A stretch of DNA of 64,000 nucleotides from Candidatus Dadabacteria bacterium (GTDB taxonomy: Bacteria; Desulfobacterota_D; UBA1144; Nemesobacterales; Nemesobacteraceae): NCBI GenBank assembly GCA_951812735.1, contig OX638332.1, positions 1,469,928-1,533,927 of the forward strand. Reading direction: 5' to 3'. The translations under genes were made by a program, and so were the position numbers. Positions 1 to 64,000 of the stretch are shown here, piece by piece (position 1 is the first letter of the stretch; each line of letters opens with the position of its first letter). A model generated the notes under the pieces. The model worked only from the letters and a program-made list of their open reading frames with translations. It was not told the DNA's origin and did not search any database.

Positions 1-1
1 G

Positions 2-340
2 GACCGCTGGTCGCACGGAAGGGTGGTGCTTGTCGGAGACTCGGTTCATGCAATATTGCCAAACGCGGGTGCCGGCGTATCGATGGCGATGGAATCGGCC
101 GCTGTTTTGGCCGAGGAGCTCTGCAGGACCGATTCCGTGAATCTCCCTCATGCCTTCCGGCAGTATCAGTCAAGAAGAAAGGGCAGGGTGAACAAGGTTC
201 AGAACCAGTCAAGGATCATGGGGAAATTCATATATACCGAAAGCGGCGTTCTATCGTCGATCCGAGATTATCTCGTGAGGGCGTATTCAAGCCGCCAGCT
301 TTTCAGATACTGGGACAACATGCTGAAAGATCCACTGTGA
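2..340 (+). CDS. FAD-dependent monooxygenase, C-terminal fragment (gene starts upstream of window)
   Basis: Open frame runs to the window edge. 'GDSVHAILPNAGAGVSMAMESAAVLAEEL' matches the C-terminal FAD-contact region of UbiH/salicylate-hydroxylase-type flavin monooxygenases. Confidence 0.55.
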   Translation, partial: DRWSHGRVVLVGDSVHAILPNAGAGVSMAMESAAVLAEELCRTDSVNLPHAFRQYQSRRKGRVNKVQNQSRIMGKFIYTESGVLSSIRDYLVRAYSSRQLFRYWDNMLKDPL

Positions 341-391
341 AGTCGATGTCAGACGGTTTCTAAGATTGTTAATTCCGGAGTGTAAAATTTA

Positions 392-1789
392 ATGAAATTA
401 CTTAAGTATCTCATCTCCTTTGTCGTCGTAGCGGTGGTTTTCTCGTTTCTTCTATCAGAAGCCCTTTCCCACGGCCCCTCCGAGTCCATTTCCCCCACGG
501 TAGAACGTCTTACCCCCTCGGTCGTAAATATAAGCACGACAAACGTGATAAAAACTTCACCGTTTGCCTCGCCGTACCAGGATGAGCAGTTCAAGAAATT
601 TTTCGAAAAGTTTTTCTCCGATCAGGTTCCAGGAAGGGAATTCAGAAACAAGGGACTCGGTTCCGGCTTCGTAATGAGTTCCGACGGCTACATAATTACC
701 AATAACCATGTCGTAAGGAAAGCCGAAGAGATCGAGGTGATACTCGAAGGCGGCAGGAAATACAATGCCAAGATAGTGGGCACCGACCCCGTAACCGATC
801 TGGCGCTGCTGAAAATTGATCCCGAAGAGCCTCTTCCCGCGGTGGAAATGGGTGATTCCTCGGCCCTTCAGATAGGAGACGGGGTGTTTGCCATCGGAAA
901 CCCCTTCGGCCTGGGTCACACGGTTACCGCCGGAATAGTCAGCGCGAAGGGAAGGGCCCTTGGAATCGGGCGATACGACAACTTCATTCAGACCGACGCG
1001 GCTATTAATCCCGGAAACAGCGGAGGACCGCTTTTTGACTACGAGGGCAAGGTGGTGGGAGTGAACACCGCGGTTATGGCACGCGGCCAGGGCCTTGGTT
1101 TCGCCATACCGATAGACATGGCGAAAACTGTCGTTGAGCATCTCAAGGCTCATGGAAGGGTCATCAGGGGCTGGCTCGGAATAATGATTCAGGATATAAC
1201 CCCGGAAATCTCCGAGGCGCTCGATATTAACCGCGACAGGGGAGGGCTTGTATCCGAGGTCAAGGGCGGGAGCCCTGCGGACAAGGCGGGTATTCGAAGG
1301 GGGGACGTGATCGTTTCCGTTGAAGGCAAGGAGATTCCGGACGCCGCGACGCTTGCGAGAAAGCTTGCGCTTACCAAGCCCGGGGTCGATACGAAATTTG
1401 TCGTGCTTCGCGACGGGAAGGAGAAGACTTTCACCATAAAACTTATCGAGCATCCCGAGAACGAAAAAATCAAGGAATCCGAAGACAAGCTCAAAGCCGA
1501 GGAAGAGCTTGGCATTAAAGTGAGCGAGATAACGCAGCAGCTGAGAAACCGGTTCAAAATTCAGGCGTCGGGCGGAGTGATTGTCGTGAATGTTGCGCCG
1601 GGGAGCCTGGCCTCTGAATCGGGGTTCCGTCCGGGCGACGTTATACTTGAGGTAAACGGAGATTCCGTCGACGGGCTTGAAGACTATCAGGAAACTATTG
1701 AGGAGCACCGGTCAGGAAAAACCCTGCTCTTTCTGATTGAACGCGGGGGCAGGACCATCTATCTTGGCGTAAAAACGAGTCGCGACTGA
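392..1789 (+). CDS. htrA: periplasmic serine endoprotease HtrA/DegP/DegQ family (trypsin domain plus two PDZ)
   Basis: N-terminal signal peptide. Catalytic-triad context 'ITNNHVV', 'DLALLKI', 'GNSGGPLF'. Length 465 aa fits the two-PDZ architecture. Confidence 0.85.
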   Translation: MKLLKYLISFVVVAVVFSFLLSEALSHGPSESISPTVERLTPSVVNISTTNVIKTSPFASPYQDEQFKKFFEKFFSDQVPGREFRNKGLGSGFVMSSDGYIITNNHVVRKAEEIEVILEGGRKYNAKIVGTDPVTDLALLKIDPEEPLPAVEMGDSSALQIGDGVFAIGNPFGLGHTVTAGIVSAKGRALGIGRYDNFIQTDAAINPGNSGGPLFDYEGKVVGVNTAVMARGQGLGFAIPIDMAKTVVEHLKAHGRVIRGWLGIMIQDITPEISEALDINRDRGGLVSEVKGGSPADKAGIRRGDVIVSVEGKEIPDAATLARKLALTKPGVDTKFVVLRDGKEKTFTIKLIEHPENEKIKESEDKLKAEEELGIKVSEITQQLRNRFKIQASGGVIVVNVAPGSLASESGFRPGDVILEVNGDSVDGLEDYQETIEEHRSGKTLLFLIERGGRTIYLGVKTSRD

Positions 1790-2277
1790 TGATAGAGGAG
1801 AAACTCAGAGAACTTGGAATAAAGCTCGCCGAAGAAGTCCCGGCCCTAGGAAGCTACGTCCCCGCAACCGTGTCTGGCAACCTGATTTTTATATCGGGTC
1901 AGCTTCCCGTTGAGAACGGGGAGCTCCGCTTCACGGGCAAAGTGGGGTCCGACCTTACGGTTGAGCAGGGCTACGAGGCGGCTAGGCTTGCAGCGATAAA
2001 CGGCCTCTCCGTAATCAGCCATACTCTGGAAAATCTTCGGCAGCTTGGCAGAATCGTGAAAGTGACGGGTTACGTGGCAAGCGCTCCCGGTTTTACAGAG
2101 CAGCACAAGGTGGTTAACGGCGCCTCCGAGTTTTTCTCAGACGTACTCTCCGAGAACGGACGTCACGCCAGGGTCGCGGTGGGGGTTCCCGGACTTCCCA
2201 TGGACTCCCCGGTGGAAATTGAAATCATAGCCGAGTTCTCACCCGCTGCTGAAAGAGGCTCGGATATTTCCCCCTGA
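1789..2277 (+). CDS. RidA/YjgF/RutC family protein
   Basis: 162 aa with Rid-family pattern 'NLIFISGQLP...G' and a C-terminal 'VEIEIIAEF' strand. ATGA start overlaps the htrA stop. Confidence 0.7.
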   Translation: MIEEKLRELGIKLAEEVPALGSYVPATVSGNLIFISGQLPVENGELRFTGKVGSDLTVEQGYEAARLAAINGLSVISHTLENLRQLGRIVKVTGYVASAPGFTEQHKVVNGASEFFSDVLSENGRHARVAVGVPGLPMDSPVEIEIIAEFSPAAERGSDISP

Positions 2278-3029
2278 TGTTTCCAGTATTCCTTTATTCG
2301 GACAGTCCCCCGCAATCGCTCGTCATGGAAGACGTAACGGATTTTCTCACAAATCTCGGTCTTTCGGTTGAGTTTCGCGGAGATTTTTTAAGCTACCTGT
2401 CCCTTGAAGCCGAGGAAACGGCTGAACTTGAATCACTTTTACCGAGGGCGAGGGTATTTGACATTGAAAGGCCCGTTGATTTCTCCGAAATTCCTCCGGC
2501 GTCAGAACCGTTCGAAAAGAAGCTTTATGACGGTTTCTGGGTCCAGAGAATATTCTCGAGGTTTTTTCTTAGAAGGCATCCCGGCGAACTTGCGAAAAAC
2601 GGCTTCCATGCTGTTATCACGGGTAGGCTTCTTGGCACCTACGGATCCCGAAGATACCACGCGAGGGCTATTCTCTCGGGGCTTCCGTCCTTCGTTTCAA
2701 CCTCGGGAATGGTGGAAGGCCCCGCGAGACCCAGGGAGTATTATTTTCTCAAGGCGGAGTTTGTCCGGTCTGGAAAAGATCCCTCGGAGCTTGACGAGAT
2801 GTTCCGGGGGAAGTTCGTCGACTACGAAGACGAGAGGATGACGAAGATAGCTGGCGCGTACGTGCTTCAGCCTCTTTTGCATCATTTTTCGGGAAAAGAA
2901 TTCTGCGAAAACAGCAGATGTGCGCTTTTTAATTCGCACTGGCAGAGGGAAGTTCTTGATATCCAGTACTCAGGCTTTGTGTGCGCCGAGTGCGAAAGCG
3001 AGATAAGCAGGATAGCAAAAAGGCGGTAG
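2277..3029 (+). CDS. archaemetzincin-like (peptidase M54-like) protein with non-canonical zinc site
   Basis: C-terminal 'LLHHFSGKEFCENSRCALF...(20 aa)...CAEC' reproduces the Amz spacing G-x3-C-x4-C-x-[M/L]-x~17-C-x2-C. The HExxH position reads QPLLH instead. Confidence 0.4.
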   Translation: MFPVFLYSDSPPQSLVMEDVTDFLTNLGLSVEFRGDFLSYLSLEAEETAELESLLPRARVFDIERPVDFSEIPPASEPFEKKLYDGFWVQRIFSRFFLRRHPGELAKNGFHAVITGRLLGTYGSRRYHARAILSGLPSFVSTSGMVEGPARPREYYFLKAEFVRSGKDPSELDEMFRGKFVDYEDERMTKIAGAYVLQPLLHHFSGKEFCENSRCALFNSHWQREVLDIQYSGFVCAECESEISRIAKRR

Positions 3030-3055
3030 AAGCAACGCCGCGGCGCATGACAGAA

Positions 3056-3078
3056 AACAGGAGACCGCCGTGCGGTCT
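3056..3078. terminator. 7-bp GC hairpin (gagaccg-ccgtg-cggtctc) between convergent genes, probably a bidirectional terminator
   Basis: Perfect inverted repeat directly after the thi4 stop on the minus strand, followed on that strand by 'ctgttttctg'. Confidence 0.45.
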
Positions 3079-3888
3079 CTAGTCCATCTCATCAAGTATG
3101 TTTACCGCAACCTGGGCTACCTTTTTCCCTGAAAGCAGCATCCCACCGAAAGTGGGCCCCATTCTCGGAAGTCCGAAGGTGGTGTTAACGGACATTCCGC
3201 ACGCAAGCAGTCCGGGGTGTATTTCTCCTGTGTATTCAACGAGGGCTTCTTCTGATTTTTCTACCCACATCGATCCGTGGCCCGGAAGCTTTTTGTAAAG
3301 ACCCTGCTGGGAGAGCCTGGAAATGCAGTAGGCGTCATGGCCCGTGGCGTCTATTACCAGTTTTGATTCAATCGCTATGGGGTCAAGGCAGGTTATCTCT
3401 TTGGGCATGTTCGCAATGGGCGTCCAGTTGATTACTATTCCCGCGACCCTTCCGTTTTCCCTGTAAACCAGGTCGTCAAACAGTGTCATGTTCCTTACTT
3501 TCGCTCCGGCTTCGCACGCCGTCGCTATCAGCTTTGAACAGGCGTAGGGGCCGTCAGCGACGAAAAGCCCTTCTGACACTTCTTCATACGGCACTTCGAT
3601 TTCGTCCAGAACCGTCTGTCCCGGGGCGCGCACGGTGACCTTATTCATAAGGTATCCGCCGATCCAGAATCCGCCTCCAAGGTAGTTCATTCTTTCGACG
3701 AGCAGCACCTTGTACTTTTTCTTTGCTATGTCTTTTGCCGCCACGAGCCCGCTTGGCCCCGCGCCGACGATTATGACGTCACTTGTAATGTATTCGCTGA
3801 ACTCCTCTGAAAATCCCTCGACTATGGCCCGGGTGACCTCTTTTTCTCCCACCGGAGCGAATTGCGGGGTTTTTAAACTGTCTGACAT
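3079..3888 (-). CDS. thi4: thiazole synthase Thi4 family (thiamine biosynthesis), sulfide-dependent non-suicide type
   Basis: '[20 protein letters not shown]...[18 protein letters not shown]' Rossmann motif and '[16 protein letters not shown]' C-terminus typical of Thi4. The active-site region reads 'DATGHD' with no Cys at the position of the yeast suicide-donor Cys. Confidence 0.85.
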
Positions 3889-3932
3889 AGCGGTTTCCTC
3901 CGAGAAAATGCCAATAAGTTCCTAATTCTTTT

Positions 3933-4382
3933 CTACTCCTCTTCCTTCACGACGTTTACGGTTATCTGCGGGGTTACGTCCGTGTGAAGCTTCACCGCAA
4001 CCGAGTAAGTTCCAAGTGCTTTTATGGTACCGTCAAGCTCTATATCCCTTCTTGAGATCTCAAATCCTTTTTCCCCCAGCGCATCGGAAATGTTCTGCGA
4101 AGTGACTGATCCGAACAGCCGGTCTTCTTCCCCGGATTTGGCGGGTATGGTAATTTCAAGACCCTCGAGTTTTTCCGCAAACGCCTTGGCATTCTCAAGA
4201 ACTTCGGTTTTACGCAGTCTTATTGCCTCTATTCTGCTTTCCCAAGCCTTCAGGTTTGCTTCGGTAGCCTTTATCGCGAGCTTACGGGGAAAAAGATAGT
4301 TTCTCGCCATTCCGTTTTTTACGTCTTTTACGTCTCCGACGCTCCCTATGTTTTCCACGTCGGAAATCAGAATTACTTTCAT
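3933..4382 (-). CDS. rplI: 50S ribosomal protein L9
   Basis: 'MKVILISDVENIGSVGDVKDVKNGMARNYLFPRKLA' is a canonical L9 N-terminus. Confidence 0.9.
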   Translation of the reverse strand: MKVILISDVENIGSVGDVKDVKNGMARNYLFPRKLAIKATEANLKAWESRIEAIRLRKTEVLENAKAFAEKLEGLEITIPAKSGEEDRLFGSVTSQNISDALGEKGFEISRRDIELDGTIKALGTYSVAVKLHTDVTPQITVNVVKEEE

Positions 4383-4420
4383 TGTTTACCTCCGCGTATC
4401 GGTTAAGCGGTATTCGGGAA

Positions 4421-4675
4421 TCACTTGTGAGTTACCGTGTATGGCAAAAGCGCCATGAAACGGGCTCTTTTTATTGCGATGGCCACCTTCCTCTGTTCCT
4501 GCCTTGAAAGCCCGGTGTTTCTCCTGGGCAGTATCTTCTTTCTCTCGGTTATGAACTGCGAGAGAAGTTCGGTGTCCTTGTAATCTATCTGCTTGCCTTC
4601 CTTGGCAAGGTCTCTGGGTTTTTTTCTGCGCGAGTAGAACCTTCTGCCTCCCCCGCCCATTGGTCTTCTGCTCAT
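4421..4675 (-). CDS. rpsR: 30S ribosomal protein S18
   Basis: 'RRFYSRRKK...[50 protein letters not shown]' is the S18 signature. The overlapping 182-aa ORF in another frame is rejected. Confidence 0.9.
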
Positions 4676-5250
4676 GATTCGCTGCCTCCCTCGGTCTGTT
4701 TTTCATTTTCCTGGGGTTGTTCCTGACTTTCCTCGGTCCGCTCCTCGCTTTCCTGAGCTTGCTCTTTGGCCTCCTGGGGCTGCTCCTCAACCTCCTGAGG
4801 CTGCTCTTTGGCTTCCTGGGGTTGCTCTGCGGTTGTGCTGCCTTCGGCCTGACTCTCTCGTGTGGAGGGAGGACTCTGAAAAGCGCTCTGATCCTCTGGT
4901 TCAGATGCCTGCGGAGGAGCGCTGATCGCGGCATCCGCTGGTTTCTGATCCTCGATGTATTTTACGGTCATGAACCGCAGAACGTTGTTCTTTGAGAGGT
5001 TAAAATATCTTTCTATGTCGGTTACGGCACCGGGGTCAGACGCATAAACGGCTATGTAGTAGGTGCCTCTGGTGTAGTTCTCTATTCTGTACGCAAGATC
5101 CCGTTCCGCCCATTTTTCGAATTTTATCATCTCCCCACCGTTTCCGGCCACGCTCTGCTCGACCCTGTTCTGGATCGTAAGAAGATCTTCGGGGGATATG
5201 TCCGGTCTTACGAGATAAAGCGTTTCGTACTTCGTTGGCTCAATAGCCAT
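4672..5250 (-). CDS. rpsF: 30S ribosomal protein S6 with long acidic repetitive C-terminal extension
   Basis: N-terminal '[25 protein letters not shown]...[15 protein letters not shown]' is S6. About 70 aa of E/Q/P-rich tail follow. It overlaps the rpsR start by 4 nt and there is no ssb/priB between them. Confidence 0.85.
4690..4860 (-). repeat. imperfect 18-bp coding repeats encoding (E-Q-P-Q-E-A/V-K/E-E) units in the S6 tail
   Basis: Direct DNA repeats 'ctcctg[ag]ggctgctc...' are visible. The protein tail reads '[25 protein letters not shown]'. Confidence 0.5.
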
Positions 5251-5357
5251 GGTTAACTGCCTCCTGTTTTGGTCTTCGACCCCTGAATGTCGTCGCTTGT
5301 GACATCAGGAGCAACAGAAAAAGATACTATACTGGTTTTTGGAAATAGTGTAAATAC

Positions 5358-5379
5358 GGGCGGGGCTGTGACCCCGCCC
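5358..5379 (-). terminator. rho-independent terminator candidate downstream of hppA
   Basis: 8-bp GC stem 'gggcgggg-ctgtga-ccccgccc' 15 nt past the hppA stop. The minus-strand transcript continues 'guauuuacacuauuucc'. Confidence 0.5.
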
Positions 5380-5393
5380 GAAAAACTTACGTT

Positions 5394-7466
5394 TTATAGT
5401 ATGAGAAGAGGAGCTATGACAAGCGATACTATGGACATGAGCTTGATGAGAATATTCATCGCCGGCCCTGAAGTATCCTTAAACGGATCCCCTATCGTGT
5501 CTCCTACGACGGCGGCTTTATGCGCCTCCGACCCTTTTCCTCCCATGTTTCCTTCCTCTATGAATTTTTTCGCGTTATCCCAGGCTCCTCCCGAGTTCGC
5601 CATCATAAGTGCGAGCATCACTCCCGCCACGACGGCGCCGGCGAGAAAACCTCCGAGGGCTTCCTCTCCTAGGGCAAAACCTATTACGAGCGGTACCACT
5701 ACGGCGGTAACGCCCGGCAGTATCATCTCTCTTAAGGAAGAGTCGGTGCTTATCTGTACGCACCTTGCGTAGTCCGGGGTGCCGGTTCCTTCAAGAAGTC
5801 CGGTTATTTCCCTAAACTGCCTTCTCACTTCCTCCACCATCTGCTGCGCCGACCTTCCCACCGAACCCATGGTCAGGGCGCCTATCAGAAACGGGATCGT
5901 TCCGCCTATCAGCATTCCCGCCACCACCTTGGGCTGGGTAATGTCGATTGAGGTGAGCCCGACGGCGTTTGTGTATGCGGCGAAAAGCGCGAGAGCGGAA
6001 AGCGCCGCCGAACCGATTGCGAATCCTTTTCCTATGGCTGCAGTCGTGTTGCCGAGAGAATCAAGCTTGTCCGTGATCTTTCTCACGTCTGTGCCGAGTT
6101 CCGACATCTCCGCGATACCGCCCGCGTTATCCGCGACCGGGCCGTAGGCGTCAACCGACATCGTTATTCCTATGGTCGCCAGCATGCTGACCGCGGCTAT
6201 CCCTATTCCGTAAAGCCCCGTGAACCAGTAAGACAGCACTATGGCCGCCGCGATTATGATCACCGGGTAAACCGTGCTGTACATTCCCACAGCGATTCCC
6301 TCGATTATGTTGGTGGCAACGCCTGTCTCGGAGGCCTTTGCTATTTTCCTGATCGGGGGTCCCGAAGTGAAATGCTCTGTAACCTTGCCGATCAGTATTC
6401 CGGCGAGCAGGCCCGCTATGGAAGTGAGCCATATGCTTATGTATCCCTGTTTACCCATGGTGGACAGGCTCTCCACCTGCGCCAGCCCGTAAAGTGCCAG
6501 CAGGGAGATCGCGCAGTACACGACGGCTGCAAATATGGTGGATCTTTCAAGCACAGCGCTTGGTTCTCCTTCCCTCAGCCATCCTACCGCTTTGGATCCA
6601 ACGAGAGAGGAGAGGCTTCCTACTACGATGAGTATCATCGGTACCGACATCATGGCGAGCTGGTTTGTCGCCATGCTGGCTGCAATTACTACGGTAGCGA
6701 TTACGGCTCCCACGTAGGATTCGAAAAGGTCGGCACCCATTCCCGCCACGTCTCCGACGTTATCTCCGACGTTATCGGCGATCGTGGCCGGATTCCTGGG
6801 ATCATCCTCGGGTATTCCGGCTTCCACTTTTCCGACAAGGTCGGCTCCGACGTCAGCGGCCTTGGTGAATATACCTCCGCCTATCCTTGCGAAAAGGGCT
6901 ACGGTGCTGGCTCCCATTGCGAATCCGCCTATCATTCCTCCGAATTCTTTTAAGAACGCCGTGAAAAGGGTGCTGTCTTCAGGCTTTGTCTGAAGGTCGA
7001 GTCCCAGAAGAAAAACGACTGAGAGTCCCAGAAGACCCAGACCTGCGACCGAAAGCCCCATCACGTTCCCGCCCCGAAAAGCCACCTCAAGGGCTTTTCC
7101 CTGTCCCTCGGTTGCTGCCGCCTGTGCTGTTCTCACGTTAGCTTTCGTGGCTGACTTCATGCCGAAAAACCCGGCTATAAGCGAACAGATCGCCCCGCCG
7201 AGATAAGCGGTCCCGGTTTCAATTCCAAGAAACACCGAGAGCAGAACGAAAACAATCGCAGCGAAAAGGCCGATTATTCTGTATTCCCTTTTCAAAAACA
7301 CCATCGCTCCCTCGTGAATCGCAGAAGCGATGTGCTTCATTTTGTCGGTTCCTTCAGGAAGCTTGGTTATCCCCCTGTATACAAATAACGCGTATAGGAG
7401 CACGATAAGACCTACCACGATTCCCACAAGTCCCACGTTGCCCGCTAGTACTTCACCCATACCCAT
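5394..7466 (-). CDS. hppA: membrane-bound proton-translocating pyrophosphatase (H+-PPase), predicted K+-dependent subtype
   Basis: 690-aa polytopic protein with '[18 protein letters not shown]' and 'DNVGDNVGD' motifs. The Ala in GNTTAA (rather than Lys) is the established marker of K+-stimulated enzymes. A good AGGAGG RBS follows 34 nt after pth. Confidence 0.9.
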
Positions 7467-7500
7467 TGGTAAATTCCTCCTAGTAGAGAATTAATTTGTT

Positions 7501-8073
7501 TCAGTTAAGTCGACTGTTAAACCTGTTCATCGCCGAGTCCACTCCCCGGCTTATTATCTCAAATGTTGCTTCGACCGCCGCCTCGACCATCTCGGTTGCC
7601 GTGTCCCTCTCATCCGCGGCGAATTGTGAGAGGACATGATCCTTTGCCTCTTTTTTCCCGCGAGGCTTGCCTATGCCGATTCTCACCCTGCAGAATTCCT
7701 CTGATCCGAGAGAGGTTATTATGGATCTTATTCCGTTGTGTCCGGCCGAGCCTCCTCCCCTGTTTACCCTTATGTTTCCCAGGGCGAGATCAAGTTCGTC
7801 GTAAACCACGATTATCCGCTCAAGCTCTATCCTGTAGAATTCCTTAGCTTCGCGAACCGCTTCGCCGCTTACGTTCATGAAGGTCTGGGGCTTTATTATC
7901 AGCAGCTTCTCATCCGAGTAAATCGCTTCTGTGCAGAGGCTTCTGAACTTTTTCCTCCCGATTTTTGAGCCGAGGCGCTCCGCCGCGCGCTCCGCCGCGC
8001 GAAACCCTATGTTGTGTCTAGTATTTTCGTAAGCGGAACCGGGGTTTCCCAGGCCTGCAATCATATATCGCAT
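7501..8073 (-). CDS. pth: peptidyl-tRNA hydrolase
   Basis: 'MRYMIAGLGNPGSAYENTRHNIGF' is a canonical Pth N-terminus. Confidence 0.9.
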   Translation of the reverse strand: MRYMIAGLGNPGSAYENTRHNIGFRAAERAAERLGSKIGRKKFRSLCTEAIYSDEKLLIIKPQTFMNVSGEAVREAKEFYRIELERIIVVYDELDLALGNIRVNRGGGSAGHNGIRSIITSLGSEEFCRVRIGIGKPRGKKEAKDHVLSQFAADERDTATEMVEAAVEATFEIISRGVDSAMNRFNSRLN

Positions 8074-8085
8074 GGATTCGGTTAC

Positions 8086-8721
8086 TTATTCCTGGGCCTC
8101 GGTTTCCTGTTCTTCCTCTTCCTCGGCCGTCGCCGTCGCCTCTTCCTCCTCTGTTGCGCGCTGCGCGATCACATGGACGACTTTTTCGCTCCCGTCTCTA
8201 ACCGGCCGTACTCCCTCGCCGAGTGAAAGACCCGCTATGTCCACGAAATCTCCTAAGGCGAGGTCGGTTACGTCTATTTCTATTGAATCGGGGATATCGC
8301 CCGGCAGGCATTCAAGATCGATGGTTCTCATCAGCTTTTCGAGCCTGGCACCCCTTCTCTCTCCCTCGGATCTTCCCAAGGTGTTTACCGGGACCTTTAC
8401 CGTAATGGTTTTCTGCATGTCGATGGCCAGAAAATCAAGGTGAATCACCCTGTCCTTAATGGGGTCTTTCTGGATTTCCTTAACCATCGAAAACTTTTTC
8501 GCCGGGGCTTCGGAATCGTCTATTTCGAGTTCCAGGACGGTGTTCAGTCCGGCGCTGTTTGTAAGCGCCCGCCTAAGTTCGTCGGGCTGTACGACAAGCG
8601 GCACGGGATCCTCTCCCCGCCCGTAAAGTATGGCGGGTATGTTTCCTTCCCTTCTTACTTCCCTTGCCCCGCTTTTACCGATTCTTTTTCTGGGTTTTAC
8701 CCGAAGTGAACTTTGTACCAT
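8086..8721 (-). CDS. rplY: 50S ribosomal protein L25 / general stress protein Ctc
   Basis: 'KRIGKSGAREVRREGNIPAILYG' plus an acidic C-terminal tail, in the conserved prs-rplY-pth arrangement. Confidence 0.85.
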   Translation of the reverse strand: MVQSSLRVKPRKRIGKSGAREVRREGNIPAILYGRGEDPVPLVVQPDELRRALTNSAGLNTVLELEIDDSEAPAKKFSMVKEIQKDPIKDRVIHLDFLAIDMQKTITVKVPVNTLGRSEGERRGARLEKLMRTIDLECLPGDIPDSIEIDVTDLALGDFVDIAGLSLGEGVRPVRDGSEKVVHVIAQRATEEEEATATAEEEEEQETEAQE

Positions 8722-8740
8722 GTTTCTCTCCTGGAGTCGT

Positions 8741-9700
8741 TTAAGTGAAAAGCGCGCTTATTGATTCCCCGAGCGCCGTTCTCCTTATGGCTTCACCGAT
8801 GAGGTCGGCGATGCTGAGCACGGTGATTTTCGCGCTTTGTTCTTGGTTTTCCTGCTGGGGAATGGTGTTCGTGATTATTACCTCGTCAATGTCCGAGTTG
8901 TTTATCCTGTCAAGTGCGGGTCCCGAGAGCACGCCGTGGGTACAGCAGAGCGATATGCTTCTCGCTCCCCTCTCGAGAAGCACCTTGGCGGCTTCGGTGG
9001 CGGTTCCCGCCGTGTCCACGAGATCGTCCACTATTATGGCGTGCTTGTCCTCCACGTCGCCAATTATGTTGCTTATCCGCGCGACGTTGGGCGCGGGTCT
9101 TCTCTTATAGCAGATGGCGATTTCTGAGTGGGTCCTGTTTGCGAATTCGGTCGCCCTCTCAACCCCTCCTGCGTCCGGAGAAACCACTACGGTTTCGCCG
9201 TCGCGGTATTTTTCTCTCAGATAGTTGGTTATCACGGGCGCGGCGTAGAGATGGGTCACAGGAACGTCGAAAAACCCCTGTATCTGGCCGGCGTGAAGGT
9301 CCATGGTCACTATCTTGCTTGCCCCCGCAACGACTATCAGGTCGGCGGCCAGCTTGGCGCTTATAGGGGCGCGGGGCTGAACCTTGCGGTCCTGCCTTGC
9401 GTACCCGTAATACGGTATGACGGCGGTTATGACCTTAGCCGAGGCCCGCTTGAGCGCATCTATGATCACGAGAAGCTCCATAATGTTCTCGTTTACCGGG
9501 GGGCACGTGGACTGGATGATAAAGACGTTAGACCCCCTCACGCTTTCCCTTATGTCGACAAAAATCTCACCGTCGCTGAAACGGTTTATCTCCATCTCTC
9601 CGGGAGAAACCTCGAGATAGTCGCACACGTCTCCGAACAGAGGGTGATTTGACGTGCCGCTGAATATTTTTGCGTCCTGCATTTCCATGGCGAACCTCAA
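8741..9700 (-). CDS. prs: ribose-phosphate pyrophosphokinase (PRPP synthetase)
   Basis: 'KIFSGTSNHPLFGDV', the PRPP-binding loop 'IIVDDLVDTAGT' and overall length. The true start may be an internal Met (MEMQDAK or MQDAK). Confidence 0.9.
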   Translation of the reverse strand: MRFAMEMQDAKIFSGTSNHPLFGDVCDYLEVSPGEMEINRFSDGEIFVDIRESVRGSNVFIIQSTCPPVNENIMELLVIIDALKRASAKVITAVIPYYGYARQDRKVQPRAPISAKLAADLIVVAGASKIVTMDLHAGQIQGFFDVPVTHLYAAPVITNYLREKYRDGETVVVSPDAGGVERATEFANRTHSEIAICYKRRPAPNVARISNIIGDVEDKHAIIVDDLVDTAGTATEAAKVLLERGARSISLCCTHGVLSGPALDRINNSDIDEVIITNTIPQQENQEQSAKITVLSIADLIGEAIRRTALGESISALFT

Positions 9701-10061
9701 AATATGAAACCCTGTATTATAGAGTAAAGTTTCGATAATTCAAGCGCCGGGGACACAGTCAGGCATTCACGCTTATATGATTTTGGGATTTGGTTTCCGT
9801 AATGAGAATGGGGTCAAGCGGCATCAGCCCGTATTCCAGCAATCTGACAGCCAGATTGCCTGACTCACACGGGATACGGCGCTGATTCCTGCAGAGTTGC
9901 CGACCGGTGGACGCAATAATGCTTTCGGGGTTATTCACCGCTGAAATTGTTTTGCCTGGACGACAGCATAATGGACAGGAAACGAATACAAAGACGGCGT
10001 CCTGCATCTCACCCTGCCGAGAAAGCAGGATGAACCTTCAGGGAAAACAGAAGTGAACTGA

Positions 10062-10096
10062 TCAAAAAAAGGGGGAGCGCCAAGCGACGCTCCCTC
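10062..10096 (-). terminator. rho-independent terminator of paralog P1
   Basis: Minus-strand RNA 'GGGAGCGUCGCUUGGCGCUCCC' followed by 'CCUUUUUUUGAU', about 90 nt past the P1 stop. Confidence 0.6.
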
Positions 10097-10184
10097 TTCA
10101 CTTGTTTTGGCTAAAACACCAGTCCGCTCGAGCCGGGGAAATATCCCCGAGGCGGCGGTACCTTAGTCAGAAAATATCTTGGAA

Positions 10185-11237
10185 CTAAGACCGAACACCG
10201 TTCTGTCTGTCAATCGCACGCCTTCTGAACGATATGGTGAAAAACAGTGCGGACACTATCAATAGCAGATTAAACATGGTACCCCGAGGCGCATTGTCGC
10301 TTCCCGCCACAATTGCACAACCTCCGCCACTGACAGCTTTAGTCTCGCCGGCCGTATCACCCATGTCGTCCATGTCATCCATGTCGTCCATGTCATCCCC
10401 GTCGTCCATGTCATCCCCGTCACCAGCCATTCCGTCCCCGTCACATCCTGGCGGTGGGTTGCCCGTTTTCGGATAGATGCCGGAACCAAAGATAATACCC
10501 GGAGAAGGGGAGAGCGCCGCCGCTCCCAAGTACACAAATGGGTTTATAACGTAGCTAGTTTTCCAAGAGTCGCCAGGGGCCTTTCCAGGAATGGAATTCC
10601 CATTCGAATCGACTATTTCGTCATCCGGTACATCCGGATCATCCCAGCAATACTCAACAATGCCGTTGCTGCTGGGACTTCGTGCCTCGCCAATAATTAA
10701 CCCAGGGACATCCCGGCCGCCCTCGTCCTCGGCAACCAGCTCCACCCCCTCAATACTTTGATCAACTCCGCTAAAAAGCATCTCTCCTTGATCATCTATG
10801 ACGAAAAGATACACGGAACCCGACTTCCAATCTCCGTCTTCCCTGCCAAACACCTGATGAAAGGGGAGGTCAAAATTGCACGCTTCGTTTTCATCTATAT
10901 CCGCCCTAGTCAGTTGTACAGTAGAAAACAGCTTAATAAGTGGTTTTATCTCTTCTACCGTAAGAGTTGAAAGATCAGGAATTTGGTCTTGGAAAGGATC
11001 GAGTTTAGGAATTTTGCTAAAATCACAAGTCTCTTTTATAATCTTATTTATGTAATACTCGTCAACCGCTTCCTCTACGAATTGTTTAAGGTCCGCTTCG
11101 GTCTGTACCTCGCTTGCTGTTATGGCATGCACGGAAGCCGTAGTACCGGGAAAGACGCCCCCAAGCGCCAGCAGACATAAAAAAAGACCCGCAAGAGCCC
11201 CAGTCTTAAAGACCGTATTTCGCATCAAAATTCTCAT
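10185..11237 (-). CDS. secreted Cache-like (sCache_2-type) domain protein P1 with acidic DDM repeat and conserved C-terminal Cys-motif/TM/RRR anchor
   Basis: Signal peptide 'ALAGLFLCLLALGG'. Cache-like 'YLFVIDDQGEMLFSG' and 'VEYCWDDPDVPDD...SYVINPF...IIFGSGIYP'. C-terminus 'GGGCAIVAGS...MFNLLLIVSALFFTISFRRRA'. Confidence 0.6.
   Translation of the reverse strand: MRILMRNTVFKTGALAGLFLCLLALGGVFPGTTASVHAITASEVQTEADLKQFVEEAVDEYYINKIIKETCDFSKIPKLDPFQDQIPDLSTLTVEEIKPLIKLFSTVQLTRADIDENEACNFDLPFHQVFGREDGDWKSGSVYLFVIDDQGEMLFSGVDQSIEGVELVAEDEGGRDVPGLIIGEARSPSSNGIVEYCWDDPDVPDDEIVDSNGNSIPGKAPGDSWKTSYVINPFVYLGAAALSPSPGIIFGSGIYPKTGNPPPGCDGDGMAGDGDDMDDGDDMDDMDDMDDMGDTAGETKAVSGGGCAIVAGSDNAPRGTMFNLLLIVSALFFTISFRRRAIDRQNGVRS
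10362..10424. repeat. tandem 9-bp repeat (catgtc[ag]tc, about 7 units) inside P1, encoding D-D-M/G-D units
   Basis: Directly visible 'ccatgtcgtccatgtcatccatgtcgtccatgtcatccccgtcgtccatgtcatcc'. The protein reads 'DGDDMDDGDDMDDMDDMDDMGD'. Confidence 0.7.
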
Positions 11238-11519
11238 TATATCCTCCTTATTGATTCAACAAGATTAAACCCCAAAAACCCGACCTCTCGCCGGGTCATC
11301 GATCGGATTTATCATTCTTGTCTGTTCCGATAAAAATGAACACCGATTCCGGTGCTGGCCGGAACATACATTCCTATAATTAAAACAAAAAAATAAAAAG
11401 ACTGTCAAGCACTTTCAGGGGAAAATCGCGTATAAATCCCTTTGCGCCATGTCTATCATAATTTTGTCCGCAAGTTTCTCTGTAAAAAAGCTTCACAACT
11501 GTGGAGTCGAGGAGGCGGG

Positions 11520-12311
11520 CTACTTTCTGTAGGGCGAGAAATCAGGCGGTCTTTTCTCCACAAACGCATCGGTCCCCTCGGCGGCTTCGTCCGTGGTCTT
11601 GAAAAGATCGAGCGATGCCTTTCCCATGCTTGAGATTCCGAAAAGACCGTCGGTTTCGGAGTTAAAGGAGTATTTGGCAAGCTTAAGGGCGGTCGGGCTT
11701 TTCGAGAGCAGTTCCTCGCACCAGCGCTCTACTTCTGAGTCAAATTCCTCTGCGGGAACGACCCTGTTTACAAGTCCCATCTCAAGGGCTTCTTTGGCCG
11801 AGTACTGCCTGCAGAGATACCACATCTCTCTTGCTTTTCTCTCCCCGATTAGCCTTGAGAGATAAGCCGTTCCAAAACCCGGGTCAACGCTTCCGACCTT
11901 GGGTCCCACCTGCCCGAAGGTGGAATCCTCAGAGGCGATCGCAAGATCGCACATGAACTGCAGTATGTTCCCCCCGCCTATGGCGTAGCCCCTGACTGCC
12001 GCTATGACCGGCTTCGGTATGTTTCTTATAAGGTAGTGAAGATGAGAGACGTAATCCCCGACTCCGAGGAAGCCGTCCTCTCCGCCGGACCCCTTTTTTT
12101 TCTTCTTGAGGTCTCCTCCGCTGCAAAAAGCCTTCCCGCCCGCGCCCCGGAGAACCACAACGCCGACCCCGGCATCTCCCCACGCGTCGGTAAAGGCCGT
12201 GATCATCTCGCGGAGCGTCACGTCCCGAAAGGCGTTGCGCGTTTTGGGGCGGTTTATGGTTATAAAGGCCACCCCGCCCGTTTTTTCGTAGATTATGTCC
12301 TTGAAGTTCAT
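11520..12311 (-). CDS. menB: 1,4-dihydroxy-2-naphthoyl-CoA synthase-like crotonase (MenB family)
   Basis: 'FCSGGD...IRNIPKPVIAAVRGYAIGGGNILQFMCDLAIA' closely follows the MenB core. It contains an in-frame K5 run encoded by an A9 homopolymer. Confidence 0.7.
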   Translation of the reverse strand: MNFKDIIYEKTGGVAFITINRPKTRNAFRDVTLREMITAFTDAWGDAGVGVVVLRGAGGKAFCSGGDLKKKKKGSGGEDGFLGVGDYVSHLHYLIRNIPKPVIAAVRGYAIGGGNILQFMCDLAIASEDSTFGQVGPKVGSVDPGFGTAYLSRLIGERKAREMWYLCRQYSAKEALEMGLVNRVVPAEEFDSEVERWCEELLSKSPTALKLAKYSFNSETDGLFGISSMGKASLDLFKTTDEAAEGTDAFVEKRPPDFSPYRK

Positions 12312-12314
12312 CGG

Positions 12315-13790
12315 CTACCCTTGGTACCACTTCCCGGTGCTTTCCCCGGTAAAGATGTTAACGCACTTGGTCTCAAGGTAGTTGTCTATTCCTTCGGCTC
12401 CGAGTTCCTTTCCGATTCCGCTCTGTTTAAAGCCCCCGTATGGGGTTTCGGGGATTATCCCCCCGTAGGTGTTAACCCAGAGATATCCGGCCTCAACGGC
12501 CTTTGCGACTCGGAGTGCCCGGTTTATGTCCTGTGTCCAGATTCCTCCGGCAAGTCCGTACTCAACGTCGTTTGCCATCGTGATTGCCTCTTCCTCGGTC
12601 TTAAACGGCATGACGCAGACCACCGGTCCGAAAACCTCCTCGCGCGCGAGGGTAGAGCCGGGAGGGACGTCCTCCAAAACTGTGGGCGCTATGTAGTAGC
12701 CCTTCTCGAATCCCTCGGGGCGGTCTCCGCCCGCGATCACTCGCGCTCCTTCTGAGACGCCTTTTTCTATGTAGTTCATTACGCTCTCGTAGTGCTCTTT
12801 TGAGATCACGGTCCCGAATTCGGTTTCGGGGTCTTCGGGGTCCCCGATTCTTATCCTCGAGATCCTGTCTAGGTAAGCCGATAAAAACTCGTCGTATATC
12901 TCTTCGTGGAGCATGAGCCTGGTCACGGCGGTGCAGTTCTCCCCCTGATTAAAGAAACCTCCACGAAGACATGCCTCGACGGCTCCCTCGACGTTTGCGT
13001 CGGGAAAAATCATGCAAGGGGCCTTGCCGCCTAGCTCAAGCGATACCCTTTTTATCTCTCCCGCCGCCGTCCTCATGACGTTTTTTCCGACTTCCGTGGA
13101 ACCAGTAAACGCTATCTTGGCCACATCGGGGTGTTCTGTGAGCGCCTGACCGGCTACTGATCCTTCGCCGGGCACGACGTTGAGCACCCCGTCTGGAAGT
13201 CCTGCCTCTGAGCAGAGTTTCGCCACCTCGAAGATCCCGCATGAGGTAAGTTCAGCGGGTTTTATGACCACGGTGCATCCGGCAACGAGTGCGGGGGCTA
13301 TTTTCCAGAAGGAAAGAAGAAGGGGGAAATTCCACGGGATTATGTGGGCCGCTACGCCCACGGGTTCTTTTATGGTCAGGGATATCTGGTTTTCGTTTAC
13401 CTGCAGGGTTTCTCCGTTAAGACGGGTGTGAGCTCCTGAGTAATACTCAAGCGTTCTCACGGAACCGCCTATCTCAACCTCAGCGCTCTCGCGTATGGGC
13501 TTTCCCGTCTCGCGGGTGTTTACAAGGGCAATCTTATCTCTGTTGTCAGATAGTACCTGGGCGATCCGAAGAAGGTACTTGGCGCGCTCGGATGCAGGGA
13601 GACGAGACCACCCGGGAAAAGCGCGCTCGGCGGCCCGAACTGCTGCGTCGATGTCTTCTGACCCTCCCTGGGCGACCTCCGCCAGGGGTTTTTCCGTTGC
13701 GGGGTTTTCCCTTACGGAGTAAGCGCCGCTTTGCGGCTCCCTTTCCCCGCCGTCAATGAAAAGATCGCACTTTATTTCCGTACTGGCCAT
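12315..13790 (-). CDS. NAD(P)-dependent aldehyde dehydrogenase
   Basis: ALDH signatures 'FTGSTEVGKNVM', 'ELGGKAPCMIF' and the catalytic Cys context 'FFNQGENCTAVTRL'. Confidence 0.85.
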   Translation of the reverse strand: MASTEIKCDLFIDGGEREPQSGAYSVRENPATEKPLAEVAQGGSEDIDAAVRAAERAFPGWSRLPASERAKYLLRIAQVLSDNRDKIALVNTRETGKPIRESAEVEIGGSVRTLEYYSGAHTRLNGETLQVNENQISLTIKEPVGVAAHIIPWNFPLLLSFWKIAPALVAGCTVVIKPAELTSCGIFEVAKLCSEAGLPDGVLNVVPGEGSVAGQALTEHPDVAKIAFTGSTEVGKNVMRTAAGEIKRVSLELGGKAPCMIFPDANVEGAVEACLRGGFFNQGENCTAVTRLMLHEEIYDEFLSAYLDRISRIRIGDPEDPETEFGTVISKEHYESVMNYIEKGVSEGARVIAGGDRPEGFEKGYYIAPTVLEDVPPGSTLAREEVFGPVVCVMPFKTEEEAITMANDVEYGLAGGIWTQDINRALRVAKAVEAGYLWVNTYGGIIPETPYGGFKQSGIGKELGAEGIDNYLETKCVNIFTGESTGKWYQG

Positions 13791-13895
13791 AACTTGAAAA
13801 TTATAACAGACAGTTCCTTATACGTATCCGCCTAGGCACAACTCGGCATTTTGCTGCCTTGTTTCGGAGTCAGTAATAAGGTGCGTTCAAATGCC

Positions 13896-13929
13896 GAGAA
13901 AAACAAGGGCAGTTTCAAGACTGCCCTTG
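13896..13929 (-). terminator. rho-independent terminator of paralog P2
   Basis: 9-bp stem 'caagggcag/ctgcccttg'. The minus-strand transcript ends with a UUUUUCUC tract. Confidence 0.6.
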
Positions 13930-13986
13930 TTAGATCAACTGTTACCGCCAGTTTCAGAAAACTGCCGATATTGCAAGAAAGTCTCT

Positions 13987-15348
13987 CTACGCACGTCTTC
14001 TCAGGAAAACGACCGAGAGTAGGACGGACGCTACCAGAAACAGGTTAAGCAATGCGCCTTGAGACGTATTGCTGGCTCCGGCGATGGTGCACGCTCCGTC
14101 GTTGCCGTCTGCCGGCGTGCTTTCAGGATAAACCCCGGAACCGAAAATGAAGAGCCATTCACCGGGGTGTGGCACAATCTGCGCGTTTAAGTCCGCTACC
14201 TCGATGTAGCTTGTCTTGGGTGACATGCCGGGAACCATCCTATCTTCGAACCACATTGCAGTTGGTGTATCTCCCGGTTTTAACCAGTGATATTCGACTG
14301 TGGCGGAAGCTCCGACTTCTACGGCCCCTAATTTTTCGTGAAACAGTCTCGCTATGTTCCGTTCACCTTCCAACAGATTATCATTCAAGTCAAGGTTATA
14401 GCCATTTAGGTCAAAGCTGGCTCCGTTCACAAGCACTGTGGACTGTGCTGGGTCTGCGTCCATTACGAAAGCATATATGCTTCCATACTTGAAATCCTCG
14501 CTTCCGAAACAAAAAAGCCGCTCTTGAATTCTTAAGGTTATGGGGCCCTGAACAAGGGCTGCCAGCGTCTGCCTGTCGTCTAAATTACTAATTGGGTCTA
14601 GAGATGGATTTGCGGCTAGCGCTTTGACAGCTTCTTCCTGTGATATCTTTGCTACGTCTTTTTGAACCGCGTCTATAACACTTTGTACGTAAGCTTGAAG
14701 CTTCGTGTGGTCCTCCTCAACTTGCGCAGCGGTAGTGGCAAGCTCGAGACCTTCACAGCCAGGAGGAACAAAGGCGGAGTCGTCTACCGCATGACGAAGA
14801 CCTACTATGTTTGTTACAGGGCTACCAGCAACGGTTTCCTCCACTTTGGCTGCACAGGCCACCCTTTCATTGTTCGGGCCGTAATCCACGCACACCGGAG
14901 GAGCCCCAATCGCAAGATCTTCATGGTCGAGTAAAGCTTTTAAAGTAGCTGCAACCGCCGAATCCATGGCATCCGGATTAAACCTGTATCCTATTCTTAC
15001 GGGATATCCCGCGTGATTCGTTACAATATTCCTGTCCGTTATGCCTATTGCGTAGATATCACCGTGCTTATAGTCTCCGCCATCTTGCCTGATGTTTCTG
15101 GCGAATATTGTCAGTTCTCTGATCAGCGCGGCGCGGTCATCCATGTTGTCGGTTCTAACATGTTCATAGTAATCCACAATACGATTAACAAAATCCGTCA
15201 TCTTCTGTTCATTCCCAGGATCGTCCGCTACATCTTGCGCGGTTATCGTACTGTCTCCGTGAGTGCCGGACGCATCAATGGCGAATGAAAAAACAAGCCC
15301 CAGCGCGAAAAACAGGCTCAACAGTATTCCGTGTGTTTTGAATTTCAT
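13987..15348 (-). CDS. secreted tandem Cache-like domain protein P2 with C-terminal Cys-motif/TM/RRR anchor
   Basis: Signal peptide 'ILLSLFFALGLVFSFAIDA'. 'IYAFVMDADPAQSTVLVNGASFDLNGYNLD' and 'VEYHWLKPGD...KTSYIEVADL...LFIFGSGVYPE' match the sCache_2 pattern. C-terminus 'GNDGACTIAGAS...LLNLFLVASVLLSVVFLRRRA'. Confidence 0.6.
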   Translation of the reverse strand: MKFKTHGILLSLFFALGLVFSFAIDASGTHGDSTITAQDVADDPGNEQKMTDFVNRIVDYYEHVRTDNMDDRAALIRELTIFARNIRQDGGDYKHGDIYAIGITDRNIVTNHAGYPVRIGYRFNPDAMDSAVAATLKALLDHEDLAIGAPPVCVDYGPNNERVACAAKVEETVAGSPVTNIVGLRHAVDDSAFVPPGCEGLELATTAAQVEEDHTKLQAYVQSVIDAVQKDVAKISQEEAVKALAANPSLDPISNLDDRQTLAALVQGPITLRIQERLFCFGSEDFKYGSIYAFVMDADPAQSTVLVNGASFDLNGYNLDLNDNLLEGERNIARLFHEKLGAVEVGASATVEYHWLKPGDTPTAMWFEDRMVPGMSPKTSYIEVADLNAQIVPHPGEWLFIFGSGVYPESTPADGNDGACTIAGASNTSQGALLNLFLVASVLLSVVFLRRRA

Positions 15349-15939
15349 TCTGATTACTCCTCACTGTGATTTTTGTTGTACCAATATTATAGTGCAAAAT
15401 TAATACTTTTCCGCATTAAATCATAATTCAAGGTAGTTATCCCTATAACTAGTCACTTGCTCCATCATATTATTAAGGAATTATTCTTTTAGGTTGACAG
15501 ATTACCGATTGAGCATCGCAGGCTGTGAAAGCTCCATACATCCTAGGGAGGATTGTATTCTATTGCTTAACTGCTTGTCAAGTAAAGGTTAAGTTGTTTC
15601 AGGGCAATACGGAACATCCAATCCTAGCAAGTCCTCCTCTCCATTCGGGTGAATGGAACTCTCAAACTTCCCCAACATGAATTCAGCCGATGAATTGCCC
15701 GCTTCCACGGGAAGCAAAGATGTCGCTGGGACGGGATGGCTCTGGGAATTTAAAGCACTACACTGCGGGTTCAAGGAGGCGATACGGGGTTTGTAGGGCT
15801 TGTAAACTTAAATCTGTACCCCTTCCTCAATCATTAGATCCAAAAACACTTGAATATTATACAAAAAACACTAGGGAGAGTGCCGTCCTCCAGCAACCTC
15901 CCTCCCTCATCTTACTTCTGGCTGGTTATAGGGGCAGTT

Positions 15940-16095
15940 ACCAAAAAAATCTATGTGGTAAATCCCTCAGGATTCTTGGAAGAGTGTCAGGATTTTTACT
16001 GCGGGCGGGTCCTGCCTCTCGTGTTTGATTTCCGGAGTCAACAAGAGGGTCGCGCTTTGCTGTTTTCCAGATCAGGCAGACAGCGCTTTTGTTGA
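15940..16095 (+). pseudogene. remnant of nucleoside 2-deoxyribosyltransferase-like gene (N-terminal fragment only; ATG replaced by ACC)
   Basis: 'KKIYVVNPSGFLEECQDFYCGRVLPLV' is paralogous to the N-terminus of the 17814..18275 gene. The reading frame terminates after about 50 aa and the remaining space is too short for a full gene. Confidence 0.35.
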
Positions 16096-16143
16096 TTCTT
16101 TTACTTTCTTGCTTTGAAGAGGATTAAGGTGTTTCGTAATGTC

Positions 16144-16204
16144 GAAAAAAAACTGGTTATCAAGGGCGACATCAACTCGTTTGTGAAAACCGCCCTTGAT
16201 AACC
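16144..16204 (-). terminator. rho-independent terminator of paralog P3
   Basis: 14-bp stem 'ggttatcaagggcg...cgcccttgataacc', followed on the minus strand by 'aguuuuuuuuc'. Confidence 0.6.
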
Positions 16205-16250
16205 AGCTATAAGTTCCGGAAAAAGCTTCCGGAAAAATTTTTGTTCCCAC

Positions 16251-17657
16251 CTATACGCGTCTTCTCAGAAAAACAACCGAGAACAGAACGGACATTGTCA
16301 GGAACAGGTTAAGCAACGTGCTCTGAGGCATATGTCCCGTCCCCGCGATTGCGCATCCGTCACCACCATCTCCTGTTGTCATCTCCGGCATCATCTCATC
16401 CTCAGGATAAGTTCCGGAACCAAAGATGTAGAGAAAATCAGGAAACATGCTATATCTAGGGTCCAGTTTCAAGACCTCGGTTATGTTCGCAACCTCAATG
16501 TAGCTTGTCTTAGGCGAACTGCCGGGAACCGATCCCATTTCAAACCAGCCGGGAATGCCATCGTCCGGATCATCGGGGTCGTCCCAGCGGTAGCTGACGG
16601 TAGCGGATTGTCCAGCTTGATAGGTTCCACTTCCGCCTGTCAATTCGTCGCGAAACAGGCTCACTATACTATCGTCAGTCCTTCCCAATTCATCGTCATT
16701 CACTTGAAGGTCAAGGCCGTTCAGGTCGAAGTTGTTTCCGTTCATAAGTACGGTGCCGGCCATATCCGTACTCATGATGAAAGCGTATATGTTCTTATGC
16801 TTGAAGTCCCCGCTTGCAAAACAAGCGATTGTGTCGAAAACTCTTTCGAATATTTTTGTTTGAAATTCGCCTGCCGCAGCTAACCCATCTGGATCTTGCG
16901 GATTAGTAAGTAGCACAAAAGACCGAGCCAAGAGACTAGCATTATCTGGATCATTAAATGCAGCATCAGTTGAATCTACCAGTAGCTGTTGAGCAGCCCC
17001 GATAATACCTTTTACGTAATCTTTAAGCTTATCGTGGTCGTTATAAACTTGCTCAGCGGTAGTATCAAGCATGAAATTGTTGCAGGCATCGGGAAGAGCA
17101 AAAGCAGCATCGTCTTCCGCGTGATGAAGGCCTGCTATGACTGTTATAATTCCGGAAAGGCTCCTTACTTTTGTCGCGCAGGCTACATTGTCCTGACCGT
17201 CATAATTTTCTTCACAATGTGCCATGTCGACATCTGAACCGTCGATTAAAGCTTGTATGGTACTCGCAATAGGTGTCCCGGGATCCGATTTAAGCTGGTG
17301 ACCGAGTAACGATCGGGAATATATAGCGTGATTCGTTACATATCCCCTTGAGTTTAAGGCCATTGAGTACATGTTGTTTTGGGTGTTTTTATAGGGCCCT
17401 TCTTCCCTGAGCCGCCTTCCATATATTGTAATTTCCCTGTTCTGCGCATCCGGGGCGCTATCGGCAATAACCTGATCGTAGTAATCTATTATATGACCAA
17501 GAAAGGCTTCCACTTCCGCTTTACTTGTAGGGTCGACGTCTCCCGCGGCTGTGCCTGTACCGTCCCCGTGACTGGCGGACGCCTCAATGCCGAACGAAAA
17601 AACAAGCCCGAGCGCAAAAAACAGGCTCAAAACCATTCCGTATGTTCTAAGTCTCAT
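16251..17657 (-). CDS. secreted tandem Cache-like domain protein P3 with C-terminal Cys-motif/TM/RRR anchor
   Basis: Signal peptide nearly identical to P2 ('MVLSLFFALGLVFSFGIEA'). 'NIYAFIMSTDMAGTVLMNGNNFDLNGLDLQ' and 'VSYRWDDPDDPDD...KTSYIEVANI...LYIFGSGTYPE'. C-terminus 'GDGGDGCAIAGTG...LLNLFLTMSVLFSVVFLRRRV'. Confidence 0.6.
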   Translation of the reverse strand: MRLRTYGMVLSLFFALGLVFSFGIEASASHGDGTGTAAGDVDPTSKAEVEAFLGHIIDYYDQVIADSAPDAQNREITIYGRRLREEGPYKNTQNNMYSMALNSRGYVTNHAIYSRSLLGHQLKSDPGTPIASTIQALIDGSDVDMAHCEENYDGQDNVACATKVRSLSGIITVIAGLHHAEDDAAFALPDACNNFMLDTTAEQVYNDHDKLKDYVKGIIGAAQQLLVDSTDAAFNDPDNASLLARSFVLLTNPQDPDGLAAAGEFQTKIFERVFDTIACFASGDFKHKNIYAFIMSTDMAGTVLMNGNNFDLNGLDLQVNDDELGRTDDSIVSLFRDELTGGSGTYQAGQSATVSYRWDDPDDPDDGIPGWFEMGSVPGSSPKTSYIEVANITEVLKLDPRYSMFPDFLYIFGSGTYPEDEMMPEMTTGDGGDGCAIAGTGHMPQSTLLNLFLTMSVLFSVVFLRRRV

Positions 17658-17813
17658 CCTGATAATTCCTCCCGTAAAAATTTTTGTTGTATTGTAACTG
17701 CATAGTAATGTAAAATCAGTACCTCTTTGTGTTGAACCATAACTTTAAACCAAATTGCAAGAGCAAAAGCAGGTCTTGGCGCAGTATTCGCTCCGGTGCC
17801 GCTAAAGCGTAAA

Positions 17814-18275
17814 ATGAAAAAATCCATGTAGCAGGTCCGCCTGGGTTCTCGGAAGCGTGCCGGGATTTTTACTGCGGGCGGCTTCTGCCTCTTGTTAGAG
17901 AACCCGGTTTTGAGATACCAGACTCGTGGGATGCGGGCATCGAGATTCCCGTTCCCGAAGCGAAAAAAACAGTTATGGGATAGCTTCAGCATGCTCGTCG
18001 GAGAAAAAAACAGAGAGGCGATAGAATCCTCAGGCAGGATGCTCGCCGTTTTGGACGGCACTGACGTCGACAGCGGCACCGCTTCAGAGACAGGCTGCGC
18101 GTTCGCCCTCGGAAAGAAGATTCTCGGCTGCAGGGGGGATTTTCGTCTCACGGGAGATAACCCAGGCAGCACCGTTAACCTCCAGGTCAAATATTTCATA
18201 CGAAAAAGCGGCGGCGGGATAGTGCGCTCCGTTGAGGATCTGGTTGACGCGCTTTCGGATGTTTTCTCCGACTGA
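17814..18275 (+). pseudogene. nucleoside 2-deoxyribosyltransferase-like gene disrupted by two single-base indels in poly-A runs
   Basis: Three frame pieces join to 'MKKIHVAGPPGFSEACRDFYCGRLL...EAKK|QLWDSFSMLVGEKN...LAVLDGTDVDSGTASETGCAFALGKKILG...', matching the PF05014-type motif. The frame breaks lie in A6 (17817-17822) and A7 (17963-17969). Confidence 0.55.
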
Positions 18276-18497
18276 TCTGCCTATCGTCCGCGGGTGGCTT
18301 CGTTTGACAACCCCGCCCGGTTCTGTAATCTAGATTCCCCTAGACTTTAAGACTCCGAGGCAACCAAAATAGATATTCTTGACGTCGTTTCCGAAAAACT
18401 TCTGGAAAAAGAAGAAGACATAACCTTCGAGGATGCCCTCGCGCTCTCAAAACTTCCAGCCGAGCGCCTATCGGAACTTATATCGCTTGCGAGAAAG

Positions 18498-19358
18498 GTG
18501 ACTCTCAAGTACAAGGGCGACGGGGTGTTTCTTCGCTCGATAATAAGCGCACAGACCGGAAACTGTCCAGAGGACTGCTCATTCTGCTCACAGTCGGCCC
18601 ATTTCGATACCGAGGTTGAGGCTCACCCGCTAATGGCGGCGGAGAGGATACTAGGGGCCGCGAGGCAGGCTGAGAAGATGGGCGCCATGGATTTCTGCAT
18701 AGTCATAAGCGCCAAGGGCCCGACGCCCAGGATATTCAAAAAGGTTCTCGAAGCCGTTGATCTTCTCTGCGCGGAAACTAACCTCAAGGTCGGCTGCTCC
18801 CTGGGGGATCTCACGAGGGAACAGGCCTATGAGCTCAGGGACCACGGGGTGTGGAGATACAACCACAACATCGAGACCTGCAGGAGCCATTTTCCCAGCA
18901 TATGCACAACCCACAGCTACGACGACAGGCTCAAGACCGCTCTTCTGGTGAAGGAAACCGGCATGAATCTCTGCTCGGGCGGCATACTCGGCATGGGGGA
19001 GACCATGCGCCAGAGAATGGAGTTCGCTTTCGAGATAAGGGACCTTAACCCCACGTGGGTTCCGATAAATTTCCTTGACCCGAGACCCGGAACCCCGTTT
19101 GAGAACCTTGAGACCATACAGCCGCTTGAAGCCGTAAGAACCATCTCGATTTACAGGCTCGCGCTTCCGGACAAGATAATAATGACTGCAGGGGGAAGGG
19201 AAGTTACGCTTCGCGACCTCCAGGCGATGGGTCTTGTGGCGGGGGCAAACGCCATGATCCTCGGCAACTACCTTACCACTCCCGGGCGCTCGCCTCGAGA
19301 CGACCTCCGGATGCTTGATGACCTGCAGATGCCGGTCAGGAAGGAAATCCTGAACTAG
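18498..19358 (+). CDS. bioB: biotin synthase (radical SAM)
   Basis: 'TGNCPEDCSFCSQSAHF' CxxxCxxC radical-SAM motif in a BioB-like fold. The annotated GTG start has no usable RBS and leaves the N-terminus short. The in-frame region back to GTG 18294 encodes a BioB-like N-terminus. Confidence 0.85.
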   Translation: MTLKYKGDGVFLRSIISAQTGNCPEDCSFCSQSAHFDTEVEAHPLMAAERILGAARQAEKMGAMDFCIVISAKGPTPRIFKKVLEAVDLLCAETNLKVGCSLGDLTREQAYELRDHGVWRYNHNIETCRSHFPSICTTHSYDDRLKTALLVKETGMNLCSGGILGMGETMRQRMEFAFEIRDLNPTWVPINFLDPRPGTPFENLETIQPLEAVRTISIYRLALPDKIIMTAGGREVTLRDLQAMGLVAGANAMILGNYLTTPGRSPRDDLRMLDDLQMPVRKEILN

Positions 19359-19429
19359 CCTCGTCCCCGCGATTTCGTTATATTCTTCCCACTAGGGGCC
19401 TCTTTCAAAACGGTTCCAGACAAACCAAG

Positions 19430-20788
19430 ATGAGTGACAGATCAAAACAGATAGGATCCTACGACAGGGAATTCGTCTGGCATCCGTTTACCCAGATGAA
19501 GGATTACGCGCGCACAGATCCCATAGTGATCGAGCGCGCTGAGGGCTCCTACCTAATAGATTCCGAGGGAAAAAGGTATATAGACGGCGTCTCCTCCCTT
19601 TGGGTAAACATCCACGGCCACGCGGTGCCCGAGATCGACGGAGCCATAAAAAAACAGCTTGAGCTTGTAAGCCACAGCACTCTCCTCGGCATAACCAACC
19701 CTCCGGCCGCCGAGCTTGCCAAGGAGCTTGTGGAAATCTGTCCCCCGGGACTCAAGAAGGTCTTTTACTCGGGCGACGGGGCAAGCGCCGTCGAGGTTGC
19801 GCTCAAGATGGCGTTTCAGTACTGGTCCCACAAGGGCAGGCCGGAGAAAAAGGCGTTTTTGTGTCTTGATAACGGTTACCACGGCGATACGCTTGGGGCC
19901 GTCTCGGTCGGGGGAATCGACATTTTCCACAAGGCTTTCTCCCCGCTTCTGTTCAAGACCTTAAGGGCTCCTTCCTATTACTGCTACAGGTGTCCGCTTG
20001 GAGAGACTTGGCCTGGATGCGGGATTGCGTGCGCGGATGAGATGGGGGAGATACTGAGGGAGAACCACGAGGAAATAGCCGCCGTCATACTTGAGCCGTG
20101 CGTTCAAGCCGCGGGCGGGATGGTGGTGGCTCCAGACGGCTATCTCGCGAAAGTGAGAGAGTACTGCACTCGCTACGACGTGCTCATGATAGTTGACGAG
20201 GTGGCTACGGGTTTCGGCAGAACGGGGAAGATGTTCGCGTGCGAACATGACGGGGTAACGCCCGACATGATGGTTTTGGGAAAGGGGATGACGGGGGGAT
20301 ACCTTCCGCTCTCAGCGACTCTGACGACCGACGAGATATACGAGGAGTTCCTTGGAGACTATGAGGAATTTAAGACTTTCTTTCACGGCCACAGCTACTC
20401 GGGCAACCCTCTTTCATGCGCGGCCGCGATGGGAAATCTCGAGGCTTTTAGAAATAACGACACACTGGACTCCCTTTCGGAAAAAACGGAGTTCCTAGAG
20501 AACGAGCTTCGTGAATTCGAGGGTCTCTCCCACGTCGGGAACGTGAGAAACAAGGGGCTTATGGTCGGAATCGAGCTTGTGAGCGACAAGAAAACGAAAA
20601 AGTCCTACGAGGCGGCTGAGAGAATGGGGTGGCGGGTCTCCGAAGAAGCTCTTTCGCACGAGGTTCTCATAAGACCGCTTGGGGACGTGGTAGTGCTTAT
20701 GCCTCCCGTGGGAATCGGGATGGACGATCTCGCGAAGCTTCTGCGGGCGACCTATCTCTCCATAAAAAAAATTACTGAAGAGGGTTAG
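19430..20788 (+). CDS. bioA: adenosylmethionine-8-amino-7-oxononanoate aminotransferase
   Basis: PLP aminotransferase class III with BioA-typical 'FVWHPFTQM', 'YSGDGASAVEVALKMA' and 'DEVATGFGRTG'. Confidence 0.9.
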   Translation: MSDRSKQIGSYDREFVWHPFTQMKDYARTDPIVIERAEGSYLIDSEGKRYIDGVSSLWVNIHGHAVPEIDGAIKKQLELVSHSTLLGITNPPAAELAKELVEICPPGLKKVFYSGDGASAVEVALKMAFQYWSHKGRPEKKAFLCLDNGYHGDTLGAVSVGGIDIFHKAFSPLLFKTLRAPSYYCYRCPLGETWPGCGIACADEMGEILRENHEEIAAVILEPCVQAAGGMVVAPDGYLAKVREYCTRYDVLMIVDEVATGFGRTGKMFACEHDGVTPDMMVLGKGMTGGYLPLSATLTTDEIYEEFLGDYEEFKTFFHGHSYSGNPLSCAAAMGNLEAFRNNDTLDSLSEKTEFLENELREFEGLSHVGNVRNKGLMVGIELVSDKKTKKSYEAAERMGWRVSEEALSHEVLIRPLGDVVVLMPPVGIGMDDLAKLLRATYLSIKKITEEG

Positions 20789-21984
20789 TGCGGATGGAAG
20801 CCCCCGATTCTCTTGAGTGGATAGAAGATGAGTTAAGGGCCATCCGGGGAAAGAATCTTTTCAGGACGCTTACGGAAATCTCCTCGGGCCAGTCCCCCGA
20901 AATACTGATCGGCGGGAAAAAGCACATACTCCTTGCCTCCAATAACTACCTGGGTCTTTCAACCGACCCGAGGGTGATGGAGGCGGCTGCCCAGGCCCTT
21001 TCAAAATACGGAACGGGCTCCGGAGGTTCAAGGCTCGTAAGCGGAAGCTCAGACCTTCACGCAGAGCTTGAGAGGAGGATAGCGGAGTTCAAATCAACCG
21101 AGTCAGCGATTCTTTTCTCAAGCGGCTATCTAGCGAATGTGGGAACGATCGCCGCGCTTGTCGGGGAAGGGGACACCGTGTTCAGCGACGAGCTTAACCA
21201 CGCTTCCATAATAGACGGCTGCAGGCTGTCGCGGGCCACGGTAGAGGTCTATCCCCATCTTGACACAGACGGCCTCAATCGCATGGTTTCCCGAAGTCAA
21301 GGTAGCGGAAAGAAACTCATAGTCACGGACACGGTGTTCAGCATGGACGGGGATCTTACGGACCTCGGGGAGATCTGCTCGATCTCAGAGCGCTACGGCT
21401 GCATGCTAATGGTGGATGAGGCCCACGCCATGGGAGTTCTCGGGGAAAAGGGAAGCGGGGCTACCGAGCATTTCGGGGTCGAGGACAGGGTTCCCGTGGT
21501 CATGGGCACCCTTTCAAAAGCCGTAGGTTCCGTGGGCGGATACGTGGCCGGCAGCCGAAGCCTAGTCGACTTCATCCGAAACAGGGTGAGAAGCTACATT
21601 TTCGATACGTCCCTTCCCGCGGCCTCTCTTGCCGCTTCAATCGAGGCGATCGGCATCATAGAGGGCGAACCGCAGAGAAGAAAGCATCTGATGGATCTTG
21701 TGGATACGTTCAAGGCGGGACTTTCCGACATTGGGTATAACGTGCTTCCGTCCCAAAGCGCGATCGTGCCCGTGTTGACGGGGGAACCGGAAGCTACACT
21801 AGAGCTGGCCTCGGCGCTTCGCGAGCGGGGAATCTACACTCCGGCCGTAAGGCCTCCCTCGGTTCCCGCCGGAAAATGCAGGATAAGGGCGTCGCTTATG
21901 GCTACCCACACGGAAGATCACATATCGCGGGTGCTTTCGGGGTTCAGGGCAGCGAGTTCGCTTGTGAGCAGCTCTAGTATCTGA
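20788..21984 (+). CDS. bioF: 8-amino-7-oxononanoate synthase
   Basis: 'LLASNNYLGLSTDP' and PLP-lysine context 'GTLSKAVGSVGGYVAG'. Overlaps the bioA stop. Confidence 0.85.
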   Translation: MRMEAPDSLEWIEDELRAIRGKNLFRTLTEISSGQSPEILIGGKKHILLASNNYLGLSTDPRVMEAAAQALSKYGTGSGGSRLVSGSSDLHAELERRIAEFKSTESAILFSSGYLANVGTIAALVGEGDTVFSDELNHASIIDGCRLSRATVEVYPHLDTDGLNRMVSRSQGSGKKLIVTDTVFSMDGDLTDLGEICSISERYGCMLMVDEAHAMGVLGEKGSGATEHFGVEDRVPVVMGTLSKAVGSVGGYVAGSRSLVDFIRNRVRSYIFDTSLPAASLAASIEAIGIIEGEPQRRKHLMDLVDTFKAGLSDIGYNVLPSQSAIVPVLTGEPEATLELASALRERGIYTPAVRPPSVPAGKCRIRASLMATHTEDHISRVLSGFRAASSLVSSSSI

Positions 21985-23073
21985 GGTTGTAGGTCTGCGG
22001 TTCCCGACAACCTTTAACGGGAACGGTCGGGACATCAAACAGGTTACGGACTATGAAGGCCTTTGGAGCTTCGATCAGTTCCCTGATGTCGTCTACAAAT
22101 CCTCCCGAAGTGGCGTAGCCCACTCCGTCGTTTGCAAGGTCGTGGTTTACGGTCCCGCCTGAAAACTCGCCGTCCCTCTGGGCCTTGACGATGTTGTAAA
22201 CGGCCGTGTCCACCCTTTTAAGCATCGAGGTCAGTATGTATTCCCGCACGGGTTCATCCGCGGTATTGTACTGGTCCGAGTCGACGCCTATGGCCCAGAC
22301 CTTGGAATTGCCTTGCTGCTCGCTGAATTCCCTGGCCGCCTCGAAAAGCCCCGCTCCCGAACTCCCGGAGGCGTGAAAAACGATATCCGAACCACCGCTG
22401 AACATGCCTTCCGCCACTTCCTTGGCCTTGTCCGGGCTGAAGAAGCCGCTCATGTCGGGTGGTTCGTCAGGATTCTGCGGGTCGGAGAACTGGGAGAGAT
22501 ATGCCGTTTCGACCTCAATATTCCTGTTAATCCCTTTTACCATTGCTAAAACGCCTGAGACGAATCCGGCCTCGAACTTTTCAATGAGCCTGTCCGGGGT
22601 GCCGCATCCCCCTCCTATGAAGCCCACTTTTCTTGTTCCGGTTACAAGAGCGGCCGCGACGCCCACGAGAAAGGAGCCCTCGGCCTCGTTAAAGACCAGG
22701 CTTGCGAAATTCTCTGGCGCGTTCTCTCCCCGCAGGATGTTTATACCCGAAAAATTGGTGTCAGGGTTGGCGGCCGCGATTTTCTTTATTGAATCCTCAA
22801 ATGAAAATCCGACAGCTATTACCAGATCATTGTCATCGGCCAGAGACTGAAGCAATTCCTCGCGGTCTGTTTCCGTTCCGTCGATCGTTTTTCGCTTACC
22901 ACAGCTCCGAGTTCCTCCTTGGCTCTTTTAATGCCCTCATAGGCAGAATCGTTGAATGATCCGTCACCTTTTCCCACGGTGTCATAGACAATTCCGACCC
23001 TGGGAACGCTCTTGTCTCCGGAACCGTCCTCATCGCCGCACGAGAGAAGTGCAAAAGACAGAAACAGTGCCAA
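21974..23073 (-). pseudogene. BMP-family (Med/PnrA-like) ABC transporter substrate-binding lipoprotein, frameshifted in a T3/A3 homopolymer near 22878-22880
   Basis: The N-terminal ORF (lipobox 'LSFALLSCG', 'VGIVYDTVGKGDGSFNDSAYEGIKRAKEELG') and the C-terminal ORF ('DLVIAVGFSFEDSI...') are contiguous BMP-family sequence. Adding one A restores '...VVSEKRSTERKTDREELLQSLADD...'. Confidence 0.7.
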
Positions 23074-23375
23074 GGGCGCGATAAGTGCGAAGGTGTTTAA
23101 TCTCGGGGTTCATCTTACGGTTTTTCCGGTCATTTTTTCCTCCGATCAGGTTCTTGAAAAAAGATTGCGCTGGCGCTGCCGCCGCGAAAGCTGCTCCCGC
23201 AGCGAAGACATGGAACGGGGACAATTATATATGAGGACAAAGAGGATTACACCCAAGAGCGGGGAAAAACCCATACGGCATTTAAAGCCCCCTGTCTTGC
23301 TTCAGGACGTGTTTGACATGCGGCTGGTATTACTCTAGAGTTTAGCGAAACGGCAATTGGAGGATATCTGTTCTG

Positions 23376-24173
23376 ATGGATTGGGGCATGAAAAACAGGA
23401 TGGCCCGTATTATAAGGCCAGATACCGGGAGGGCGGTCATGCTCGCCCTTGACCACGGCTACTTCCTTGGCCCAACCCACCGCCTCGAGGTCCCCGAGGA
23501 AACCATAACCCCCCTTCTTCCTTACGCGGACACCATAATGCTCACAAGAGGAGTGCTGAGAACCTCGGTCGATCCCGACTCGGGAGCCAACGTGGTGCTG
23601 AGGGTCTCCGGGGGAACGAGCGTCGCGGGCCCGCACCTTGAGGACGAGGGCATTACCGTAGATTTCGAGGAGGCGATAAGGCTTAATGTCGCGGGAGTAG
23701 GGCTCTCTGTTTTTGTCGGAACAGAATTTGAGAGACAAACGCTTCTGGGGCTCTCAGAGCTTGTGAATCAGGGGGAGAAGTACGGAATTCCGGTTCTCGG
23801 GATAACGGCTGTCGGAAAAGAGCTTGAGAAAAGGGACTCAAGATATCTCGCGCTTTGCTGCAGGATATGCGCTGAGCTAGGGGCGCGCATTGTTAAGACC
23901 TATTACTGCGAGGATTTCGAGAAAGTGACCACCAGTTGTCCGGTTCCCATAGTAATCGCGGGCGGTCCGAAGCTTGACACCGAAATGGATGTTTTCAACA
24001 TGACTCACGAGGCGATATCAAGGGGCGCTGCGGGAGTGGACATGGGAAGAAACATATGGCAGCGCGACAACCCGGTCGCGATTATGAGGGCGATCCGCGG
24101 TATCGTTCACGAGAACATGACCCCGAAGCAGGCCCACGAGCTTTTCACGGAACTAAAAGAACAAAGTTCCTAA
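23376..24173 (+). CDS. class I aldolase of the DhnA/FbaB/ADH-synthase family
   Basis: 'AVMLALDHGYFLGP' and 'IVKTYY' Schiff-base lysine context typical of DhnA-type TIM-barrel aldolases. Confidence 0.65.
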   Translation: MDWGMKNRMARIIRPDTGRAVMLALDHGYFLGPTHRLEVPEETITPLLPYADTIMLTRGVLRTSVDPDSGANVVLRVSGGTSVAGPHLEDEGITVDFEEAIRLNVAGVGLSVFVGTEFERQTLLGLSELVNQGEKYGIPVLGITAVGKELEKRDSRYLALCCRICAELGARIVKTYYCEDFEKVTTSCPVPIVIAGGPKLDTEMDVFNMTHEAISRGAAGVDMGRNIWQRDNPVAIMRAIRGIVHENMTPKQAHELFTELKEQSS

Positions 24174-24174
24174 C

Positions 24175-25194
24175 ATGCTTGCCGCAGTCTACCACACAAA
24201 CAGTGACGTAAGGATTGAGGAATTTCCCCGCCCCGAGCCGGGCGAGGGAGAGATACTGATCAGGATAAGAGCAAGCGGAATCTGCGGAAGCGATCTTATG
24301 GAGTGGTACAGGGTGCCGAAGGCTCCTTTGGTGCTGGGTCACGAGATTGCCGGGGAAGTGGTCGAAACAGGGCCGGGGGTGGGCAGATTCCGGGCGGGCG
24401 ACAGGGTCATAGCCACCCATCACGTTCCCTGTGGGGAGTGCCGTTACTGCCTTACCGACAGGCACACTAACTGTCCCATGATAAGGAAGTCGGGGTTTAA
24501 CCCTGGCGGCTTTTCAGAGTACCTGTGTGTAGCGCCGCCAAACGTTGAGCGGGGCGTTTTTCATCTTCCGGAAAATGTTTCCTTTGAGGAAGGGTCGTTC
24601 ACAGAACCTCTTGGCTGCGTTACGAGAGCGGTCCGGGCGGTAGGGCTGAGGCCTGGGGAGAGCGTAACAATTCTCGGAAGCGGCACGGCAGGGCTTTTGT
24701 GTCTCCAGTATGTTCTTCATCTTGGCGCCGGGCCGGTCTTTGCGACCGATTCAAATGAATTCAAGCTTCGCAAGGCCATTGAGTTCGGGGCCACTTTAGC
24801 TTTTGACTCCGGCAAGGACATCGCTTCGCTTGTAAGAGAGAACAACTCGGGATATCTCTCTGACATGGTGATAGTTTGTACCGGGGCCCAGGCTGCGATC
24901 AAAAGCGCTTTCGAACTTGTTTCTCCGTCTGGGAAAATCCTTTTTTTCGCTCCTTCCGATCCGGAATTTACCCTTGATTTCCCCTTTAACGAATACTGGT
25001 GGTCGGGAGTGCGGGTCGTAAGTTCCTACGCGGCGGCTCCCGGGGACCTGCAAGACGCCCTCTCTCTAATAGAAAAAGGGGCTATTGACGTAGGGAAGAT
25101 GATTACCCACAGGTTTTCCTTGGAGGATATACAGAAAGGCTTCACCCTTGCCGAGAATCCCGAGGAAAGTCTCAAGATCATGATAAACCCCTGA
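24175..25194 (+). CDS. zinc-dependent medium-chain dehydrogenase (threonine/sorbitol dehydrogenase-like)
   Basis: 'GICGSDLMEWY', 'GHEIAGEV' and the structural-Zn cysteines 'CGECRYCLTDRHTNC'. Confidence 0.75.
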   Translation: MLAAVYHTNSDVRIEEFPRPEPGEGEILIRIRASGICGSDLMEWYRVPKAPLVLGHEIAGEVVETGPGVGRFRAGDRVIATHHVPCGECRYCLTDRHTNCPMIRKSGFNPGGFSEYLCVAPPNVERGVFHLPENVSFEEGSFTEPLGCVTRAVRAVGLRPGESVTILGSGTAGLLCLQYVLHLGAGPVFATDSNEFKLRKAIEFGATLAFDSGKDIASLVRENNSGYLSDMVIVCTGAQAAIKSAFELVSPSGKILFFAPSDPEFTLDFPFNEYWWSGVRVVSSYAAAPGDLQDALSLIEKGAIDVGKMITHRFSLEDIQKGFTLAENPEESLKIMINP

Positions 25195-25263
25195 TGGTGT
25201 ATCCTGCGCGCTTGCAATTATTTTAAGCCGTATATAATATGGCAAACTGCGAGGAGGCTTATC

Positions 25264-25506
25264 ATGTCTGCCAAAGGATCGGTTTTCAAAAACAACGGAA
25301 CTCAAACTGTCATGCTTTCCGATGAAGCGCGTTTTCCGGATAACGTCAAAGAAGTCATCGTACGAGTAGTCGGTCCTGACCGGGTGCTGTCGCCCGTTAA
25401 TCGCACTTGGGATGCGTTTTTTCTGTCGCAAGAGTGCGTAACGGATGATTTCATGGCTGAGAGAGATAGCCAGAAACAACAGGAAAGGGAACCGTTTGAT
25501 TCCTGA
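25264..25506 (+). CDS. vapB: VagC/VapB-type antitoxin (AbrB/SpoVT fold), apparently orphan
   Basis: 'SVFKNNGTQTVMLSDEARFPDNVKEVIVRVVGPDRVLSPVNRTWDAFF...DDFMAERDSQ' aligns with VagC from its N-terminus to the C-terminal FMAER motif. No PIN-domain ORF follows. Confidence 0.65.
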   Translation: MSAKGSVFKNNGTQTVMLSDEARFPDNVKEVIVRVVGPDRVLSPVNRTWDAFFLSQECVTDDFMAERDSQKQQEREPFDS

Positions 25507-25596
25507 AGTATTTATGTGAGCAATTCCAGCGGGCTTGGCGGTTGTTTAAGGCTTACGCTTGGATGAAGGGGTCAAAAGCACTTAAGATTGGTAATT

Positions 25597-26793
25597 CTAT
25601 CCGTTCTCTATTTCCTTTATCCTGTCAAGAATTTTGTTTGCAAGTTCGAACTTGCTCATGAGCGGAAGTTCTTCGATTCTCTCTCTGTCCACTAACCACG
25701 CGATATTGGTATCTTCCCCGAAGCCTGCCTGCGGGGCCGTAACGTCGTTTGCCACTATGAGGTCGAGATTCTTTTCGTCGAGCTTCTTTTTGGAGTTGTT
25801 GACGAGGTTTTCGGTTTCGGCGGCGAACCCCACCAGAATTCTGTCTTTTTTATCCTCCCCGAGCGATTTTAGTATGTCCCGGGTTTTCTTAAGGGGAATA
25901 GAGAGCTCTTTTTTCGATTTCTTTATCTTCTGCTCTGATTTCTCACAGGGCGAGTAGTCGCTTACGGCCGCCGATTTTATCACTATACCAGACCCCTCGA
26001 AGCGCTCGTGGATTCGCTCGTACATATCATCACAATCCGTTACCCGCACCACTTCCACTCCGTGGGGGTCAGGAAGGGAAGAGTGTGCCGAGACCAGGGT
26101 CGCCCGGGCTCCGCGAAGCCACCCCGCCCGGGCTATCGAGTAGCCCATCTTGCCGGTCGAGGGGTTGGATATGAATCTCACGGGATCTATGTGCTCCCTA
26201 GTCGCCCCGGCGCTCACCAGTATGTTCTCTCCCGCGTAGTCCTGCGGAGTGACCGCCTTCTGGACCTCAAGAGCGATAACGTCCGTTTCGGCAAGCCTCC
26301 CTCTGCCGGTCCACCCGCAGGCGAGATCTCCCTCGCCGGGTTCCACTATGGTGAATCCGTGGTGCCTCAGTTTTTCCATGTTTTCCTGAACTATTGAGTT
26401 TGAGTACATGTTCGAGTTCATGGCCGGGCAGATGATTACGGGAGCTTTTGTTGCCAGTATGACGGTTGCGAGCAGGCTGTCGGCTATTCCCGAAGCGATT
26501 TTGCCTATGAAGGACGCACTTGCGGGCGCGACCACTACTACATCGGCCTCGTCAGCGATTTTTATGTGACCTATCTCGGATTCTGAAGTCAGGTCAAAGA
26601 GGTTTGAGGCAACCTTGTTTCCCGAAAGAGTCTGGAGGGTTAGGGGGGTTATGAAGCGCTCGGCGTTTTTGGTCATTGCGCACCGCACCTCCGCCCCGTC
26701 TCTAACGAGAGATCTCACAAGTTCGCAGGACTTGTAGGCGGAGATGCCACCCGTTATTCCCACTACGACGTTTTTTCCACGAAGCAGTTCCAT
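25597..26793 (-). CDS. coaBC: bifunctional phosphopantothenoylcysteine decarboxylase/phosphopantothenate-cysteine ligase
   Basis: Flavoprotein N-domain 'GKNVVVGITGGISAYKS' and a CoaB C-domain, 398 aa. Confidence 0.9.
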   Translation of the reverse strand: MELLRGKNVVVGITGGISAYKSCELVRSLVRDGAEVRCAMTKNAERFITPLTLQTLSGNKVASNLFDLTSESEIGHIKIADEADVVVVAPASASFIGKIASGIADSLLATVILATKAPVIICPAMNSNMYSNSIVQENMEKLRHHGFTIVEPGEGDLACGWTGRGRLAETDVIALEVQKAVTPQDYAGENILVSAGATREHIDPVRFISNPSTGKMGYSIARAGWLRGARATLVSAHSSLPDPHGVEVVRVTDCDDMYERIHERFEGSGIVIKSAAVSDYSPCEKSEQKIKKSKKELSIPLKKTRDILKSLGEDKKDRILVGFAAETENLVNNSKKKLDEKNLDLIVANDVTAPQAGFGEDTNIAWLVDRERIEELPLMSKFELANKILDRIKEIENG

Positions 26794-26844
26794 AAAATAA
26801 AGTATATTGCCGCCTCGGAAATAGGCAATACGCAGGCCTCGGTC

Positions 26845-28548
26845 CTAGACCCCGTCGGTTACGGCCCCTTGGGAAGCGGAGGAGACAAGCCTTGAGTATT
26901 TTGCCAGCACGCCGGTTTCTTCCCTAGCCGCCGGTTTCTTCCAGGTTTTCTTTCTCCTTCCAAGCTCTTTTTTCGGCACGTTAAGAGTTATTTCCCTGCT
27001 TTCTGCGTCAATAGTGATCTCGTCCCCGTTCTTTATGAGCGCTAGGGTGCCGCCGTCAATTGCCTCTGGAGTTATGTGTCCTACAACAAAGCCGTGGGTT
27101 CCGCCTGAGAAACGCCCGTCTGTTATAAGCGCCACGTCTCCTCCCAGGCCCTTGCCCATTACAGCTGCGGTGGGCGCAAGCATCTCCCTCATCCCAGGTC
27201 CGCCCTTTGGGCCCTCGTACCTTACCACTATCACGTGTCCTTTTTTAACCCTGCCGTCTAGAATCGCCTTAAGACTCTGCTCCTCGGAGTTAAACACTAT
27301 CGCTTTTCCGGTAAAGGAGTTGCCTTCCTTGCCCGTTATCTTCGCCACCGCTCCTTCAGGCGCGATATTTCCCTTTAGAATAACTATATGGGCCGATTCT
27401 TTTATCGGGCTCTTTACCGGGTGAACTATTTTCTGTCCCCTGGGGTATCTTTTCACTCCCCGAAGGTTCTGCTTTAGGGTTTTTCCGGTCACCGTCATGC
27501 AGTCGCCGTGGAGAAATCCCTCGTCAAGGAGGATTCTAAGCAGGGGGGTGAGTCCCCCTATCTTGCAGAAATCAGACATCATGTACTGCCCGCTCGGCTT
27601 GAGATCGGCTAGAACAGGAACTTTTTTCCCGACTCTGGTGAAATCGTCTATGGTGAGTTTTACCCCCGCGGCGTTTGCCATGGCGAGCAGGTGAAGGACC
27701 GAGTTTGTTGAGCCTCCGAGCGCGACGACTACTGTTATGGCGTTTAGGAAGGCTTTTTTCGTCATTATGTCCCTGGGCGTTATGTTCTCCCTTATGAGGT
27801 TCACAACTGCCGCCCCTGCGTTTTTACAGTCAGCCACCTTGTCTTTTGAAACTGCCGCCTGGGCGGAGCTGTTCGGAAGACTCATCCCGAGGGCCTCTAT
27901 TGCCGAAGCCATGGTGTTCGCGGTGTACATCCCCCCGCAGGAACCGGCTCCGGGAATGGCGCAGGACTCAATCTCCTTTAATTCAGAATCGGTAATATCA
28001 TTGTTTGAGTGCGCTCCCACGGCTTCAAACACCGAGACGATGTCCACGTCCTTTCCCCTGTAGTTGCCCGGAAGTATCGTTCCGCCGTAGACGAACACAG
28101 AAGGTCTGTTGAGCCTTGCCATCGCCATGAGGCATCCGGGCATGTTCTTGTCGCATCCCCCTATGGCCACGATTCCGTCAAACCCTTCTCCTGCGGTCAC
28201 CGTTTCGATCGAGTCGGCGATGACTTCTCTGGATACGAGGGAGTATCTCATTCCCGGAGTCCCCATGGATATTCCGTCGGACACGGTAATGGTGTTAAAG
28301 ATTATGGACTTGCCCCCGGCCTTGTTCGCCCCCGCGGCCCCGTGTCTTGCAAGCTGGTCTATGTGCATGTTGCAGGGTGTTACCATGCTCCAGGTTGACG
28401 CTATTCCTACTACGGGTTTCTTAAAGTCTCTGTCGGTAAAGCCCACGGCCCTCAGCATGGAGCGGCTGGGTGCTCTGTGCGCCCCTTCCACGTAGATTGA
28501 AGAGTATTTTCTGGGGGTTTCTTTTTTCTTAGCGGTTTTCGTTGCCAA
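26845..28548 (-). CDS. ilvD: dihydroxy-acid dehydratase
   Basis: IlvD/EDD family with the Fe-S cysteine contexts 'CDKNMPG' and '[15 protein letters not shown]'. Confidence 0.9.
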
Positions 28549-28816
28549 TAGAGTATTCCTCCTTGTGTTGACCGTGCCGAGTTCAGCTGATCGATTATTC
28601 CGGTAAATTCTAACTTAAAATACACTTTCGCGCGATAACAGAAGGTCGGGGTCTTTCCCAGACTTATCCGGCACTTGCGATCAAGTCATTTGAGATATTC
28701 CGGCCGAAACCGAATACAGAAGAAATCAAGTTCCAAGAAAGTATTTAGCACTTAGCAGGAAAATACGGAATTAGTGATATTCGGTATGTTGCAATTCCAA
28801 ACCGTCGAAGTCGGAA

Positions 28817-29946
28817 CGACTTTACTCACGATCAGCGAATGGGCGCTGCATACAAAAGCCCCCCTGCTTTCCAGGAAGCGTTAAGCCCTCTTTCAAGTGC
28901 TAGAGGAGTCTTGGGCCCCAGATGCCTTTCGAATATTTCCCCGTAGTTGCCTACGGCTGAAATTGCGTTAACGGCCCACTTTTTGTCAAGACCGAGCATT
29001 TCGCCCATGCTGCCTTCGGTGCCTAGAAAACGGTTCATACCCGGATTATTTCCAGGCTTCTTAGCGAGTTCCTTGACGTTTTTCTGGGTGATGCCCATCT
29101 CTTCTGCGATAATCAGCGCGTTGACCACCCACTTTCCGATATCAGCCCAACGGTCATCTCCGTGGCGCACCGCGCCGCCCAGGGGTTCTTTTGAAATGAT
29201 TTCGGGAAGAATCACATGCTCTGAAGGATTTTTCAGCGCCGCTCGCGTAGAGGCTAAAGCCGACGCGTCGGTTGTGTACACGTCGCATCTTCTGCTTTCA
29301 TACATGATGATGCTCTCTGCGTTGGTTCCGGTATTGAGATGCTCGTACTCCATTTTGTTGAATCTGAAGTAATCCGACAAGTTAAGTTCCGTGGTGGTGC
29401 CGACCTGGACGCATACTGAAGCCCCGGCCAGCTGTTTTGCCGACGTTACCCCAAGACTCCTGCGGATTAAAAAGCCCTGACCATCATAGTAGTTAACGGG
29501 TAGGAAGGTCAGTTTCAGGTCAGCGTCACGACTCAGCGTTTCGGTGGTGTTGCGGAAGAGTATGTCGCCTTCGCCAGCATTTAGCTGGGCAAAACGCGTT
29601 CTATTCGTAGACGGTACGAAATTTACCTTGTCCCCGCTTCCCAGCACGGCAGCGGCTACGGCGCGACAGAAATCGACATCAAAACCCTGCCAGCCGCCTT
29701 TTCCGTCCGGAGATGCGAATCCGGCCAAGCCCGATGAAACAATACAGTTGAGCTTGCCTCGCGCTTTGACATCCTCAAGGGTGCCGGCATCAGCCATGGC
29801 TGTGAATGAAAACAGTACGGCAATAATTGCCAGAAGCTTCGTTACTCTCATACCTACTATTTTCTTAAGCAGGATGAACCGTCTTGAATTTAAGGATGAA
29901 ATCAGATTTCTGCCCCCTCTCTTATGTAAAATAATCATATTTTCCA
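28817..29946. repeat. duplicated segment A (aapJ copy 1 plus about 15 nt 3' and about 95 nt 5' flank)
   Basis: Near-identical to 33077..34200, including the post-stop 'gtttactcacgatcagcgaatgggcgctgc' and the upstream 'cttgaatttaagga' element. Confidence 0.75.
28832..29851 (-). CDS. aapJ: general L-amino-acid ABC transporter substrate-binding protein, copy 1 (start at internal Met preceding the signal peptide)
   Basis: Signal peptide 'MRVTKLLAIIAVLFSFTAMA', then 'GKLNCIVSSGLAGFASPDGKGGWQGFDVDFCRAVAAAVLG' typical of the AapJ/BztA family. About 93% nucleotide identity to the 33093..34112 copy. Confidence 0.8.
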   Translation of the reverse strand: MRVTKLLAIIAVLFSFTAMADAGTLEDVKARGKLNCIVSSGLAGFASPDGKGGWQGFDVDFCRAVAAAVLGSGDKVNFVPSTNRTRFAQLNAGEGDILFRNTTETLSRDADLKLTFLPVNYYDGQGFLIRRSLGVTSAKQLAGASVCVQVGTTTELNLSDYFRFNKMEYEHLNTGTNAESIIMYESRRCDVYTTDASALASTRAALKNPSEHVILPEIISKEPLGGAVRHGDDRWADIGKWVVNALIIAEEMGITQKNVKELAKKPGNNPGMNRFLGTEGSMGEMLGLDKKWAVNAISAVGNYGEIFERHLGPKTPLALERGLNASWKAGGLLYAAPIR

Positions 29947-30741
29947 TCAGTGATTCAGTATCTGGCTTAAAAACAGCTTCGTTCTTTCATGCTGCGGGTT
30001 CAGGAAAAAGTCGTCGGGGTTGTTCTCCTCAATTATTTCTCCGTTGTCCATGAAGATGACGCGGTCGCCGACAGTTCTTGCGAATCCCATTTCATGGGTC
30101 ACGCATATCATGGTGATCCCTTCGCTTGCCAGCTGAATCATCACATCCAGCACTTCCTTGATCATTTCGGGGTCAAGTGCCGATGTGGGTTCGTCAAACA
30201 GCAGTATCCGGGGTTTCATGCAGAGACTTCGCGCTATCGCCACGCGCTGCTGCTGGCCCCCGGAGAGCTGACCCGGGTACTTGTCCGCCTGCTCGGGAAT
30301 CTTGACTCTTTCCAGGTATTGCATGGCAATTGCGTTTGCCTCCGCAAGAGGCATTTTGCGGACCCATATGGGGGCAAGGGTACAGTTCTCAAGCACCGTC
30401 AGATGCGGAAACAGGTTGAAGTGCTGAAAGACCATGCCCACCTCGCGCCGAATGATCTCGATGTTCTTGATGTCATGGGACAGTTCTATTCCCTCAACGG
30501 TGATTTCTCCCTGCTGGTGTTCCTCCAGCCGGTTGATGCATCTGATTAATGTTGATTTCCCCGAACCCGATGGGCCGCATATAACGATTTTTTCCCCGAC
30601 TTCGACATTAAGATTGATGTTTTTAAGCGCATGGAACTTGCCGTACCATTTGTGCACATCCCGCATTGTTACCGCATATTTCCCCGCGGCCGATTTTGTT
30701 TCCTCATTCACTGATTCAGGTTTTTGGGTCATTTGCGCCAT
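29947..30741 (-). CDS. aapP: amino-acid ABC transporter ATP-binding protein
   Basis: Walker A 'GPSGSGKST', signature '[15 protein letters not shown]', Walker B '[12 protein letters not shown]'. Confidence 0.85.
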
Positions 30742-30746
30742 GCTCC

Positions 30747-31856
30747 TTATCTTTTATGATCGGTTTCCAGTTTGTTTTCAAGGTGCTGTGAATATCTTGC
30801 CATACCAAAACAGGAGATAAAAAAGAATATTGCCACGAACAGATAAACCTCGGTTGAGAGCCCCGTCCACTTTGTATCTGCGAGAGATGCCCTGCCTATT
30901 CCAAGCGGATCCAGAAGCCCGATAATAATTACCAGCGTTGTATCCTTGTATAGTCCGATAAAAGTATTCACTATGCCGGGTATGGAAATCTTCATCGCCT
31001 GGGGCAATACGATCAGCCTCATGGCGGACCAGTAATGCAGCCCCATTGAATCCGCGGCTTCGAACTGTCCTTTCGGTATTGCCTGCAGACCTCCACGGAT
31101 AACTTCCGCCATGTATGCCGACGCGAAAAGGGTAACCATAATCAGTACGCGCAGCAGAAGATCGAAAGTCACTCCTGGAGGGAGGAAATAATTAAGCATC
31201 GTTGAAGCTACGAACAGAAGAGTAATCAACGGTACTCCGCGGATAAACTCAATGAAGCCTATTGAAAATATCTGTATTGCGGGGAGCTTCGACTGACGAC
31301 CCAGAGCCAGCAGAATCCCGATCGGTAATGAAAACCCGATGCCGGTTATCCCGATGACCAGGGTAAGCATGAAACCGCCGAACTGGTCGGTTTCGACAGG
31401 GGTAAGACCCAGTCCTCCGACCAGAAGCCATGCGGTGACGAATGGGAAGGCGACCGCGATATGAAGAGCGTATTTGCGATAAGGCACTTTTTCAAAGAGT
31501 ATCGGAAAGAGAGTGAAAATCAGCAGGACAAGTGAAAGATTCACCCGCCAGCGCTCAGCGGCTGGGTAAAAACCATAGGTGAACAGGTTAAGACGTTCAC
31601 CTATAACTGCCCAGCACGCACCGCCAGCCTTGGCGCTGCATTCATCTCTGCTTCCCCCGGTAAATGCCGCGTCAAGAAACAGCCAGTCCACAAGCGCGGG
31701 AACGGTTTCAATCAGGAACCAGAACGCCAGAAGCGTTAAAACTATGTTTGTGGCACTTGAGAAAAAATTTTTTCTTGTCCAGGCGTAGATCCCTATTACG
31801 TTACGAGGCGGCGGAAGATCGGGATGCTCTCCAACTTTGTAGTTTTTTTGGTTTAT
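30747..31856 (-). CDS. aapM: amino-acid ABC transporter permease (AapM-like); start is probably a non-ATG codon upstream of the ORF-track Met
   Basis: The frame is open from just after the aapQ stop. The extension '[45 protein letters not shown]' looks like a genuine permease N-terminus. An AGGAGG RBS lies 8 nt before an in-frame ATA codon at 31856-31854. Confidence 0.7.
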
Positions 31857-31868
31857 AACTATTTCCTC

Positions 31869-33044
31869 CTAACGTTCAACCAGCCTGATTCGTTTGTTGT
31901 AGATGTTCATCGCGAAGGATATCAGCAGGGATAACGAGAGATACAGCAATAGCACGATAATCATGCATTCCATTTCCCTGCCCGTCTGGTTAAGCGTAAT
32001 GCCACCGATGGTGGCGACTATATCCATGTAGCCGATCGCGATGGCTAGAGATGAATTCTTGGCAAGGTTAAGATATTGCGAGGTAAGCGGTGGTACTATC
32101 ACTCTCAGCGCCTGGGGAATCACGACTAGGTTAAGCGTTCTGCCGTGGTTTATCCCAAGGGCCAGGGACGCTTCGGTCTGCCCGTAATTGACGGAGATGA
32201 TACCGGCCCTTACTATCTCGGCTATAAACGCGGCTGTATACAGGGAAAGTGCAATCCAAAGTGCGGTGAATTCAGGCCTGATCACCATGCCTCCGCTAAA
32301 GTTAAATCCCGTCAGCGCGGGTATCTCAAAGGTGATCGGACCACCTATCAGAAAATAGGAGACAAACGGAATTCCCAGTATGGCCCCCAGCGATATCCAG
32401 AACACCGGGTAGTGCTCTCCCGTTTTTCTCTGTATGTCCGCCGCATATCTGCGGAACCATATTGTGAAAACAATCCCTGCGGTGAACAAGCCCAGAATCA
32501 CCAGAAACAGAGGTTCGAAAATTGGTTTGGGAAGAAAAAAGCCGCGATTAGTCAGAAACGCGATATCGCCGAGACTTTGCGCTTCTCTGGGCACGGGAAG
32601 CGTATTAACTATGATCCCGTATACAAGTAGTATGTGGAGCAGTACGGGTACATTCCTTACGTAATCAATATAGATGTGGGCAAGCTTGTTTGCCAGCAGG
32701 TTTTTCGACAGCCGCAGAACACCCAGCGAGAATCCAAGAACCGTTGCCAGAACTATGCCGCTTACCGCCACCAGAAGGGTGTTCAGAATTCCCACCAGCA
32801 TTGCGCGGAAGTGAGTGGAACGGGACGTGTATTCTATTAGATGCTGATTTATATCATAGCTTGCGGGCTCCTGCAGATAGCCGAAACTAAACCCTTTGCC
32901 TATTGCTTCAAGGTTGACAATGGCATTTCTTACTAGGTAGGCGAACAAGCCGAAGATCAGCACGACTGCGAGGACCTGAATAATAACGGATCGGGAATGT
33001 TCATCCCTCCACAATCGAGACAGAGAAACTTTTGGATCCATCAC
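31869..33044 (-). CDS. aapQ: amino-acid ABC transporter permease (AapQ-like)
   Basis: Polytopic permease with EAA-loop context 'EASLALGINHGRTLNLVVIPQALR'. Confidence 0.8.
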   Translation of the reverse strand: MMDPKVSLSRLWRDEHSRSVIIQVLAVVLIFGLFAYLVRNAIVNLEAIGKGFSFGYLQEPASYDINQHLIEYTSRSTHFRAMLVGILNTLLVAVSGIVLATVLGFSLGVLRLSKNLLANKLAHIYIDYVRNVPVLLHILLVYGIIVNTLPVPREAQSLGDIAFLTNRGFFLPKPIFEPLFLVILGLFTAGIVFTIWFRRYAADIQRKTGEHYPVFWISLGAILGIPFVSYFLIGGPITFEIPALTGFNFSGGMVIRPEFTALWIALSLYTAAFIAEIVRAGIISVNYGQTEASLALGINHGRTLNLVVIPQALRVIVPPLTSQYLNLAKNSSLAIAIGYMDIVATIGGITLNQTGREMECMIIVLLLYLSLSLLISFAMNIYNKRIRLVER

Positions 33045-33076
33045 ATTCGTGCTGCGGCTTCGGTTTGAATCATTAT

Positions 33077-34200
33077 TGACGTTTACTCACGATCAGCGAA
33101 TGGGCGCTGCGTACAAAATCCCCCCTGCTTTCCAGGAAGCATTAAGCCCCCTTTCAAGCGCTAGAGGAGTCTTGGGCCCCAGATGCCTTTCGAATATTTC
33201 CCCGTAGTTGCCTACGGCTGAAATTGCGTTAACGGCCCACTTTTTGTCAAGACCGAGCATTTCGCCCATGCTGCCTTCGGTGCCTAGAAAACGGTTCATA
33301 CCCGGATTATTTCCAGGCTTCTTAGCGAGTTCCTTGATGTTTTTCTGGGTGATGCCCATCTCTTCTGCGATAATCAGCGCGTTGACCACCCACTTTCCGA
33401 TATCAGCCCAACGGTCATCTCCGTGGCGCACCGCGCCGCCCAGGGGTTCCTTTGAAATGATTTCGGGAAGAATCACATGCTCTGAAGGTTTTTTCAGCGC
33501 CGCTCGCGTAGAGGCTAAAGCCGATGCGTCGGTTGTGTACACGTCGCATCTTTTGCTTTCATATGCGACGATGCTTTCTTCATTTGTTTCGGTATTGACA
33601 GGCTCGTACTTCATTTTGTTGGCTCTGAAGTAATCCGCCAGGTTAAGTTCCGTGGTGGTACCGGTCTGGATGCACACTGAAGCTCCGGCCAACTGTGTTG
33701 CTGACGTTACCCCAAGACTTTTGCGGATTAAAAAGCCCTGACCATCATAGTAGTTAACGGGCAGGAAGGTCAGTTTCAGGTCAGCGTCACGACTCAGTGT
33801 TTCGGTGGTGTTGCGGAAGAGTATGTCGCCTTCGCCAGCATTTAGCTGGGTAAAACGCGTTTTATTCGTAGTCGGTACAAATTTCACTTTGTCCCCGCTT
33901 CCCAGCACGGCAGCGGCTACGGCGCGGCAGAAATCGACATCAAAGCCCTGCCAGTTGCCTTTTTCATCCGGAGAGGCGAATCCGGCCAAGCCCGATGAAA
34001 CAATACAGTTGAGCTTGCCTCGTGCTTTCACATTTTCAAGGGTGCCGGCATCAGCCATGACTGTGAATGAAAACAGTACGGCAATAATTACCAAAAAATT
34101 TGTCACTCTCATACCAAGTACCTCCTTAGAGTAGGGTCTTTTGAATTTAAGGACGGAATCAAACATTTGAAAAACTCTCCTTATTCTAATTTTAAATGCA
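33077..34200. repeat. duplicated segment B (aapJ copy 2 with flanks)
   Basis: See 28817..29946. The 3' roughly 450 bp and the 5' roughly 250 bp of the genes are almost identical. Confidence 0.75.
33093..34112 (-). CDS. aapJ: general L-amino-acid ABC transporter substrate-binding protein, copy 2 (start at internal Met with strong RBS)
   Basis: Signal peptide 'MRVTNFLVIIAVLFSFTVMA'. 'taaggaggtacttggtATG' RBS. Differs from copy 1 mainly in a central block. Confidence 0.8.
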   Translation of the reverse strand: MRVTNFLVIIAVLFSFTVMADAGTLENVKARGKLNCIVSSGLAGFASPDEKGNWQGFDVDFCRAVAAAVLGSGDKVKFVPTTNKTRFTQLNAGEGDILFRNTTETLSRDADLKLTFLPVNYYDGQGFLIRKSLGVTSATQLAGASVCIQTGTTTELNLADYFRANKMKYEPVNTETNEESIVAYESKRCDVYTTDASALASTRAALKKPSEHVILPEIISKEPLGGAVRHGDDRWADIGKWVVNALIIAEEMGITQKNIKELAKKPGNNPGMNRFLGTEGSMGEMLGLDKKWAVNAISAVGNYGEIFERHLGPKTPLALERGLNASWKAGGILYAAPIR

Positions 34201-34368
34201 ATCATATTCTCCGGCGTTTTGCAATTAGGAATATCAGGGACGGAAGGAAAAATTTTTGCGAATTCAGAAATCAAAACGCGAGAAAAACAAGCAAGTCATT
34301 ATGACACACAGAGAACCGGTTGGCATTTGATAAACCAGAGATGGGATTTTAGAGGCGGACGAAGGAGT

Positions 34369-35904
34369 TTATTCGTCTTTGTCCGTTATTCTCGAGAAAA
34401 GGTTCTCTCCTTTTTTTATAGCCGTTCGGGGTTTCGTACCTCCCCAGTCTGTGTCTTCGGCGTCGACCTCGGTAGGGAGGCCGATTTTCTCCCGCATCTT
34501 GCGAGCGGTTTCCGGTAGAAACGGGTAGATGAGAAGGGAAATCACCCTGATGCTTTCGGCAAGCGTCCAGAGCACCACCTTGAGTCGTTCTCTCTGTTCT
34601 TCCTGTTTCGCGAGTTTCCAGGGCGCCGTGTTATCGACATACCTGTTTACAAGCGCTATAAATTCCCATATGCGGGAAAGCGCCCTGTTAAAAGCGAGTT
34701 CCTCAAGATCAGAGCGGACCTGTTGCGCCGTCTCTCGGTAGAAATCCCCTATTTTCTCCTCGCTTTCCGATAACTCAGCGGGCTCTGGAACGACACCCCC
34801 GAGGTATCTCTCTATCATCCCGAGCGAACGGCTCACAAGATTTCCGAGTCCGTTCACGAGCTCCCCGTTCACGCGGCTTACAAGCGATTTCCTGGAGTAA
34901 TCCCCGTCCTGTCCGAAAGGTATTTCACGAAGCAGAAAATAGCGGAAGATCTCGGAACCGAATTCCTCCACCACCTGATAGGGGTCAACCACGTTCCCCA
35001 GGGATTTCGACATCTTCTCCCCTTCGACAGTCCACCACCCGTGGGCGAAGACGGTTTTCGGTAGTGGGAGTCCCGCTGACATTAAAAACGCGGGCCAGTA
35101 GACAGCGTGGAACCTGAGTATGTCTTTTCCGACAAGATGAATGTCAGCCGGCCAGAACGCCTCGAAATCTCCGGTTTTCCGGGGGAAACCCAGTGACGTC
35201 AGGTAATTCGTCAGGGCGTCAAACCACACGTAGACCACGTGCCCTTCGGAGTCGGGAACAGGTATTCCCCATGAGAAGTTCGTCCTGCTTACGCTCAGGT
35301 CCCTCAGGCCTCCCTCAACGAAGCTTACGACTTCGTTTCTTCTGTAATCGGGTTTTATGAATTCTGGGTGTTCGCTGTAGTGACGAAGAAGAGGCTCCTG
35401 GTATTCCGAGAGCCTGAAGAAGTAGCTTTCCTCTTTTATTTTTTCAAGGCGAGGGCGGTTTTTCTCTGGAAGCTTCATTATCTCTTCAACCTGGGTTTCG
35501 GTTATGAAAGCCTCGTTTCTTACGTCGTACCACCCCTCGTACTCATCAAGGTATATATCCCCGTTTTTCTCTACGAGCCTCCAGATCTCGGAGACCGCCT
35601 CGTGGTGGCGCGATTCCGTAGTTCTTATGAAATCGGTGTTTGAGATGCCCAGAACTTTCCACAGATCCTGGAACTTTACTACCACCCTGTCGGCAAGTTC
35701 TATGGGAGTCTCTCCGCCCGTTTGGGCGGTCTGCTCTATTTTTCTTCCGTGCTCATCAGTTCCCGTTAGAAAGTAGACTTCGTGTCCCGAGGCGGCCTTG
35801 TATCTTGCTATCGTATCGGCCGCTATGGTCGTGTAGGCGTGGCCTATGTGCGGCACATCGTTTACATAGTAGATTGGCGTTGTTACATAGAACTGCTTTT
35901 TCAT
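34369..35904 (-). CDS. metG: methionine--tRNA ligase (short form without C-terminal EMAP domain)
   Basis: HIGH motif 'PHIGHAYTTIAADTIARY', KMSKS 'KMSKSLGNVV', zinc knuckle absent or short, 511 aa. Confidence 0.9.
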   Translation of the reverse strand: MKKQFYVTTPIYYVNDVPHIGHAYTTIAADTIARYKAASGHEVYFLTGTDEHGRKIEQTAQTGGETPIELADRVVVKFQDLWKVLGISNTDFIRTTESRHHEAVSEIWRLVEKNGDIYLDEYEGWYDVRNEAFITETQVEEIMKLPEKNRPRLEKIKEESYFFRLSEYQEPLLRHYSEHPEFIKPDYRRNEVVSFVEGGLRDLSVSRTNFSWGIPVPDSEGHVVYVWFDALTNYLTSLGFPRKTGDFEAFWPADIHLVGKDILRFHAVYWPAFLMSAGLPLPKTVFAHGWWTVEGEKMSKSLGNVVDPYQVVEEFGSEIFRYFLLREIPFGQDGDYSRKSLVSRVNGELVNGLGNLVSRSLGMIERYLGGVVPEPAELSESEEKIGDFYRETAQQVRSDLEELAFNRALSRIWEFIALVNRYVDNTAPWKLAKQEEQRERLKVVLWTLAESIRVISLLIYPFLPETARKMREKIGLPTEVDAEDTDWGGTKPRTAIKKGENLFSRITDKDE

Positions 35905-35989
35905 AATTTCAGTTTCCCGGATGAAGAGTATCCGGGTTTCGGATTAATAAAACACAATAAAGCGGCATTTCAATCTTCTAAAGGCTATT

Positions 35990-36985
35990 TTACTGCGATA
36001 ATCTAAGCAGAAGGTTTTCAAGAGAAACCTCGACATTCGCGTTATTCTCCGAAATCCTTGCCATTGTTTCCTCAAGAGCGGCGAATTTGCCCAGAAGTTC
36101 GGATACGTCCCTTTTCCCCGAGTATTCGCTTAACTGCTCAAGCAGGTCGGTATTCACTATCTCTTCTTTTTCCCCGGAAGTTTTGAGAATCACCGAATCC
36201 CGAAGCCATGTAGAGAGAATGTCAAAAACCGTTTTCAGTTCTTCCGGTCCGCCGCCTTTTACGTCTTTCTGTATTCTCTCCACGGAATCAAAAAGGGTAA
36301 GCGGCTTTTTACTGTCGACGGCTATTACGCAGTCTACGTATTCGGTTCTTTTGCGAAGGTACTCTTCATCGGTATTAAGCGCTCTTGAGATGCTGCCTCC
36401 GGATATTCTCGAGACAAGCTCCGGGTCATTGCCCTCCGGTTTTTCCTTTTCCAGAAAACTTTTTACCTGCTCCGTCTCAAGGGGCTGGAACACGACAGAC
36501 TGGCATCTTGATCTTATGGTAGGCATGAGCAGGTCTGCAAGCGTTGTTATAAGGATTATGACTGAGTTCGGCGGCGGTTCTTCAAGGGTCTTTAGAAACG
36601 CGTTCTGAGCGTTGAAGTTCATTCTCTGCGCGCCGTCGATTATGAAGACCTTGTATGGATTCTCATAGGGCGCCAGGTGAATCAAACGCTCTATGTCCTG
36701 TCTTACGTGGTCCACTTTTATCGTTTTCTCGCCCGGATATCCGAACACGAGAACATCGGGGTTAAGGCCTTTTTCTGTCTTCACGCACGAGATGCATTCG
36801 CACTCGGGGTTCTCTGCTCCGCCCTCGGAGCAGTTTATGAGTTTCGCGAAACCGATGGCGACCAGTTTTTTCCCTACGCCCTCGGGTCCTGAGAAAAGGT
36901 AGGCGTGCGAGATCCGGTTTTTATGGACCGAGTTCCGAAGAAATTCCTTCTGGGGTTCGTGTCCTATGATCTGCGGAAATCCCAT
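35990..36985 (-). CDS. holB: DNA polymerase III subunit delta'
   Basis: AAA+ clamp-loader fold with 'HAYLFSGPEGVGKK', the zinc module 'CSEGGAENPECECISC' and SRC-like 'TIRSRCQ'. Confidence 0.8.
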   Translation of the reverse strand: MGFPQIIGHEPQKEFLRNSVHKNRISHAYLFSGPEGVGKKLVAIGFAKLINCSEGGAENPECECISCVKTEKGLNPDVLVFGYPGEKTIKVDHVRQDIERLIHLAPYENPYKVFIIDGAQRMNFNAQNAFLKTLEEPPPNSVIILITTLADLLMPTIRSRCQSVVFQPLETEQVKSFLEKEKPEGNDPELVSRISGGSISRALNTDEEYLRKRTEYVDCVIAVDSKKPLTLFDSVERIQKDVKGGGPEELKTVFDILSTWLRDSVILKTSGEKEEIVNTDLLEQLSEYSGKRDVSELLGKFAALEETMARISENNANVEVSLENLLLRLSQ

Positions 36986-37036
36986 GGGGTTTTATCTTAC
37001 CGGTAAGCGCGGGCGTCTTCTATGCTCGGGAGGCGG

Positions 37037-39910
37037 TTATTTTGGGTTTTTAGCCGATATGGATTCTTCAAGGAGCAGGGCTACGTGAACCGGGGTTGCT
37101 TCCGTGAAATGGGATACCTGCTCGAGGCAGGAAATACCCGTTACGCAGACCCTCTCCGATTCTCCGAGGTCCCTTATTTTCGGGAAAAGGCCGCACTCTC
37201 CCATGGCTTTTGATATCTCGTAGTGCTCTTTTTCGTAACCGAAGCTCCCCGCCATCCCGCAGCACCCGGCGTCGCTAGGCTTCGCATTGTAGCCGAGGTC
37301 CCCGAGAAGCGAGAGGGTTTTTCCGAACTCCCCCACGGATCTCTCGTGACAGTGTCCGTGGACGAGTATTTCTTCCCGTTTTTGCCTCCCTGAGTTCTCC
37401 GCGCGGAGATTCTCCACTTGGGCGCAGACGAATTCGCAGACCGAGTGGATATTCGGAAGGAGCGCGCCCAGGGACTTGTTCCCCGGAAGAAGGTCTGTGT
37501 ATTCGTCTCGAAACGCGGAAAGGCAGCTTGGTTCCGAGAAAACCACAGGTATGTTCCTTTGAGCGTAAGAGGAGAGAATGTTTACGTTGTGAATAGCGTT
37601 TTTCCTCGCTTCCTCTACCATGCCGGTACTCAGCATCGGTCGCCCGCAGCATTTTCTTTGCCTCTCCAAAAGCACACAGAAACCGAGACTCTCAAGCACC
37701 CCCGTGACGGCTTTTCCTATCTCGGGGTAGAAAAACTCAGACCATGTGTCATGAAAATAGACCACTTGTCTTCCGTTTTCGAAACCCTCCTTTCTTTTGC
37801 GAAACCACCTGCTGAAAGTATCTTCGGCCATCGGAGGAAGGGATCTTCTTCGTGAAATTCCCGCGAGTGATAGCAGCCTTTGGGGAAAAGAACTCTCAAG
37901 TGCCCGGTTAAAAAAGCGAGGGAGGGCGCTACGCGCAGAGCTTATCTCGTGCACGCGGGCAAACAGTATGTCCCTTGCCGTAAATCCCGTTTTGTCTTTG
38001 TAGCGGGCGAGAAACTCGGTTTTCATCTTGCCCGCGTCAACCCCGGAAGGACATTCGCTCCGACACGCCTTGCATCCCACGCAGAGGTCGAAAACATCGT
38101 AGAATCCTTTTTCGTAGATCATCTCCTCGTCCATGTTTCCATGCAGAACTTCCCTAAGCAGGTTGGCGCGCGCTCTTGTGGTATCGCCTTCATCAAGGGT
38201 TGCTCTGTAGGAGGGACACATTACTCCCTCGGCGGTCTTTCTGCAGACCCCCTGGCCGTTGCACATAGCGGCTGCCGCTGCAAGACCTCCTTCCCGGGAC
38301 CAGTCAAGAAAAGTCGAAATACTCCCTGCGGCCCCGCTTGTTCTCAGGTTCGAGGAAGAAGTGGCCCCCTGGACTACTTTTCCGGGGTTTAGTATTCCCC
38401 GCGGGTCAAAAATGTCTTTGAGCCTTTTCATTACGGAGTAAAGCTCCTCTCCGAAGAGCTTTTCGTTAAGATAGCTTCTCTGGAGACCGTCTCCGTGCTC
38501 TCCGCTCATTACCCCCGAGTAGCGGAGAGCGAGTTCGAGGGTGCGCTCGGAGAGCGCCACCATGTCGGACACCCCTTTTTGCTCCCGAAGGTCAATAAGG
38601 GGCCTTATGTGCAGGCATCCGGCGCTTGCGTGACCGTAAAAAGCGGCCTTGAGACCGAACTCGTCGAGAAGTGAAATCACATCTTTTGTGTAGCGGGCGA
38701 GGTTTTCTGCGGGAACAGAGACATCCTCTATGCACGGCACCGGTTTCTGGCTGCCCCTGTCGCTCATCAGGATGCCGAGCCCTGCCTTTCTTATGTCCCA
38801 GATTTTTTTCTGCTCCTCCCGTCCTAGTACCGAAAACGCGGTCGCGCCCGCAACCGCTGACTCAACGGACTTTGCGAGGCTTTCTGCCCTCTCGCCGCTC
38901 TGTCTCTGGTCGTCTCCCTGAAATTCGACTACAAGGATGGCCCCGGGGTTTCCGTCAATAAAGGAGAAGACGTGGGAGAACTCTTTTTTTCTCCTGGCAA
39001 GATCTATAAGCGTTCCGTCGATGAGCTCGATTGCCGAAGGGCCGCGGGGGAGAATTTCGCAAACCGAATCCATTGCCTCTGGAATTTCTCGAAACGAGAT
39101 GACGCAAAGCGCGCTTGAGAGGGGTTTTTCCACGAGGTTAAGCTCAAAATCGGTTGAAACCGCTAGGGTGCCTTCCGAAGATGCTAGAAGTTTTGCAGGG
39201 TTGAACTTCTGGTCCAGAAAATAGTTAAGCGAGTACCCCGAAGCCCTTCTCCAGTGTCTTGGGAAATCGTTTTTTACAAGCTCTCTGTTTTGCTTTATAA
39301 GCGCGGCGAGTTTTTCGAAGAGATTCCCCGCGGTGCCGTTTCCTGCCCCGCGCCTTTCGTAGTTTTCCCGGGAAAGCTCGATGGAAGACCCGTCAGCCAG
39401 CACGACGTTTGAGGAGATAACGTGATCTCCCGCCATTCCGTACAATATGGAGTGTGCTCCCGTGGCGTTGTTAGCGACAGCTCCCCCGACGGTGGCGACG
39501 CTTGCGCTTGAGGGATCCGGTCCGAACATGAGTCCCAGGGGCGCGAGGGTTCTGTTCAGGCCGTCAATTGAGATTCCGGGCTCAACCCTGACCCTCTTCC
39601 CTGCGGTGTCCACGTCAATCACCTCGTTCATGTACTTTGAGAGATCGAGGATTATACCTTCTCCCACGGCCTGTCCCGCGAGGCTTGTCCCGGCTCCCCG
39701 CACCGTGACCGGGATATCTCGGGCGGAGGCTTCGGAGACGGTGATTCGAACGTCTTGGCGGTCCCTCGGGATTACGACTGCTTGTGGGAGAATTCTGTAG
39801 TTGCTTGCGTCCGTGCTGTAGATTGCCCGGTCAACGAGGCTTTTTCTTACTTCACCCCGTATTTGCCCGCCAAGCGTCCTGCTCAGCTCTTCGATTCTTG
39901 ATTTTTCCAT
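37037..39910 (-). CDS. FAD-binding (GlcD/PCMH-type) oxidoreductase fused to Fe-S/CCG (GlcF-like) domains, D-lactate/2-hydroxyacid dehydrogenase-like
   Basis: N-terminal FAD_binding_4 'VVIPRDRQDVRITVSEASARDIPVTVRGAGTSLAGQAVG'. 4Fe-4S 'CVGCKACRSECPSG'. C-terminal CCG repeats 'GHCHERS...GCCGMAGSFG'. Confidence 0.8.
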   Translation of the reverse strand: MEKSRIEELSRTLGGQIRGEVRKSLVDRAIYSTDASNYRILPQAVVIPRDRQDVRITVSEASARDIPVTVRGAGTSLAGQAVGEGIILDLSKYMNEVIDVDTAGKRVRVEPGISIDGLNRTLAPLGLMFGPDPSSASVATVGGAVANNATGAHSILYGMAGDHVISSNVVLADGSSIELSRENYERRGAGNGTAGNLFEKLAALIKQNRELVKNDFPRHWRRASGYSLNYFLDQKFNPAKLLASSEGTLAVSTDFELNLVEKPLSSALCVISFREIPEAMDSVCEILPRGPSAIELIDGTLIDLARRKKEFSHVFSFIDGNPGAILVVEFQGDDQRQSGERAESLAKSVESAVAGATAFSVLGREEQKKIWDIRKAGLGILMSDRGSQKPVPCIEDVSVPAENLARYTKDVISLLDEFGLKAAFYGHASAGCLHIRPLIDLREQKGVSDMVALSERTLELALRYSGVMSGEHGDGLQRSYLNEKLFGEELYSVMKRLKDIFDPRGILNPGKVVQGATSSSNLRTSGAAGSISTFLDWSREGGLAAAAAMCNGQGVCRKTAEGVMCPSYRATLDEGDTTRARANLLREVLHGNMDEEMIYEKGFYDVFDLCVGCKACRSECPSGVDAGKMKTEFLARYKDKTGFTARDILFARVHEISSARSALPRFFNRALESSFPQRLLSLAGISRRRSLPPMAEDTFSRWFRKRKEGFENGRQVVYFHDTWSEFFYPEIGKAVTGVLESLGFCVLLERQRKCCGRPMLSTGMVEEARKNAIHNVNILSSYAQRNIPVVFSEPSCLSAFRDEYTDLLPGNKSLGALLPNIHSVCEFVCAQVENLRAENSGRQKREEILVHGHCHERSVGEFGKTLSLLGDLGYNAKPSDAGCCGMAGSFGYEKEHYEISKAMGECGLFPKIRDLGESERVCVTGISCLEQVSHFTEATPVHVALLLEESISAKNPK

Positions 39911-39970
39911 GGGAACCGATGCCGGCCGGAACGTTTCAGGATAAAAGATGGCGCGTGAGGAGAAAAGTCT

Positions 39971-41170
39971 TCAGGCCTCACCGTTTTCAAAAGTTCTGAG
40001 TATCCCGTAGGTCGTGTCACGTTCGGCTGGGATTCTGCCTATTTCTCTGGTGAGTTTTCTGAATTCCTCGGGCGGGAAATACTGTCCGTAACTTGCGCCG
40101 GCAAAGCGGGATATCTGCTCTTCCATGAGCGTTCCCCCGAAATCGTTTGCCCCGGCGGTGAGAGAGAACTGCGCAAACTCGGGTCCCTGCTTGACCCAAG
40201 AAACCTGTATGTTGTTTATCCATCCCCGCAGCATCATCCGGGAGACCGCGTACATCTTCAACTGGTCAAGGTCGGTCGGCCCCTTCCTCACCTTTCCCTT
40301 GGAGTGAATGAACAGTCTGGTGTTCCAGGGAATGAACCGAAGCGGCACGAATTCCGTGAACCCTCCCGTCTCTTTCTGGATGTCTCTCAGGATCCCCAGG
40401 TGTATGGCCCAGTGATGGCGCTTGTCGAGGTGTCCGTACATTATGGTCGAGGTAGTTCTCATCCCTTCCTTGTGGGCTTTTTTCACCACCCTTATCCACA
40501 CCTCGGTCGGGATCTTCCTGGGAGCGATTACCTTTCTTACCTCTTCAACCAGAACCTCAGCCGCGGTGCCGGGGAAGGTGTTGTGGCCGACGTCCTTCAG
40601 TTTCCTTATGAATTCCTCTTCCTCTATGCCGAGGGTCTTGGCGCCGTAGTAGATTTCGTAGGGAGAAAAGGCGTGGGTGTGCATCTCGGGCACGGCCTTT
40701 TTAACTGCCTTAATAAGCTCGACGTAGAAATTGCCGTCTATCTCGGGATGCATGCCTCCCTGCATGCATACTTCCGTCGCGCCTATTTCCCAGGCCTCCA
40801 CTGTCCTCTCGGCGACTTCGTCCATCGAGAGAAAATACGCCCTCTCATCCCCCTCGTCCGCCATAAAATTGCAGAACCCGCAGTAAACATCGCATATGTT
40901 CGTGAAGTTTATGTTCCTGTTAACGACGTAGGTGACCACGTCCCCAACGTCTTCCTTTCTTATCTGGTCGGCGGCGAGCGCAAGGGCGGATATCTCGTCT
41001 GTATCCTCTATGTTGAAGAGATGAATCCCGTCCTCAACCGAGATCTCCTTTCCCGAAAGCGCGTCTTCGATTATCCGGCCCGTCGTGCCGTTTATGCGCG
41101 ACATAACTCCGTCGACGCCTATGGGCCTTCTCTGCTCTATAGAGTCTATTATTTTGTTTATGTCTTCCAT
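39971..41170 (-). CDS. cofH: 7,8-didemethyl-8-hydroxy-5-deazariboflavin (FO) synthase subunit CofH (radical SAM)
   Basis: 'CDVYCGFCNF' CxxxCxxC and CofH-specific context. Confidence 0.8.
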   Translation of the reverse strand: MEDINKIIDSIEQRRPIGVDGVMSRINGTTGRIIEDALSGKEISVEDGIHLFNIEDTDEISALALAADQIRKEDVGDVVTYVVNRNINFTNICDVYCGFCNFMADEGDERAYFLSMDEVAERTVEAWEIGATEVCMQGGMHPEIDGNFYVELIKAVKKAVPEMHTHAFSPYEIYYGAKTLGIEEEEFIRKLKDVGHNTFPGTAAEVLVEEVRKVIAPRKIPTEVWIRVVKKAHKEGMRTTSTIMYGHLDKRHHWAIHLGILRDIQKETGGFTEFVPLRFIPWNTRLFIHSKGKVRKGPTDLDQLKMYAVSRMMLRGWINNIQVSWVKQGPEFAQFSLTAGANDFGGTLMEEQISRFAGASYGQYFPPEEFRKLTREIGRIPAERDTTYGILRTFENGEA

Positions 41171-41175
41171 TTTCT

Positions 41176-42435
41176 TCAGTTTACGGGAACGTACCCGTTT
41201 TCATCAACGTGCTCCCTTACCTTGCCCAGAACGTAGGGATCTATCCACTGCTCGTCTATATATTCGGGATAGACGGGAAGTCTTTCCCTAAGCTCGTAAC
41301 CCAGTGCGCTTACCTCCCTCTCCATTCTCTCAACCTGCGGCCACGGGGCCTCGGGGTTAACGTAGTCTATTGTAAGGGGCGACACGCCGCCGAGATCATT
41401 TATGCCGGCTGTGAGGTAGAAGGTGAAGTTCCTGTTGTTAAGGTTAGGCGGTATCTGTATGTTCATCTCCCCTCCGAATATGAGCCTTGAGATGGCGACG
41501 GTCTTGAGCATCTCGAGAAAATCGGCGGGAGGATACTCCTCCATTCTTATTCCTTCCTTGGGGTTAAAGTTCTGAATTATTATCTCCTGCAGGTGACCGT
41601 GGCGGCGGGAGAGTTCCAAAAGGGCGTAGAGCGAGTCGATTCTTTCCTCAAAGGTTTCCCCTATTCCTACCAGTATGCCGCTTGTCCAGGGAATACTGAG
41701 GTCGCCCGCATACTCCATGGTCTCCATCCTGAGTTTCGGGACCTTGTCCGCGCAGCCGTGGTGGGCGTTTCCCCGCTTAAGCAGCCTCTCGCTTATGTTC
41801 TCAAGCATGAGGCCCATGCTTGGGTTGCTTTTTCTGAACTCAGAGAGTTCTTCCGGGGTCGAGAGCCCGAGGTTTGTGTGGGGAAAGATTCCGTGCTCAA
41901 GCCCGGTTTTTCCCATGTCGATCAGATACTCCGCTGTCGTTTGGTAACCGATTTCCCCGAGGGCGTCTCTGTATACCTGGTAGGCGAGTTCCGGCTTGTC
42001 ACCCGTAACGAAAAGAAGTTCCGTGCACCCGGCCTTCGCCCCTTTTTTCGCCATGTCGACGACCTCTTCGGGGGTCATGAACAGAGCTCCCTCTCCCGGC
42101 TCTATCTTGAACGTGCAGTATCCGCAGCGGTCTCTGCAGAGCTGGGTCAGGGGTACGAAAACGTTTTTGGAGTAAGTTATTGTTTTTCCCTTTGAACGGT
42201 TCCTGACAGCCGACGCTGCCAGAAGAAGAAAAGGAATTTCCCTGGGGAAAAGCTCGGTAAGGTAGAGGGCGTCTTCACGCGTGACGCTTTCTTCCTCGAT
42301 TGCTTTTGATATTACTTTCTCAAGTTTCGGGGAGGGGCGAAGCTCCGAGAAGTCTCTCGCGCTGAATGTTTCAAGCAGCATGGAGCTTTCGTTTTCGCCG
42401 AATGTTTTTTCCCAAGTCTCAGCTAAAAGGGTCAT
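41176..42435 (-). CDS. cofG: FO synthase subunit CofG (radical SAM); start set at internal Met 'MTLLAETWEK'
   Basis: 'CRDRCGYCTF' radical-SAM motif and CofG-like length from Met122 of the 540-aa ORF. The upstream 121 codons overlap the divergent P4 region and are rejected. Confidence 0.8.
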   Translation of the reverse strand: MTLLAETWEKTFGENESSMLLETFSARDFSELRPSPKLEKVISKAIEEESVTREDALYLTELFPREIPFLLLAASAVRNRSKGKTITYSKNVFVPLTQLCRDRCGYCTFKIEPGEGALFMTPEEVVDMAKKGAKAGCTELLFVTGDKPELAYQVYRDALGEIGYQTTAEYLIDMGKTGLEHGIFPHTNLGLSTPEELSEFRKSNPSMGLMLENISERLLKRGNAHHGCADKVPKLRMETMEYAGDLSIPWTSGILVGIGETFEERIDSLYALLELSRRHGHLQEIIIQNFNPKEGIRMEEYPPADFLEMLKTVAISRLIFGGEMNIQIPPNLNNRNFTFYLTAGINDLGGVSPLTIDYVNPEAPWPQVERMEREVSALGYELRERLPVYPEYIDEQWIDPYVLGKVREHVDENGYVPVN

Positions 42436-42677
42436 ATACAGAAACCACCCGTTCCTTTTTCCGCGCGGAAATAATTTTAACGCCACCAACCCCGCCTGTA
42501 AGTATCTTATACTGGGGGCGTTTTTGTCAAGGAATGTATGCAGGATTGGAGGAACCGCGTCCTTGTTCGAAAATGTGCAGAATAGGTGGTACCATTTCAC
42601 CTGAAATGACTCTGCTGAAGTTTTACAAACTGCCGGGTCCGTCCGTTCCGCTACGCCGGGACGATATTCGCGCACGG

Positions 42678-44417
42678 ATGTGCACCTGTCTCCTGCGCCT
42701 CTCCCGTAGTTCCGCCCAGGCCGCAACGGGTCTTCTTCTCCTTCTTGCCGTCGTACTCGGCGCGCAGCCGGAGCCGGCCCACGCGCAGACCACAGCAACT
42801 TACACGGTAACGTTTGAAGGCAACTGGAACACCGACAGCACGCCCGGCGGGGTTGTGGGCGGCGCGCATTTCACGACGCTAATCGGCGCCGTGCATAACA
42901 GCGATGTGAGCTTCTGGGCACCGGGCGGCACGGCCACCGCCGGCGTTGAGGGGGTGGCGGAACTTGGCGCTACGGGCACGTTCAGGTTGGAAATCACCGC
43001 CGCCGGGGCAAACGTAAAATCCACCGTCCAGGAGAGTGGGACCGGCGCCACGGGCACGAGCACGTTCGAAGTCGAATTCAGCCGTACCCATCCCCTACTT
43101 ACCCTCTTGTCCATGATCGGCCCCAGCCCGGACTGGTTCGTGGGTGTCTCCGGTCTGTCTATGCTTGATGGATCGGATGCCTGGCGATCCTCTCACACGG
43201 TAGACCTGTTTCCTTACGACGCCGGCACGGAGGACGGTGAAGAATTTTCGCTGAACAATACCGCAACCAGCCCCCGGGGAACCATCACCAGCCTCGGGGG
43301 ACAAGGGAAATTCTCCGACACGCGCATGGCGAGGCTGAGTTTCACGCTTAAGACACCTTTGCCACCCCCCCCCACGCCTCCGTCTCCCCCTGAAGAAGAG
43401 ATATGCGTCGTTTCCGAAGTGACCGATGACCGGAGCCTCAGCAGATTCGTTGAGTGCGCGGCGGAGAACATAGAGGACTCTGTCACCTTTGAGGAGACAC
43501 TTAGCCTCCTTGACGAGTTCAGAAATGACGAAGGAGACTGGAATGACGGTTCCACTTACTTTGTTCTTCTCACCAAAGGAGGTGGGGTGTACTTCCACGC
43601 CCACGCCCCCGACAGGGAAGCGGAAGACCGGAGATGGTCAGGGACTGTCTTCTGTGACGAGGAGGGAGGAGACGTGCTTAACCTGCAAGCGGGAGATGGA
43701 TGCGCCATAGAGGGCGGCGGCTACGCCCATTCGTTCTCCGCTTCCCATGTTCCCCTGACCCGCGCCGGGGACGAATTCGTCCTGCTGGGCGGTTTCGACG
43801 AAACTCCCGAGGGGGAACCTTTCACGGAGATGATTGACGGACCCTCAACGGAAGCCGGGAATGTGGATACCGAAGAAGATCTGATGAAATTCGTGGGAGA
43901 GGCGGTGAAAGCCCTCAGGAAAACCGTAGGGGATCCTCTGATTGACCCCGTGCAGCTGCGGGGAGTTCTGAGACAGGAGCCGTGGAGAGAGGGGGAAGTG
44001 TATGTTTACATCATGGATGAGACTGGAAGGGTGATATTCGACGGCGGGGACAGGAGCAAGGAGCAGAAGCTAACGGATGATTCCGGAAGGGAATACGTCG
44101 TGGGGGAGCTTATAGCGGAGGGTGAAGAAGAAGTGGGGCACGTGGAAGGCGATTTCTGGATTTACGCTGAAAAGGTAGAAGAGGACAGTCGAATATACAT
44201 CGTGGGTTCGGGGTACCAGCCCGAGCCGGGTGAAAGCGGCGACGGAGGCGGGGGCTGCGCTGTCGGAGGGAGCGGTAGCGACGGCACATTCGGCCTGTCT
44301 CTTATAGCGTTGGCGCTGCTTCTAATAGTCTTGCTTAAAGACACTCGGCGTCAGGCAAGACGTATTGAGTTGAGGCGGGGTGTTGTCGCTTGTAACCGCT
44401 TAAGAGAAACGGAATAG
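42678..44417 (+). CDS. secreted Spondin_N + Cache-like domain protein P4 with C-terminal Cys-motif/TM/basic anchor
   Basis: Signal peptide 'LLLLLAVVLGAQPEPAHA'. Spondin_N hallmarks 'AHFTTLIGAVHNSDVSFW' and 'GPSPDWFVGVSGL...YDAGTEDGEEF'. Pro-rich linker. Cache-like 'VYVYIMDETGRVIFDGG'. C-terminus 'GDGGGGCAVGGSG...LSLIALALLLIVLLKDTRRQARR'. Start assigned to Met105 of the ORF. Confidence 0.65.
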   Translation: MCTCLLRLSRSSAQAATGLLLLLAVVLGAQPEPAHAQTTATYTVTFEGNWNTDSTPGGVVGGAHFTTLIGAVHNSDVSFWAPGGTATAGVEGVAELGATGTFRLEITAAGANVKSTVQESGTGATGTSTFEVEFSRTHPLLTLLSMIGPSPDWFVGVSGLSMLDGSDAWRSSHTVDLFPYDAGTEDGEEFSLNNTATSPRGTITSLGGQGKFSDTRMARLSFTLKTPLPPPPTPPSPPEEEICVVSEVTDDRSLSRFVECAAENIEDSVTFEETLSLLDEFRNDEGDWNDGSTYFVLLTKGGGVYFHAHAPDREAEDRRWSGTVFCDEEGGDVLNLQAGDGCAIEGGGYAHSFSASHVPLTRAGDEFVLLGGFDETPEGEPFTEMIDGPSTEAGNVDTEEDLMKFVGEAVKALRKTVGDPLIDPVQLRGVLRQEPWREGEVYVYIMDETGRVIFDGGDRSKEQKLTDDSGREYVVGELIAEGEEEVGHVEGDFWIYAEKVEEDSRIYIVGSGYQPEPGESGDGGGGCAVGGSGSDGTFGLSLIALALLLIVLLKDTRRQARRIELRRGVVACNRLRETE

Positions 44418-44433
44418 GCAATCCGGTTTTTAT

Positions 44434-44447
44434 GGTGAATATTCACC
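44434..44447. promoter_or_regulatory. perfect 14-bp palindrome GGTGAATATTCACC next to a TATAAT hexamer upstream of acs; candidate operator
   Basis: Seen directly: 'atGGTGAATATTCACCgcatggtgTATAATtaag', about 130 nt upstream of the acs ATG. Confidence 0.3.
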
Positions 44448-44581
44448 GCATGGTGTATAATTAAGCCTGAAACTCAATATCATTCGGTCCTGTTTTTAAA
44501 GTTCTTCGCGGGTTCTGTATCCGGCAGGGTTTAAAGACTCGAAAGGATTTGCCAACCAAGTTTTTAAGGAACCAATAATCC

Positions 44582-46531
<1,950 letters not shown>

Positions 46532-46676
46532 ATCTTGCCAATGGTCCGATATTCCGGTTTTCAGACTGGCGGCTTAGCAGAAGGCAATAAAAACTTTACA
46601 AATCCGGAGCTGCGTTCCATGATTGTAAACGTATATGGTAGGGCGAACGGTTGAGAACGAAATCTCGGCATTTCAT

Positions 46677-47432
46677 ATGAGGCTTAACAGATTTCTTTCC
46701 GAGTGCGGAATAACATCAAGAAGAAAAGCGGATAACCTTATAAAGGCGGGACGGATAACTATAAACGGAGAGGTAGTCCGTACTCTCGGTTCCGTGGTGG
46801 ACGAAACTGCCGACACGGTTGCGCTTGACGGAAAACCCGTTCATAAGGAGAGGAAAAGATACGTAATGCTTAACAAGCCCCCTTTTTATCTTACTTCCCT
46901 TAAGTCAATGGAAGACGGAAAGAAAACGATAACGTTATTCCTGGGAGACATAGAGCAGAGGGTTTACCCCGTCGGCAGGCTTGACTACGACTCCGAGGGA
47001 CTTCTGATTCTCACAAACGACGGAGAGCTCGCGAACAGGATACATCACCCCAGCTACAAGGTGGTAAAAACTTATCTGGCCGAGATTTCGGGAGAGATAC
47101 CGGATGATCTCGAAGCGGTGCTTGGAGAAGGAGCAGAGATCGAAGAACGCTTTGCAAAGCCGGATTCCGTTAACGTTCTTCAAGCGTCCGCAGGGCGTGC
47201 GCGGGCAAGCATTTCATTTCACGAGGGAAGGAAGCATCTCGTGAAAAAGTACTTCGAGGCCTTCGGGCTTCGGGTTAGCAGGCTTAAGAGAATTTCGTGC
47301 GGCAACGTGCGTCTCGGCGAGCTTGAGAGGGGAGCATGGCGCGACCTTAACCCTGGAGAACTGAGGAGCCTTCGGAAGATGACGGGACTTTTGCCCCGCG
47401 GCGAGAAGAAAACGCCTGGAGGTGCCCCATGA
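46677..47432 (+). CDS. RsuA/RluB-family pseudouridine synthase with S4 domain
   Basis: 'MRLNRFLSECGITSRRKADNLIKAGRITINGEVV' S4 N-terminus and the catalytic 'VGRLDYDSEGLLILTNDGELANR'. Confidence 0.75.
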   Translation: MRLNRFLSECGITSRRKADNLIKAGRITINGEVVRTLGSVVDETADTVALDGKPVHKERKRYVMLNKPPFYLTSLKSMEDGKKTITLFLGDIEQRVYPVGRLDYDSEGLLILTNDGELANRIHHPSYKVVKTYLAEISGEIPDDLEAVLGEGAEIEERFAKPDSVNVLQASAGRARASISFHEGRKHLVKKYFEAFGLRVSRLKRISCGNVRLGELERGAWRDLNPGELRSLRKMTGLLPRGEKKTPGGAP

Positions 47433-48037
47433 GCAGGTTTATCACGTTTGAGGGGATAGACGGAAGCGGCAAGTCGACCCAGGCTAAGCTCCTTGCCGAT
47501 TACCTCTCTGGCAAGGGAGAGGAGGTGTTTTTCACCAAGGAACCGGGCGAGGGGAAGCTCGGCGAGGCGATAAGAAACGAAATTCTCGATCGAAGGGACA
47601 TCGATATTGAACCCTACGCCGAGCTTTGTCTCTTCTGCGCGGACAGGGCCCAGCACGTAAGGGAGCTTATAGTGCCGAAGCTCAAAGACGGCTGCACGGT
47701 CATCTGCGACCGCTACTACGATTCGACACTGGCTTATCAGGGCTTTGGAAGAGGGCTTGATCCCAACTTGGTTTCCCACATGGCCATGGCCTCGAGTCTG
47801 GGGGTTGAACCCGACATTACGTTTTTTCTCTCGATACCGGTTGAGCAGGCGCTCCTAAGGCTCAAAGACCGCGAGAAGGAGAGAAACAAAATGGACGAGG
47901 AACCGTTTGAGTTCCACAGCCGGGTAGATAGGGGCTACAGGGTACTGATTGAAAAAAGCATCCCAAGGATCAAGGTAATAGAAGCGTCTACTTCCCCAGA
48001 GGAGATTCACACGGAAATAAAGAGCTTTTTTGAGTGA
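47429..48037 (+). CDS. tmk: thymidylate kinase
   Basis: 'FITFEGIDGSGKSTQ' P-loop and the DRY-like 'CDRYYDST'. Confidence 0.9.
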   Translation: MSRFITFEGIDGSGKSTQAKLLADYLSGKGEEVFFTKEPGEGKLGEAIRNEILDRRDIDIEPYAELCLFCADRAQHVRELIVPKLKDGCTVICDRYYDSTLAYQGFGRGLDPNLVSHMAMASSLGVEPDITFFLSIPVEQALLRLKDREKERNKMDEEPFEFHSRVDRGYRVLIEKSIPRIKVIEASTSPEEIHTEIKSFFE

Positions 48038-48046
48038 ATCCGCCGC

Positions 48047-48532
48047 TCAGATAGAGTTTCTCGTGCTCTCGACGATCTGCTCCACTCTCGGATACATGTA
48101 GATGTGCAGGATGATTCCTACGACCGAGAAAGGAATCGCGTCTTCGGGGTTTTTGCTTAGAAACGCAAGCACGAACCCGAGCAGCACCACGCTCTCGTTT
48201 ATTCCCCAGGGGACCACGTGCGGGAGCAGAAGACGATTTGAGAATTCCTCAAGCCTCTTTTCCGGTTTCTGGCCTTCTGTGGCGAGGAATTTCTTTCGAA
48301 GGGATTTTTCAGAAAGGGTAAACCTGTATATGAGAAGGGAAATTGCCCCAAGGGCCACCCCTCCAATCAGAAAAGCGGCTTTCACGTTTTCTGCGACACT
48401 TGGAGGCTCGGGCGATTTGAAGACGAAAACCACCGCCGTGTAGGCGAACATGGCGAGCAGCAAGGCGAGCCAGACTATTTTCAGGGCGCTTTGGTTCTTT
48501 GCTACGGATGAGGCCCTGTTTTTCCTGTCCAT
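48047..48532 (-). CDS. hypothetical integral membrane protein (about 4 TM)
   Basis: Hydrophobic segments 'IVWLALLLAMFAYTAVVFVF', 'FLIGGVALGAISLLIY' and 'VVLLGFVLAFL'. No recognisable family. Confidence 0.4.
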   Translation of the reverse strand: MDRKNRASSVAKNQSALKIVWLALLLAMFAYTAVVFVFKSPEPPSVAENVKAAFLIGGVALGAISLLIYRFTLSEKSLRKKFLATEGQKPEKRLEEFSNRLLLPHVVPWGINESVVLLGFVLAFLSKNPEDAIPFSVVGIILHIYMYPRVEQIVESTRNSI

Positions 48533-48560
48533 GGTTCTGGATGGGAGCGGAACTGTGTGC

Positions 48561-48788
48561 TCAGGATGTGATCTTGGCGAAGATCACGCTCAGGATTATG
48601 AGCGCTACCAGAATTCCCATCATGTAAAAAGGCACGCTTGGGTTATATCCCTTCTCTATGTTGGGAACCCTCTTCTGGGACCAGATTATTGGGGCGGGTT
48701 CGGCACTTTCATCCGGTGTTTCGGTTTCCTGTACGGAGGATTCCTGCTCCGCCGTTTCTTCCGCTCTCTGTTCTTCTGTTTCCGGCAT
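48561..48788 (-). CDS. small acidic protein with C-terminal TM helix (start at Met149 of longer ORF)
   Basis: 'MPETEEQRAEETAEQESS...' followed by 'FYMMGILVALIILSVIFAKITS'. The upstream part of the ORF overlaps the divergent lipoprotein gene and is rejected. Confidence 0.35.
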   Translation of the reverse strand: MPETEEQRAEETAEQESSVQETETPDESAEPAPIIWSQKRVPNIEKGYNPSVPFYMMGILVALIILSVIFAKITS

Positions 48789-49041
48789 TTTGAGATTTCC
48801 TGGTACTGCGCGTACTCGGAAATTATCACGCAACCCTCCTCGAAAATCAAGTTTTCTGGTGCGTTGCGACTGTCTTTGGGCACTTCCTACATTCAAATAG
48901 ATCATTTGACCAAGAAAAAGAGGGGAGATAGAATAGGGTAGTAGGCATAAACGGACAGTTCTAGTGAGCAACATGGGAGGGAAGTTTAGGATTCTGTTAT
49001 TCGGGAGCATTGCAAGGACTTCCATCCTTACTTTCTGTGGA

Positions 49042-52023
49042 ATGAGATCAGCCGCGATGTCGTTTTTTATTGCTGGCGTGCTTGTCCTCGTTCTGGTCGG
49101 GTGTGACAGTGGCACCACACCTTCCGAATCTCCCGATCCTGACAATCCCGCGCACGGAAGCCCCGACCCCGATGTCCCACCGCCAATGGACACCGACCCC
49201 AGGGATCCCGCACTCCAACCCCTGATATACACAACACGACTGGGTCAGCCCATCGCCTTTAACATACAGGATGGTGACCCTCTGAATGCCCGGATTCTTA
49301 GGCAACCCCAGCAAGCAATGGTGATTTTGAATGCCGACGGCTCCGTTACCTACTCGCCCGCACCCGGGGCTGTTGGAGAAGACAGCTTCGAAATTGAAAT
49401 TAACGGAAGCCCGCGGGAGATCACCATTGACAACAACCTCGCTTATGAAGGCCAGATTGAGGGTGGAATGAACTCCTTCGGCAACGTTGAAGTGCTGTTG
49501 ACGGGGGATGGAGTATTGGAAACCGCGTCGCCGGACGCTTCCGGCGGGTTCAAGTTCTACGGGTTGCCGGACGGCGACTATGTTGTCAAGGTGCGGAAAG
49601 CGGGCTATACGTCATCGCTTGCCCGAGCGTTCAGCCTGGATATCGGGCAGTATGATCCTTTGCGTGATGGGATCGACCGATTTGTTCTGGAAGCGCTCGA
49701 TTCAGATACCTTTGTTTATCACTGGGAGGAAGATCAGAGTGCGGCTGGCTATGATTATGCGGCTCATGTGAACCAACCCGTAGTCGTGGAGTTTTTGGAT
49801 GAACAGGTTGAGGTGGTCGATGAAGTGTCAGCCAGCCAACTCCATCACGACTACAACATTTTGCTGGTTGATTCGGAAAGCGGTTCATGGACACAAGAGC
49901 ATGCCTATCGCCTTCTGGAAACCATGAAGTCCATCCCGCAGAAGCTGCGGGACCCCTATAAGGAACAGAACCTTCCCGCAAGCAAGTGGCTCATCACTTC
50001 CGACCACCTGGAGGACGACATCCGGATTACGCATCATGAAGAAGACTACAGGGCCGTTCTCATTTCCGAAGATGCCTTCGTCAATGCCAGCCCCCGGATC
50101 GCCAGAGTTGAAGGCAAGCGAGGCGTCTACTACTCACAACGTCTACACCACGCGCTGGTGCGCTTCGTTACGGATAACGGTAAGGATAAAGCTACGTACG
50201 AAGGGATTTTCCAGTCGCGTTACGGCGTCACGACCCGCATACCGGATTATACCCAGCTCACCAGCTCCACCACTGGCGAGTCCGCGTCGCGCTTTCAGGA
50301 ATTCCATCCCGAGGAAATAGTCCAATTGATCAATATGTTTGAGGAAATGCCCAAGGGGATGCACAAACTGCCTGAGCTGCGGTATCTGGTGCGGCGCTTG
50401 GACGGCACGCCGCACCCTATATATCCTGGTGCGCCTGCGGTGGCTTGGACCGATTATGGCTATATCGAATTCATGGAAAGCGGGTTCAGCGGGTTTTCCG
50501 CCGCCTATGTCCATCGCCTCATCATTCACGAAAAGGCACATTTCCTGTGGGCCCATCGGTTCGACGAGCAACTCAAGCAGGACTGGATCGAATTAGGCGG
50601 CTGGTACCACGACTCGGAAAGCTCCAGTCTCTGGTCGACGAGCAAACAGACGGAATTTGTCTCCGCCTACGCCCACTCAGAAAATCCAGAAGAGGACATG
50701 GCCGAGTCCATCGCCTACTTCATCGTGAATCCGGACAAACTGAAATCCCGAGCCATTGGCAAGTATGAGTTCATCCGCGACCGCATCATGCAAGGCAACA
50801 TCTACATCTCCACCATCCGAGAAGACCTGACCTTTGAGGTGTATAACCTGTATCCGGACTACGTCTTTCCGGGAAAGATCCGGCGAGTGGATATTGTGGT
50901 CGAGGGGGAGCCGGAGGACGACAAAACAATCCATGTGGAAATGGAGCTGCATGCTCTGGATGAGGAGTCGGAAGGAGCGGCAAAAGCCTATATGCGCATT
51001 TTCAGCGAGATCGGTACCTCTGTGGACCTGTACCTCTACCCCATGGATGTAAACGGCAACCAACTGACTCAAGGTACGGTGCTCAAAGGCAGATTTGCTC
51101 TCAGCAAGTACGTCAAAGCCGGTTACTGGCGGCCGAACCAGATTGTTATCACAGATGCGGTTGGCAACGAGCGGTTCGAAGGGGTAAATGACTTCGGGTG
51201 GAAACTCTACGTCGGCAACCTAGTGGAGGATCTCACCGCTCCTGGGTATGTGGGCAATACGGCGTCACTGAGCAAGAGCGTGACGAGCTTGGAAGGCCGG
51301 GAGGTTCAGTTGATTCATGCAACCTGGGAGGTGGATGAGGACACGGCAATGAGGGGGCAAGAACCCTGTTATGCCAGCCTGAATGATGATTTTCTGCAAA
51401 CCTACAGATATGATGCGTGGGGTTGGTATGACTCAGCCAGCAGGTTGTGTCAGGTGGACTTTATTATGCCCCACTATATGCCGAGTTCCACCTACAGGAT
51501 GAACTACATCAGCATGATCGACGAGGCACTGAATGTAAAGGGAGTTTACTTCACCCATCCTGGGAGTCTTCTGCATCCGGAGGAAAGTGTCGTGGATGAA
51601 ACGCCCCAGCAAATTGAACTGATAACCAACAATCCAGACCTTGAACCCCCTGAGTTGGATATCAACGACATCCAGATCAGTGCCAAGCCCACCTATCCGG
51701 AAGCGCCAAATGGCGAAACCCTGGTGACGATCACCTTTCGTGTCAGGGATAACATATCTGGTTACAAGATCGCAAGTGTGGAGCTACGCGATCCCCAAGG
51801 CATCGAGCATGAAGGCCGTCACTATCATGCAGGTCGCTCCCGACTATTCCCCGAAGGTGATCCCACCCATTGGACCACTCACACCCGAACGGTGCTTCTG
51901 CCACCGGGTTCTGCACCCGGTACTTGGGGACTGGCTGAGATGACGATTGAGGACCGGGCGGGCAATTTCCAGCGCTACGATTTCACCGAGATCATCTATT
52001 TCGATGTATTAAGCGGGGGTTGA
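49042..52023 (+). CDS. large lipoprotein with Ig/cadherin-like and carboxypeptidase-regulatory-like domains and an HExxH zinc-metallopeptidase-like core
   Basis: Lipobox 'LVLVLVGCDSG'. 'GSVTYSPAPGAVGEDSFEIEI' (Ig-like). 'SGGFKFYGLPDGDYVVKVRKAGY' (CarboxypepD_reg-like). 'YVHRLIIHEKAHFLWAHRFDE' (HExxH followed by an acidic residue). Codon usage looks ctg/ctc-rich relative to neighbours. Confidence 0.55.
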   Translation: MRSAAMSFFIAGVLVLVLVGCDSGTTPSESPDPDNPAHGSPDPDVPPPMDTDPRDPALQPLIYTTRLGQPIAFNIQDGDPLNARILRQPQQAMVILNADGSVTYSPAPGAVGEDSFEIEINGSPREITIDNNLAYEGQIEGGMNSFGNVEVLLTGDGVLETASPDASGGFKFYGLPDGDYVVKVRKAGYTSSLARAFSLDIGQYDPLRDGIDRFVLEALDSDTFVYHWEEDQSAAGYDYAAHVNQPVVVEFLDEQVEVVDEVSASQLHHDYNILLVDSESGSWTQEHAYRLLETMKSIPQKLRDPYKEQNLPASKWLITSDHLEDDIRITHHEEDYRAVLISEDAFVNASPRIARVEGKRGVYYSQRLHHALVRFVTDNGKDKATYEGIFQSRYGVTTRIPDYTQLTSSTTGESASRFQEFHPEEIVQLINMFEEMPKGMHKLPELRYLVRRLDGTPHPIYPGAPAVAWTDYGYIEFMESGFSGFSAAYVHRLIIHEKAHFLWAHRFDEQLKQDWIELGGWYHDSESSSLWSTSKQTEFVSAYAHSENPEEDMAESIAYFIVNPDKLKSRAIGKYEFIRDRIMQGNIYISTIREDLTFEVYNLYPDYVFPGKIRRVDIVVEGEPEDDKTIHVEMELHALDEESEGAAKAYMRIFSEIGTSVDLYLYPMDVNGNQLTQGTVLKGRFALSKYVKAGYWRPNQIVITDAVGNERFEGVNDFGWKLYVGNLVEDLTAPGYVGNTASLSKSVTSLEGREVQLIHATWEVDEDTAMRGQEPCYASLNDDFLQTYRYDAWGWYDSASRLCQVDFIMPHYMPSSTYRMNYISMIDEALNVKGVYFTHPGSLLHPEESVVDETPQQIELITNNPDLEPPELDINDIQISAKPTYPEAPNGETLVTITFRVRDNISGYKIASVELRDPQGIEHEGRHYHAGRSRLFPEGDPTHWTTHTRTVLLPPGSAPGTWGLAEMTIEDRAGNFQRYDFTEIIYFDVLSGG

Positions 52024-52273
52024 ATAACTTACCATCACGTCGCTCGCGTGCGCCGACGGCGACTGCCCTTGACCGTCAGCATGGCGTGCAGCCGTATAGA
52101 GAGTAATTTATACGAGAATACGAAAATATATGAGTCTGATATGATCTGACCTGTCAATTCAACTCGCTTCCTATATACTTAGGTGCTTCCTTGAAAACCT
52201 GGCTCCGTATATTTATAATTAGTCAAATACAGTAAAAGGCTGTGCAACGCACGGCTGAACGGAGGTTTTACAC

Positions 52274-53116
52274 ATGGCGGATTACGCGAACCCGGACGTT
52301 CTTGTGAGCACGGACTGGGTAGAGGAGCATATTGACGATCCCGATATAGTTATTGTGGAATCGGATGAAGACATACTGCTCTATGAAATAGGTCACATAA
52401 GAAATTCAGTAAAATTCGACTGGCAGACCGAGCTTCAGGACCAGCTTGTAAGGGATTACGTAAGCAGGGAAAACTTCGAGACGCTGCTTTCCGAAAAAGG
52501 CATTTCCAACGACCACGCGGTGGTTTTCTACGGTGACAGGAGCAACTGGTGGGCGTGCTACGCCTTCTGGACTTTTAAGGTTCTCGGACACGAAAAGTGC
52601 CTTATAATGGACGGCGGCAGGCAGAAATGGGTTGATGAGGGAAGAGAGTTCGTAAAAGATGTTCCCGAACGACCCAAAACAGATTACAAGGTATCGGCGG
52701 TCGATGAGTCGATAAGGGCTTTTCGCGATGACGTGCTGGAGCACATGGGCTCCAGCAAGCCGCTTGTGGACGTCCGTTCCCCGAAGGAGTATTCGGGAGA
52801 ACTTCTTCACATGGAGGCTTATCCCCAGGAAGGAGCGCTCCGCGGAGGGCATATTCCAGGCGCGGTAAATGTTCCCTGGGCCACGGCGGCAAACGAGGAC
52901 GGAACTTTCCGCTCGGCCGATGAGCTTGCCGATATATACGAGAAAGGACAGGGGCTTAGCAAGGACCAGGACGTGATTGCCTACTGCAGGATAGGGGAGC
53001 GCTCTTCTCACACCTGGTTTGTCCTGACCTATCTTCTTGGGTTTGCAAACGTCAGGAATTACGACGGTTCGTGGACCGAGTGGGGAAACCTTGTAAGGGC
53101 TCCGATAGAGAGATAA
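52274..53116 (+). CDS. sseA: thiosulfate/3-mercaptopyruvate sulfurtransferase (tandem rhodanese)
   Basis: Two rhodanese domains with the active-site loop '[12 protein letters not shown]'. Confidence 0.8.
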
Positions 53117-53198
53117 AAGGAGAGGCGTTTTTTATACGAAGAAAAAGGATGTGGTCTTGCGGGTCCGCATCCTTTTTTTTTTTGAAACTGCGGGAAAC

Positions 53199-53624
53199 AT
53201 GGCAAGCATAGAAGAGATAGTCAGAGAATTTCAAGGGGCGGACCGCCAAGGAATGATAGAGCTCCTGATAGATTATTCGGAAGGTCTTCCTGAAATTCCC
53301 AGAAGATTTGCCGAGCTTGCGGACAGGGATCTCAACAAGGTGCACGAGTGCGAAACTCCGGTCTTTATCTGGGTCGAAGTAAAAGACGGGAAGGCAAACA
53401 TATTTGCCGACGTCCCCGAACCGTTTCCGACTGTGAGGGGGCTTGTGTCGATTCTCGTAAGCGCTTTTGACGGACTCAGCCCGGAGGAGATCGAATCCGC
53501 ACCGGTGGACTTCATCTCCCGCCTCGGAATAGCCCAGAAGCTCGGGATAAGAAGGGTCAGGGGTCTCAGCGCGGTTTACGCGAGGATAAAAAGCGAGGTA
53601 AGAAGGCACGGCGCGGTCACATGA
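53199..53624 (+). CDS. sufE: SufE-like cysteine desulfuration (sulfur acceptor) protein
   Basis: 'VHECETPVFIWVEV' matches the SufE 'CQSxVWL'-type active-site region. Start placed at 'MASIEEIV'. Confidence 0.75.
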   Translation: MASIEEIVREFQGADRQGMIELLIDYSEGLPEIPRRFAELADRDLNKVHECETPVFIWVEVKDGKANIFADVPEPFPTVRGLVSILVSAFDGLSPEEIESAPVDFISRLGIAQKLGIRRVRGLSAVYARIKSEVRRHGAVT

Positions 53625-54010
53625 TTGAAGAAGACAGAATGAAGATGATCATGGATCATTACGAGAACCCGAGAAATTTCGGCCCGCTTGAGCATCCCAC
53701 CGTGACGCTCAGGGGCGGCAATCCCAATTGCGGCGACACCTTGAATATCTATATACGCACAGACGGCGGAAACGTTATAGAAGATATAAGCTTTGACGGG
53801 GAGGGCTGTACGATAAGTCAGGCCGCGGCTTCCCTTCTTACTGAATTTGCAAAGGGAAAGACCGTCGAGCGGGTAGGGGAACTCGATTCTGATTACCTCA
53901 GGGATATTCTGGGCAAAGACATTATGGTAACCCGCCCGAAGTGCAGCCGTCTTGCCCTTGAAACCCTTAAATCCTGGGTAAGGAATTTCGAAAGGGGAAA
54001 AACCGCCTGA
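53621..54010 (+). CDS. sufU: SufU/IscU/NifU-N-type Fe-S scaffold protein
   Basis: Three conserved Cys contexts 'GNPNCGDTL', 'GEGCTISQAAAS' and 'RPKCSRLALETL'. ATGA overlap with sufE. Confidence 0.75.
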   Translation: MIEEDRMKMIMDHYENPRNFGPLEHPTVTLRGGNPNCGDTLNIYIRTDGGNVIEDISFDGEGCTISQAAASLLTEFAKGKTVERVGELDSDYLRDILGKDIMVTRPKCSRLALETLKSWVRNFERGKTA

Positions 54011-54062
54011 TTTTTGGTATAATTCACGCTAACACTCAAGCAGACCAAAGGAGATTCAAGCA

Positions 54063-55397
54063 ATGAAAAACGGCAAACTCGACAAAACAATTCTGAGCGA
54101 GAGGATTGAAGAGGCGCTTAAATACCCTCTTTTCGATTCCATATTCAACAGGCGCTCAAGAAGGTTCGGCCTTGGAATGGAGCTTAAGGACAGCACCCTT
54201 GAGTTCAAATCGAATTATGATCCCGTACCTCTGAACGAGATCGAGGAAGCCCTCTTGGTGTGGGCGGGGACGGGGCTCACGGGGCTTTGCCTTGCTGACC
54301 TGCCTCCTGAGAACGGGATAGACCTTCTCTGCCAGTGGACGGGAAGGACCTGGCCTTCTGCGTGCAACAACCACGGAACGGAACTTTTTTTCACAAATGA
54401 CGACGGGCTCTATCATGTGGACGTGAAGAACATGCTTCCAAAGGAACACGAACTCGATCTGTTTTTCCAGATGTCCCGCGAGGAGAAAGCCGCGAGAATT
54501 CTTGAACTTTACAGGGAAAGCCTCAACAAGCTTGAAGACGGAAGGGCCGACATGCCCGACAAGATGCCGGGGCTTTTTGAGTTTAATCAGTGGAATGCCA
54601 ACAAGCCCGGCACCACGCTTTTTGTCCCCGTAACGGACGTGACAGAGGAGTACCTGAATCTTCTCACCCTTTACTGCGCTAACAGCTACGGATTCACGAT
54701 TATCGACGATCTTACCGGAAAGCCCGCGGGTGTTGAGAAGTGGGTGAAAAAAGGCAGGCTCAAGGGTGAAATCAAGCTCTCCCTGTTTGATCTTGAGGTA
54801 AGAATTCTTACGGGGCTTAACGTGGAGCAGGCGTTTATTACGCAGAACATGGCGCTTGCCCTCCAGCCCCTGGGGCTTGCGGGATGGGCGTTTACGGGCT
54901 TCATACCGAGATTCGCAATGGGCGCCGCTCCGAATCTGTTCAAGGGTCTTGGATTCCGGTTCATCCAGCCGAAAAAGGGTACGATTGATCCTCCTACCAC
55001 GGTTCCCGTAGGGAAGGACGGGGTTTTTGAAGCCTACTGTCCGCCTTACTATGAGAACATGGACGACGCGATCGATCACTTCCTGGCCCACAAGTGGAAA
55101 GCCTGGGAATCAGACAAGCCTTTCCCGTACACCGAACCTGATAGGCACCTTATGAAGGCCCCGAGGCCCACGGAGACCACCATGCAGATCGTAAGGGACG
55201 TTGCGAACTACATTTACGACACTTACGGCAGATTTCCCGCGTTTGTGGATCCCATGTACATGAGACTTGTTTTTCAGGCGATGCATATAGATCCGGATTT
55301 TTATGACCAGTACTACCCGAAAGGTTCTTATTCGGACAGGCATCTCCAGGCTTTTCTTGAGAATCATCCGGACCAGAGAGAGCGGTTCGAAAAGTAA
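54063..55397 (+). CDS. nitroreductase-superfamily protein resembling SagB/ThcOx-type dehydrogenases
   Basis: 'NRRSRRFGLG', 'PVPLNEIEEALLVWAGTGLTG', 'RTWPSACNNHGTELFFTNDDGLYHVD' and the C-terminal 'ITQNMALALQPLGLAGWAFTGF' follow the SagB-type pattern. TATAAT and AAAGGAG lie upstream. Confidence 0.55.
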   Translation: MKNGKLDKTILSERIEEALKYPLFDSIFNRRSRRFGLGMELKDSTLEFKSNYDPVPLNEIEEALLVWAGTGLTGLCLADLPPENGIDLLCQWTGRTWPSACNNHGTELFFTNDDGLYHVDVKNMLPKEHELDLFFQMSREEKAARILELYRESLNKLEDGRADMPDKMPGLFEFNQWNANKPGTTLFVPVTDVTEEYLNLLTLYCANSYGFTIIDDLTGKPAGVEKWVKKGRLKGEIKLSLFDLEVRILTGLNVEQAFITQNMALALQPLGLAGWAFTGFIPRFAMGAAPNLFKGLGFRFIQPKKGTIDPPTTVPVGKDGVFEAYCPPYYENMDDAIDHFLAHKWKAWESDKPFPYTEPDRHLMKAPRPTETTMQIVRDVANYIYDTYGRFPAFVDPMYMRLVFQAMHIDPDFYDQYYPKGSYSDRHLQAFLENHPDQRERFEK

Positions 55398-55426
55398 AAT
55401 CTCCCCGACCGGGGATCAAGATCGCT

Positions 55427-56725
55427 TTGCGGTCAGGGAGGAAACCAGTCATGCGCGTAGCTATTATAGGAAATGGGGTGACCGGGGTTGCAGCCGCCCT
55501 GAGTATACGCAGGCTCAAGCCCGAGTGGGAAATCCTCATGATCTCAGGGGAATCATCCTTCCACTATTCCCGCCCGGCGCTCATGTACATATTCATGGGC
55601 CACATGAGCTACAAGGACACTAAGCCCTACGAGGACAGTTTCTGGCGGAAAAACCGCATTGATCTCCTGCGGGGCTGGGTTACGGAAATTGATACCGCCG
55701 GGAAAAAGCTCATTATGCACGAAAAAGATCCCGTTTCGTTTGATAAGCTGCTTATCGCCACGGGATCAAAGTCAAACAAGTTCGGGTGGCCCGGTCAGGA
55801 CCTCGATGGAGTCCAGGGTCTCTACAGCCTGATGGATCTGAGGCTTCTTTACGAAAACGTAAAGGGCGCCCGAAGCGCCGTTATAGTCGGGGGAGGACTC
55901 ATTGGAATTGAGTTCGCCGAGATGCTTCACTCGCGCAATATCCACGTCACTTTTCTGGTGAGAGAGAACTCCTACTGGACGAACGTTCTTCCGATGGAAG
56001 AGTCGCGGATGATAAACCGGGTGATCACCGAACAGGGAATTGACCTCAAGCTCACCACTGAACTTAAGGAAATAGTCGGGGACGATTCGGGAAGGGTGCG
56101 GGGAGTTATGACCAACAAAGAGGAATTTATAGAATGCGAAATCGTCGGACTCACAGCCGGGGTAAGTCCCAACATCGCCCTTGCCAAGGCAAGCGGCATA
56201 AAAACGGGAAGGGGAATCCTGGTTGACTGGAGCTTCAGAACAGATATGCCTGACGTGTTTGCCGCCGGGGACTGCGCCGAGATAGTCACCGAAGGGGAGG
56301 GGAGAAACCTTATTCAGCAGGTCTGGTACACGGGCAAAAGCCAGGGGAGGGTCGCCGGAGAGGTCTTGGCCGGCCAGCAGAGCGTGTATGATCCCGGGAT
56401 ATGGTATAACTCAGCCAAGTTCTTCGATCTTGAGTACCAGACTTACGGTACTGTGAGTAATGCCCCCGTTGAGGGGGAAAGCAATCTTTACTGGGAGCAC
56501 CCCGATCACAGCCGTTCGATAAGAATCGTTACGAGAGACGGTGCGGTTTGCGGCATAAACGTCATGGGCCTTCGCTACAGTCACAGGGTCTGCGAGAGCT
56601 GGGTAGCGGAGAAAAGGTCTCTTGACTACGTGCTCGATCATCTCGGGGATGCCAATTTCGACCCCGAGTTCTACGAAAAATGCGAAGCGGAAATAATAAG
56701 GGAGATAAGGAAACAGGCCGCCTGA
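55427..56725 (+). CDS. FAD/NAD(P)-binding pyridine nucleotide-disulfide oxidoreductase family protein
   Basis: 'MRVAIIGNGVTGVAAA' and 'AVIVGGGLIGIEFAEML' dinucleotide folds, plus 'DVFAAGDCAEI'. Confidence 0.7.
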   Translation: MRSGRKPVMRVAIIGNGVTGVAAALSIRRLKPEWEILMISGESSFHYSRPALMYIFMGHMSYKDTKPYEDSFWRKNRIDLLRGWVTEIDTAGKKLIMHEKDPVSFDKLLIATGSKSNKFGWPGQDLDGVQGLYSLMDLRLLYENVKGARSAVIVGGGLIGIEFAEMLHSRNIHVTFLVRENSYWTNVLPMEESRMINRVITEQGIDLKLTTELKEIVGDDSGRVRGVMTNKEEFIECEIVGLTAGVSPNIALAKASGIKTGRGILVDWSFRTDMPDVFAAGDCAEIVTEGEGRNLIQQVWYTGKSQGRVAGEVLAGQQSVYDPGIWYNSAKFFDLEYQTYGTVSNAPVEGESNLYWEHPDHSRSIRIVTRDGAVCGINVMGLRYSHRVCESWVAEKRSLDYVLDHLGDANFDPEFYEKCEAEIIREIRKQAA

Positions 56726-58119
56726 TGGAACAGAACACGATAAATTACGATTTTGACGAAGAAACCCTGGGTTTTGAGGAACCGGAGAAGGCCCCGGCCA
56801 AACCCCTTGGAACCGGAGAAAAGCTTTCTCTCGCCGTCTTGGGATTCGGGATACTGATGTTTGCGCTTCAGGCCATGGGCATGCCTCCGGGCGGCACCTG
56901 GGCCGGATTCCTTCTGGTATTACTTCCTGTCTTCTTCGGTACGGCGTCCTACTTCTACCTTGATTTCAAAGGCACGGTTCCGGGTATCAAGCACGATAAC
57001 ATCTACTTCAGGGGACTGACTTCCAGGGGGATTCTGGGCTGGCTTGTCGGCATCGTGTTTACCGGTTTCTACGTAGCTCTTTACTGGTTCCCCGAATATC
57101 TGGCGGGGGGAATAAAAATCGTAAACCCGCTTTCGATGGCCCTCTCAGGTTCTCCGGCCAACAACTGGTTTTTCTACGGCTTTCTTTACACCGTGGCTGT
57201 CTTCGTTTTCGGCGTGAGAATGTTCATGAAATACAGGAATAACCGCTACCAGAAGATAAGAACGGCTTCGGTTATGTTCTTCCAGCTCGGCTTTGCCTTT
57301 CTTATCCCCAACATACTTATGCTGTTTAACCAGCCCGAGTTTTATCTCAGCTACTTCTGGCCGCTTAAACCCGAATACCTGTTCCCGGGCACTTTAAGCT
57401 ATTTTGTGAATCATCCCGGCGGGCTGGGAATGTTCCTTGTTTTCTGGGGAGCCGTAATGACTTTTGTTGGCACTCCGCTTCTTACCTACTATTTTGGCAA
57501 GAGGTGGTACTGTTCCTGGGTGTGCGGCTGCGGAGGGCTTGCGGAAACCATGGGGGATCCGTTTAGACAGCTTTCTGACAAATCGAAAAAGGCGTGGCGC
57601 ATAGAACGCTGGCTCGTTCATTCCGTACTGGTGTTTATAGTCATTACAACAGTTCTTCTCTGGGTTAACTCCGCGACTTCGGGAGCGGTGTTCGGAGAAG
57701 CGTCGATGTCTCTTAAGAAGTGGTACGGGTTTTACATCGGCGCCATTTTCTCGGGGGTTATAGGCGTAGGGTTTTATCCCATAATGGGAAGCAGGGTGTG
57801 GTGTCGGTTCGGTTGTCCCATGGCGGCTGTTCTCGGGATTTTCCAGAGGTATCTTTCAAGATTCAGGATTACCACAAACGGCGACCAGTGCATGTCATGC
57901 GGAAACTGTTCCACGTACTGCGAGATGGGCATAGACGTCAGAGCTTACGCCCAGAAAGGCGAGAACATAGTGAGAGCGTCATGCGTCGGATGCGGTGTAT
58001 GCTCGGCTGTGTGTCCCAGGGGAGTGCTTAAGCTTGAAAACGGGGGAACTTTCAAGGACAGGTTCTCCGGGTCGGACAAGCCGCTTGGGGCGCTTGTTGA
58101 TTCGCTGAAACATGTCTAG
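56725..58119 (+). CDS. NapH/MauN-like membrane polyferredoxin (4Fe-4S) with C-terminal 2x[4Fe-4S] ferredoxin domain
   Basis: TM helices, then 'GKRWYCSWVCGCG' and 'RVWCRFGCPMAAVLG' NapH-type motifs, then 'CMSCGNCSTYCEMG' and 'CVGCGVCSAVCPRG'. The start overlaps the upstream stop (TGATG). Confidence 0.7.
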   Translation: MEQNTINYDFDEETLGFEEPEKAPAKPLGTGEKLSLAVLGFGILMFALQAMGMPPGGTWAGFLLVLLPVFFGTASYFYLDFKGTVPGIKHDNIYFRGLTSRGILGWLVGIVFTGFYVALYWFPEYLAGGIKIVNPLSMALSGSPANNWFFYGFLYTVAVFVFGVRMFMKYRNNRYQKIRTASVMFFQLGFAFLIPNILMLFNQPEFYLSYFWPLKPEYLFPGTLSYFVNHPGGLGMFLVFWGAVMTFVGTPLLTYYFGKRWYCSWVCGCGGLAETMGDPFRQLSDKSKKAWRIERWLVHSVLVFIVITTVLLWVNSATSGAVFGEASMSLKKWYGFYIGAIFSGVIGVGFYPIMGSRVWCRFGCPMAAVLGIFQRYLSRFRITTNGDQCMSCGNCSTYCEMGIDVRAYAQKGENIVRASCVGCGVCSAVCPRGVLKLENGGTFKDRFSGSDKPLGALVDSLKHV

Positions 58120-58211
58120 TTCCGGCGCATAGAATCCTTGGACTGCGGATTCTAGCGGCAATTCCGAGAGCAGTATAATTCCCCGGTCTTTACACTGACC
58201 GGGTGGAACAT

Positions 58212-58667
58212 TCAGATATTGAGGAATTCAACGGATTCCATGCTTTCCTTTTTTCCCCGGTCAAATCTTTCCACTACCTCGCCGCTTTTTATGTCAAAGA
58301 TGAAGCAGGATATCCCGGAAAGTATTTCCATATTGAACTCCAGGAAATTGTTTACGTAAATCTTGGAGTCTTCAATAGTTTCCTTGGGATCGGCTTTATC
58401 CGGTTTTCTTACGAGAATAAAATACGCGCACAGAAAGTCCGGGAGGTCGGCATTATGGGCGAATACTGCTTTTGAATCGTATTTGAGGATCACGTTATCG
58501 TTGAAATAGCGCTGATACCCGGCGATTAGTGGCTGGTTCAGATGAGACAGGGCGTAAACGATCGCGCAGGCGATTTTGTTCTGATTCTCAATCATGAAAT
58601 CAAGCGCTTCCTTGTTGAACTGCTCAAGTGTTTTTTCTGGTTTTTCCTTCTCTCGTGGTTCTCGCAT
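58212..58667 (-). CDS. hypothetical cytoplasmic protein encoded in a low-GC island downstream of rny
   Basis: Strong RBS 'aaaggagaaagaaATG'. The region is AT-rich compared with its neighbours. No recognisable domain. Confidence 0.45.
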   Translation of the reverse strand: MREPREKEKPEKTLEQFNKEALDFMIENQNKIACAIVYALSHLNQPLIAGYQRYFNDNVILKYDSKAVFAHNADLPDFLCAYFILVRKPDKADPKETIEDSKIYVNNFLEFNMEILSGISCFIFDIKSGEVVERFDRGKKESMESVEFLNI

Positions 58668-58755
58668 TTCTTTCTCCTTTAGCAGCTCCCGCTTCCCGGT
58701 CTGTTTTTAAGTTCCGGTGTAATATACCACAAAGATCCCGCGTTTGGCTTGTTTT

Positions 58756-60312
58756 CTATGAAGCGTATGCGGTAGCCCTGCTTTCCCTTATGACCATGAT
58801 TTTTATCTGTCCCGGATAAACGACCTCTTTTTCTATCTTCTTGGCTATTTCATGCGAGAGAATCGCTCCTTCCTCATCGCTTACCTGATCGCTTTCCACT
58901 ATTACCCTTACCTCTCTTCCGGCCTGGATAGCGTAGCATCTCTCAACGCCTGGAAAAGAACTCGCGACGCCTTCTATGCTCTCGATTCTTTTCACGTAGT
59001 TTTCATACGTTTCGCGCCTCGCGCCGGGGCGGGCAGCGGAAATGGCGTCAGCAGCCTGGACGAGAAGCGGCAGAACTCCCTGGGGCTGAGGATCATGAGT
59101 TTTTTCAAGCGCGTCGATTATCTCCGGGGGCTCACCGTATTTTTTGACGATATTCGTGCCTATGTCCACGTGGGAGCCTTCCATCTCGTGATCAACGGCT
59201 TTTCCTATGTCGTGGAGCAGGCCTGCTCTTTTCGCGAGTTTTTCGTTGTAGCCGATTTCAGAGGCAAGCATTCCGCAGATGAAGCCTACTTCAATCGAGT
59301 GATTGAGTATGTTCTGCGAATAGCTTGTTCTGTATTTAAGCATCCCGAGCTTGTTTATCAGATCCGGATGCATACCGCTTATTCCGAGATCAAAAAGCGC
59401 CTTCTCCCCTTCTTTCTGTATCTCTTTCTCTACTTCCTTTTCAACCTCGGTCACTACCTCCTCGATCCTTGCGGGGTGAATTCTCCCGTCAGCTATCAGT
59501 CGCTCAAGCGAAATTTTCGCCACTTCCCGCCTGATGGGATTAAAGCACGAAATCACTACCGTCTCGGGCGTGTCGTCGATAATGATGTCCACCCCCGTGC
59601 GAAGTTCTATGGAGCGTATATTCCGTCCTTCGCGCCCGATGATTCTCCCTTTCACATCGTCGCTTGGAAGATTCACTACCGACACCGTTTTCTCGCTCGT
59701 GTATCTGCCGGAATATCTCTGGATGGCGAGAGATATTATGTCCTTTGCCCTCCGCTCGGCAGAGGAGTTGCAATCTTCCTCTATTTGCTTGAGCCTTCTC
59801 GCCGCCTCGTGTCTCGCCTCGTTCTCTACTAGGCTTACGAGTTCCGCTCTTGCCGCTTCGCGGGTAAGGCCTGATATCTCCTCTATTTTCCCCTTTATCT
59901 CTTCGATATTCTCATCAAGAATCTTCTGCCTCTGTTCGGCAGCCAGGTTTTTACTCTCAAGTTCCGCATGGATCTTTTCAAGTTCCGACTCTTTTTCGTT
60001 GATTTGCTCGTATTTTTTGCTCAGTCCCTCTTCCTTTGCTTTTATCTTCTTTTCGGTGGCGGAAAATTCCTTGCGCTTTTCGCTCGACATCCTCTGCATT
60101 TGGGAGTTTTTGTCCTTGACCAGTTTTTTCGCCCTGTTCTCCGCCCTGTTTTTTATCTCTTCTGCCTGTTTTTCCGCCCTTTCAATCATAGCCCGGGCCT
60201 GCTGCCTGTTTTGGTTGATTTTGTTTTTCTCCATAATCATCCTGTAGATGAAATGGGCTGCGAATCCAAGCCCGAAGAGCAGCAAAAACAATAGTATTGA
60301 TTGTGCTTGCAT
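58756..60312 (-). CDS. rny: ribonuclease Y
   Basis: N-terminal TM 'ILLFLLLFGLGFAAHFIY', coiled coil, KH domain 'GRIIGREGRNIRSIE' and HD domain 'HSIEV...LLHDIGKA'. Start placed at Met11. Confidence 0.85.
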   Translation of the reverse strand: MQAQSILLFLLLFGLGFAAHFIYRMIMEKNKINQNRQQARAMIERAEKQAEEIKNRAENRAKKLVKDKNSQMQRMSSEKRKEFSATEKKIKAKEEGLSKKYEQINEKESELEKIHAELESKNLAAEQRQKILDENIEEIKGKIEEISGLTREAARAELVSLVENEARHEAARRLKQIEEDCNSSAERRAKDIISLAIQRYSGRYTSEKTVSVVNLPSDDVKGRIIGREGRNIRSIELRTGVDIIIDDTPETVVISCFNPIRREVAKISLERLIADGRIHPARIEEVVTEVEKEVEKEIQKEGEKALFDLGISGMHPDLINKLGMLKYRTSYSQNILNHSIEVGFICGMLASEIGYNEKLAKRAGLLHDIGKAVDHEMEGSHVDIGTNIVKKYGEPPEIIDALEKTHDPQPQGVLPLLVQAADAISAARPGARRETYENYVKRIESIEGVASSFPGVERCYAIQAGREVRVIVESDQVSDEEGAILSHEIAKKIEKEVVYPGQIKIMVIRESRATAYAS

Positions 60313-60313
60313 T

Positions 60314-60892
60314 TCAGTCTCCCTCTTCCCCCAGACAGTCAATGGCTCCGTCCTCCGTGATTATGCGACCCGTCTTCACGTCGGTTTCGTGTGAAGGGAC
60401 GTTTTCCAGTACCTGGAAACGGTAGGCCAGTCCGAAGCGGATATGTCTGGGTATATCTTTTAAAAATCTGTCGTAAAAACCTTTTCCGTACCCGATTCTG
60501 TTTCCGGATAAATCAAAGGCCACCCCAGGAACGAGCACCAGGTCAAGTTCATCGCTGCGGGCGCATTCGGCGTCCGCCGGGGGCTCGGGGATGAAGAAGG
60601 TTCCGGGGGTAAGCTCCTCTATGTTTCTTGCTCTTAGGAAAACAAGATCAGAACCTCGGGTTTTCGGAAAAAAAACTTTTTTTTCAAGTTCAACGCATTT
60701 TCTGAATATTTCGCGGGTGTCGACTTCGCCGTTTATGGGAAAGTAAAGAGCGACGCTCGATGCATTGGCAAAAGCCTCTTCTGAAAGAAGAATCTTGAGA
60801 ATCAAGTCGGATTTTTCCTGTTGGACGGGTTGCGGAAGAGTTCTTCTTTTCTCGAGAAGATCTCTTCTCAGCCTGGTTTTTTTCTCAAGGAT
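60314..60892 (-). CDS. ygfA: 5-formyltetrahydrofolate cyclo-ligase (YgfA/MTHFS); 5' end uncertain, no in-frame ATG/GTG/TTG after the zapA stop
   Basis: C-terminal hallmark 'LVLVPGVAFDLSGNRIGYGKGFYDRFL' and a family-like N-terminus 'KKTRLRRDLLEKRRTLPQ...VALYFP'. The ORF-track version overlaps zapA by 180 nt. Confidence 0.65.
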   Translation of the reverse strand: MLEKKTRLRRDLLEKRRTLPQPVQQEKSDLILKILLSEEAFANASSVALYFPINGEVDTREIFRKCVELEKKVFFPKTRGSDLVFLRARNIEELTPGTFFIPEPPADAECARSDELDLVLVPGVAFDLSGNRIGYGKGFYDRFLKDIPRHIRFGLAYRFQVLENVPSHETDVKTGRIITEDGAIDCLGEEGD

Positions 60893-60950
60893 GGAGTCCC
60901 GCGGGTTTGTTTCCCGGGAACCGTTTGCGGATGTGGAATCGGAACGGGTC

Positions 60951-61301
60951 TCAGAAGTTGTTTCCTCTTGATCTGAAAGGGTCTTTGGGGCTTTCTTCAA
61001 CAAGGAGGGGTTTTTCTTCTTGGATTCCGGGTGATTCGAGCAATCCGACCAGTTCTTCTGTTTTTCTTTCCGTGGTTCTCTTGAATTCATCAAATTCCCT
61101 CTGTAAGGCGAAGAAATCATCGACGATCTCAAGAGAAGCCAGAAAAACGGGAGGGGAGACTGTTATCACTGGGTCGTCTCCAGCTGCCTCGGTAATTTTT
61201 TGTTCAAGATAATTTACAATTTTCATGAGGTAATCTTTTTCGGCATCCGTAACGACGGAATACTCTCTCCCAAAAAAAACTACTTTTATCCTGTCTTTCA
61301 T
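60951..61301 (-). CDS. zapA: cell division protein ZapA
   Basis: 'IKVVFFGREYSVVTDAEKDYLMKIVNYLEQKI' is a ZapA N-terminus, in zapA-ygfA synteny. Confidence 0.8.
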   Translation of the reverse strand: MKDRIKVVFFGREYSVVTDAEKDYLMKIVNYLEQKITEAAGDDPVITVSPPVFLASLEIVDDFFALQREFDEFKRTTERKTEELVGLLESPGIQEEKPLLVEESPKDPFRSRGNNF

Positions 61302-61531
61302 ACCGACTCTTCGCCAAGATGCTGCTCGATTATCCGTATCATGTTGTCAACGCGTGTTCTGAGGCGCCCCTTTTCGGCTTCAAGCGAAGCCACGTTTTCT
61401 CTGAGCACCTTAATTTCTTCAAGCAATCCGTTGTGTTCTTCAGCCGCCTTGGCGTTTTTGTCTGCAAACTCTCTGATTTTTCTCTCAAGAATCTCCAATG
61501 ATTCCATAATAGACGTAAATTGTATCACCAT
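61298..61531 (-). CDS. zapB: ZapB-like coiled-coil cell division protein
   Basis: 77-aa all-helical protein 'LEILERKIREF...LLEEIKVLRENVASLEAEKGRL' directly upstream of zapA with a 4-nt overlap. Confidence 0.5.
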   Translation of the reverse strand: MVIQFTSIMESLEILERKIREFADKNAKAAEEHNGLLEEIKVLRENVASLEAEKGRLRTRVDNMIRIIEQHLGEESV

Positions 61532-61630
61532 GATAAAATTATTACAAGAATTACCCCTGAAACGTGCTTGCGCAGGGTTCCGAAGACGATTTCTTTACGT
61601 TTTGAAAACTTTTAGTCTATAATTCCTGCC

Positions 61631-62719
61631 ATGCAGGCAAGTCCCGTTGAAGACAAAAAGCTGTTTGAAAAACTTGAGGAGCTTGAGCGTAAGTTCTTTG
61701 AACTCGAGAGAGCGCTCGGCGACCCGGACATCTCCGCGCAGCAGAGAATCAGGTGCTCCAAGGAACGTGCGGAGCTTGAGGACGTGGTTTCCGTCTACGC
61801 GCAGCTAAAGGAGGTCGCCGCGGCGATTGGGGAAAACAGCAAACTGCTTGACGACAAGGAACTCGCGTCTCTTGCCCGCGAGGAGATCGATGAACTCTCC
61901 GAGGAGAAAAGTGAGCTTGAGGGAAGGCTCAGAAAGCTTCTTCTGCCCAAAGATCCGAATATTGGGAAAAACGTTTTCCTCGAGATAAGAGCCGGAGCTG
62001 GAGGAGATGAGGCGGCGCTTTTTGCGGCTGATCTCCTCAGGATGTACTCAAGGTACTGCGAGGACCGCCGCTGGAAGGTCGAAACCATAACCATGAACGA
62101 AACCGGGATCGGGGGAATAAAAGAGCTCGTGGTAAAAATTGAAGGACGGGATGTCTACGGCAAGCTGAGGTATGAAAGCGGGGTTCACAGGGTCCAGCGA
62201 ATACCTTCGACTGAGGCTGGCGGGAGAATACATACGTCCACGGCGACCGTCGCCGTGCTGCCGGAGGCTGATGAGGTTGATGTGGAAGTAGACGATAGGG
62301 AACTCAAGGTGGATACTTTCAGGTCTTCCGGCCCTGGGGGCCAGCACGTAAACAAGACGGATTCTGCTATAAGGATAACCCATCTTCCAACGGGAATCGT
62401 TGTACAGTGTCAAGATGACCGATCGCAGCAGAAAAACAGGGCCCACGCCATGAGCATGCTCCGCGCGAAACTCTATGAAATCGAGGAGAGCAAGCGCGCA
62501 AGCGAGATCTCGCGCACCAGAAAGACCCAGGTTGGAAGCGGGGATAGAAGCGAGAAGATAAGAACTTACAATTTCCCTCAGGGAAGAATAACCGACCACA
62601 GAATAGGCCTCACTGTTCACAAGATCGAGGCGGTGCTGGGAGGAGATCTCGAACCTCTGCTCGAACCGCTCGCGTCTCATTTTCAAGCGGAAAGTCTTAG
62701 GAATATTTCGGAGGGCTGA
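61631..62719 (+). CDS. prfA: peptide chain release factor 1
   Basis: 'GGQHVNKTDSAIRITHLPTG' GGQ loop and the RF1-type P-x-T tripeptide region 'RIPSTEAGGRIHTS'. Uninterrupted frame. Confidence 0.9.
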   Translation: MQASPVEDKKLFEKLEELERKFFELERALGDPDISAQQRIRCSKERAELEDVVSVYAQLKEVAAAIGENSKLLDDKELASLAREEIDELSEEKSELEGRLRKLLLPKDPNIGKNVFLEIRAGAGGDEAALFAADLLRMYSRYCEDRRWKVETITMNETGIGGIKELVVKIEGRDVYGKLRYESGVHRVQRIPSTEAGGRIHTSTATVAVLPEADEVDVEVDDRELKVDTFRSSGPGGQHVNKTDSAIRITHLPTGIVVQCQDDRSQQKNRAHAMSMLRAKLYEIEESKRASEISRTRKTQVGSGDRSEKIRTYNFPQGRITDHRIGLTVHKIEAVLGGDLEPLLEPLASHFQAESLRNISEG

Positions 62720-62770
62720 CGGCCTCTTCCGACTTGTATTTGCCGGCCTTCGCAATACAATATACCTTCA

Positions 62771-63574
62771 ATGAAGGTTATCTATCTCATTTCCGCCCTT
62801 TACCTGCTTTCATCCCTTATTTATGGAACGTACCTTTGGTCGCAGAGAAGAAAAATCTCTAGGGCGGGGGTTTATTTCGCCGTTGCCGGGGTGCTTGTTC
62901 ATACCGCGTTGCTTGTTGTTTTCCTCGTGCGCGGGGATATACTGGCCGGAAGCACGTCAAGGCCTCTTTTTATCTTCTCGTGGCTTATAGCGCTTGTCTT
63001 CTTAGTCTCGCAGTTAAGATTCAAGACCCCGGTGCTCGGCGCGTTTGTGCTCCCTGTGGCTTTTCTTGGGACCTTACCCTACGTGATCATTCCTGACGGG
63101 ATGATTACCCAGGACCCTACGCTTGGCAACCCATGGGTACTTGCACACATACTGTCCATTTTTCTTGGAGAGGCGTTTTTTGCGATATCTTTTCTCGCGG
63201 GTGTGCTCTACATATTTCAGGAAAACCAGCTCAAGTCTAAGAAAATTGGGAGTCACCTCAAAAAGCTTCCTTCCCTGATAACCCTCGACAGGATAAATCA
63301 CCTGAGCCTGCTGCTCGGGTTTCCCCTTCTGACTGTGAGCCTCATAATCGGTTTCATACTGGCAAGGGAGATATGGAGCGAGGGATGGATGTGGGGGGCC
63401 AAGGAGACGTGGTCTACGGTTACGTGGCTTCTCTACGCTTTTTTGATAAACGGACGTCTCTCACTTGGATGGAGGGGCAGAAGGGCGGCGCTTGGGGCGG
63501 TAGTCGGATTCTGCATCGTGGTGGTGACGTTCGTGGTTGGATATGTATTCCCGGGACAGCATAGGTTTGAGTGA
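62771..63574 (+). CDS. cytochrome c assembly family membrane protein (CcsA/YpjD-like)
   Basis: Multi-TM protein with the Trp-rich segment 'WMWGAKETWSTVTWLLYAFL'. Confidence 0.65.
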   Translation: MKVIYLISALYLLSSLIYGTYLWSQRRKISRAGVYFAVAGVLVHTALLVVFLVRGDILAGSTSRPLFIFSWLIALVFLVSQLRFKTPVLGAFVLPVAFLGTLPYVIIPDGMITQDPTLGNPWVLAHILSIFLGEAFFAISFLAGVLYIFQENQLKSKKIGSHLKKLPSLITLDRINHLSLLLGFPLLTVSLIIGFILAREIWSEGWMWGAKETWSTVTWLLYAFLINGRLSLGWRGRRAALGAVVGFCIVVVTFVVGYVFPGQHRFE

Positions 63575-63677
63575 TGCTACCTGGGGCTTTCCGAGGCGCC
63601 GGTTTACAAAAATTCGGAAATATGCGTTATAATTATGCTCTGAATTACGCTAAAAAACTGTTATAAGGAGGATTGCG

Positions 63678-63881
63678 ATGGCTGTAGCTAGAGTGACAGA
63701 AGTGATAGGATCATCCGATAAGTCATGGGATGACGCTGTGCAGGAGGCTCTTGACAGAGCGAACAAGACGATAAGGGGACTTACCGGAATCGAGATAACT
63801 AAGATGAACGCCCACATAGAGGATGGGAAGATTACCGAGTACCGCTCCCACGTCAGAATCACCTTCATTCTGGAGGATTAG
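63678..63881 (+). CDS. dodecin family flavin-binding protein
   Basis: 67 aa. 'RVTEVIGSSDKSWDDAVQEALDRANKTIRGLTGIEI...HVRITFILED' matches the dodecin fold signature. 'aaggagg' RBS. Confidence 0.75.
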   Translation: MAVARVTEVIGSSDKSWDDAVQEALDRANKTIRGLTGIEITKMNAHIEDGKITEYRSHVRITFILED

Positions 63882-63923
63882 TATCTTCTTCCGGAATGTT
63901 TTCCCAAAGCTGAAGACAACGTG

Positions 63924-64000
63924 ATGAATTGCTTTGTAAAATCACATGGGTTGGGAAATGATTATATTGTCTTAGACAGCGCTGAGATAGATTTTGAACT
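63924..64000 (+). CDS. dapF: diaminopimelate epimerase, N-terminal fragment (continues past window)
   Basis: 'MNCFVKSHGLGNDYIVLDSAEIDFE' matches the DapF N-terminus 'FxKMHGLGNDF'. Confidence 0.6.
   Translation, partial: MNCFVKSHGLGNDYIVLDSAEIDFE

Follow-up and report, generated by a model that had tools for sequence, protein, structure and literature searches.

Two near-identical binding-protein genes around one amino-acid importer in a Candidatus Dadabacteria genome: gene conversion, two islands of divergence and a likely difference in ligand preference

An uncultured marine bacterium of the Candidatus Dadabacteria encodes a single amino-acid uptake pump with two near-identical binding-protein genes. 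We analyzed a 64-kb stretch of the genome (the window) in which these genes lie. A first-pass annotation had described the substrate-binding protein (SBP) genes as mosaic copies that arose by duplication, followed by gene conversion at their ends and diversifying change in a central block. The gene order that it gave on the minus strand was confirmed by open reading frames (ORFs) and domain matches, and is as follows.

33093..34112, minus strand: upstream SBP gene (up), ancestral-type AapJ/BztA-like periplasmic amino-acid-binding protein, 339 aa (ORF, SBP_bac_3, TIGR01096)
31869..33044, minus strand: aapQ-like permease, 391 aa (BPD_transp_1, HEQRo_perm_3TM)
30747..31856, minus strand: aapM-like permease (BPD_transp_1)
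29947..30741, minus strand: aapP-like ABC ATPase, 264 aa (ABC_tran; GlnQ/EhuA-like)
28832..29851, minus strand: downstream SBP gene (dn), derived copy, 339 aa (ORF, SBP_bac_3)

The locus and its history

Only one set of aapQ, aapM and aapP is present within the window. The ORF of aapM from a canonical start spans only 30747-31691; a conserved GEHPDLPPP region lies in frame upstream of the first GTG, and the probable start, as read from the sequence, is an ATA at 31856-31854, 8 nt after AGGAGG. This ATA is kept in all 8 double-SBP genomes compared, and outgroups have ATG or GTG there. Both SBPs carry signal peptides, MRVTNFLVIIAVLFSFTVMA in up and MRVTKLLAIIAVLFSFTAMA in dn, each followed by DAG; a longer, 371-aa ORF for dn is not conserved. 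Up matched PDB entry 4z9n with E = 1.5e-121 (HMMER), and an AF2 model of dn (pLDDT 81.6) aligned to the same structure with a TM of 0.77-0.81 at 57% identity. The Shine-Dalgarno sequence of up is a strong AAGGAGG, and that of dn in the window is AAGAAAATAG, which is weak or degraded.

The layout metG, J-Q-M-P-J, ilvD was also found in ten further Dadabacteria (Thermodesulfobacteriota) assemblies (loci L001, L002, L003, L005, L007, L008, L081, L082, L084 and one MAG split over L004 and L006). The nearest single-SBP loci in the same gene context are L083 (84% aa identity) and L012 (71%). With two SBPs in ten relatives and one in the nearest single-copy relatives, the pair cannot be put down to misassembly and is not recent. 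Orthologs differ by 5-12% among the 11 genomes, and the duplication is older than the split of these genomes.

In two relatives (L002 and L005), a 210-bp fossil of the aapP 3' end lies about 70 nt after dn and is 89% identical to window positions 30156-29947. Because of this fossil, which is absent from the window, the sequences suggest that J-Q-M-P-J arose by tandem duplication of the whole operon and later loss of Q'M'P'. Leaders aligned across genomes showed that homology between those of dn and up extends as far as the aapP stop, and the aapP-dn spacer likely marks the 5' edge of the duplicated unit. In L084 the dn leader is almost wholly deleted, and dn begins 17 nt after aapP. The spacer and the repeat units in the window are as follows.

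29852..29946, minus strand: aapP-dn spacer, 95 nt
33082..34161, minus strand: repeat unit, upstream copy (leader, coding sequence and 11 nt past the stop; blastn self-match, alignment)
28821..29904, minus strand: repeat unit, downstream copy (blastn self-match, alignment)

Where the two copies differ and where conversion keeps them alike

The two coding sequences are 1020 nt each (339 codons) and align without gaps. Their identity is 93.7% in nucleotides (64 differences) and 91.8% in amino acids (28 differences), in agreement with the roughly 93% first reported, and the blastn self-match of the repeat units, which reaches 53 nt upstream of the ATG, gave 92.5% over 1085 columns. The differences are unevenly spread: nt 1-600 hold 56 of them, and nt 601-1020 hold 8 (Fisher p = 6e-7). 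The copies agree without interruption over at most 178 nt (permutation p = 4e-4). The 3' near-identity that the first-pass annotation described therefore holds, although past the stop it runs for 11 nt and then ends abruptly. The 5' end does not bear out the same description: the first 66 nt, encoding the signal peptide, carry 7 differences (89% identity, 4 amino-acid changes), and the leaders align only loosely, with an indel. The dense central divergence is real, and is better seen as two short islands than as one block. The densest part, codons 148-183, differs at 20 of 108 nt and contains the peptide that had been quoted as an example.

29588..29623, minus strand: divergence island 1, dn codons 77-88 (up equivalent 33849-33884), fixed K77N, T81S, K84R and T88A
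29303..29410, minus strand: divergence island 2, dn codons 148-183 (up equivalent 33564-33671), 9 fixed amino-acid changes
28901..29302, minus strand: homogenised 3' tract, dn codons 184-317 (up equivalent 33162-33563), 5 differences in 402 nt, including the 178-nt identical run

Paralog distance was 0.18 in island 1 compared to ortholog distances of 0.03-0.07, and 0.17 in island 2 compared to 0.025-0.037. Outside the islands, the paralogs are as far apart as the orthologs: 0.064 versus 0.062 and 0.055 in codons 89-147, between the islands, and 0.069 versus 0.064 and 0.068 in codons 208-317; the distance within genomes is lower still (0.038).

The trees, and the McDonald-Kreitman-type test given further below, compared related genomes by simple distance methods. 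In the tree of nt 121-600, dn is monophyletic (100%), whereas in nt 601-1020 the copies group by genome and not by paralog (bootstrap 85% for the window and 81% for L084). Synonymous divergence (dS) in the 3' part was 0.10 between paralogs within genomes and 0.23 between genomes; for the window pair it was 0.05, compared to 0.17-0.30 further 5'. The grouping by genome and the low dS indicate gene conversion. A Sawyer-type test in the window found the longest concordant run at nt 778-951 (p = 6e-4), and conversion tracts were significant in the window, L001, L002, L005 and L084. Duplication with gene conversion thus stands; its restriction to the ends does not, since everything except the two islands is homogenised. 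Conversion at the 5' end is weak in the window, but a 5' tract is visible in L084, where positions 50 and 53 of up are of the dn type.

The low 3' divergence could in principle stem from a duplication that is very recent or from stronger functional constraint, for instance on a docking surface common to both proteins. Up and dn have to dock on one permease, and the family-specific C-terminal extension has many invariant residues. However, synonymous as well as replacement divergence is low there, the 3' part is no more constrained than the centre among orthologs (dN 0.021-0.031 versus 0.013-0.018), and a duplication that predates the divergence of the 11 genomes is not recent. We regard this explanation as highly improbable, contradicted already by the dS and tree results.

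Selection on the islands and ligand preference

Thirteen amino-acid differences between up and dn are fixed in all 11 genomes: the four in island 1 and I148V, T150V, A164F, P171H, V172L, E175G, E178A, V182I and A183M in island 2. At the nucleotide level, 17 differences are fixed, all within codons 77-183, and 16 of them are non-synonymous. This ratio of 16:1 contrasts with 95:196 among polymorphic differences (McDonald-Kreitman-type test, Fisher p = 4.6e-7). Against a strictly neutral ratio of about 3:1 it is marginal (hand-calculated binomial p about 0.06) and does not prove positive selection as such. The derived states lie mostly in dn, at family positions that are nearly invariant: K77, K84, T88, P171, V172, E175 and E178 each reach 90% conservation or more among family members, and R84, A88, V150, F164, H171, L172 and M183 were found in none of 74 outgroup homologs. 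At almost every diagnostic position, up has the residue typical of the family. Selection keeps the 13 positions distinct while gene conversion holds most of the sequence alike. Selection on the divergent part is thus supported, but the change is not a symmetric diversification: it is mostly a one-off set of substitutions in dn, after which up and dn have each stayed conserved (ortholog dN/dS 0.04 for up and 0.09 for dn, both purifying).

One alternative is that dn is a redundant duplicate being lost, with differences that drifted under relaxed constraint. An IS4-like transposase element interrupts dn in L005, which with the weak Shine-Dalgarno sequence in the window indicates that dn is dispensable at least sometimes, and the dN/dS of dn is about twice that of up. 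Yet 10 of 11 genomes have an intact dn that retains its signal peptide, a dN/dS of 0.09 means strong purifying selection, every lineage has the same 13 fixed differences and not a scatter of them, and conversion would have wiped neutral differences as it did synonymous ones; we consider such decay very improbable. An artefactual copy, from a collapsed or duplicated repeat, or islands patched in from a foreign homolog can be dismissed almost entirely. The repeat does trouble assemblers, as shown by a short-read MAG whose contigs break at these genes (L004/L006), but the same two distinct copies with the same fixed differences recur in ten other independent assemblies, among them several complete chromosomes of 1.5-2.3 Mb. 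A foreign patch should bring many synonymous differences, and only 1 of 17 is synonymous; among the 29 closest database proteins retrieved, dn-type residues occurred in the dn cluster (P0001) only, in line with their absence from the outgroups.

The remaining question is what the islands do. The residues that anchor the ligand's alpha-amino and alpha-carboxylate groups, R108, T152/T153 and D195, are the same in up and dn, as are N83, R86 and Q149. Both proteins would therefore most likely have kept alpha-amino acids, or close derivatives of them, as ligands and AapQM as their shared docking partner. Island 1 flanks N83/R86, which would align with GltI S72/R75 and HisJ L52, and island 2 lies in lobe 2 beside the invariant GTTTE loop; the islands would thus adjoin the lobe-1 side-chain-recognition loop and the lobe-2 loop. 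With the anchors unchanged and the islands beside these loops, side-chain preference or affinity likely differs. S72 is a selectivity site in GltI, where single substitutions retune selectivity and affinity, as do second-shell or allosteric ones. The positions of the HisJ/LAO first shell are presumably identical in both copies, with the fixed changes flanking them; given this homology, and that to GltI, an effect on specificity needs second-shell residues or contacts specific to the longer family. The likeliest reading of these residues is that up and dn have different ligand preferences and share one permease, the import range of which would then be widened or partitioned.

It is also conceivable, if rather unlikely, that the ligands of the two SBPs are the same and that the fixed differences tune another property: affinity or off-rate, the dynamics of closure, stability, or how the two compete to dock on AapQM. 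One of them might, for example, serve a single substrate set with high affinity and the other with low affinity. Identical first-shell contacts would fit this, as would the unequal Shine-Dalgarno strengths, which suggest different dosage, and GltI substitutions outside the pocket shift affinity by orders of magnitude. Many fixed changes, moreover, increase hydrophobic size in one lobe-2 alpha-beta-alpha unit; A164F, V172L, V182I and A183M look like core repacking of that unit and could affect stability, closure dynamics or docking instead. In contrast, T81S, K84R and T88A lie on either side of the loop matched to the selectivity site of GltI (S72/R75), T150V immediately precedes the GTTTE loop, and E175G and E178A drop two conserved charges in a strand-to-helix loop that would face the cleft as judged from fold topology, not coordinates. 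The known SBP pairs HisJ/ArgT and ArtJ/ArtI also differ in specificity.

Taken together, a history that is partly shown and partly inferred explains these data best. J-Q-M-P would have duplicated in tandem in the ancestor of this Dadabacteria clade, and deletion of the second Q-M-P would have left J-Q-M-P-J'. Dn then gained replacements at sites otherwise nearly invariant in the family, and up changed at a few sites; strong purifying selection has acted on both genes since. Recurrent intragenomic conversion wipes differences outside codons 77-88 and 148-183, and convertants spanning the two islands are presumably selected against. This evolutionary pattern is what the data show, and the ligand difference is an inference. 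We consider it probable, as a whole, that AapQ-AapM-AapP is one Aap/Bzt/YhdWXYZ-type polar-amino-acid ABC importer with two secreted binding proteins, duplicated in place, homogenised by conversion except at two islands, and differing in side-chain preference or affinity at the same AapQM.

Comparison with known systems

The case is a clear, though not unprecedented, one of a duplicated receptor being retuned. In argT-hisJQMP of Salmonella and E. coli, two locally duplicated paralogous SBP_bac_3 proteins, LAO and HisJ, share HisQMP2 and deliver different ligands to this one PAAT-family (polar-amino-acid) permease/ATPase set; there, too, ligand-anchoring residues are conserved between the paralogs. 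HisJ and ArgT, however, are 70% identical, and their tandem genes lie upstream of QMP, each with its own promoter, whereas the Dadabacteria copies are 92% identical, bracket QMP and are kept alike by conversion except at 13 positions. The artPIQM-artJ cluster of E. coli likewise has one SBP gene inside the transporter operon and a paralogous second beside it, and ArtI and ArtJ are both thought to use the same ArtQMP2. It differs in that artJ is under its own ArgR-controlled promoter and in belonging to another PAAT subfamily with short SBPs (about 240 aa); we know of no mosaic or conversion pattern reported for ArtI/ArtJ.

Several SBPs with distinct specificities also serve one translocator in the Cbc (choline/betaine/carnitine) transporter of Pseudomonas and in other multi-SBP importers, according to work that cites Chen et al. 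2010 and Thomas 2010. The extra SBPs of such systems are often orphans encoded elsewhere, far more diverged, and of a different ABC family.

Conversion-homogenised paralogs in which a handful of functionally important non-synonymous differences survive as islands are known from other cases of concerted evolution with selection-protected sites. These include bacterial tufA/tufB and the primate red/green opsin genes, in which conversion homogenises all but the spectral-tuning sites. The Dadabacteria pair differs in encoding a transporter receptor, in lying within one operon, 4.3 kb apart in direct orientation, and in having two islands, of 36 and 108 nt.

AapJQMP (Rhizobium leguminosarum), BztABCD (Rhodobacter capsulatus) and YhdWXYZ (enterobacteria) are of the same subfamily and share the J-Q-M-P order, long permeases and an SBP of about 340 aa that has a C-terminal extension. 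Characterised members import Glu/Gln/Asp/Asn, Asn, or a broad range of L-amino acids, and their operons, to our knowledge, have one cognate SBP gene each; the Dadabacteria locus adds a second, derived one after aapP. The only structure for this longer family is 4Z9N, an unpublished Brucella ovis BztA-like SBP with glutathione. There are independent two-SBP versions elsewhere: a Binatia MAG has J-Q-M-P-J (L078) with copies that are 78.5% identical, and an alphaproteobacterial MAG has J-J-Q-M-P (L066) with copies that are 74% identical.

Gene content and family of the locus

Open reading frames and their Pfam and NCBIfam domains placed an upstream binding-protein (SBP) gene, aapQ, aapM, aapP and a downstream SBP gene in that order on the minus strand, as the first-pass annotation had read it (SBP-aapQ-aapM-aapP-SBP, or J-Q-M-P-J):

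34369-35904, metG, upstream flank of the five-gene locus
33093-34112, minus strand, upstream SBP gene, with SBP_bac_3 (PF00497) and TIGR01096
31869-33044, minus strand, aapQ, with BPD_transp_1 and a HEQRo 3-TM domain
30747-31691 plus an N-terminal extension, minus strand, aapM, with BPD_transp_1 and a HEQRo 3-TM domain
29947-30741, minus strand, aapP, an ATPase falling near GlnQ/EhuA by family (NCBIfam, Pfam)
28832-29851, minus strand, downstream SBP gene, with SBP_bac_3 (PF00497) and TIGR01096
26845-28548, ilvD, downstream flank of the five-gene locus

A tblastn search of the 64-kb window found 2 SBP genes and 1 each of aapQ, aapM and aapP. Both SBPs had the SBP_bac_3 (cluster F) fold and were about 340 aa long, extended at the C-terminus, with a Sec signal peptide that was read off the sequence itself. 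The permeases were two long BPD_transp_1 proteins, AapQ-like and AapM-like, and the ATPase was GlnQ-like; the order J-Q-M-P recurred in over 15 homologous loci. Among solved structures, the SBPs were best matched by 4Z9N (E = 1.5e-121 over residues 22-339). This is a BztA-like protein from Brucella ovis that was crystallised together with glutathione; its structure is unpublished. The AF2 model of the downstream SBP (pLDDT 81.6) had a TM score of 0.77-0.81 to 4z9n. By its domain families, the 4Z9N match and the AF2 model, the locus is an Aap/Bzt/YhdWXYZ-type importer of polar amino acids. The subfamily is already known. L-amino-acid transport is predicted, since the anchor-aligned residues R108, T103, T152/T153 and D195 are invariant. 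From the operon position (the downstream SBP gene begins 17 nt past aapP in L084, one of the related loci) and the 92% SBP identity, we infer that the two SBPs share one translocator, docking on it and handing their ligands over.

Exact-sequence look-ups with both 339-aa proteins returned no match, probably because gene callers took the longer 357/371-aa ORFs. The extended ORFs of 371 and 393 aa were rejected as the true SBPs; the extensions were not conserved (that of the downstream gene is missing in L084) and would bury the signal peptide. No Rfam match was found in 26000-36500. Promoter and terminator hits were no more numerous than in shuffled sequence, and the scan was uninformative on separate transcription of the downstream gene. 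In each SBP gene, the final 50 nt of the coding sequence contain a terminator-like hairpin (CTTCCTGGAAAGCAGGGGG, then a T-rich run; 28858-28879 and 33120-33139, minus strand); these hairpins are probably due to chance, because the regional count was not above that of shuffled sequence.

Similarity, age and origin of the two SBP genes

The SBP coding sequences, 1020 nt each, aligned without gaps and differed at 64 nucleotides (93.7% identity); the proteins differed at 28 amino acids (91.8% identity). The repeat extended 11 nt beyond the stop codon on one side and some 53-95 nt ahead of the ATG on the other. The copies had been described as mosaics with near-identical ends and a divergent center, and the differences were indeed not evenly distributed: nt 1-600 held 56 and nt 601-1020 held 8 (Fisher 6e-7). 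At most 178 consecutive nucleotides were identical (permutation p = 4e-4). The description of the leader and signal peptide as nearly identical did not hold: there were 7 differences in 66 nt of the signal-peptide region, and the leaders aligned loosely, with an indel. The Shine-Dalgarno sequence was AAGGAGG for the upstream gene and AAGAAAATAG for the downstream gene. Block-by-block comparison upheld the clustering but replaced the single central block with two short islands, codons 77-88 (island 1) and codons 148-183 (island 2). Paralog distance in the islands was 0.17-0.18 versus an ortholog distance of 0.025-0.07. The corresponding values were 0.064 versus 0.062/0.055 for codons 89-147 and 0.069 versus 0.064/0.068 for codons 208-317. 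Outside the islands, paralogs were no more different than orthologs, with within-genome distances still lower in those blocks.

Relatives were found by scanning species-representative genomes and by exact look-ups. The J-Q-M-P-J layout was present in 10 further assemblies (L001, L002, L003, L005, L007, L008, L081, L082, L084 and one short-read MAG, split into L004 and L006), and thus kept in 11 genomes with the window included, with metG/ilvD flanks in most. Several of these assemblies are complete chromosomes of 1.5-2.3 Mb, labelled Thermodesulfobacteriota or Candidatus Dadabacteria. The possibility of an assembly artefact, raised in the first-pass annotation, was dismissed by this recurrence. 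In the short-read MAG (JAJEGO01), L004 breaks off in the upstream SBP gene, at codon 328, and L006 begins in aapQ; a contig break at this repeat is expected, since its 3' part is 98-100% identical. For annotators and assemblers, near-identical flanking copies of this kind can break short-read assemblies.

The nearest single-SBP relatives, L083 (84% aa identity) and L012 (71%), had the order J-Q-M-P-ilvD. Because 10 relatives share J-Q-M-P-J and these are the nearest single-SBP loci, the duplication is placed in the stem of this Dadabacteria clade, before the split of the 11 genomes, and is not recent. About 70 nt past the downstream SBP gene, two loci had a 210-bp piece of the aapP 3' end, 89% identical to window positions 30156-29947, which was missing at that place in the window:

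L002, about 15359-15568, aapP 3' remnant, downstream of the second SBP gene
L005, about 17068-17277, aapP 3' remnant, downstream of the second SBP gene

The leader of the downstream gene was homologous to that of the upstream gene as far as the aapP stop codon. The remnant appears to be a relic left by tandem duplication of the whole operon. Together with the leader homology, it fits a history in which the whole J-Q-M-P unit would have been duplicated in tandem, and the second aapQ, the second aapM and most of the second aapP would then have been deleted. Whole-operon duplication followed by internal deletion is a plausible route to an "SBP-QMP-SBP" layout.

After the close Dadabacteria, the next SBPs among matches L009-L019 came from gammaproteobacterial MAGs (73-75% aa identity), which outranked the more distant Thermodesulfobacteriota L012 (71%), a locus with the metG/ilvD context. 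This ranking may reflect an earlier horizontal exchange of the operon or unequal rates of evolution.

Gene conversion and the fixed differences

In a tree of nt 121-600, the downstream genes formed a single clade (bootstrap 100%) and the two copies of one genome paired in none. In the tree of nt 601-1020 the paralog clades were gone and same-genome copies paired (bootstrap 85% for the window, 81% for L084); the segment trees were mutually incongruent. Paralog dS over codons 201-339 was 0.10 within genomes versus 0.23 between genomes, with orthologs at 0.19-0.24. For the window pair, dS was 0.05 in the 3' part versus 0.17-0.30 further 5'. Among orthologs, dN of the 3' part exceeded that of the center. 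The low 3' dS indicates that similarity there is more than protein-level constraint. Runs of concordant polymorphic sites, assessed with a Sawyer-type permutation test, marked significant conversion tracts in the window (p = 6e-4, over nt 778-951), L001, L002, L005 and L084 (p < 2e-4 for the last four), and no significance was reached in the 6 other genomes. The upstream gene of L084 carried downstream-type residues at positions 50 and 53, a visible 5' tract. A literature search for gene conversion between SBP paralogs returned nothing relevant.

Fixed nucleotide differences between upstream and downstream genes numbered 17 in the 11 genomes, all inside the two islands. They comprised 16 nonsynonymous and 1 synonymous change, versus 95:196 for polymorphic sites (Fisher 4.6e-7); an 8-genome version gave 19:1 for fixed differences. 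The 13 fixed amino acid positions were 77, 81, 84, 88, 148, 150, 164, 171, 172, 175, 178, 182 and 183, of which 7 were at least 90% conserved in a family alignment of 43 sequences. With polarity set by L083 and L012, most changes were derived in the downstream gene (K77N, K84R, T88A, P171H, V172L, E175G, E178A and A183M), and several downstream residues were seen in 0 of 74 outgroup homologs. The replacement excess was far over the polymorphism ratio and marginally over the strictly neutral ratio of about 3:1. Selection maintaining the differences is therefore well supported by these alignments, but a formal claim of omega > 1 is not, because 16:1 exceeds about 3:1 just marginally. A foreign recombination patch was considered as the source of the islands and rejected; the 17 fixed differences include a single synonymous one, and nothing resembling a donor turned up among the sequences compared. 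Taken together, the tests point to concerted evolution through gene conversion, with the remaining differences kept by selection.

The islands were placed on the fold from AF2 secondary structure and alignment to HisJ and GltI sequences; the GltI sequence used matched 8 residue numbers quoted in the GltI paper. Island 1 fell in lobe 1, on strand beta2, the next loop and helix alpha2. It brackets N83 and R86, which in this alignment match HisJ L52 and GltI S72/R75. Island 2 starts on the strand entering an invariant GTTTE loop (HisJ L117-Q122) and continues through helix 153-164, strand 170-174, loop 175-176 and helix 177-185 of lobe 2. For DEBP His164, aligned with N177, a literature search for contacts returned nothing relevant, and a possible ligand contact at this residue was not used as evidence. 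The residues aligned with alpha-carboxylate and alpha-amino anchors (T103, R108, T152/T153, D195) were the same in both SBPs, as were the counterparts of first-shell side-chain contacts (L42, N83, R86, Q149). By this alignment, the 13 fixed replacements flank positions aligned with known contacts and include none of them. Because the anchor- and first-shell-aligned residues are identical in both copies, the fixed changes would be pocket neighbors or lobe-2 core residues and not known contact residues. Roles have been published for Tyr14, Ser72, Arg77 and Asp161 of LAO/HisJ, as have the HisJ lobe boundaries, and S72 and second-shell substitutions in GltI alter selectivity and affinity.

Functional readings and related systems

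The best supported reading is that duplication gave this one importer two receptors, kept near-identical through gene conversion and held different at 13 sites by selection; conversion would homogenize the two genes while selection preserves the differing sites. The signal peptide is retained in both SBPs, as are the residues that anchor the amino acid. Most likely, the differences reflect differing side-chain preference, in keeping with the two specificities that the first-pass annotation had proposed. A serious rival is that the SBPs differ in affinity, closure dynamics or docking. That the downstream gene is simply decaying is unlikely; ortholog dN/dS was 0.04 for the upstream and 0.09 for the downstream gene, indicating strong constraint on each. 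In favor of decay, an IS4-like insertion truncates the downstream gene in L005, and the gene is thus dispensable in at least one lineage. There, at 15215-17000, a 467-aa IS4-like DDE transposase lies within the 3' end of the gene, which is cut at codon 318, and its displaced last 83 nt were found past the element. We consider it improbable that the downstream SBP is a lineage-specific neofunctionalised receptor for a ligand beyond the usual Glu/Gln/Asp/Asn or general amino acids; such a ligand may be, for example, a modified amino acid abundant in the habitat or a small peptide. If it were neofunctionalised, the 13 residues protected by selection would amount to a minimal "specificity code" of AapJ/BztA-type SBPs, isolated by nature, because gene conversion removed all neutral differences.

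Two SBPs on one translocator are textbook knowledge for argT-hisJQMP, where, as here, two paralogous SBP genes stand beside one set of Q, M and P genes. The same has been proposed for artPIQM-artJ, and one translocator with several SBPs is general in several other importers. A Binatia MAG (L078, 1643-6873) has J-Q-M-P-J with SBP copies 78.5% identical in protein, and an alphaproteobacterial MAG (L066, 4380-10155) has J-J-Q-M-P with copies 74% identical. Both pairs are more diverged than the pair in the window, and both loci are independent two-SBP versions of Aap-type operons. Multi-SBP transporters, gene conversion between bacterial paralogs and conversion with protected sites are all already known. 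The value of this locus is that nearly all neutral differences are gone, which leaves 13 positions across 11 genomes as a short testable list of candidates for ligand choice or affinity in the AapJ/BztA/YhdW family, for which the single structure is unpublished and specificity data are scarce.

The start of aapM and the flanks of the locus

No ATG, GTG or TTG lies upstream of the conserved N-terminal region of AapM (GEHPDLPPP...). An ATA (31856-31854, minus strand) 8 nt past a perfect AGGAGG was kept in 8 of 8 double-SBP genomes compared (the window, L001-L003 and L005-L008). Outgroups had ATG at this site in L011, L015 and L016 and GTG in L012. aapM shares its reading frame with the stop codon of aapQ (TAG, 31871-31869). 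Translation of aapM would either start at the ATA or depend on aapQ, by coupling to it or by read-through.

In L001 (15626-16966), L005 (17552-18874) and L081 (13564-14877), the downstream SBP gene is separated from ilvD by a gene for an AAA_14/DUF4143 ATPase; single-copy L083 has a fragment only (12303-12785), and the window spacer (28549-28831, 283 nt) has none. The SBP-ilvD junction is a variable spot. In L081 and L082, which come from one sample, an HsdR type I restriction gene, transposases and integrases precede the locus instead of metG, and in L082 methylase and specificity-subunit genes come after it. Mobile elements have rearranged the region in this population.

Follow-up and report, generated by a model that had tools for sequence, protein, structure and literature searches.

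The gene between cofG and acs

The gene considered here, P4, comes from an uncultured Candidatus Dadabacteria bacterium (labelled 'Thermodesulfobacteriota' in some records) and was analyzed within a 64-kb window, that is, the whole stretch of DNA under study. It lies between the cofH-cofG genes and acs. Its features, together with those of the neighboring intergenic region and of three distant paralogs encoded in the same window, are collected in Table 1.

Table 1. Coordinates of P4, its parts and the related features of the window.
Feature	Position	Residues	Strand	Basis or remarks
P4 CDS	42606..44417		+	Stop 44415-44417; likely start ATG 42606, alternative 42573; ortholog comparison
Signal-peptide-like region	42678..42785	1-36 (42678-start numbering)	+	Read from sequence
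Spondin_N (FS) domain	42795..43295	40-206	+	PF06468, NF038123, mindin identity
PSPDW motif	43122..43136	149-153	+	Invariant in 18 orthologs
DAGTE motif	43218..43232	181-185	+	Counterpart of the FS-domain DAGTD Ca2+-binding motif; invariant in 18 orthologs
Pro-rich linker PLPPPPTPPSPPEEE	43356..43400	227-241	+	Alignment with the closest genome
Cache-like module 1	43404..43832	243-385	+	Four conserved Cys (243, 260, 326, 342)
Cache-like module 2	43869..44222	398-515	+	sCache_2-type strings VYVYIMDETGRVIFDGG and IYIVGSGY; fold evidence; transitive homology
Tripartite sorting-type tail	44229..44378		+	Sequence layout, ortholog comparison; closest library model MYXO-CTERM TIGR03901
Conserved intergenic block	42440..42545		.	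Between divergently transcribed cofG and P4
PA, distant paralog, 350 aa	10185..11237		-	Cache module; Cys tail GGGCAIVAG, helix, RRR
PB, distant paralog, 453 aa	13987..15348		-	Cys tail GACTIAG, helix, RRR
PC, paralog, 468 aa, 42.5% identical to PB	16251..17657		-	Cys tail GDGCAIAG, helix, RRR

All the strings quoted in a previous, sequence-only reading of this gene are present in the frame closed by the P4 stop codon. The start at 42678 adopted in that reading is in frame, yet its ATG is not conserved (it is AAA in the ortholog of locus L018), whereas the ortholog comparison shows conservation of the in-frame ATGs at 42573 and 42606, and the changes in the stretch between them and 42678 fall mostly at synonymous sites; thus, the true start probably corresponds to 42606 or 42573. 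The orthologous gene calls (595-612 aa) contain a conserved N-terminal LPGPSVPxRRDDIRAR. The possibility that the RRDDIRAR part of it represents a Tat signal was considered and rejected by eye, as it does not fit the S/T-R-R-x-F-L-K pattern. The signal-peptide-like region of P4 consists of basic residues, a hydrophobic run GLLLLLAVVLGA and a predicted cleavage site between AHA and QT; the A-x-A-Q-T site recurs in most orthologs of alignment A2. The mature protein left by this predicted cleavage is the same whichever start is used.

Of the first 19 loci, 15 keep the order cofH-cofG, gene, acs, as do L026 and L027. In all genomes acs and cofG are housekeeping neighbors, with no transporter or operon link. 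The intergenic block on the cofG side of P4 is about 95% identical to that of locus L018, the P4 proteins being only 72% identical, and a promoter scan revealed within it a minus-strand promoter-like TTGACA-N18-GATACT at 42530-42501. No Rfam family matched the block; a known riboswitch or sRNA was discarded as its identity, and it more likely represents the cofG promoter or 5' region.

Across the Dadabacteria genomes, the gene occupying this slot maintains a spondin head and a Cys tail, and it is the middle part that varies: it may be empty, hold one or two Cache modules, or combine the Cache cassette with cadherin and FN3 domains, up to four of each. The size of the central ORF ranges from 351 to about 1440 aa. 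The Cache part can be absent from the slot gene (P0086), and positional orthologs devoid of one or both Cache modules (L017, P0086) retain the head and the tail. P4 itself is devoid of the cadherin/FN3 stalk that is present in many orthologs; at the site of its linker, the closest genome (P0025/L005) has an extra 675 nt encoding cadherin and FN3 domains. Short alleles with the P4 architecture occur in several lineages (P0001-P0011, P0014-P0016), and in L004, L020 and L027 the slot gene is split into several ORFs or has an IS element behind it. Hence the idea of P4 as a one-off fusion of a Spondin_N domain to a Cache paralog does not hold, since the architectures of the related genomes place it, as a short variant, within a series of orthologs sharing this position.

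The spondin head and the Cache-like modules

The assignment of the N-terminal part to the Spondin_N family, originally proposed on the basis of conserved strings, was borne out by the PF06468 search, which gave 127.8 bits against a cutoff of 24 (E=7.6e-37, profile positions 1-172 of 194), and by the NCBIfam model NF038123 (95 bits, cutoff 40). The PDB sequences matched were those of human mindin (3d34, E=4.5e-31) and F-spondin (3q13, E=1.6e-21), the head sharing 39% of 173 positions with the FS domain of mindin and 34% of about 170 residues with F-spondin. This 34-39% identity to solved FS domains suggests that the head may adopt an eight-stranded C2-like beta-sandwich, and the FS fold probably runs on as far as about aa 225 (nt 43352). 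Full-length AF2 modeling of P4 with 18 close orthologs gave no usable model (pLDDT 40.8).

The homology with the two animal proteins is clear and includes both hallmark motifs, PSPDW and DAGT(D/E). In F-spondin, PSPDW supplies a bidentate Asp ligand for Ca2+, and the last residue of DAGTD contributes a main-chain carbonyl only (PMC3117680). The conservation of these ligand motifs suggests that the P4 head would bind Ca2+. The D-to-E change in the P4 DAGTE affects the position at which only the main-chain carbonyl is used.

The differences from the animal proteins are also evident. P4 is bacterial, has neither reelin-N nor thrombospondin repeats, and continues after the head into Cache modules and a prokaryotic sorting tail; its Spondin_N domain has no cysteines, whereas F-spondin has three disulfides. 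As for mindin's LEV triplet, which binds integrin, its Glu aligns with E133 of P4, a position occupied by Thr in many orthologs. The similarity with the bacterial spondin proteins of NF038123 comprises the match to the model, secretion and a C-terminal sorting element such as some relatives have; P0101 and P0105 carry PF18962 tails, whereas P4 carries a Cys-type one. The literature search yielded no function for any bacterial member of NF038123. The closest P4 protein matches among those listed belong to MAGs of Dadabacteria, Holophagales, Gemmatimonadetes and Acidobacteriia (64-71% identity), and no MAGs other than those of Dadabacteria and 'Thermodesulfobacteriota' were found to combine Spondin_N, Cache modules and a Cys-type tail.

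The Cache-like region recognized downstream of the linker proved to be of Cache type, although it comprises two tandem modules rather than one and the direct Pfam scores are below threshold (aa 418-489: dCache_2 16.1 versus 26.5 bits, sCache_2, PF17200, 15.8 versus 25). The assignment comes from the relatives and from the fold. Indeed, proteins reached from the P4 cassette pass the Cache thresholds (P0155, P0176, P0159, P0179, P0190), with P0155 scoring 301.7 bits for dCache_2 and 289.5 bits for sCache_2. Moreover, the cassette shows the PAS-like alpha/beta fold with an N-terminal helix that is found in solved Cache sensor domains; its best structural matches are the ligand-binding sCache_2 domains 4k08, 4exo and TlpB. 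Of five AF2 models built for the cassette, only one was confident, and a direct PDB sequence search with the cassette gave no meaningful match. P4 does not show the dCache arrangement, in which two modules share one long stalk helix and the structural match spans both. It also lacks the usual context of a Cache domain, a sensor placed between two membrane helices and connected to a signaling output. In comparison with the periplasmic sCache_2 sensors of chemoreceptors (Adeh_3718, 4k08; the VP MCP, 4exo/2qhk; TlpB, 3ub6), P4 differs in its sub-threshold score, in having two tandem single modules and no signaling output, and in carrying them in a sorted surface protein in which they are dispensable at the locus.

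The C-terminal tail and the anchoring of P4

The C-terminal anchor that had been noticed as GDGGGGCAVGG, a membrane helix and RRQARR is present as GGGGC(527)AVGG (Cys527, nt 44256-44258), a hydrophobic helix (aa 537-553) and a basic cluster, KDTRRQARR / KDTRRQARRIELRR. In more than 100 proteins the tail has the consensus GGGGCAVGGSGSGG-AFGLFLAALALLLAV-SLKRH, with a nearly invariant Cys; the signature GGGC-A-x-G, also nearly invariant, is followed by the membrane helix and the basic cluster, close to the C-terminus. In many homologs the cluster is reduced to K-R-H.

The P4 tail extends for 26 residues past the helix, an unusual length, as most homologs end 8-12 residues past it. This layout bears on the idea of P4 as a transmembrane sensor that would pass a Cache signal inward through the C-terminal helix, an idea which the overwhelming presence of Cache domains in chemoreceptors, histidine kinases and cyclases might encourage. 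No output domain lies in the residues that follow the helix, and still less space is left in most homologs; a predicted cleavable signal peptide takes the place of the first membrane helix, and distant relatives bear the same modules on autotransporter passengers. We consider that this architecture effectively refutes the sensor reading, to which we give hardly any credence.

MYXO-CTERM (TIGR03901) is the sole sorting-signal model that gives any match to the tail; P4 scores 15.1 bits and P0061 16.0, both short of the cutoff of 20, and PA, PB and PC give no match. The tripartite plan is the same as in MYXO-CTERM proteins (e.g., TraA, with the myxosortase MrtX), comprising a Gly-rich signature whose Cys looks essential, a helix and a basic cluster, and in both cases one type of tail is found on many unrelated secreted proteins of a genome. 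Most of the sorting-signal attributes of Haft that were examined are displayed by the tail, and P4 itself also has the signal peptide expected at the N-terminus. However, MYXO-CTERM frequently has GCGC, whereas the P4 motif, GGGGCAVGG, contains one Cys only and has a Ser/Gly spacer behind it; in addition to the sub-cutoff scores (15-16 versus 20), the lineage is a different one, as true MYXO-CTERM is confined to Myxococcota according to the curation of Haft (preprint 10.1101/2023.06.07.544157), a range that does not include Candidatus Dadabacteria. The cleavage of such Cys tails by a myxosortase has been demonstrated experimentally (PMC11980579). A CPBP protease cognate to the tail did not turn up in the DNA examined, namely the part of the genome covered by the window and about 0.5 Mb of related loci: no CPBP/PF02517 protein was detected in the 64-kb window (Pfam on all proteins with at least three predicted membrane helices), no candidate in loci L001-L019 (motif and hydrophobicity scans) and none in the precomputed Pfam lists for L025-L028. 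A membrane protein of 161-178 aa that recurs downstream was rejected as the sorting enzyme, being devoid of CPBP motifs and merely syntenic.

Four copies of the tail are present in the window, and two or more in several loci and genomes. Its ectodomains are otherwise unrelated (Spondin_N alone, Spondin_N plus LRR, LRR, Calx-beta, FN3), and some relatives are anchored differently, P0155 by an autotransporter barrel and P0176, P0200 and P0216 by C-termini resembling type IX secretion tails. Concerning the other three tail-bearing proteins of the window, PA reaches 26.6 bits for sCache_2 (cutoff 25) and an 86% hhalign probability with P4; the BLASTP similarities of P4 with PA, PB and PC are weak (E=3.5e-6, 1e-4 and 0.02, respectively), and the hhalign profile comparison of the P4 cassette with PB and PC was not significant. 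PB is linked to Cache-positive proteins only via intermediates such as P0190, P0206 and P0159. Therefore, the paralog family described previously can be maintained as one superfamily embedding the four tail-bearing proteins, with PB and PC joined to it only via intermediates (P0190, P0159); the attribution of one function to the whole family is not justified by these data.

It might also be supposed that P4 is a periplasmic protein kept in the inner membrane by an uncleaved tail, with its basic end in the cytoplasm and its ectodomain acting, for example, as a Cache-type small-molecule binder. Such a topology is what a helix and a positive cluster give by default, and it is in agreement with the periplasm-facing position that is normal for Cache domains, with the sub-cutoff MYXO-CTERM score and with a sorting enzyme not having been found in the DNA examined. 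It leaves without a role, however, the nearly invariant GGGC placed just before the helix, and it accounts poorly for a tail common to unrelated ectodomains whose relatives swap in outer-membrane or surface anchors. Besides, a stalk with as many as four cadherin and four FN3 domains would be out of place in the periplasm, and the strong hypervariability of the locus fits exposure to the outside. Overall, we regard an inner-membrane location as unlikely.

Variation at the slot and the possible role of P4

In comparison with the nearest genome (L005), the flanking regions are 94-100% identical at the nucleotide level and the gene 73-86%, with a boundary that is sharp at the 3' end of the gene and more gradual on the 5' side. 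The dS of P4 is 0.43-0.75, versus 0.11-0.145 in the flanks, and its dN/dS 0.30-0.32, versus 0.015-0.18. The slot alleles are mosaics that switch at domain boundaries: P0126 has 82% identity over the head and 97-100% over the remainder, and in P0002 the pattern is inverted. Between alleles, divergence is highest in the Cache modules. The dN/dS below 1 and the conserved reading frame indicate that P4 is a functional gene; since the dN/dS is below 1, positive selection is not established, and the raised dS could derive from recombination with paralogs rather than from selection for diversity.

On the basis of these data, the possibility that P4 is the decaying remnant of a longer adhesin gene, generated by deletion and drifting toward a pseudogene, appears very improbable. 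The absence of the cadherin/FN3 stalk of many orthologs and the split ORFs or IS element at L004, L020 and L027 might speak for it; nevertheless, the frame is intact over its 579-603 codons, the dN/dS is 0.21-0.44 in both halves of the gene against four genomes, no variation is seen in the Ca2+ motifs, the Cache core residues or the tail signature, and the same short architecture is shared by several lineages.

The reading that we favor, with a probability of roughly 0.6, is that P4 is a secreted, envelope-anchored protein made up of a head, a base and an anchor, whose spondin head contacts an external partner at an adjustable distance and whose gene is under pressure to vary. According to this scheme, the signal peptide read from the sequence would export P4 across the inner membrane; the distal head would be a Ca2+-binding FS beta-sandwich of the animal F-spondin/mindin kind, tied by the Pro-rich linker to two tandem, divergent single-Cache modules that might serve as a membrane-proximal base. 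The Gly-rich/Cys signature, the helix and the basic cluster would represent the sorting signal and, by analogy with the MYXO-CTERM/myxosortase system, the helix would be cleaved off and the protein anchored by way of its Cys region and displayed on the cell surface. The partner of the head might be the host matrix or host cells (if the lineage is sponge-dwelling), other cells, or surfaces. The names of the MAGs and the literature suggest an association of this genome with sponges.

A role in either cell-surface adhesion or ligand capture had been proposed for the family. The signal peptide, the tripartite Cys tail, the other surface anchors of the relatives and the hypervariable locus make a surface-sorted, adhesion-like role the best reading, and it is ligand capture by the Cache part as the core function that loses ground, because this part is absent at the locus in P0086. 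A broader version of the same idea, in which P4 would be a nutrient scavenger concentrating substrates at the surface, with the Cache modules binding a small molecule (carboxylates, amines) and the C2-like spondin domain a lipid or glycosaminoglycan, is in our opinion rather improbable. It would suit the ligand-binding sCache_2 domains found as best structural matches, the adjacent acs gene and the nature of the FS domain, a C2-fold variant (the C2 fold being Ca2+/lipid-binding) that may bind glycosaminoglycan (PMC3117680). It is less easily reconciled with alleles devoid of one or both Cache modules (L017, P0086), which show that Cache binding is not the core function, with the divergence of these modules between alleles, and with neighbors that are housekeeping genes everywhere and provide no transporter or operon link.

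Extending the adhesion-like reading to the lineage, we can tentatively speculate, although we consider it doubtful, that Dadabacteria possess their own Cys-type sorting system, a cousin of MYXO-CTERM, displaying interchangeable heads on a conserved double-Cache base, and that the cofG-acs slot encodes a spondin-headed contact protein with recombination diversifying both its stalk length and its allele type. If this were true, the displayed heads would include spondin, cadherin/FN3, LRR and Calx-beta domains, which are animal-matrix-like; the slot would be a host-interaction or immune/phage-evasion locus, akin to the variable adhesin loci of pathogens, and Cache modules would have been recruited from signaling to serve a surface protein, either structurally or in a ligand-gated manner.

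Dadabacteria are common in marine sponges. For the recognition of sponges by their symbionts, the attachment of the latter and their avoidance of being eaten by the host, most candidates are generic "eukaryote-like" repeat proteins. Surface proteins with cadherin and fibronectin-III domains are enriched in the genomes of sponge symbionts, for which a role in attachment has been proposed, and Dadabacteria are among the sponge MAG lineages in question (Robbins et al. 2021, PMC8163846); the resemblance with the cofG-acs slot concerns the cadherin and FN3 domains of its longer alleles. Our literature searches retrieved no paper describing the head of spondin type, the base made of Cache modules, the Cys tail or the hypervariable locus at its fixed position, and nothing specific on spondin in sponge symbionts or on Cache domains in adhesins.

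The P4 locus provides a concrete gene at a fixed position, whose head is homologous to an animal matrix/innate-immunity domain (mindin/F-spondin). At the slot, stalks of different lengths and mosaic alleles form a natural series, and its unusual divergence turns the gene into a candidate for host contact that can be tested. These findings also point to the presence of Cache domains outside signal transduction, in sorted surface proteins and autotransporter passengers, which is apparently undescribed in the literature searched. Lastly, a Cys tail outside Myxococcota would extend the idea of myxosortase-type sorting to another phylum.

A variable gene in a conserved slot

As the comparison of domain architectures brings out, P4, the gene under study, is not a unique fusion. 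Of the first 19 related loci, 15 share one syntenic slot with the window, and so do L026 and L027: FAD-oxidase, cofH and cofG on one side of a central gene, acs, rluB and tmk on the other. Their flanking proteins and those encoded in the window are 90-99% identical. The central gene always starts with Spondin_N and ends with a Cys tail (a Gly-rich Cys signature, a hydrophobic helix and a basic cluster), and ranges from 351 aa to ~1440 aa. The protein P0086 has head and tail only; L017 adds the first Cache module, and a second one is present in the window as well as in L001 and L018; beyond these, L005, L008 and L010 have a single cadherin and a single FN3 domain, L012 and L013 two of each, L016 three and L003 four. 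Since this series occupies a single slot, P4 is one of the short forms in a set of head-stalk-base-anchor proteins. In the nearest genome, L005, an extra 675 nt encoding cadherin and FN3 lies exactly at the proline-rich linker of P4; the cadherin/FN3 region at this linker is a length-polymorphic stalk.

The window and L005 share 94-100% nucleotide identity in the flanks and only 73-86% over 42300-44400, with a sharp recovery at the 3' end of the gene (44400) and a more gradual fall at the 5' end. According to Nei-Gojobori estimates for this pair, dS is 0.11-0.145 (dN/dS 0.015-0.18) for cofH, cofG, acs and the FAD-oxidase gene, 0.43 (0.30) for the Spondin_N head and 0.75 (0.32) for the Cache cassette, and three other genomes gave similar ratios for P4. 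The P4 alleles are much older than the flanking DNA, with faster change at the protein level, and the gene is under purifying selection, which implies that it is functional; that P4 might be a degenerating allele appears very improbable. Even contigs that encode the acs protein of the window unchanged (100% identity) carry P4 variants only 91% identical. These variants are mosaics with switch points at domain boundaries: P0126 matches P4 at 82% in the head and at 97-100% from the linker through the two Cache modules to the tail, and P0002 at 95-100% in the signal peptide, in the head and in Cache module 1, then at 81% in the second module and 74% in the tail. Such mosaicism indicates recombination between alleles or paralogs. 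The pattern resembles that of exposed, contested surface proteins; positive selection would be a separate claim, dN/dS being below 1.

In L020, L004 and L027 the positional ortholog is broken into two or more ORFs, and L027 has, between this gene and acs, an IS element with an rve integrase and HTH_Tnp_1; these cases could represent either real decay or assembly frameshift errors. Nearly every related locus has, downstream of tmk and in synteny, a counterpart (80-97% identity) of a 161-aa window protein that has no Pfam match and for which 3-4 membrane helices are predicted. Further on, the window encodes a predicted lipoprotein of 1019 aa (LVGC lipobox; Big_9, Cadherin_5 and CarboxypepD_reg matches), whose gene falls to 82% identity to L005 at its 5' end; for this reason, the window possibly has another variable surface gene here.

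Head, base and tail of the P4 protein

The Spondin_N domain proposed from the sequence was recovered well above threshold, with 127.8 bits against PF06468 (cutoff 24) and 95 bits against the bacterial model NF038123 (cutoff 40). Among solved structures it matches human mindin (3d34, E=4.5e-31, 39% identity) and F-spondin (3q13, E=1.6e-21, 34%) over ~170 aligned positions; the full-length structure prediction reached a pLDDT of only 40.8, too low for use, and the spondin fold is presumed from these sequence matches. In F-spondin, Ca2+ is held by aspartates of the hallmark motifs PSPDW and DAGTD (PMC3117680). The corresponding PSPDW and DAGTE of P4 are invariant in 18 orthologs, the sole change (D to E) falling at a position that gives only a main-chain carbonyl, and the head would probably bind Ca2+ as well. 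The Glu in the LEV triplet through which mindin binds integrin aligns with a Glu in P4; many orthologs have Thr there, so integrin-type binding is not implied. Four proteins (P0094, P0096, P0097 and P0286) from MAGs labelled Holophagales, Gemmatimonadetes and Acidobacteriia, sharing similar locus-tag series, carry Spondin_N domains 64-71% identical to that of P4, which hints at lateral spread among co-resident bacteria of different phyla.

Concerning the region described previously as Cache-like, its identity as Cache held, its unity did not. Scored directly with Pfam, it stays under the thresholds (dCache_2 16.1, cutoff 26.5; sCache_2 15.8, cutoff 25). The AlphaFold model of aa 236-522 (50 sequences; pLDDT 79.6, pTM 0.76; one of five models confident) predicts a helix-helix-strands pattern twice over. 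An exhaustive search of the cassette against 1.84 billion representative proteins returned only 146 clusters at E<=1e-3, the more distant ones scoring strongly on Cache models (P0176, P0159, P0179 and P0190 score well; P0155, with seven Cache repeats, reaches 289.5 bits for sCache_2 and 301.7 for dCache_2). On the basis of this model and of these relatives, we read the region as two tandem, divergent single-Cache modules and reject a dCache identity. The four conserved cysteines of module 1 would fit disulfides of an exported protein.

Among relatives of 1400-2100 aa, P0155 ends in an autotransporter beta-domain (PF03797), P0168 shows Cache matches only, and P0174, P0180 and P0192 probably have a similar make-up, judging from multiple matched stretches and an aromatic C-terminal residue; P0176, P0200 and P0216 have C-termini resembling type IX secretion tails. 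Outside signalling, Cache modules seem to serve as passenger or surface domains, and a transmembrane sensor is the least probable of the readings of P4. Since alleles lacking them exist in this slot, the modules probably do not hold the core function; a ligand-capture role for P4 is unlikely, and the modules may be structural, serve oligomerisation or act as an accessory, ligand-gated part.

The P4 tail reads GDGGGGC(527)AVGGSGSDG, a hydrophobic helix (537-553) and KDTRRQARRIELRR, and the consensus of more than 100 related proteins is GGGGCAVGGSGSGG-AFGLFLAALALLLAV-SLKRH. Measured against Haft's attribute list for tripartite sorting signals, it lies near the C-terminus, has a signature in which three or more residues hardly vary, as well as a membrane helix and a basic cluster, is found several times per genome (four copies in the window, two or more in several loci), is accompanied in P4 by an N-terminal signal peptide, and is borne by mutually unrelated ectodomains (Spondin_N alone, Spondin_N plus LRR, LRR, Calx-beta, FN3). 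Homologs elsewhere have other anchors, namely an autotransporter barrel or type IX-like tails, and two Spondin_N relatives carry PF18962. The sole sorting-signal model with any match was MYXO-CTERM (15-16 bits, below the cutoff of 20), a family curated as Myxococcota-only (10.1101/2023.06.07.544157), whose tails are cleaved in a cysteine-dependent manner by the myxosortase MrtX, a CPBP-family protease (PMC11980579). Given these attributes, the score and the taxonomic restriction, the P4 tail is likened to a MYXO-CTERM-type signal in its presumable working, and is not assigned to that family. Neither the window nor ~0.5 Mb from related loci yielded a CPBP-like gene, a result that is uninformative for a one-enzyme, many-substrate system. 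A helix with a basic cluster behind it would also suit a periplasmic protein permanently anchored in the inner membrane, which, next to the sorting-signal attributes of the tail, we regard as rather unlikely.

The three paralogs PA, PB and PC differ from P4 in tail sub-type, having GC(A/T)IAG...LLNLFL...RRR in place of GGGGCAVGG...AFGLFLAAL...KRH. PB and PC share 42.5% identity, and PA has 27-31% with either; P4 resembles all three only weakly. With the cassette profile, PA gave an alignment of 86% probability, and those to PB and PC lacked significance. Since P0190, P0159 and other intermediates match P4, PA, PB, PC and the Cache models, the four proteins make up one distant superfamily of Cys-tailed Cache-module proteins. 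The genes of PA, PB and PC are clustered and interleaved with those for an aldehyde dehydrogenase and an enoyl-CoA hydratase.

Reading frame and neighbours

Translation from the ATG originally proposed gives 579 residues containing all the strings quoted in the sequence-only reading. This ATG is AAA in the L018 ortholog, two upstream in-frame ATGs are conserved in both, the differences between 42606 and 42678 fall mainly at third codon positions, and the stretch LPGPSVPxRRDDIRAR is retained inside many orthologous gene calls; hence, the start is probably 42606, or 42573. Behind either start come the hydrophobic run GLLLLLAVVLGA and AHA|QT, a site of the kind that signal peptidase typically cleaves, and the mature protein is identical for every candidate start.

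The neighbours are housekeeping genes: upstream, transcribed divergently, cofG and cofH, whose products make the F420 precursor, and downstream the acetyl-CoA synthetase gene acs. The mechanical ORF of cofG is over-extended; its orthologs are called at 419 aa, placing the start near 42435 and leaving a real intergenic region ahead of P4. A block therein is ~95% identical to L018, versus only 72% for the P4 proteins, and matches no Rfam family; the promoter-like site inside it is probably the cofG promoter or 5' leader.

Positions of the features discussed (nucleotides of the window unless another locus or aa is named; aa counted from ATG 42678)
Feature	Position	Strand	Remark
P4 open frame	from 42366	plus	stop 44415-44417
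Original ATG	42678	plus
Conserved in-frame ATGs	42573; 42606	plus
Site of the L005 extra 675 nt, at the proline-rich linker	43358-43391	plus
Spondin_N match	aa 40-206
PSPDW; DAGTE	aa 149-153; 181-185
Cache modules 1; 2	aa 243-385; 398-515		cassette
Module 1 cysteines	aa 243, 260, 326, 342
cofG mechanical ORF	41176-42798	minus	540 aa
Intergenic block	42440-42545		cofG/P4
Promoter-like site	42530-42501	minus	TTGACA-N18-GATACT
161-aa membrane protein	48047-48532	minus
Predicted lipoprotein	48964-52023
PA, PB, PC cluster	10185-17657	minus
Enoyl-CoA hydratase	11520-12311
Aldehyde dehydrogenase	12315-13790
Extra 675 nt	L005 9319-9994
Broken orthologs	L020 1159-2836; L004 8743-11008; L027 6104-13701

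Proposed role of P4

Each part of P4 is of a known kind. In the literature searched, three things appear undescribed: the joining of a spondin head and a Cache base to a Cys sorting tail outside Myxococcota, sorted surface proteins and autotransporter passengers that make use of Cache modules, and the fixed, length-polymorphic, mosaic locus. The window acs protein is identical to proteins of MAGs named Candidatus Dadabacteria, and the MAGs carrying related loci are only Dadabacteria or 'Thermodesulfobacteriota'. Dadabacteria are a regular part of sponge microbiomes (PMC8163846), and one related MAG has an isolate name (RHO1_bin_23) resembling a sponge-study label; this genome might derive from a sponge. 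We put at about 0.6 the probability that P4 is exported, that its Cys tail directs processing and attachment at the surface, and that its working end is the Ca2+-binding spondin head, constant and distal, with a variable spacer or base making up all that lies between head and tail. The protein would then be cleaved, attached by a lipid or otherwise and exposed at the cell surface, where its head might meet a partner, possibly in a sponge context.

Follow-up and report, generated by a model that had tools for sequence, protein, structure and literature searches.

A co-directional block of sulfur-transfer and redox genes

The window, i.e. the complete 64,000-nucleotide stretch of Dadabacteria DNA that was analysed, carries on its forward strand, to which all coordinates given here refer, a block of genes in which a rhodanese–SufE–SufU group directly precedes three redox genes, termed genes 1, 2 and 3; none of these three has a second copy in the window. 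The upstream group had been named in an earlier note on this DNA, and Pfam confirms all its members. The rhodanese-type sulfurtransferase (52274..53116; 280 aa; Pfam Rhodanese, 2.5e-35) is a two-domain protein with the active-site sequence CRIGERS, which scores 125 bits against the NCBIfam model for 3-mercaptopyruvate sulfurtransferase and thus stays under the cutoff of 250. It is followed by a SufE/CsdE-like sulfur acceptor (53151..53624; Pfam SufE, 2.8e-23), whose true start is probably the ATG at 53199 (MASIEEIV...), because the ORFs of its relatives are approximately 141 aa long and begin with MTSIEEIV. The gene for a SufU/IscU-like scaffold or sulfur-transfer protein (53621..54010; 129 aa; Pfam NifU_N, 1.5e-26) overlaps the SufE gene by 4 nt, and its product reaches 89.4 bits with the NCBIfam SufU model at a cutoff of 92.5. 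A promoter-like site, TTGAAA-17-TATAAT (52191..52219), upstream of the rhodanese gene matches the consensus at 11 of 12 positions and, as a consensus match, may be the promoter from which all genes of the block are transcribed; no Rfam family was found in the window, and hence no riboswitch ahead of the block.

Gene 1 (54063-55397) starts with ATG and encodes a cytoplasmic protein of 444 aa. Directly readable from the sequence are an extended −10 element, TGgTATAAT (54015-54023, with TG at 54015-16 and TATAAT at 54018-23), and the Shine–Dalgarno sequence AAAGGAG (54047-54053), both of which had been ascribed to the trio; a consensus scan reported no −35 element for this extended −10. Genes 2 and 3 follow in the same direction, as also described earlier.

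A strongly diverged nitroreductase-fold protein

Gene 1 encodes a protein with the alpha+beta fold of FMN-binding nitroreductases, i.e. it has the very fold on which the earlier note had made its reading depend. Its structural neighbours are BT_0217 (8cqs), Reut_A1228 (3hj9) and BF3017 (3hoi), with McbC, BmdC and ThcOx, which are of the SagB type, being more distant; SagB, ThcOx and McbC are therefore not the closest structures. Sequence identity to known nitroreductase-superfamily structures is 10-16%, and with 444 aa the protein is twice as long as known relatives in this superfamily (approximately 190-220 aa), owing to large insertions and a C-terminal extension. Searches of Pfam, NCBIfam and the PDB (by phmmer and by profile) gave no sequence match; in particular, Pfam PF00881 does not match at E <= 0.01 and its gathering score is not reached, with even two distant relatives of gene 1 (P0317 and P0347) scoring 16.6-18.9 bits against a cutoff of 23.5.

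Three motifs had been taken as SagB/ThcOx-like, and all of them are present, i.e. RRSRRF (residues 30-35), PSACN (residues 98-102) and QNMALALQPLGLAGW (residues 261-275), but the last of these, which had been placed at the C-terminus, lies in the middle of the protein. R30-x-S32-R33-R34 is invariant, and this N-terminal RxSRR is a phosphate-binding-type motif. Whereas the fold and the motifs are observed here, we infer the cofactor, which is most likely FMN, of what would most likely be a soluble flavoprotein and a self-contained oxidoreductase acting on a small-molecule substrate.

An FAD/NAD(P)H oxidoreductase coupled to a membrane polyferredoxin

Gene 2 encodes an FAD/NAD(P)H oxidoreductase of the ferredoxin/rubredoxin-reductase class (Pfam Pyr_redox_2 PF07992, 7e-51, and PF00070, 1e-16). 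The 432 aa and the 30-nt distance to gene 1 that had been reported hold for a start at TTG 55427, with the gap being 29 nt, but the ATG at 55451 is more likely, because a GGGAGG Shine–Dalgarno sequence (55436-41) precedes it and because, with this form, alignments to orthologs of other phyla begin at residue 1. Gene 2 would therefore extend over 55451..56725, encode 424 aa and be separated from gene 1 by 53 nt. An intergenic hairpin (55401..55441; −20.5 kcal/mol, z −1.87) would pair with the gene 2 Shine–Dalgarno sequence; it is strain-specific, with no consensus structure across 16 relatives, and was dropped as a candidate device for coupling genes 1 and 2.

The protein has FAD- and NAD(P)-binding dinucleotide domains and no redox-active cysteine, as SFHYSRPAL occupies the position at which CoADR and Nox carry theirs. 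Against the equivalog models for HcaD, NorW, CoA-disulfide reductase and NirB it scores approximately 145 bits each, with cutoffs of 392-579. The nearest PDB entries are 1xhc (an NAD(P)H:rubredoxin oxidoreductase), 8c0z_E (AorC, annotated in that entry as a potential aldehyde oxidoreductase subunit), 3fg2 and 3ef6, and the architecture of two dinucleotide folds without a redox-active cysteine is shared with 1xhc, rubredoxin reductase, BphA4, putidaredoxin reductase and AorC. In NAD(P)H:rubredoxin/ferredoxin reductases, electrons pass from NAD(P)H via FAD to an Fe–S protein. The docking partner of AorC in its complex is a polyferredoxin subunit. Unlike in all of these, however, the Fe–S partner of gene 2 is integral to the membrane and its gene overlaps gene 2, and no oxygenase or tungsten enzyme is attached.

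This partner, gene 3 (56725..58119; 464 aa), has its ATG at 56725 within a TGATG overlap with the gene 2 stop codon. It is a membrane polyferredoxin with approximately eight predicted helices and Pfam matches to Fer4_5 and dicluster domains. Two membrane-proximal cysteine motifs (C263/C267/C269 in YCSWVCGCG and C360/C364-P365 in WCRFGCP) and two C-terminal CX2CX2CX3C [4Fe-4S] motifs (C389/392/395/399 and C420/423/426/430) are invariant, and all of them are predicted to lie on the cytoplasmic side. From the AF2 model of gene 3, whose quality is low (pLDDT 59), we took the helix positions alone; it would support neither a fold search nor the placing of a quinone site. The arrangement of cysteine motifs at cytoplasmic helix ends followed by two CX2CX2CX3C(P) motifs is that of NapH/NosH/MauN/YccM-type proteins, in line with the NapH/MauN-type assignment with two ferredoxin clusters in the earlier note; the match to the NCBIfam models is weak, with scores far below the cutoffs (TIGR02163, 56.6 bits versus 213; NF007013, 51.1 versus 234). 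Also, NapH/NosH/MauN/YccM-type polyferredoxins have four helices rather than approximately eight, and the constant partner of gene 3, in contrast to those of NapH, NosH and MauN, is a cytoplasmic Pyr_redox_2 protein; NapG/NapAB, NosZ/NosG or MauM genes were not found beside gene 3 in the window or in loci L090, L091, L092, L094 and L180.

In the most likely mechanism, the FAD of gene 2 would accept a hydride from NAD(P)H, and electrons would then be handed one at a time to the cytoplasmic [4Fe-4S] domain of gene 3; from this domain they would travel via the Cys-motif clusters at the membrane surface to an acceptor in the membrane domain. This acceptor would most plausibly be the menaquinone pool, with menaquinone being favoured because futalosine-type (MqnC/CofH-like) radical SAM genes are present in the window. 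Cofactors, the direction of electron flow, the quinone partner and any electron exchange between genes 1 and 3 in this lineage are what we infer.

Two probable redox units and their association in Dadabacteria

An important question is whether the three genes form a single unit. Genes 2 and 3 overlap, but gene 1 is not coupled to them in this manner, so that only the second half of the alleged ‘translationally coupled redox trio’ stands. The neighbourhood comparison that had been proposed as a check shows that genes 2 and 3 occur without gene 1 beside them, and gene 1 without genes 2 and 3. In five contexts, genes 2 and 3 have no gene 1 neighbour and overlap by 4 nt each time: in Engelhardtia mirabilis (Planctomycetota), in a MAG from the Acidobacteriota, on one contig from Zixibacteria and on a marine one, and in a Thermodesulfobacteriota genome of 3.1 Mb that does have a gene 1 homolog on this contig, but in another place; these orthologs are 57-67% identical, with gene 3 homologs being 58-65% identical across phyla. 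Conversely, genes 2 and 3 are found downstream of gene 1 in all 24 loci with at least 89% identity, in two of five at 82-89%, in four of 26 at 74-82%, in none of 11 at 60-74% and in none of 80 diverse loci of the family. The spacing between genes 1 and 2 varies from −4 to approximately 1,970 nt, and in loci L024 and L025 terminator-like hairpins lie in between. Within Dadabacteria, the order gene 1 > gene 2 > gene 3 recurs behind two upstream contexts, i.e. rhodanese–SufE–SufU and the c55-c56 genes (L051, L057, L061, L064), and in L061 the limits inferred by tblastn let gene 1 run into the start of gene 2, because of which there may be some selection for co-expression. Overall, the locus probably consists of two redox units that evolve independently of each other and lie side by side in one branch of Dadabacteria only.

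The three proteins could also make up one dedicated membrane-anchored relay, as the earlier note had it, with electrons passing from NAD(P)H to the FAD of gene 2, on to the Fe–S clusters in gene 3 and finally to the gene 1 flavin, or the other way towards quinone. The trio is found in 30 of the 66 Dadabacteria-type loci that could be evaluated, behind two upstream contexts; this and the inferred overlap in L061 are in line with such a relay, as is the behaviour of known nitroreductase-fold enzymes, for instance IYD, BluB and McbC, which are not known to accept NAD(P)H directly and depend on an external redox partner. Yet genes 2 and 3 do without gene 1 in the five contexts listed above, 36 of the 66 loci and 80 of 80 diverse ones have gene 1 alone, L024 and L025 combine long spacers with terminator-like hairpins, and the RBS-masking hairpin is not conserved. 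The interpretation in the earlier note is thus partly supported; the relay as a whole is quite unlikely. Somewhat less improbable, though still unlikely, is a partnership of gene 1 with the rhodanese, SufE and SufU, either as a flavin-dependent persulfide/polysulfide reductase or as an electron or iron-reduction helper in Fe–S assembly. Rhodanese and SufU genes lie directly 5′ of gene 1, with gaps of approximately 27-90 nt, in 40 of 72 evaluable loci, including all 12 loci of the most divergent clade (marine, 60-74% identity) and all but one of the 24 in the clade of the window. In the window itself, a strong promoter-like site precedes the rhodanese gene. However, in the clade of 74-82% identity 29 of 31 loci lack this adjacency, as does each of the 39 diverse family loci for which 2 kb or more of upstream sequence is available; the adjacency may reflect inherited synteny, and it comes without a cysteine desulfurase near gene 1.

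Very doubtful is a role of gene 1 as an oxidative-stress or detoxification flavoenzyme (NADH-oxidase or peroxide-related) that genes 2 and 3 would supply with reducing power, as NROR does in anaerobes. A paralogous subfamily (approximately 54% identical) lies directly 3′ of a Fur/PerR-family regulator in several lineages, in one lineage together with rubrerythrin, cytochrome c peroxidase and OsmC, and gene 2 is closest to an NROR-type enzyme, but this evidence stems from a paralog rather than an ortholog of gene 1, the window has no Fur/PerR-family gene, and other family members belong to catabolic clusters with DUF2148, ADC, thiolase and a sigma-54 activator or adjoin GcvT-like genes. That gene 1 encodes an azoline dehydrogenase of the SagB type, belonging to a cryptic RiPP pathway, is effectively refuted: the NCBIfam scan returned no family and hence no SagB match, generic nitroreductases outscore SagB-type enzymes as relatives, and gene 1 is conserved, single-copy and housekeeping-like across the phylum. 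The annotated neighbours in the window (rhodanese, SufE, SufU, the Pyr_redox_2 protein, the polyferredoxin and an RNase Y-like ORF) include no YcaO/cyclodehydratase, as already stated in the earlier note, and show no genomic partnership of gene 1 with a YcaO and a precursor peptide.

The tempting but unsupported three-component system is thus replaced by two testable subjects, the gene 1 family and the gene 2–gene 3 module. The latter combines an FAD protein with a membrane polyferredoxin at approximately 60% identity across several bacterial phyla, and literature searches found no description of this pair or of the trio. If it is a quinone reductase, it would provide an added entry point into the respiratory chain in many uncultured lineages. 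That this bicistron represents a type of membrane NAD(P)H:quinone (or other membrane-acceptor) oxidoreductase that spans phyla and had not been recognised before, and that it was recruited, in the Dadabacteria lineage of the window, as an electron sink or source for the new gene 1 family is a long shot, but would tie the rhodanese–SufE–SufU sulfur relay to the quinone pool.

The gene 1 family itself comprises approximately 1,700 clusters (50% identity) of 440-aa nitroreductase-fold proteins outside all domain libraries, in many different genomic contexts. A small conserved partner did not emerge, as ORFs of 106 and 107 aa located 3′ of two distant homologs are mutually unrelated and missing from the window; an 80-aa ‘GxMGVWD’ protein recurs beside distant family members, but the window encodes no convincing homolog of it. 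In L081 and L096, two paralogs lie in tandem, which would be compatible with a heterodimer. Tat signals are present in some members of the family, and a fusion to an MpaB/Lcp oxygenase domain in others.

Layout of the locus

The three genes described in the earlier note lie as co-directional ORFs at 54063-58119 of the window: gene 1 (54063-55397, + strand; 444 aa, ATG start) for a nitroreductase-fold protein, gene 2 for a FAD/NAD(P)H oxidoreductase and gene 3 (56725-58119, +; 464 aa) for a membrane polyferredoxin. The reported signals could also be read, i.e. an extended -10 element, TGgTATAAT (54015-23, +), and AAAGGAG (54047-53, +) with the gene 1 ATG nine bases downstream, as well as the TGATG overlap of genes 2 and 3, within which the gene 3 ATG (56725) sits. 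For gene 2 the ORF itself stands, but not its proposed 432-aa version starting at TTG 55427 with a 29-nt gap to gene 1; ATG 55451 (+; 424 aa) is the likelier start because of a GGGAGG Shine-Dalgarno sequence (55436-41) and ortholog alignment, which for orthologs of four other phyla starts at residue 1 of the 424-aa version. The true gene 1–gene 2 gap is therefore likely to be 53 nt. A hairpin in the window, which could mask the gene 2 Shine-Dalgarno sequence, is not conserved. The gene 1 region is 100% identical in CATOTB010000001.1, a Candidatus Dadabacteria MAG.

Upstream of gene 1, the sulfur-relay genes were found as claimed (52274-54010): rhodanese (52274-53116, +), SufE-like (53151-53624, +) and SufU-like (53621-54010, +), with a strong promoter-like site (52191-52219, +) ahead of the rhodanese gene. 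The mechanical SufE-like ORF begins at GTG 53151, the relatives' genes start at the equivalent of ATG 53199 (MASIEEIV), and the true gene probably starts there and encodes about 141 aa. Just upstream of the rhodanese gene, 48964-52023 (+) encodes a probably exported 1,019-aa protein in which Big_9 and CarboxypepD_reg-like domains are combined with an HExxH motif (IHEKAH); a homolog was detected in only 2 of about 25 closely related loci (88-90% identity), and the site therefore differs between strains. Convergent on the gene 3 end is a 151-aa ORF (hyp151; 58212-58667, -), which is 80-99% conserved in Dadabacteria relatives and has no Pfam match. The gene 3–hyp151 interval behaves as an insertion hot spot, with 1.5-4 kb of extra DNA in several loci of close relatives (L002, L007, L009, L010, L019, L020 and L080).

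One relay or two units

The trio had been interpreted as one coupled electron relay. In a first set of 80 genome loci, all Dadabacteria-type, 66 had enough downstream flank, and genes 2-3 followed gene 1 in 30 of these, i.e. in all 24 loci with gene 1 at least 89% identical to that of the window, in 2/5 at 82-89%, in 4/26 at 74-82% and in 0/11 at 60-74%. A second set comprised 80 diverse metagenome loci of the gene 1 family, whose gene 1 homologs share 33-74% identity with that of the window; the flanks reached at least 3 kb downstream in 32 loci and at least 2 kb upstream in 39. None of the 80 contained a homolog of gene 2 or gene 3, or of the rhodanese, SufE or SufU genes. Co-conservation of the three genes thus breaks down outside a narrow clade, an outcome that the earlier note had itself named as refuting its reading. 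The gene 1–gene 2 junction is loose, the extremes of its spacing being -4 nt in L061 and about 1,970 nt in L057, and in L024 and L025 terminator-like hairpins and AT-rich spacers separate the two genes. By contrast, the gene 2–gene 3 pair occurs without an adjoining gene 1 in five contexts (Engelhardtia mirabilis L090, Acidobacteriota MAG L091, Zixibacteria contig L094, marine contig L180 and the 3.1-Mb genome L092), with a 4-nt overlap in all and identities of 57-67% for gene 2 and 59-67% for gene 3 orthologs. Since its flanking genes differ in all five, the pair is an autonomous bicistron; in L092 a gene 1 homolog, P0038, is listed on a contig of equal length and so lies elsewhere on that contig. 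The best-supported reading of the locus is therefore that of two separate units, A (gene 1) and B (genes 2-3). Electron exchange between the gene 1 and gene 3 products may occur in the window lineage, but only adjacency supports it.

Overall, the earlier observation is confirmed and its interpretation partly supported. Neither literature nor curated models gave a description of the gene 1 family, the gene 2–gene 3 pair or the trio. The trio is not a new three-component system; we rate its parts as known kinds in new form, namely a flavoprotein of nitroreductase fold and, as a pair, a polyferredoxin resembling NapH and a flavoprotein of the ferredoxin-reductase type.

The putative electron path of unit B

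Gene 2 carries Pyr_redox_2 and Pyr_redox domains (7e-51) and scores about 145 bits against each of the NCBIfam equivalogs HcaD, CoADR, NirB and NorW (cutoffs 392-579). Its closest solved structures are NROR-like 1xhc and AorC (8c0z_E); an NADH oxidase (6pfz) comes next, ahead of rubredoxin and ferredoxin reductases. Its sequence SFHYSRPAL is without a redox-active cysteine. For gene 3, a low-confidence model predicts about eight helices, and the motifs YCSWVCGCG, WCRFGCP and two CX2CX2CX3C are invariant. Its NapH/MauN-type label holds as NapH-like but not as NapH itself (56.6 bits, cutoff 213). Homologs with 58-65% full-length identity occur, where the source names the organism, in Planctomycetota, Acidobacteriota, Zixibacteria, Krumholzibacteriia, Myxococcota, Eisenbacteria and Dadabacteria.

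From the positive-inside rule we infer that all Fe-S motifs of gene 3 are cytoplasmic, and gene 2 would dock on this side. Electrons from NAD(P)H would enter the FAD of gene 2; in gene 3 they would then pass to its two [4Fe-4S] clusters and to the clusters of its membrane-proximal Cys motifs, and finally to a membrane acceptor, plausibly menaquinone, because the window holds MqnC/CofH-like radical SAM genes. At 37037-42798 (-), a 957-aa fusion of FAD-linked oxidase (GlcD-like) and Fe-S/CCG (GlcF-like) domains adjoins two radical SAM genes, one of them MqnC/CofH-like, which points to futalosine-pathway menaquinone synthesis.

The gene 1 family and its neighbourhoods

Unit A would be a flavin oxidoreductase. 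Its nitroreductase fold was confirmed, but the specific SagB/ThcOx label was not; the missing YcaO partner is unsurprising in itself, since stand-alone SagB-family nitroreductases are already known (PMC10055417). Single-sequence and profile searches gave no match to gene 1 in Pfam, NCBIfam or PDB sequences. A 5.8-billion-protein set contained 1,974 homologs, all labelled 'hypothetical' where a source name exists, and an exhaustive profile search (E <= 1e-3) yielded 1,709 clusters at 50% identity, with members mostly of 400-480 aa. R30, S32, R33, R34, D113, R161, N175, D215, H408, Y414 and H435 are invariant family-wide, whereas invariance of Cys101 is limited to close relatives.

Of the 72 Dadabacteria-type loci that could be evaluated, 40 have rhodanese and SufU genes directly upstream of gene 1, with 12/12 in the most divergent marine clade but only 2/31 in the 74-82% identity clade. 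This adjacency, absent from the diverse family loci outside the phylum, could be a remnant of ancestral synteny or mark a genuine link. A subfamily of paralogs, which share about 54% identity with gene 1, directly follows a Fur/PerR-family regulator in several lineages (L083-L089, L106, L107, L109, L110), in one locus type together with rubrerythrin, luciferase-like monooxygenase, cytochrome c peroxidase, OsmC and an FNR-like reductase. Immediately upstream of distant relatives recurs an approximately 80-aa protein with a conserved GxMGVWD motif, a hydrophobic tail and no Pfam match (L131, L137, L139, L141, L149, L154, L170, L173), often with a GcvT-like aminomethyltransferase downstream. Other members occur alongside two DUF2148 genes, ADC-family genes, thiolase/DUF35, MaoC and a sigma-54 activator. 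With such varied neighbourhoods, the family seems to provide a versatile flavoenzyme scaffold that serves many pathways.

A few members (P0262, P0286, P0311) carry Tat (twin-arginine) signal peptides, which would imply export with the cofactor already bound, and in P0305 (863 aa) an MpaB/Lcp-type oxygenase domain is fused to a gene 1-like domain. Two 440-aa paralogs stand back to back in L096 (1130-3787), and L081 (6618-9358 and 14894-15952) holds a 444-aa copy, a truncated 318-aa copy without RRSRRF and a third paralog; such tandem or multiple paralogs suggest that this nitroreductase-fold family includes heteromeric forms.
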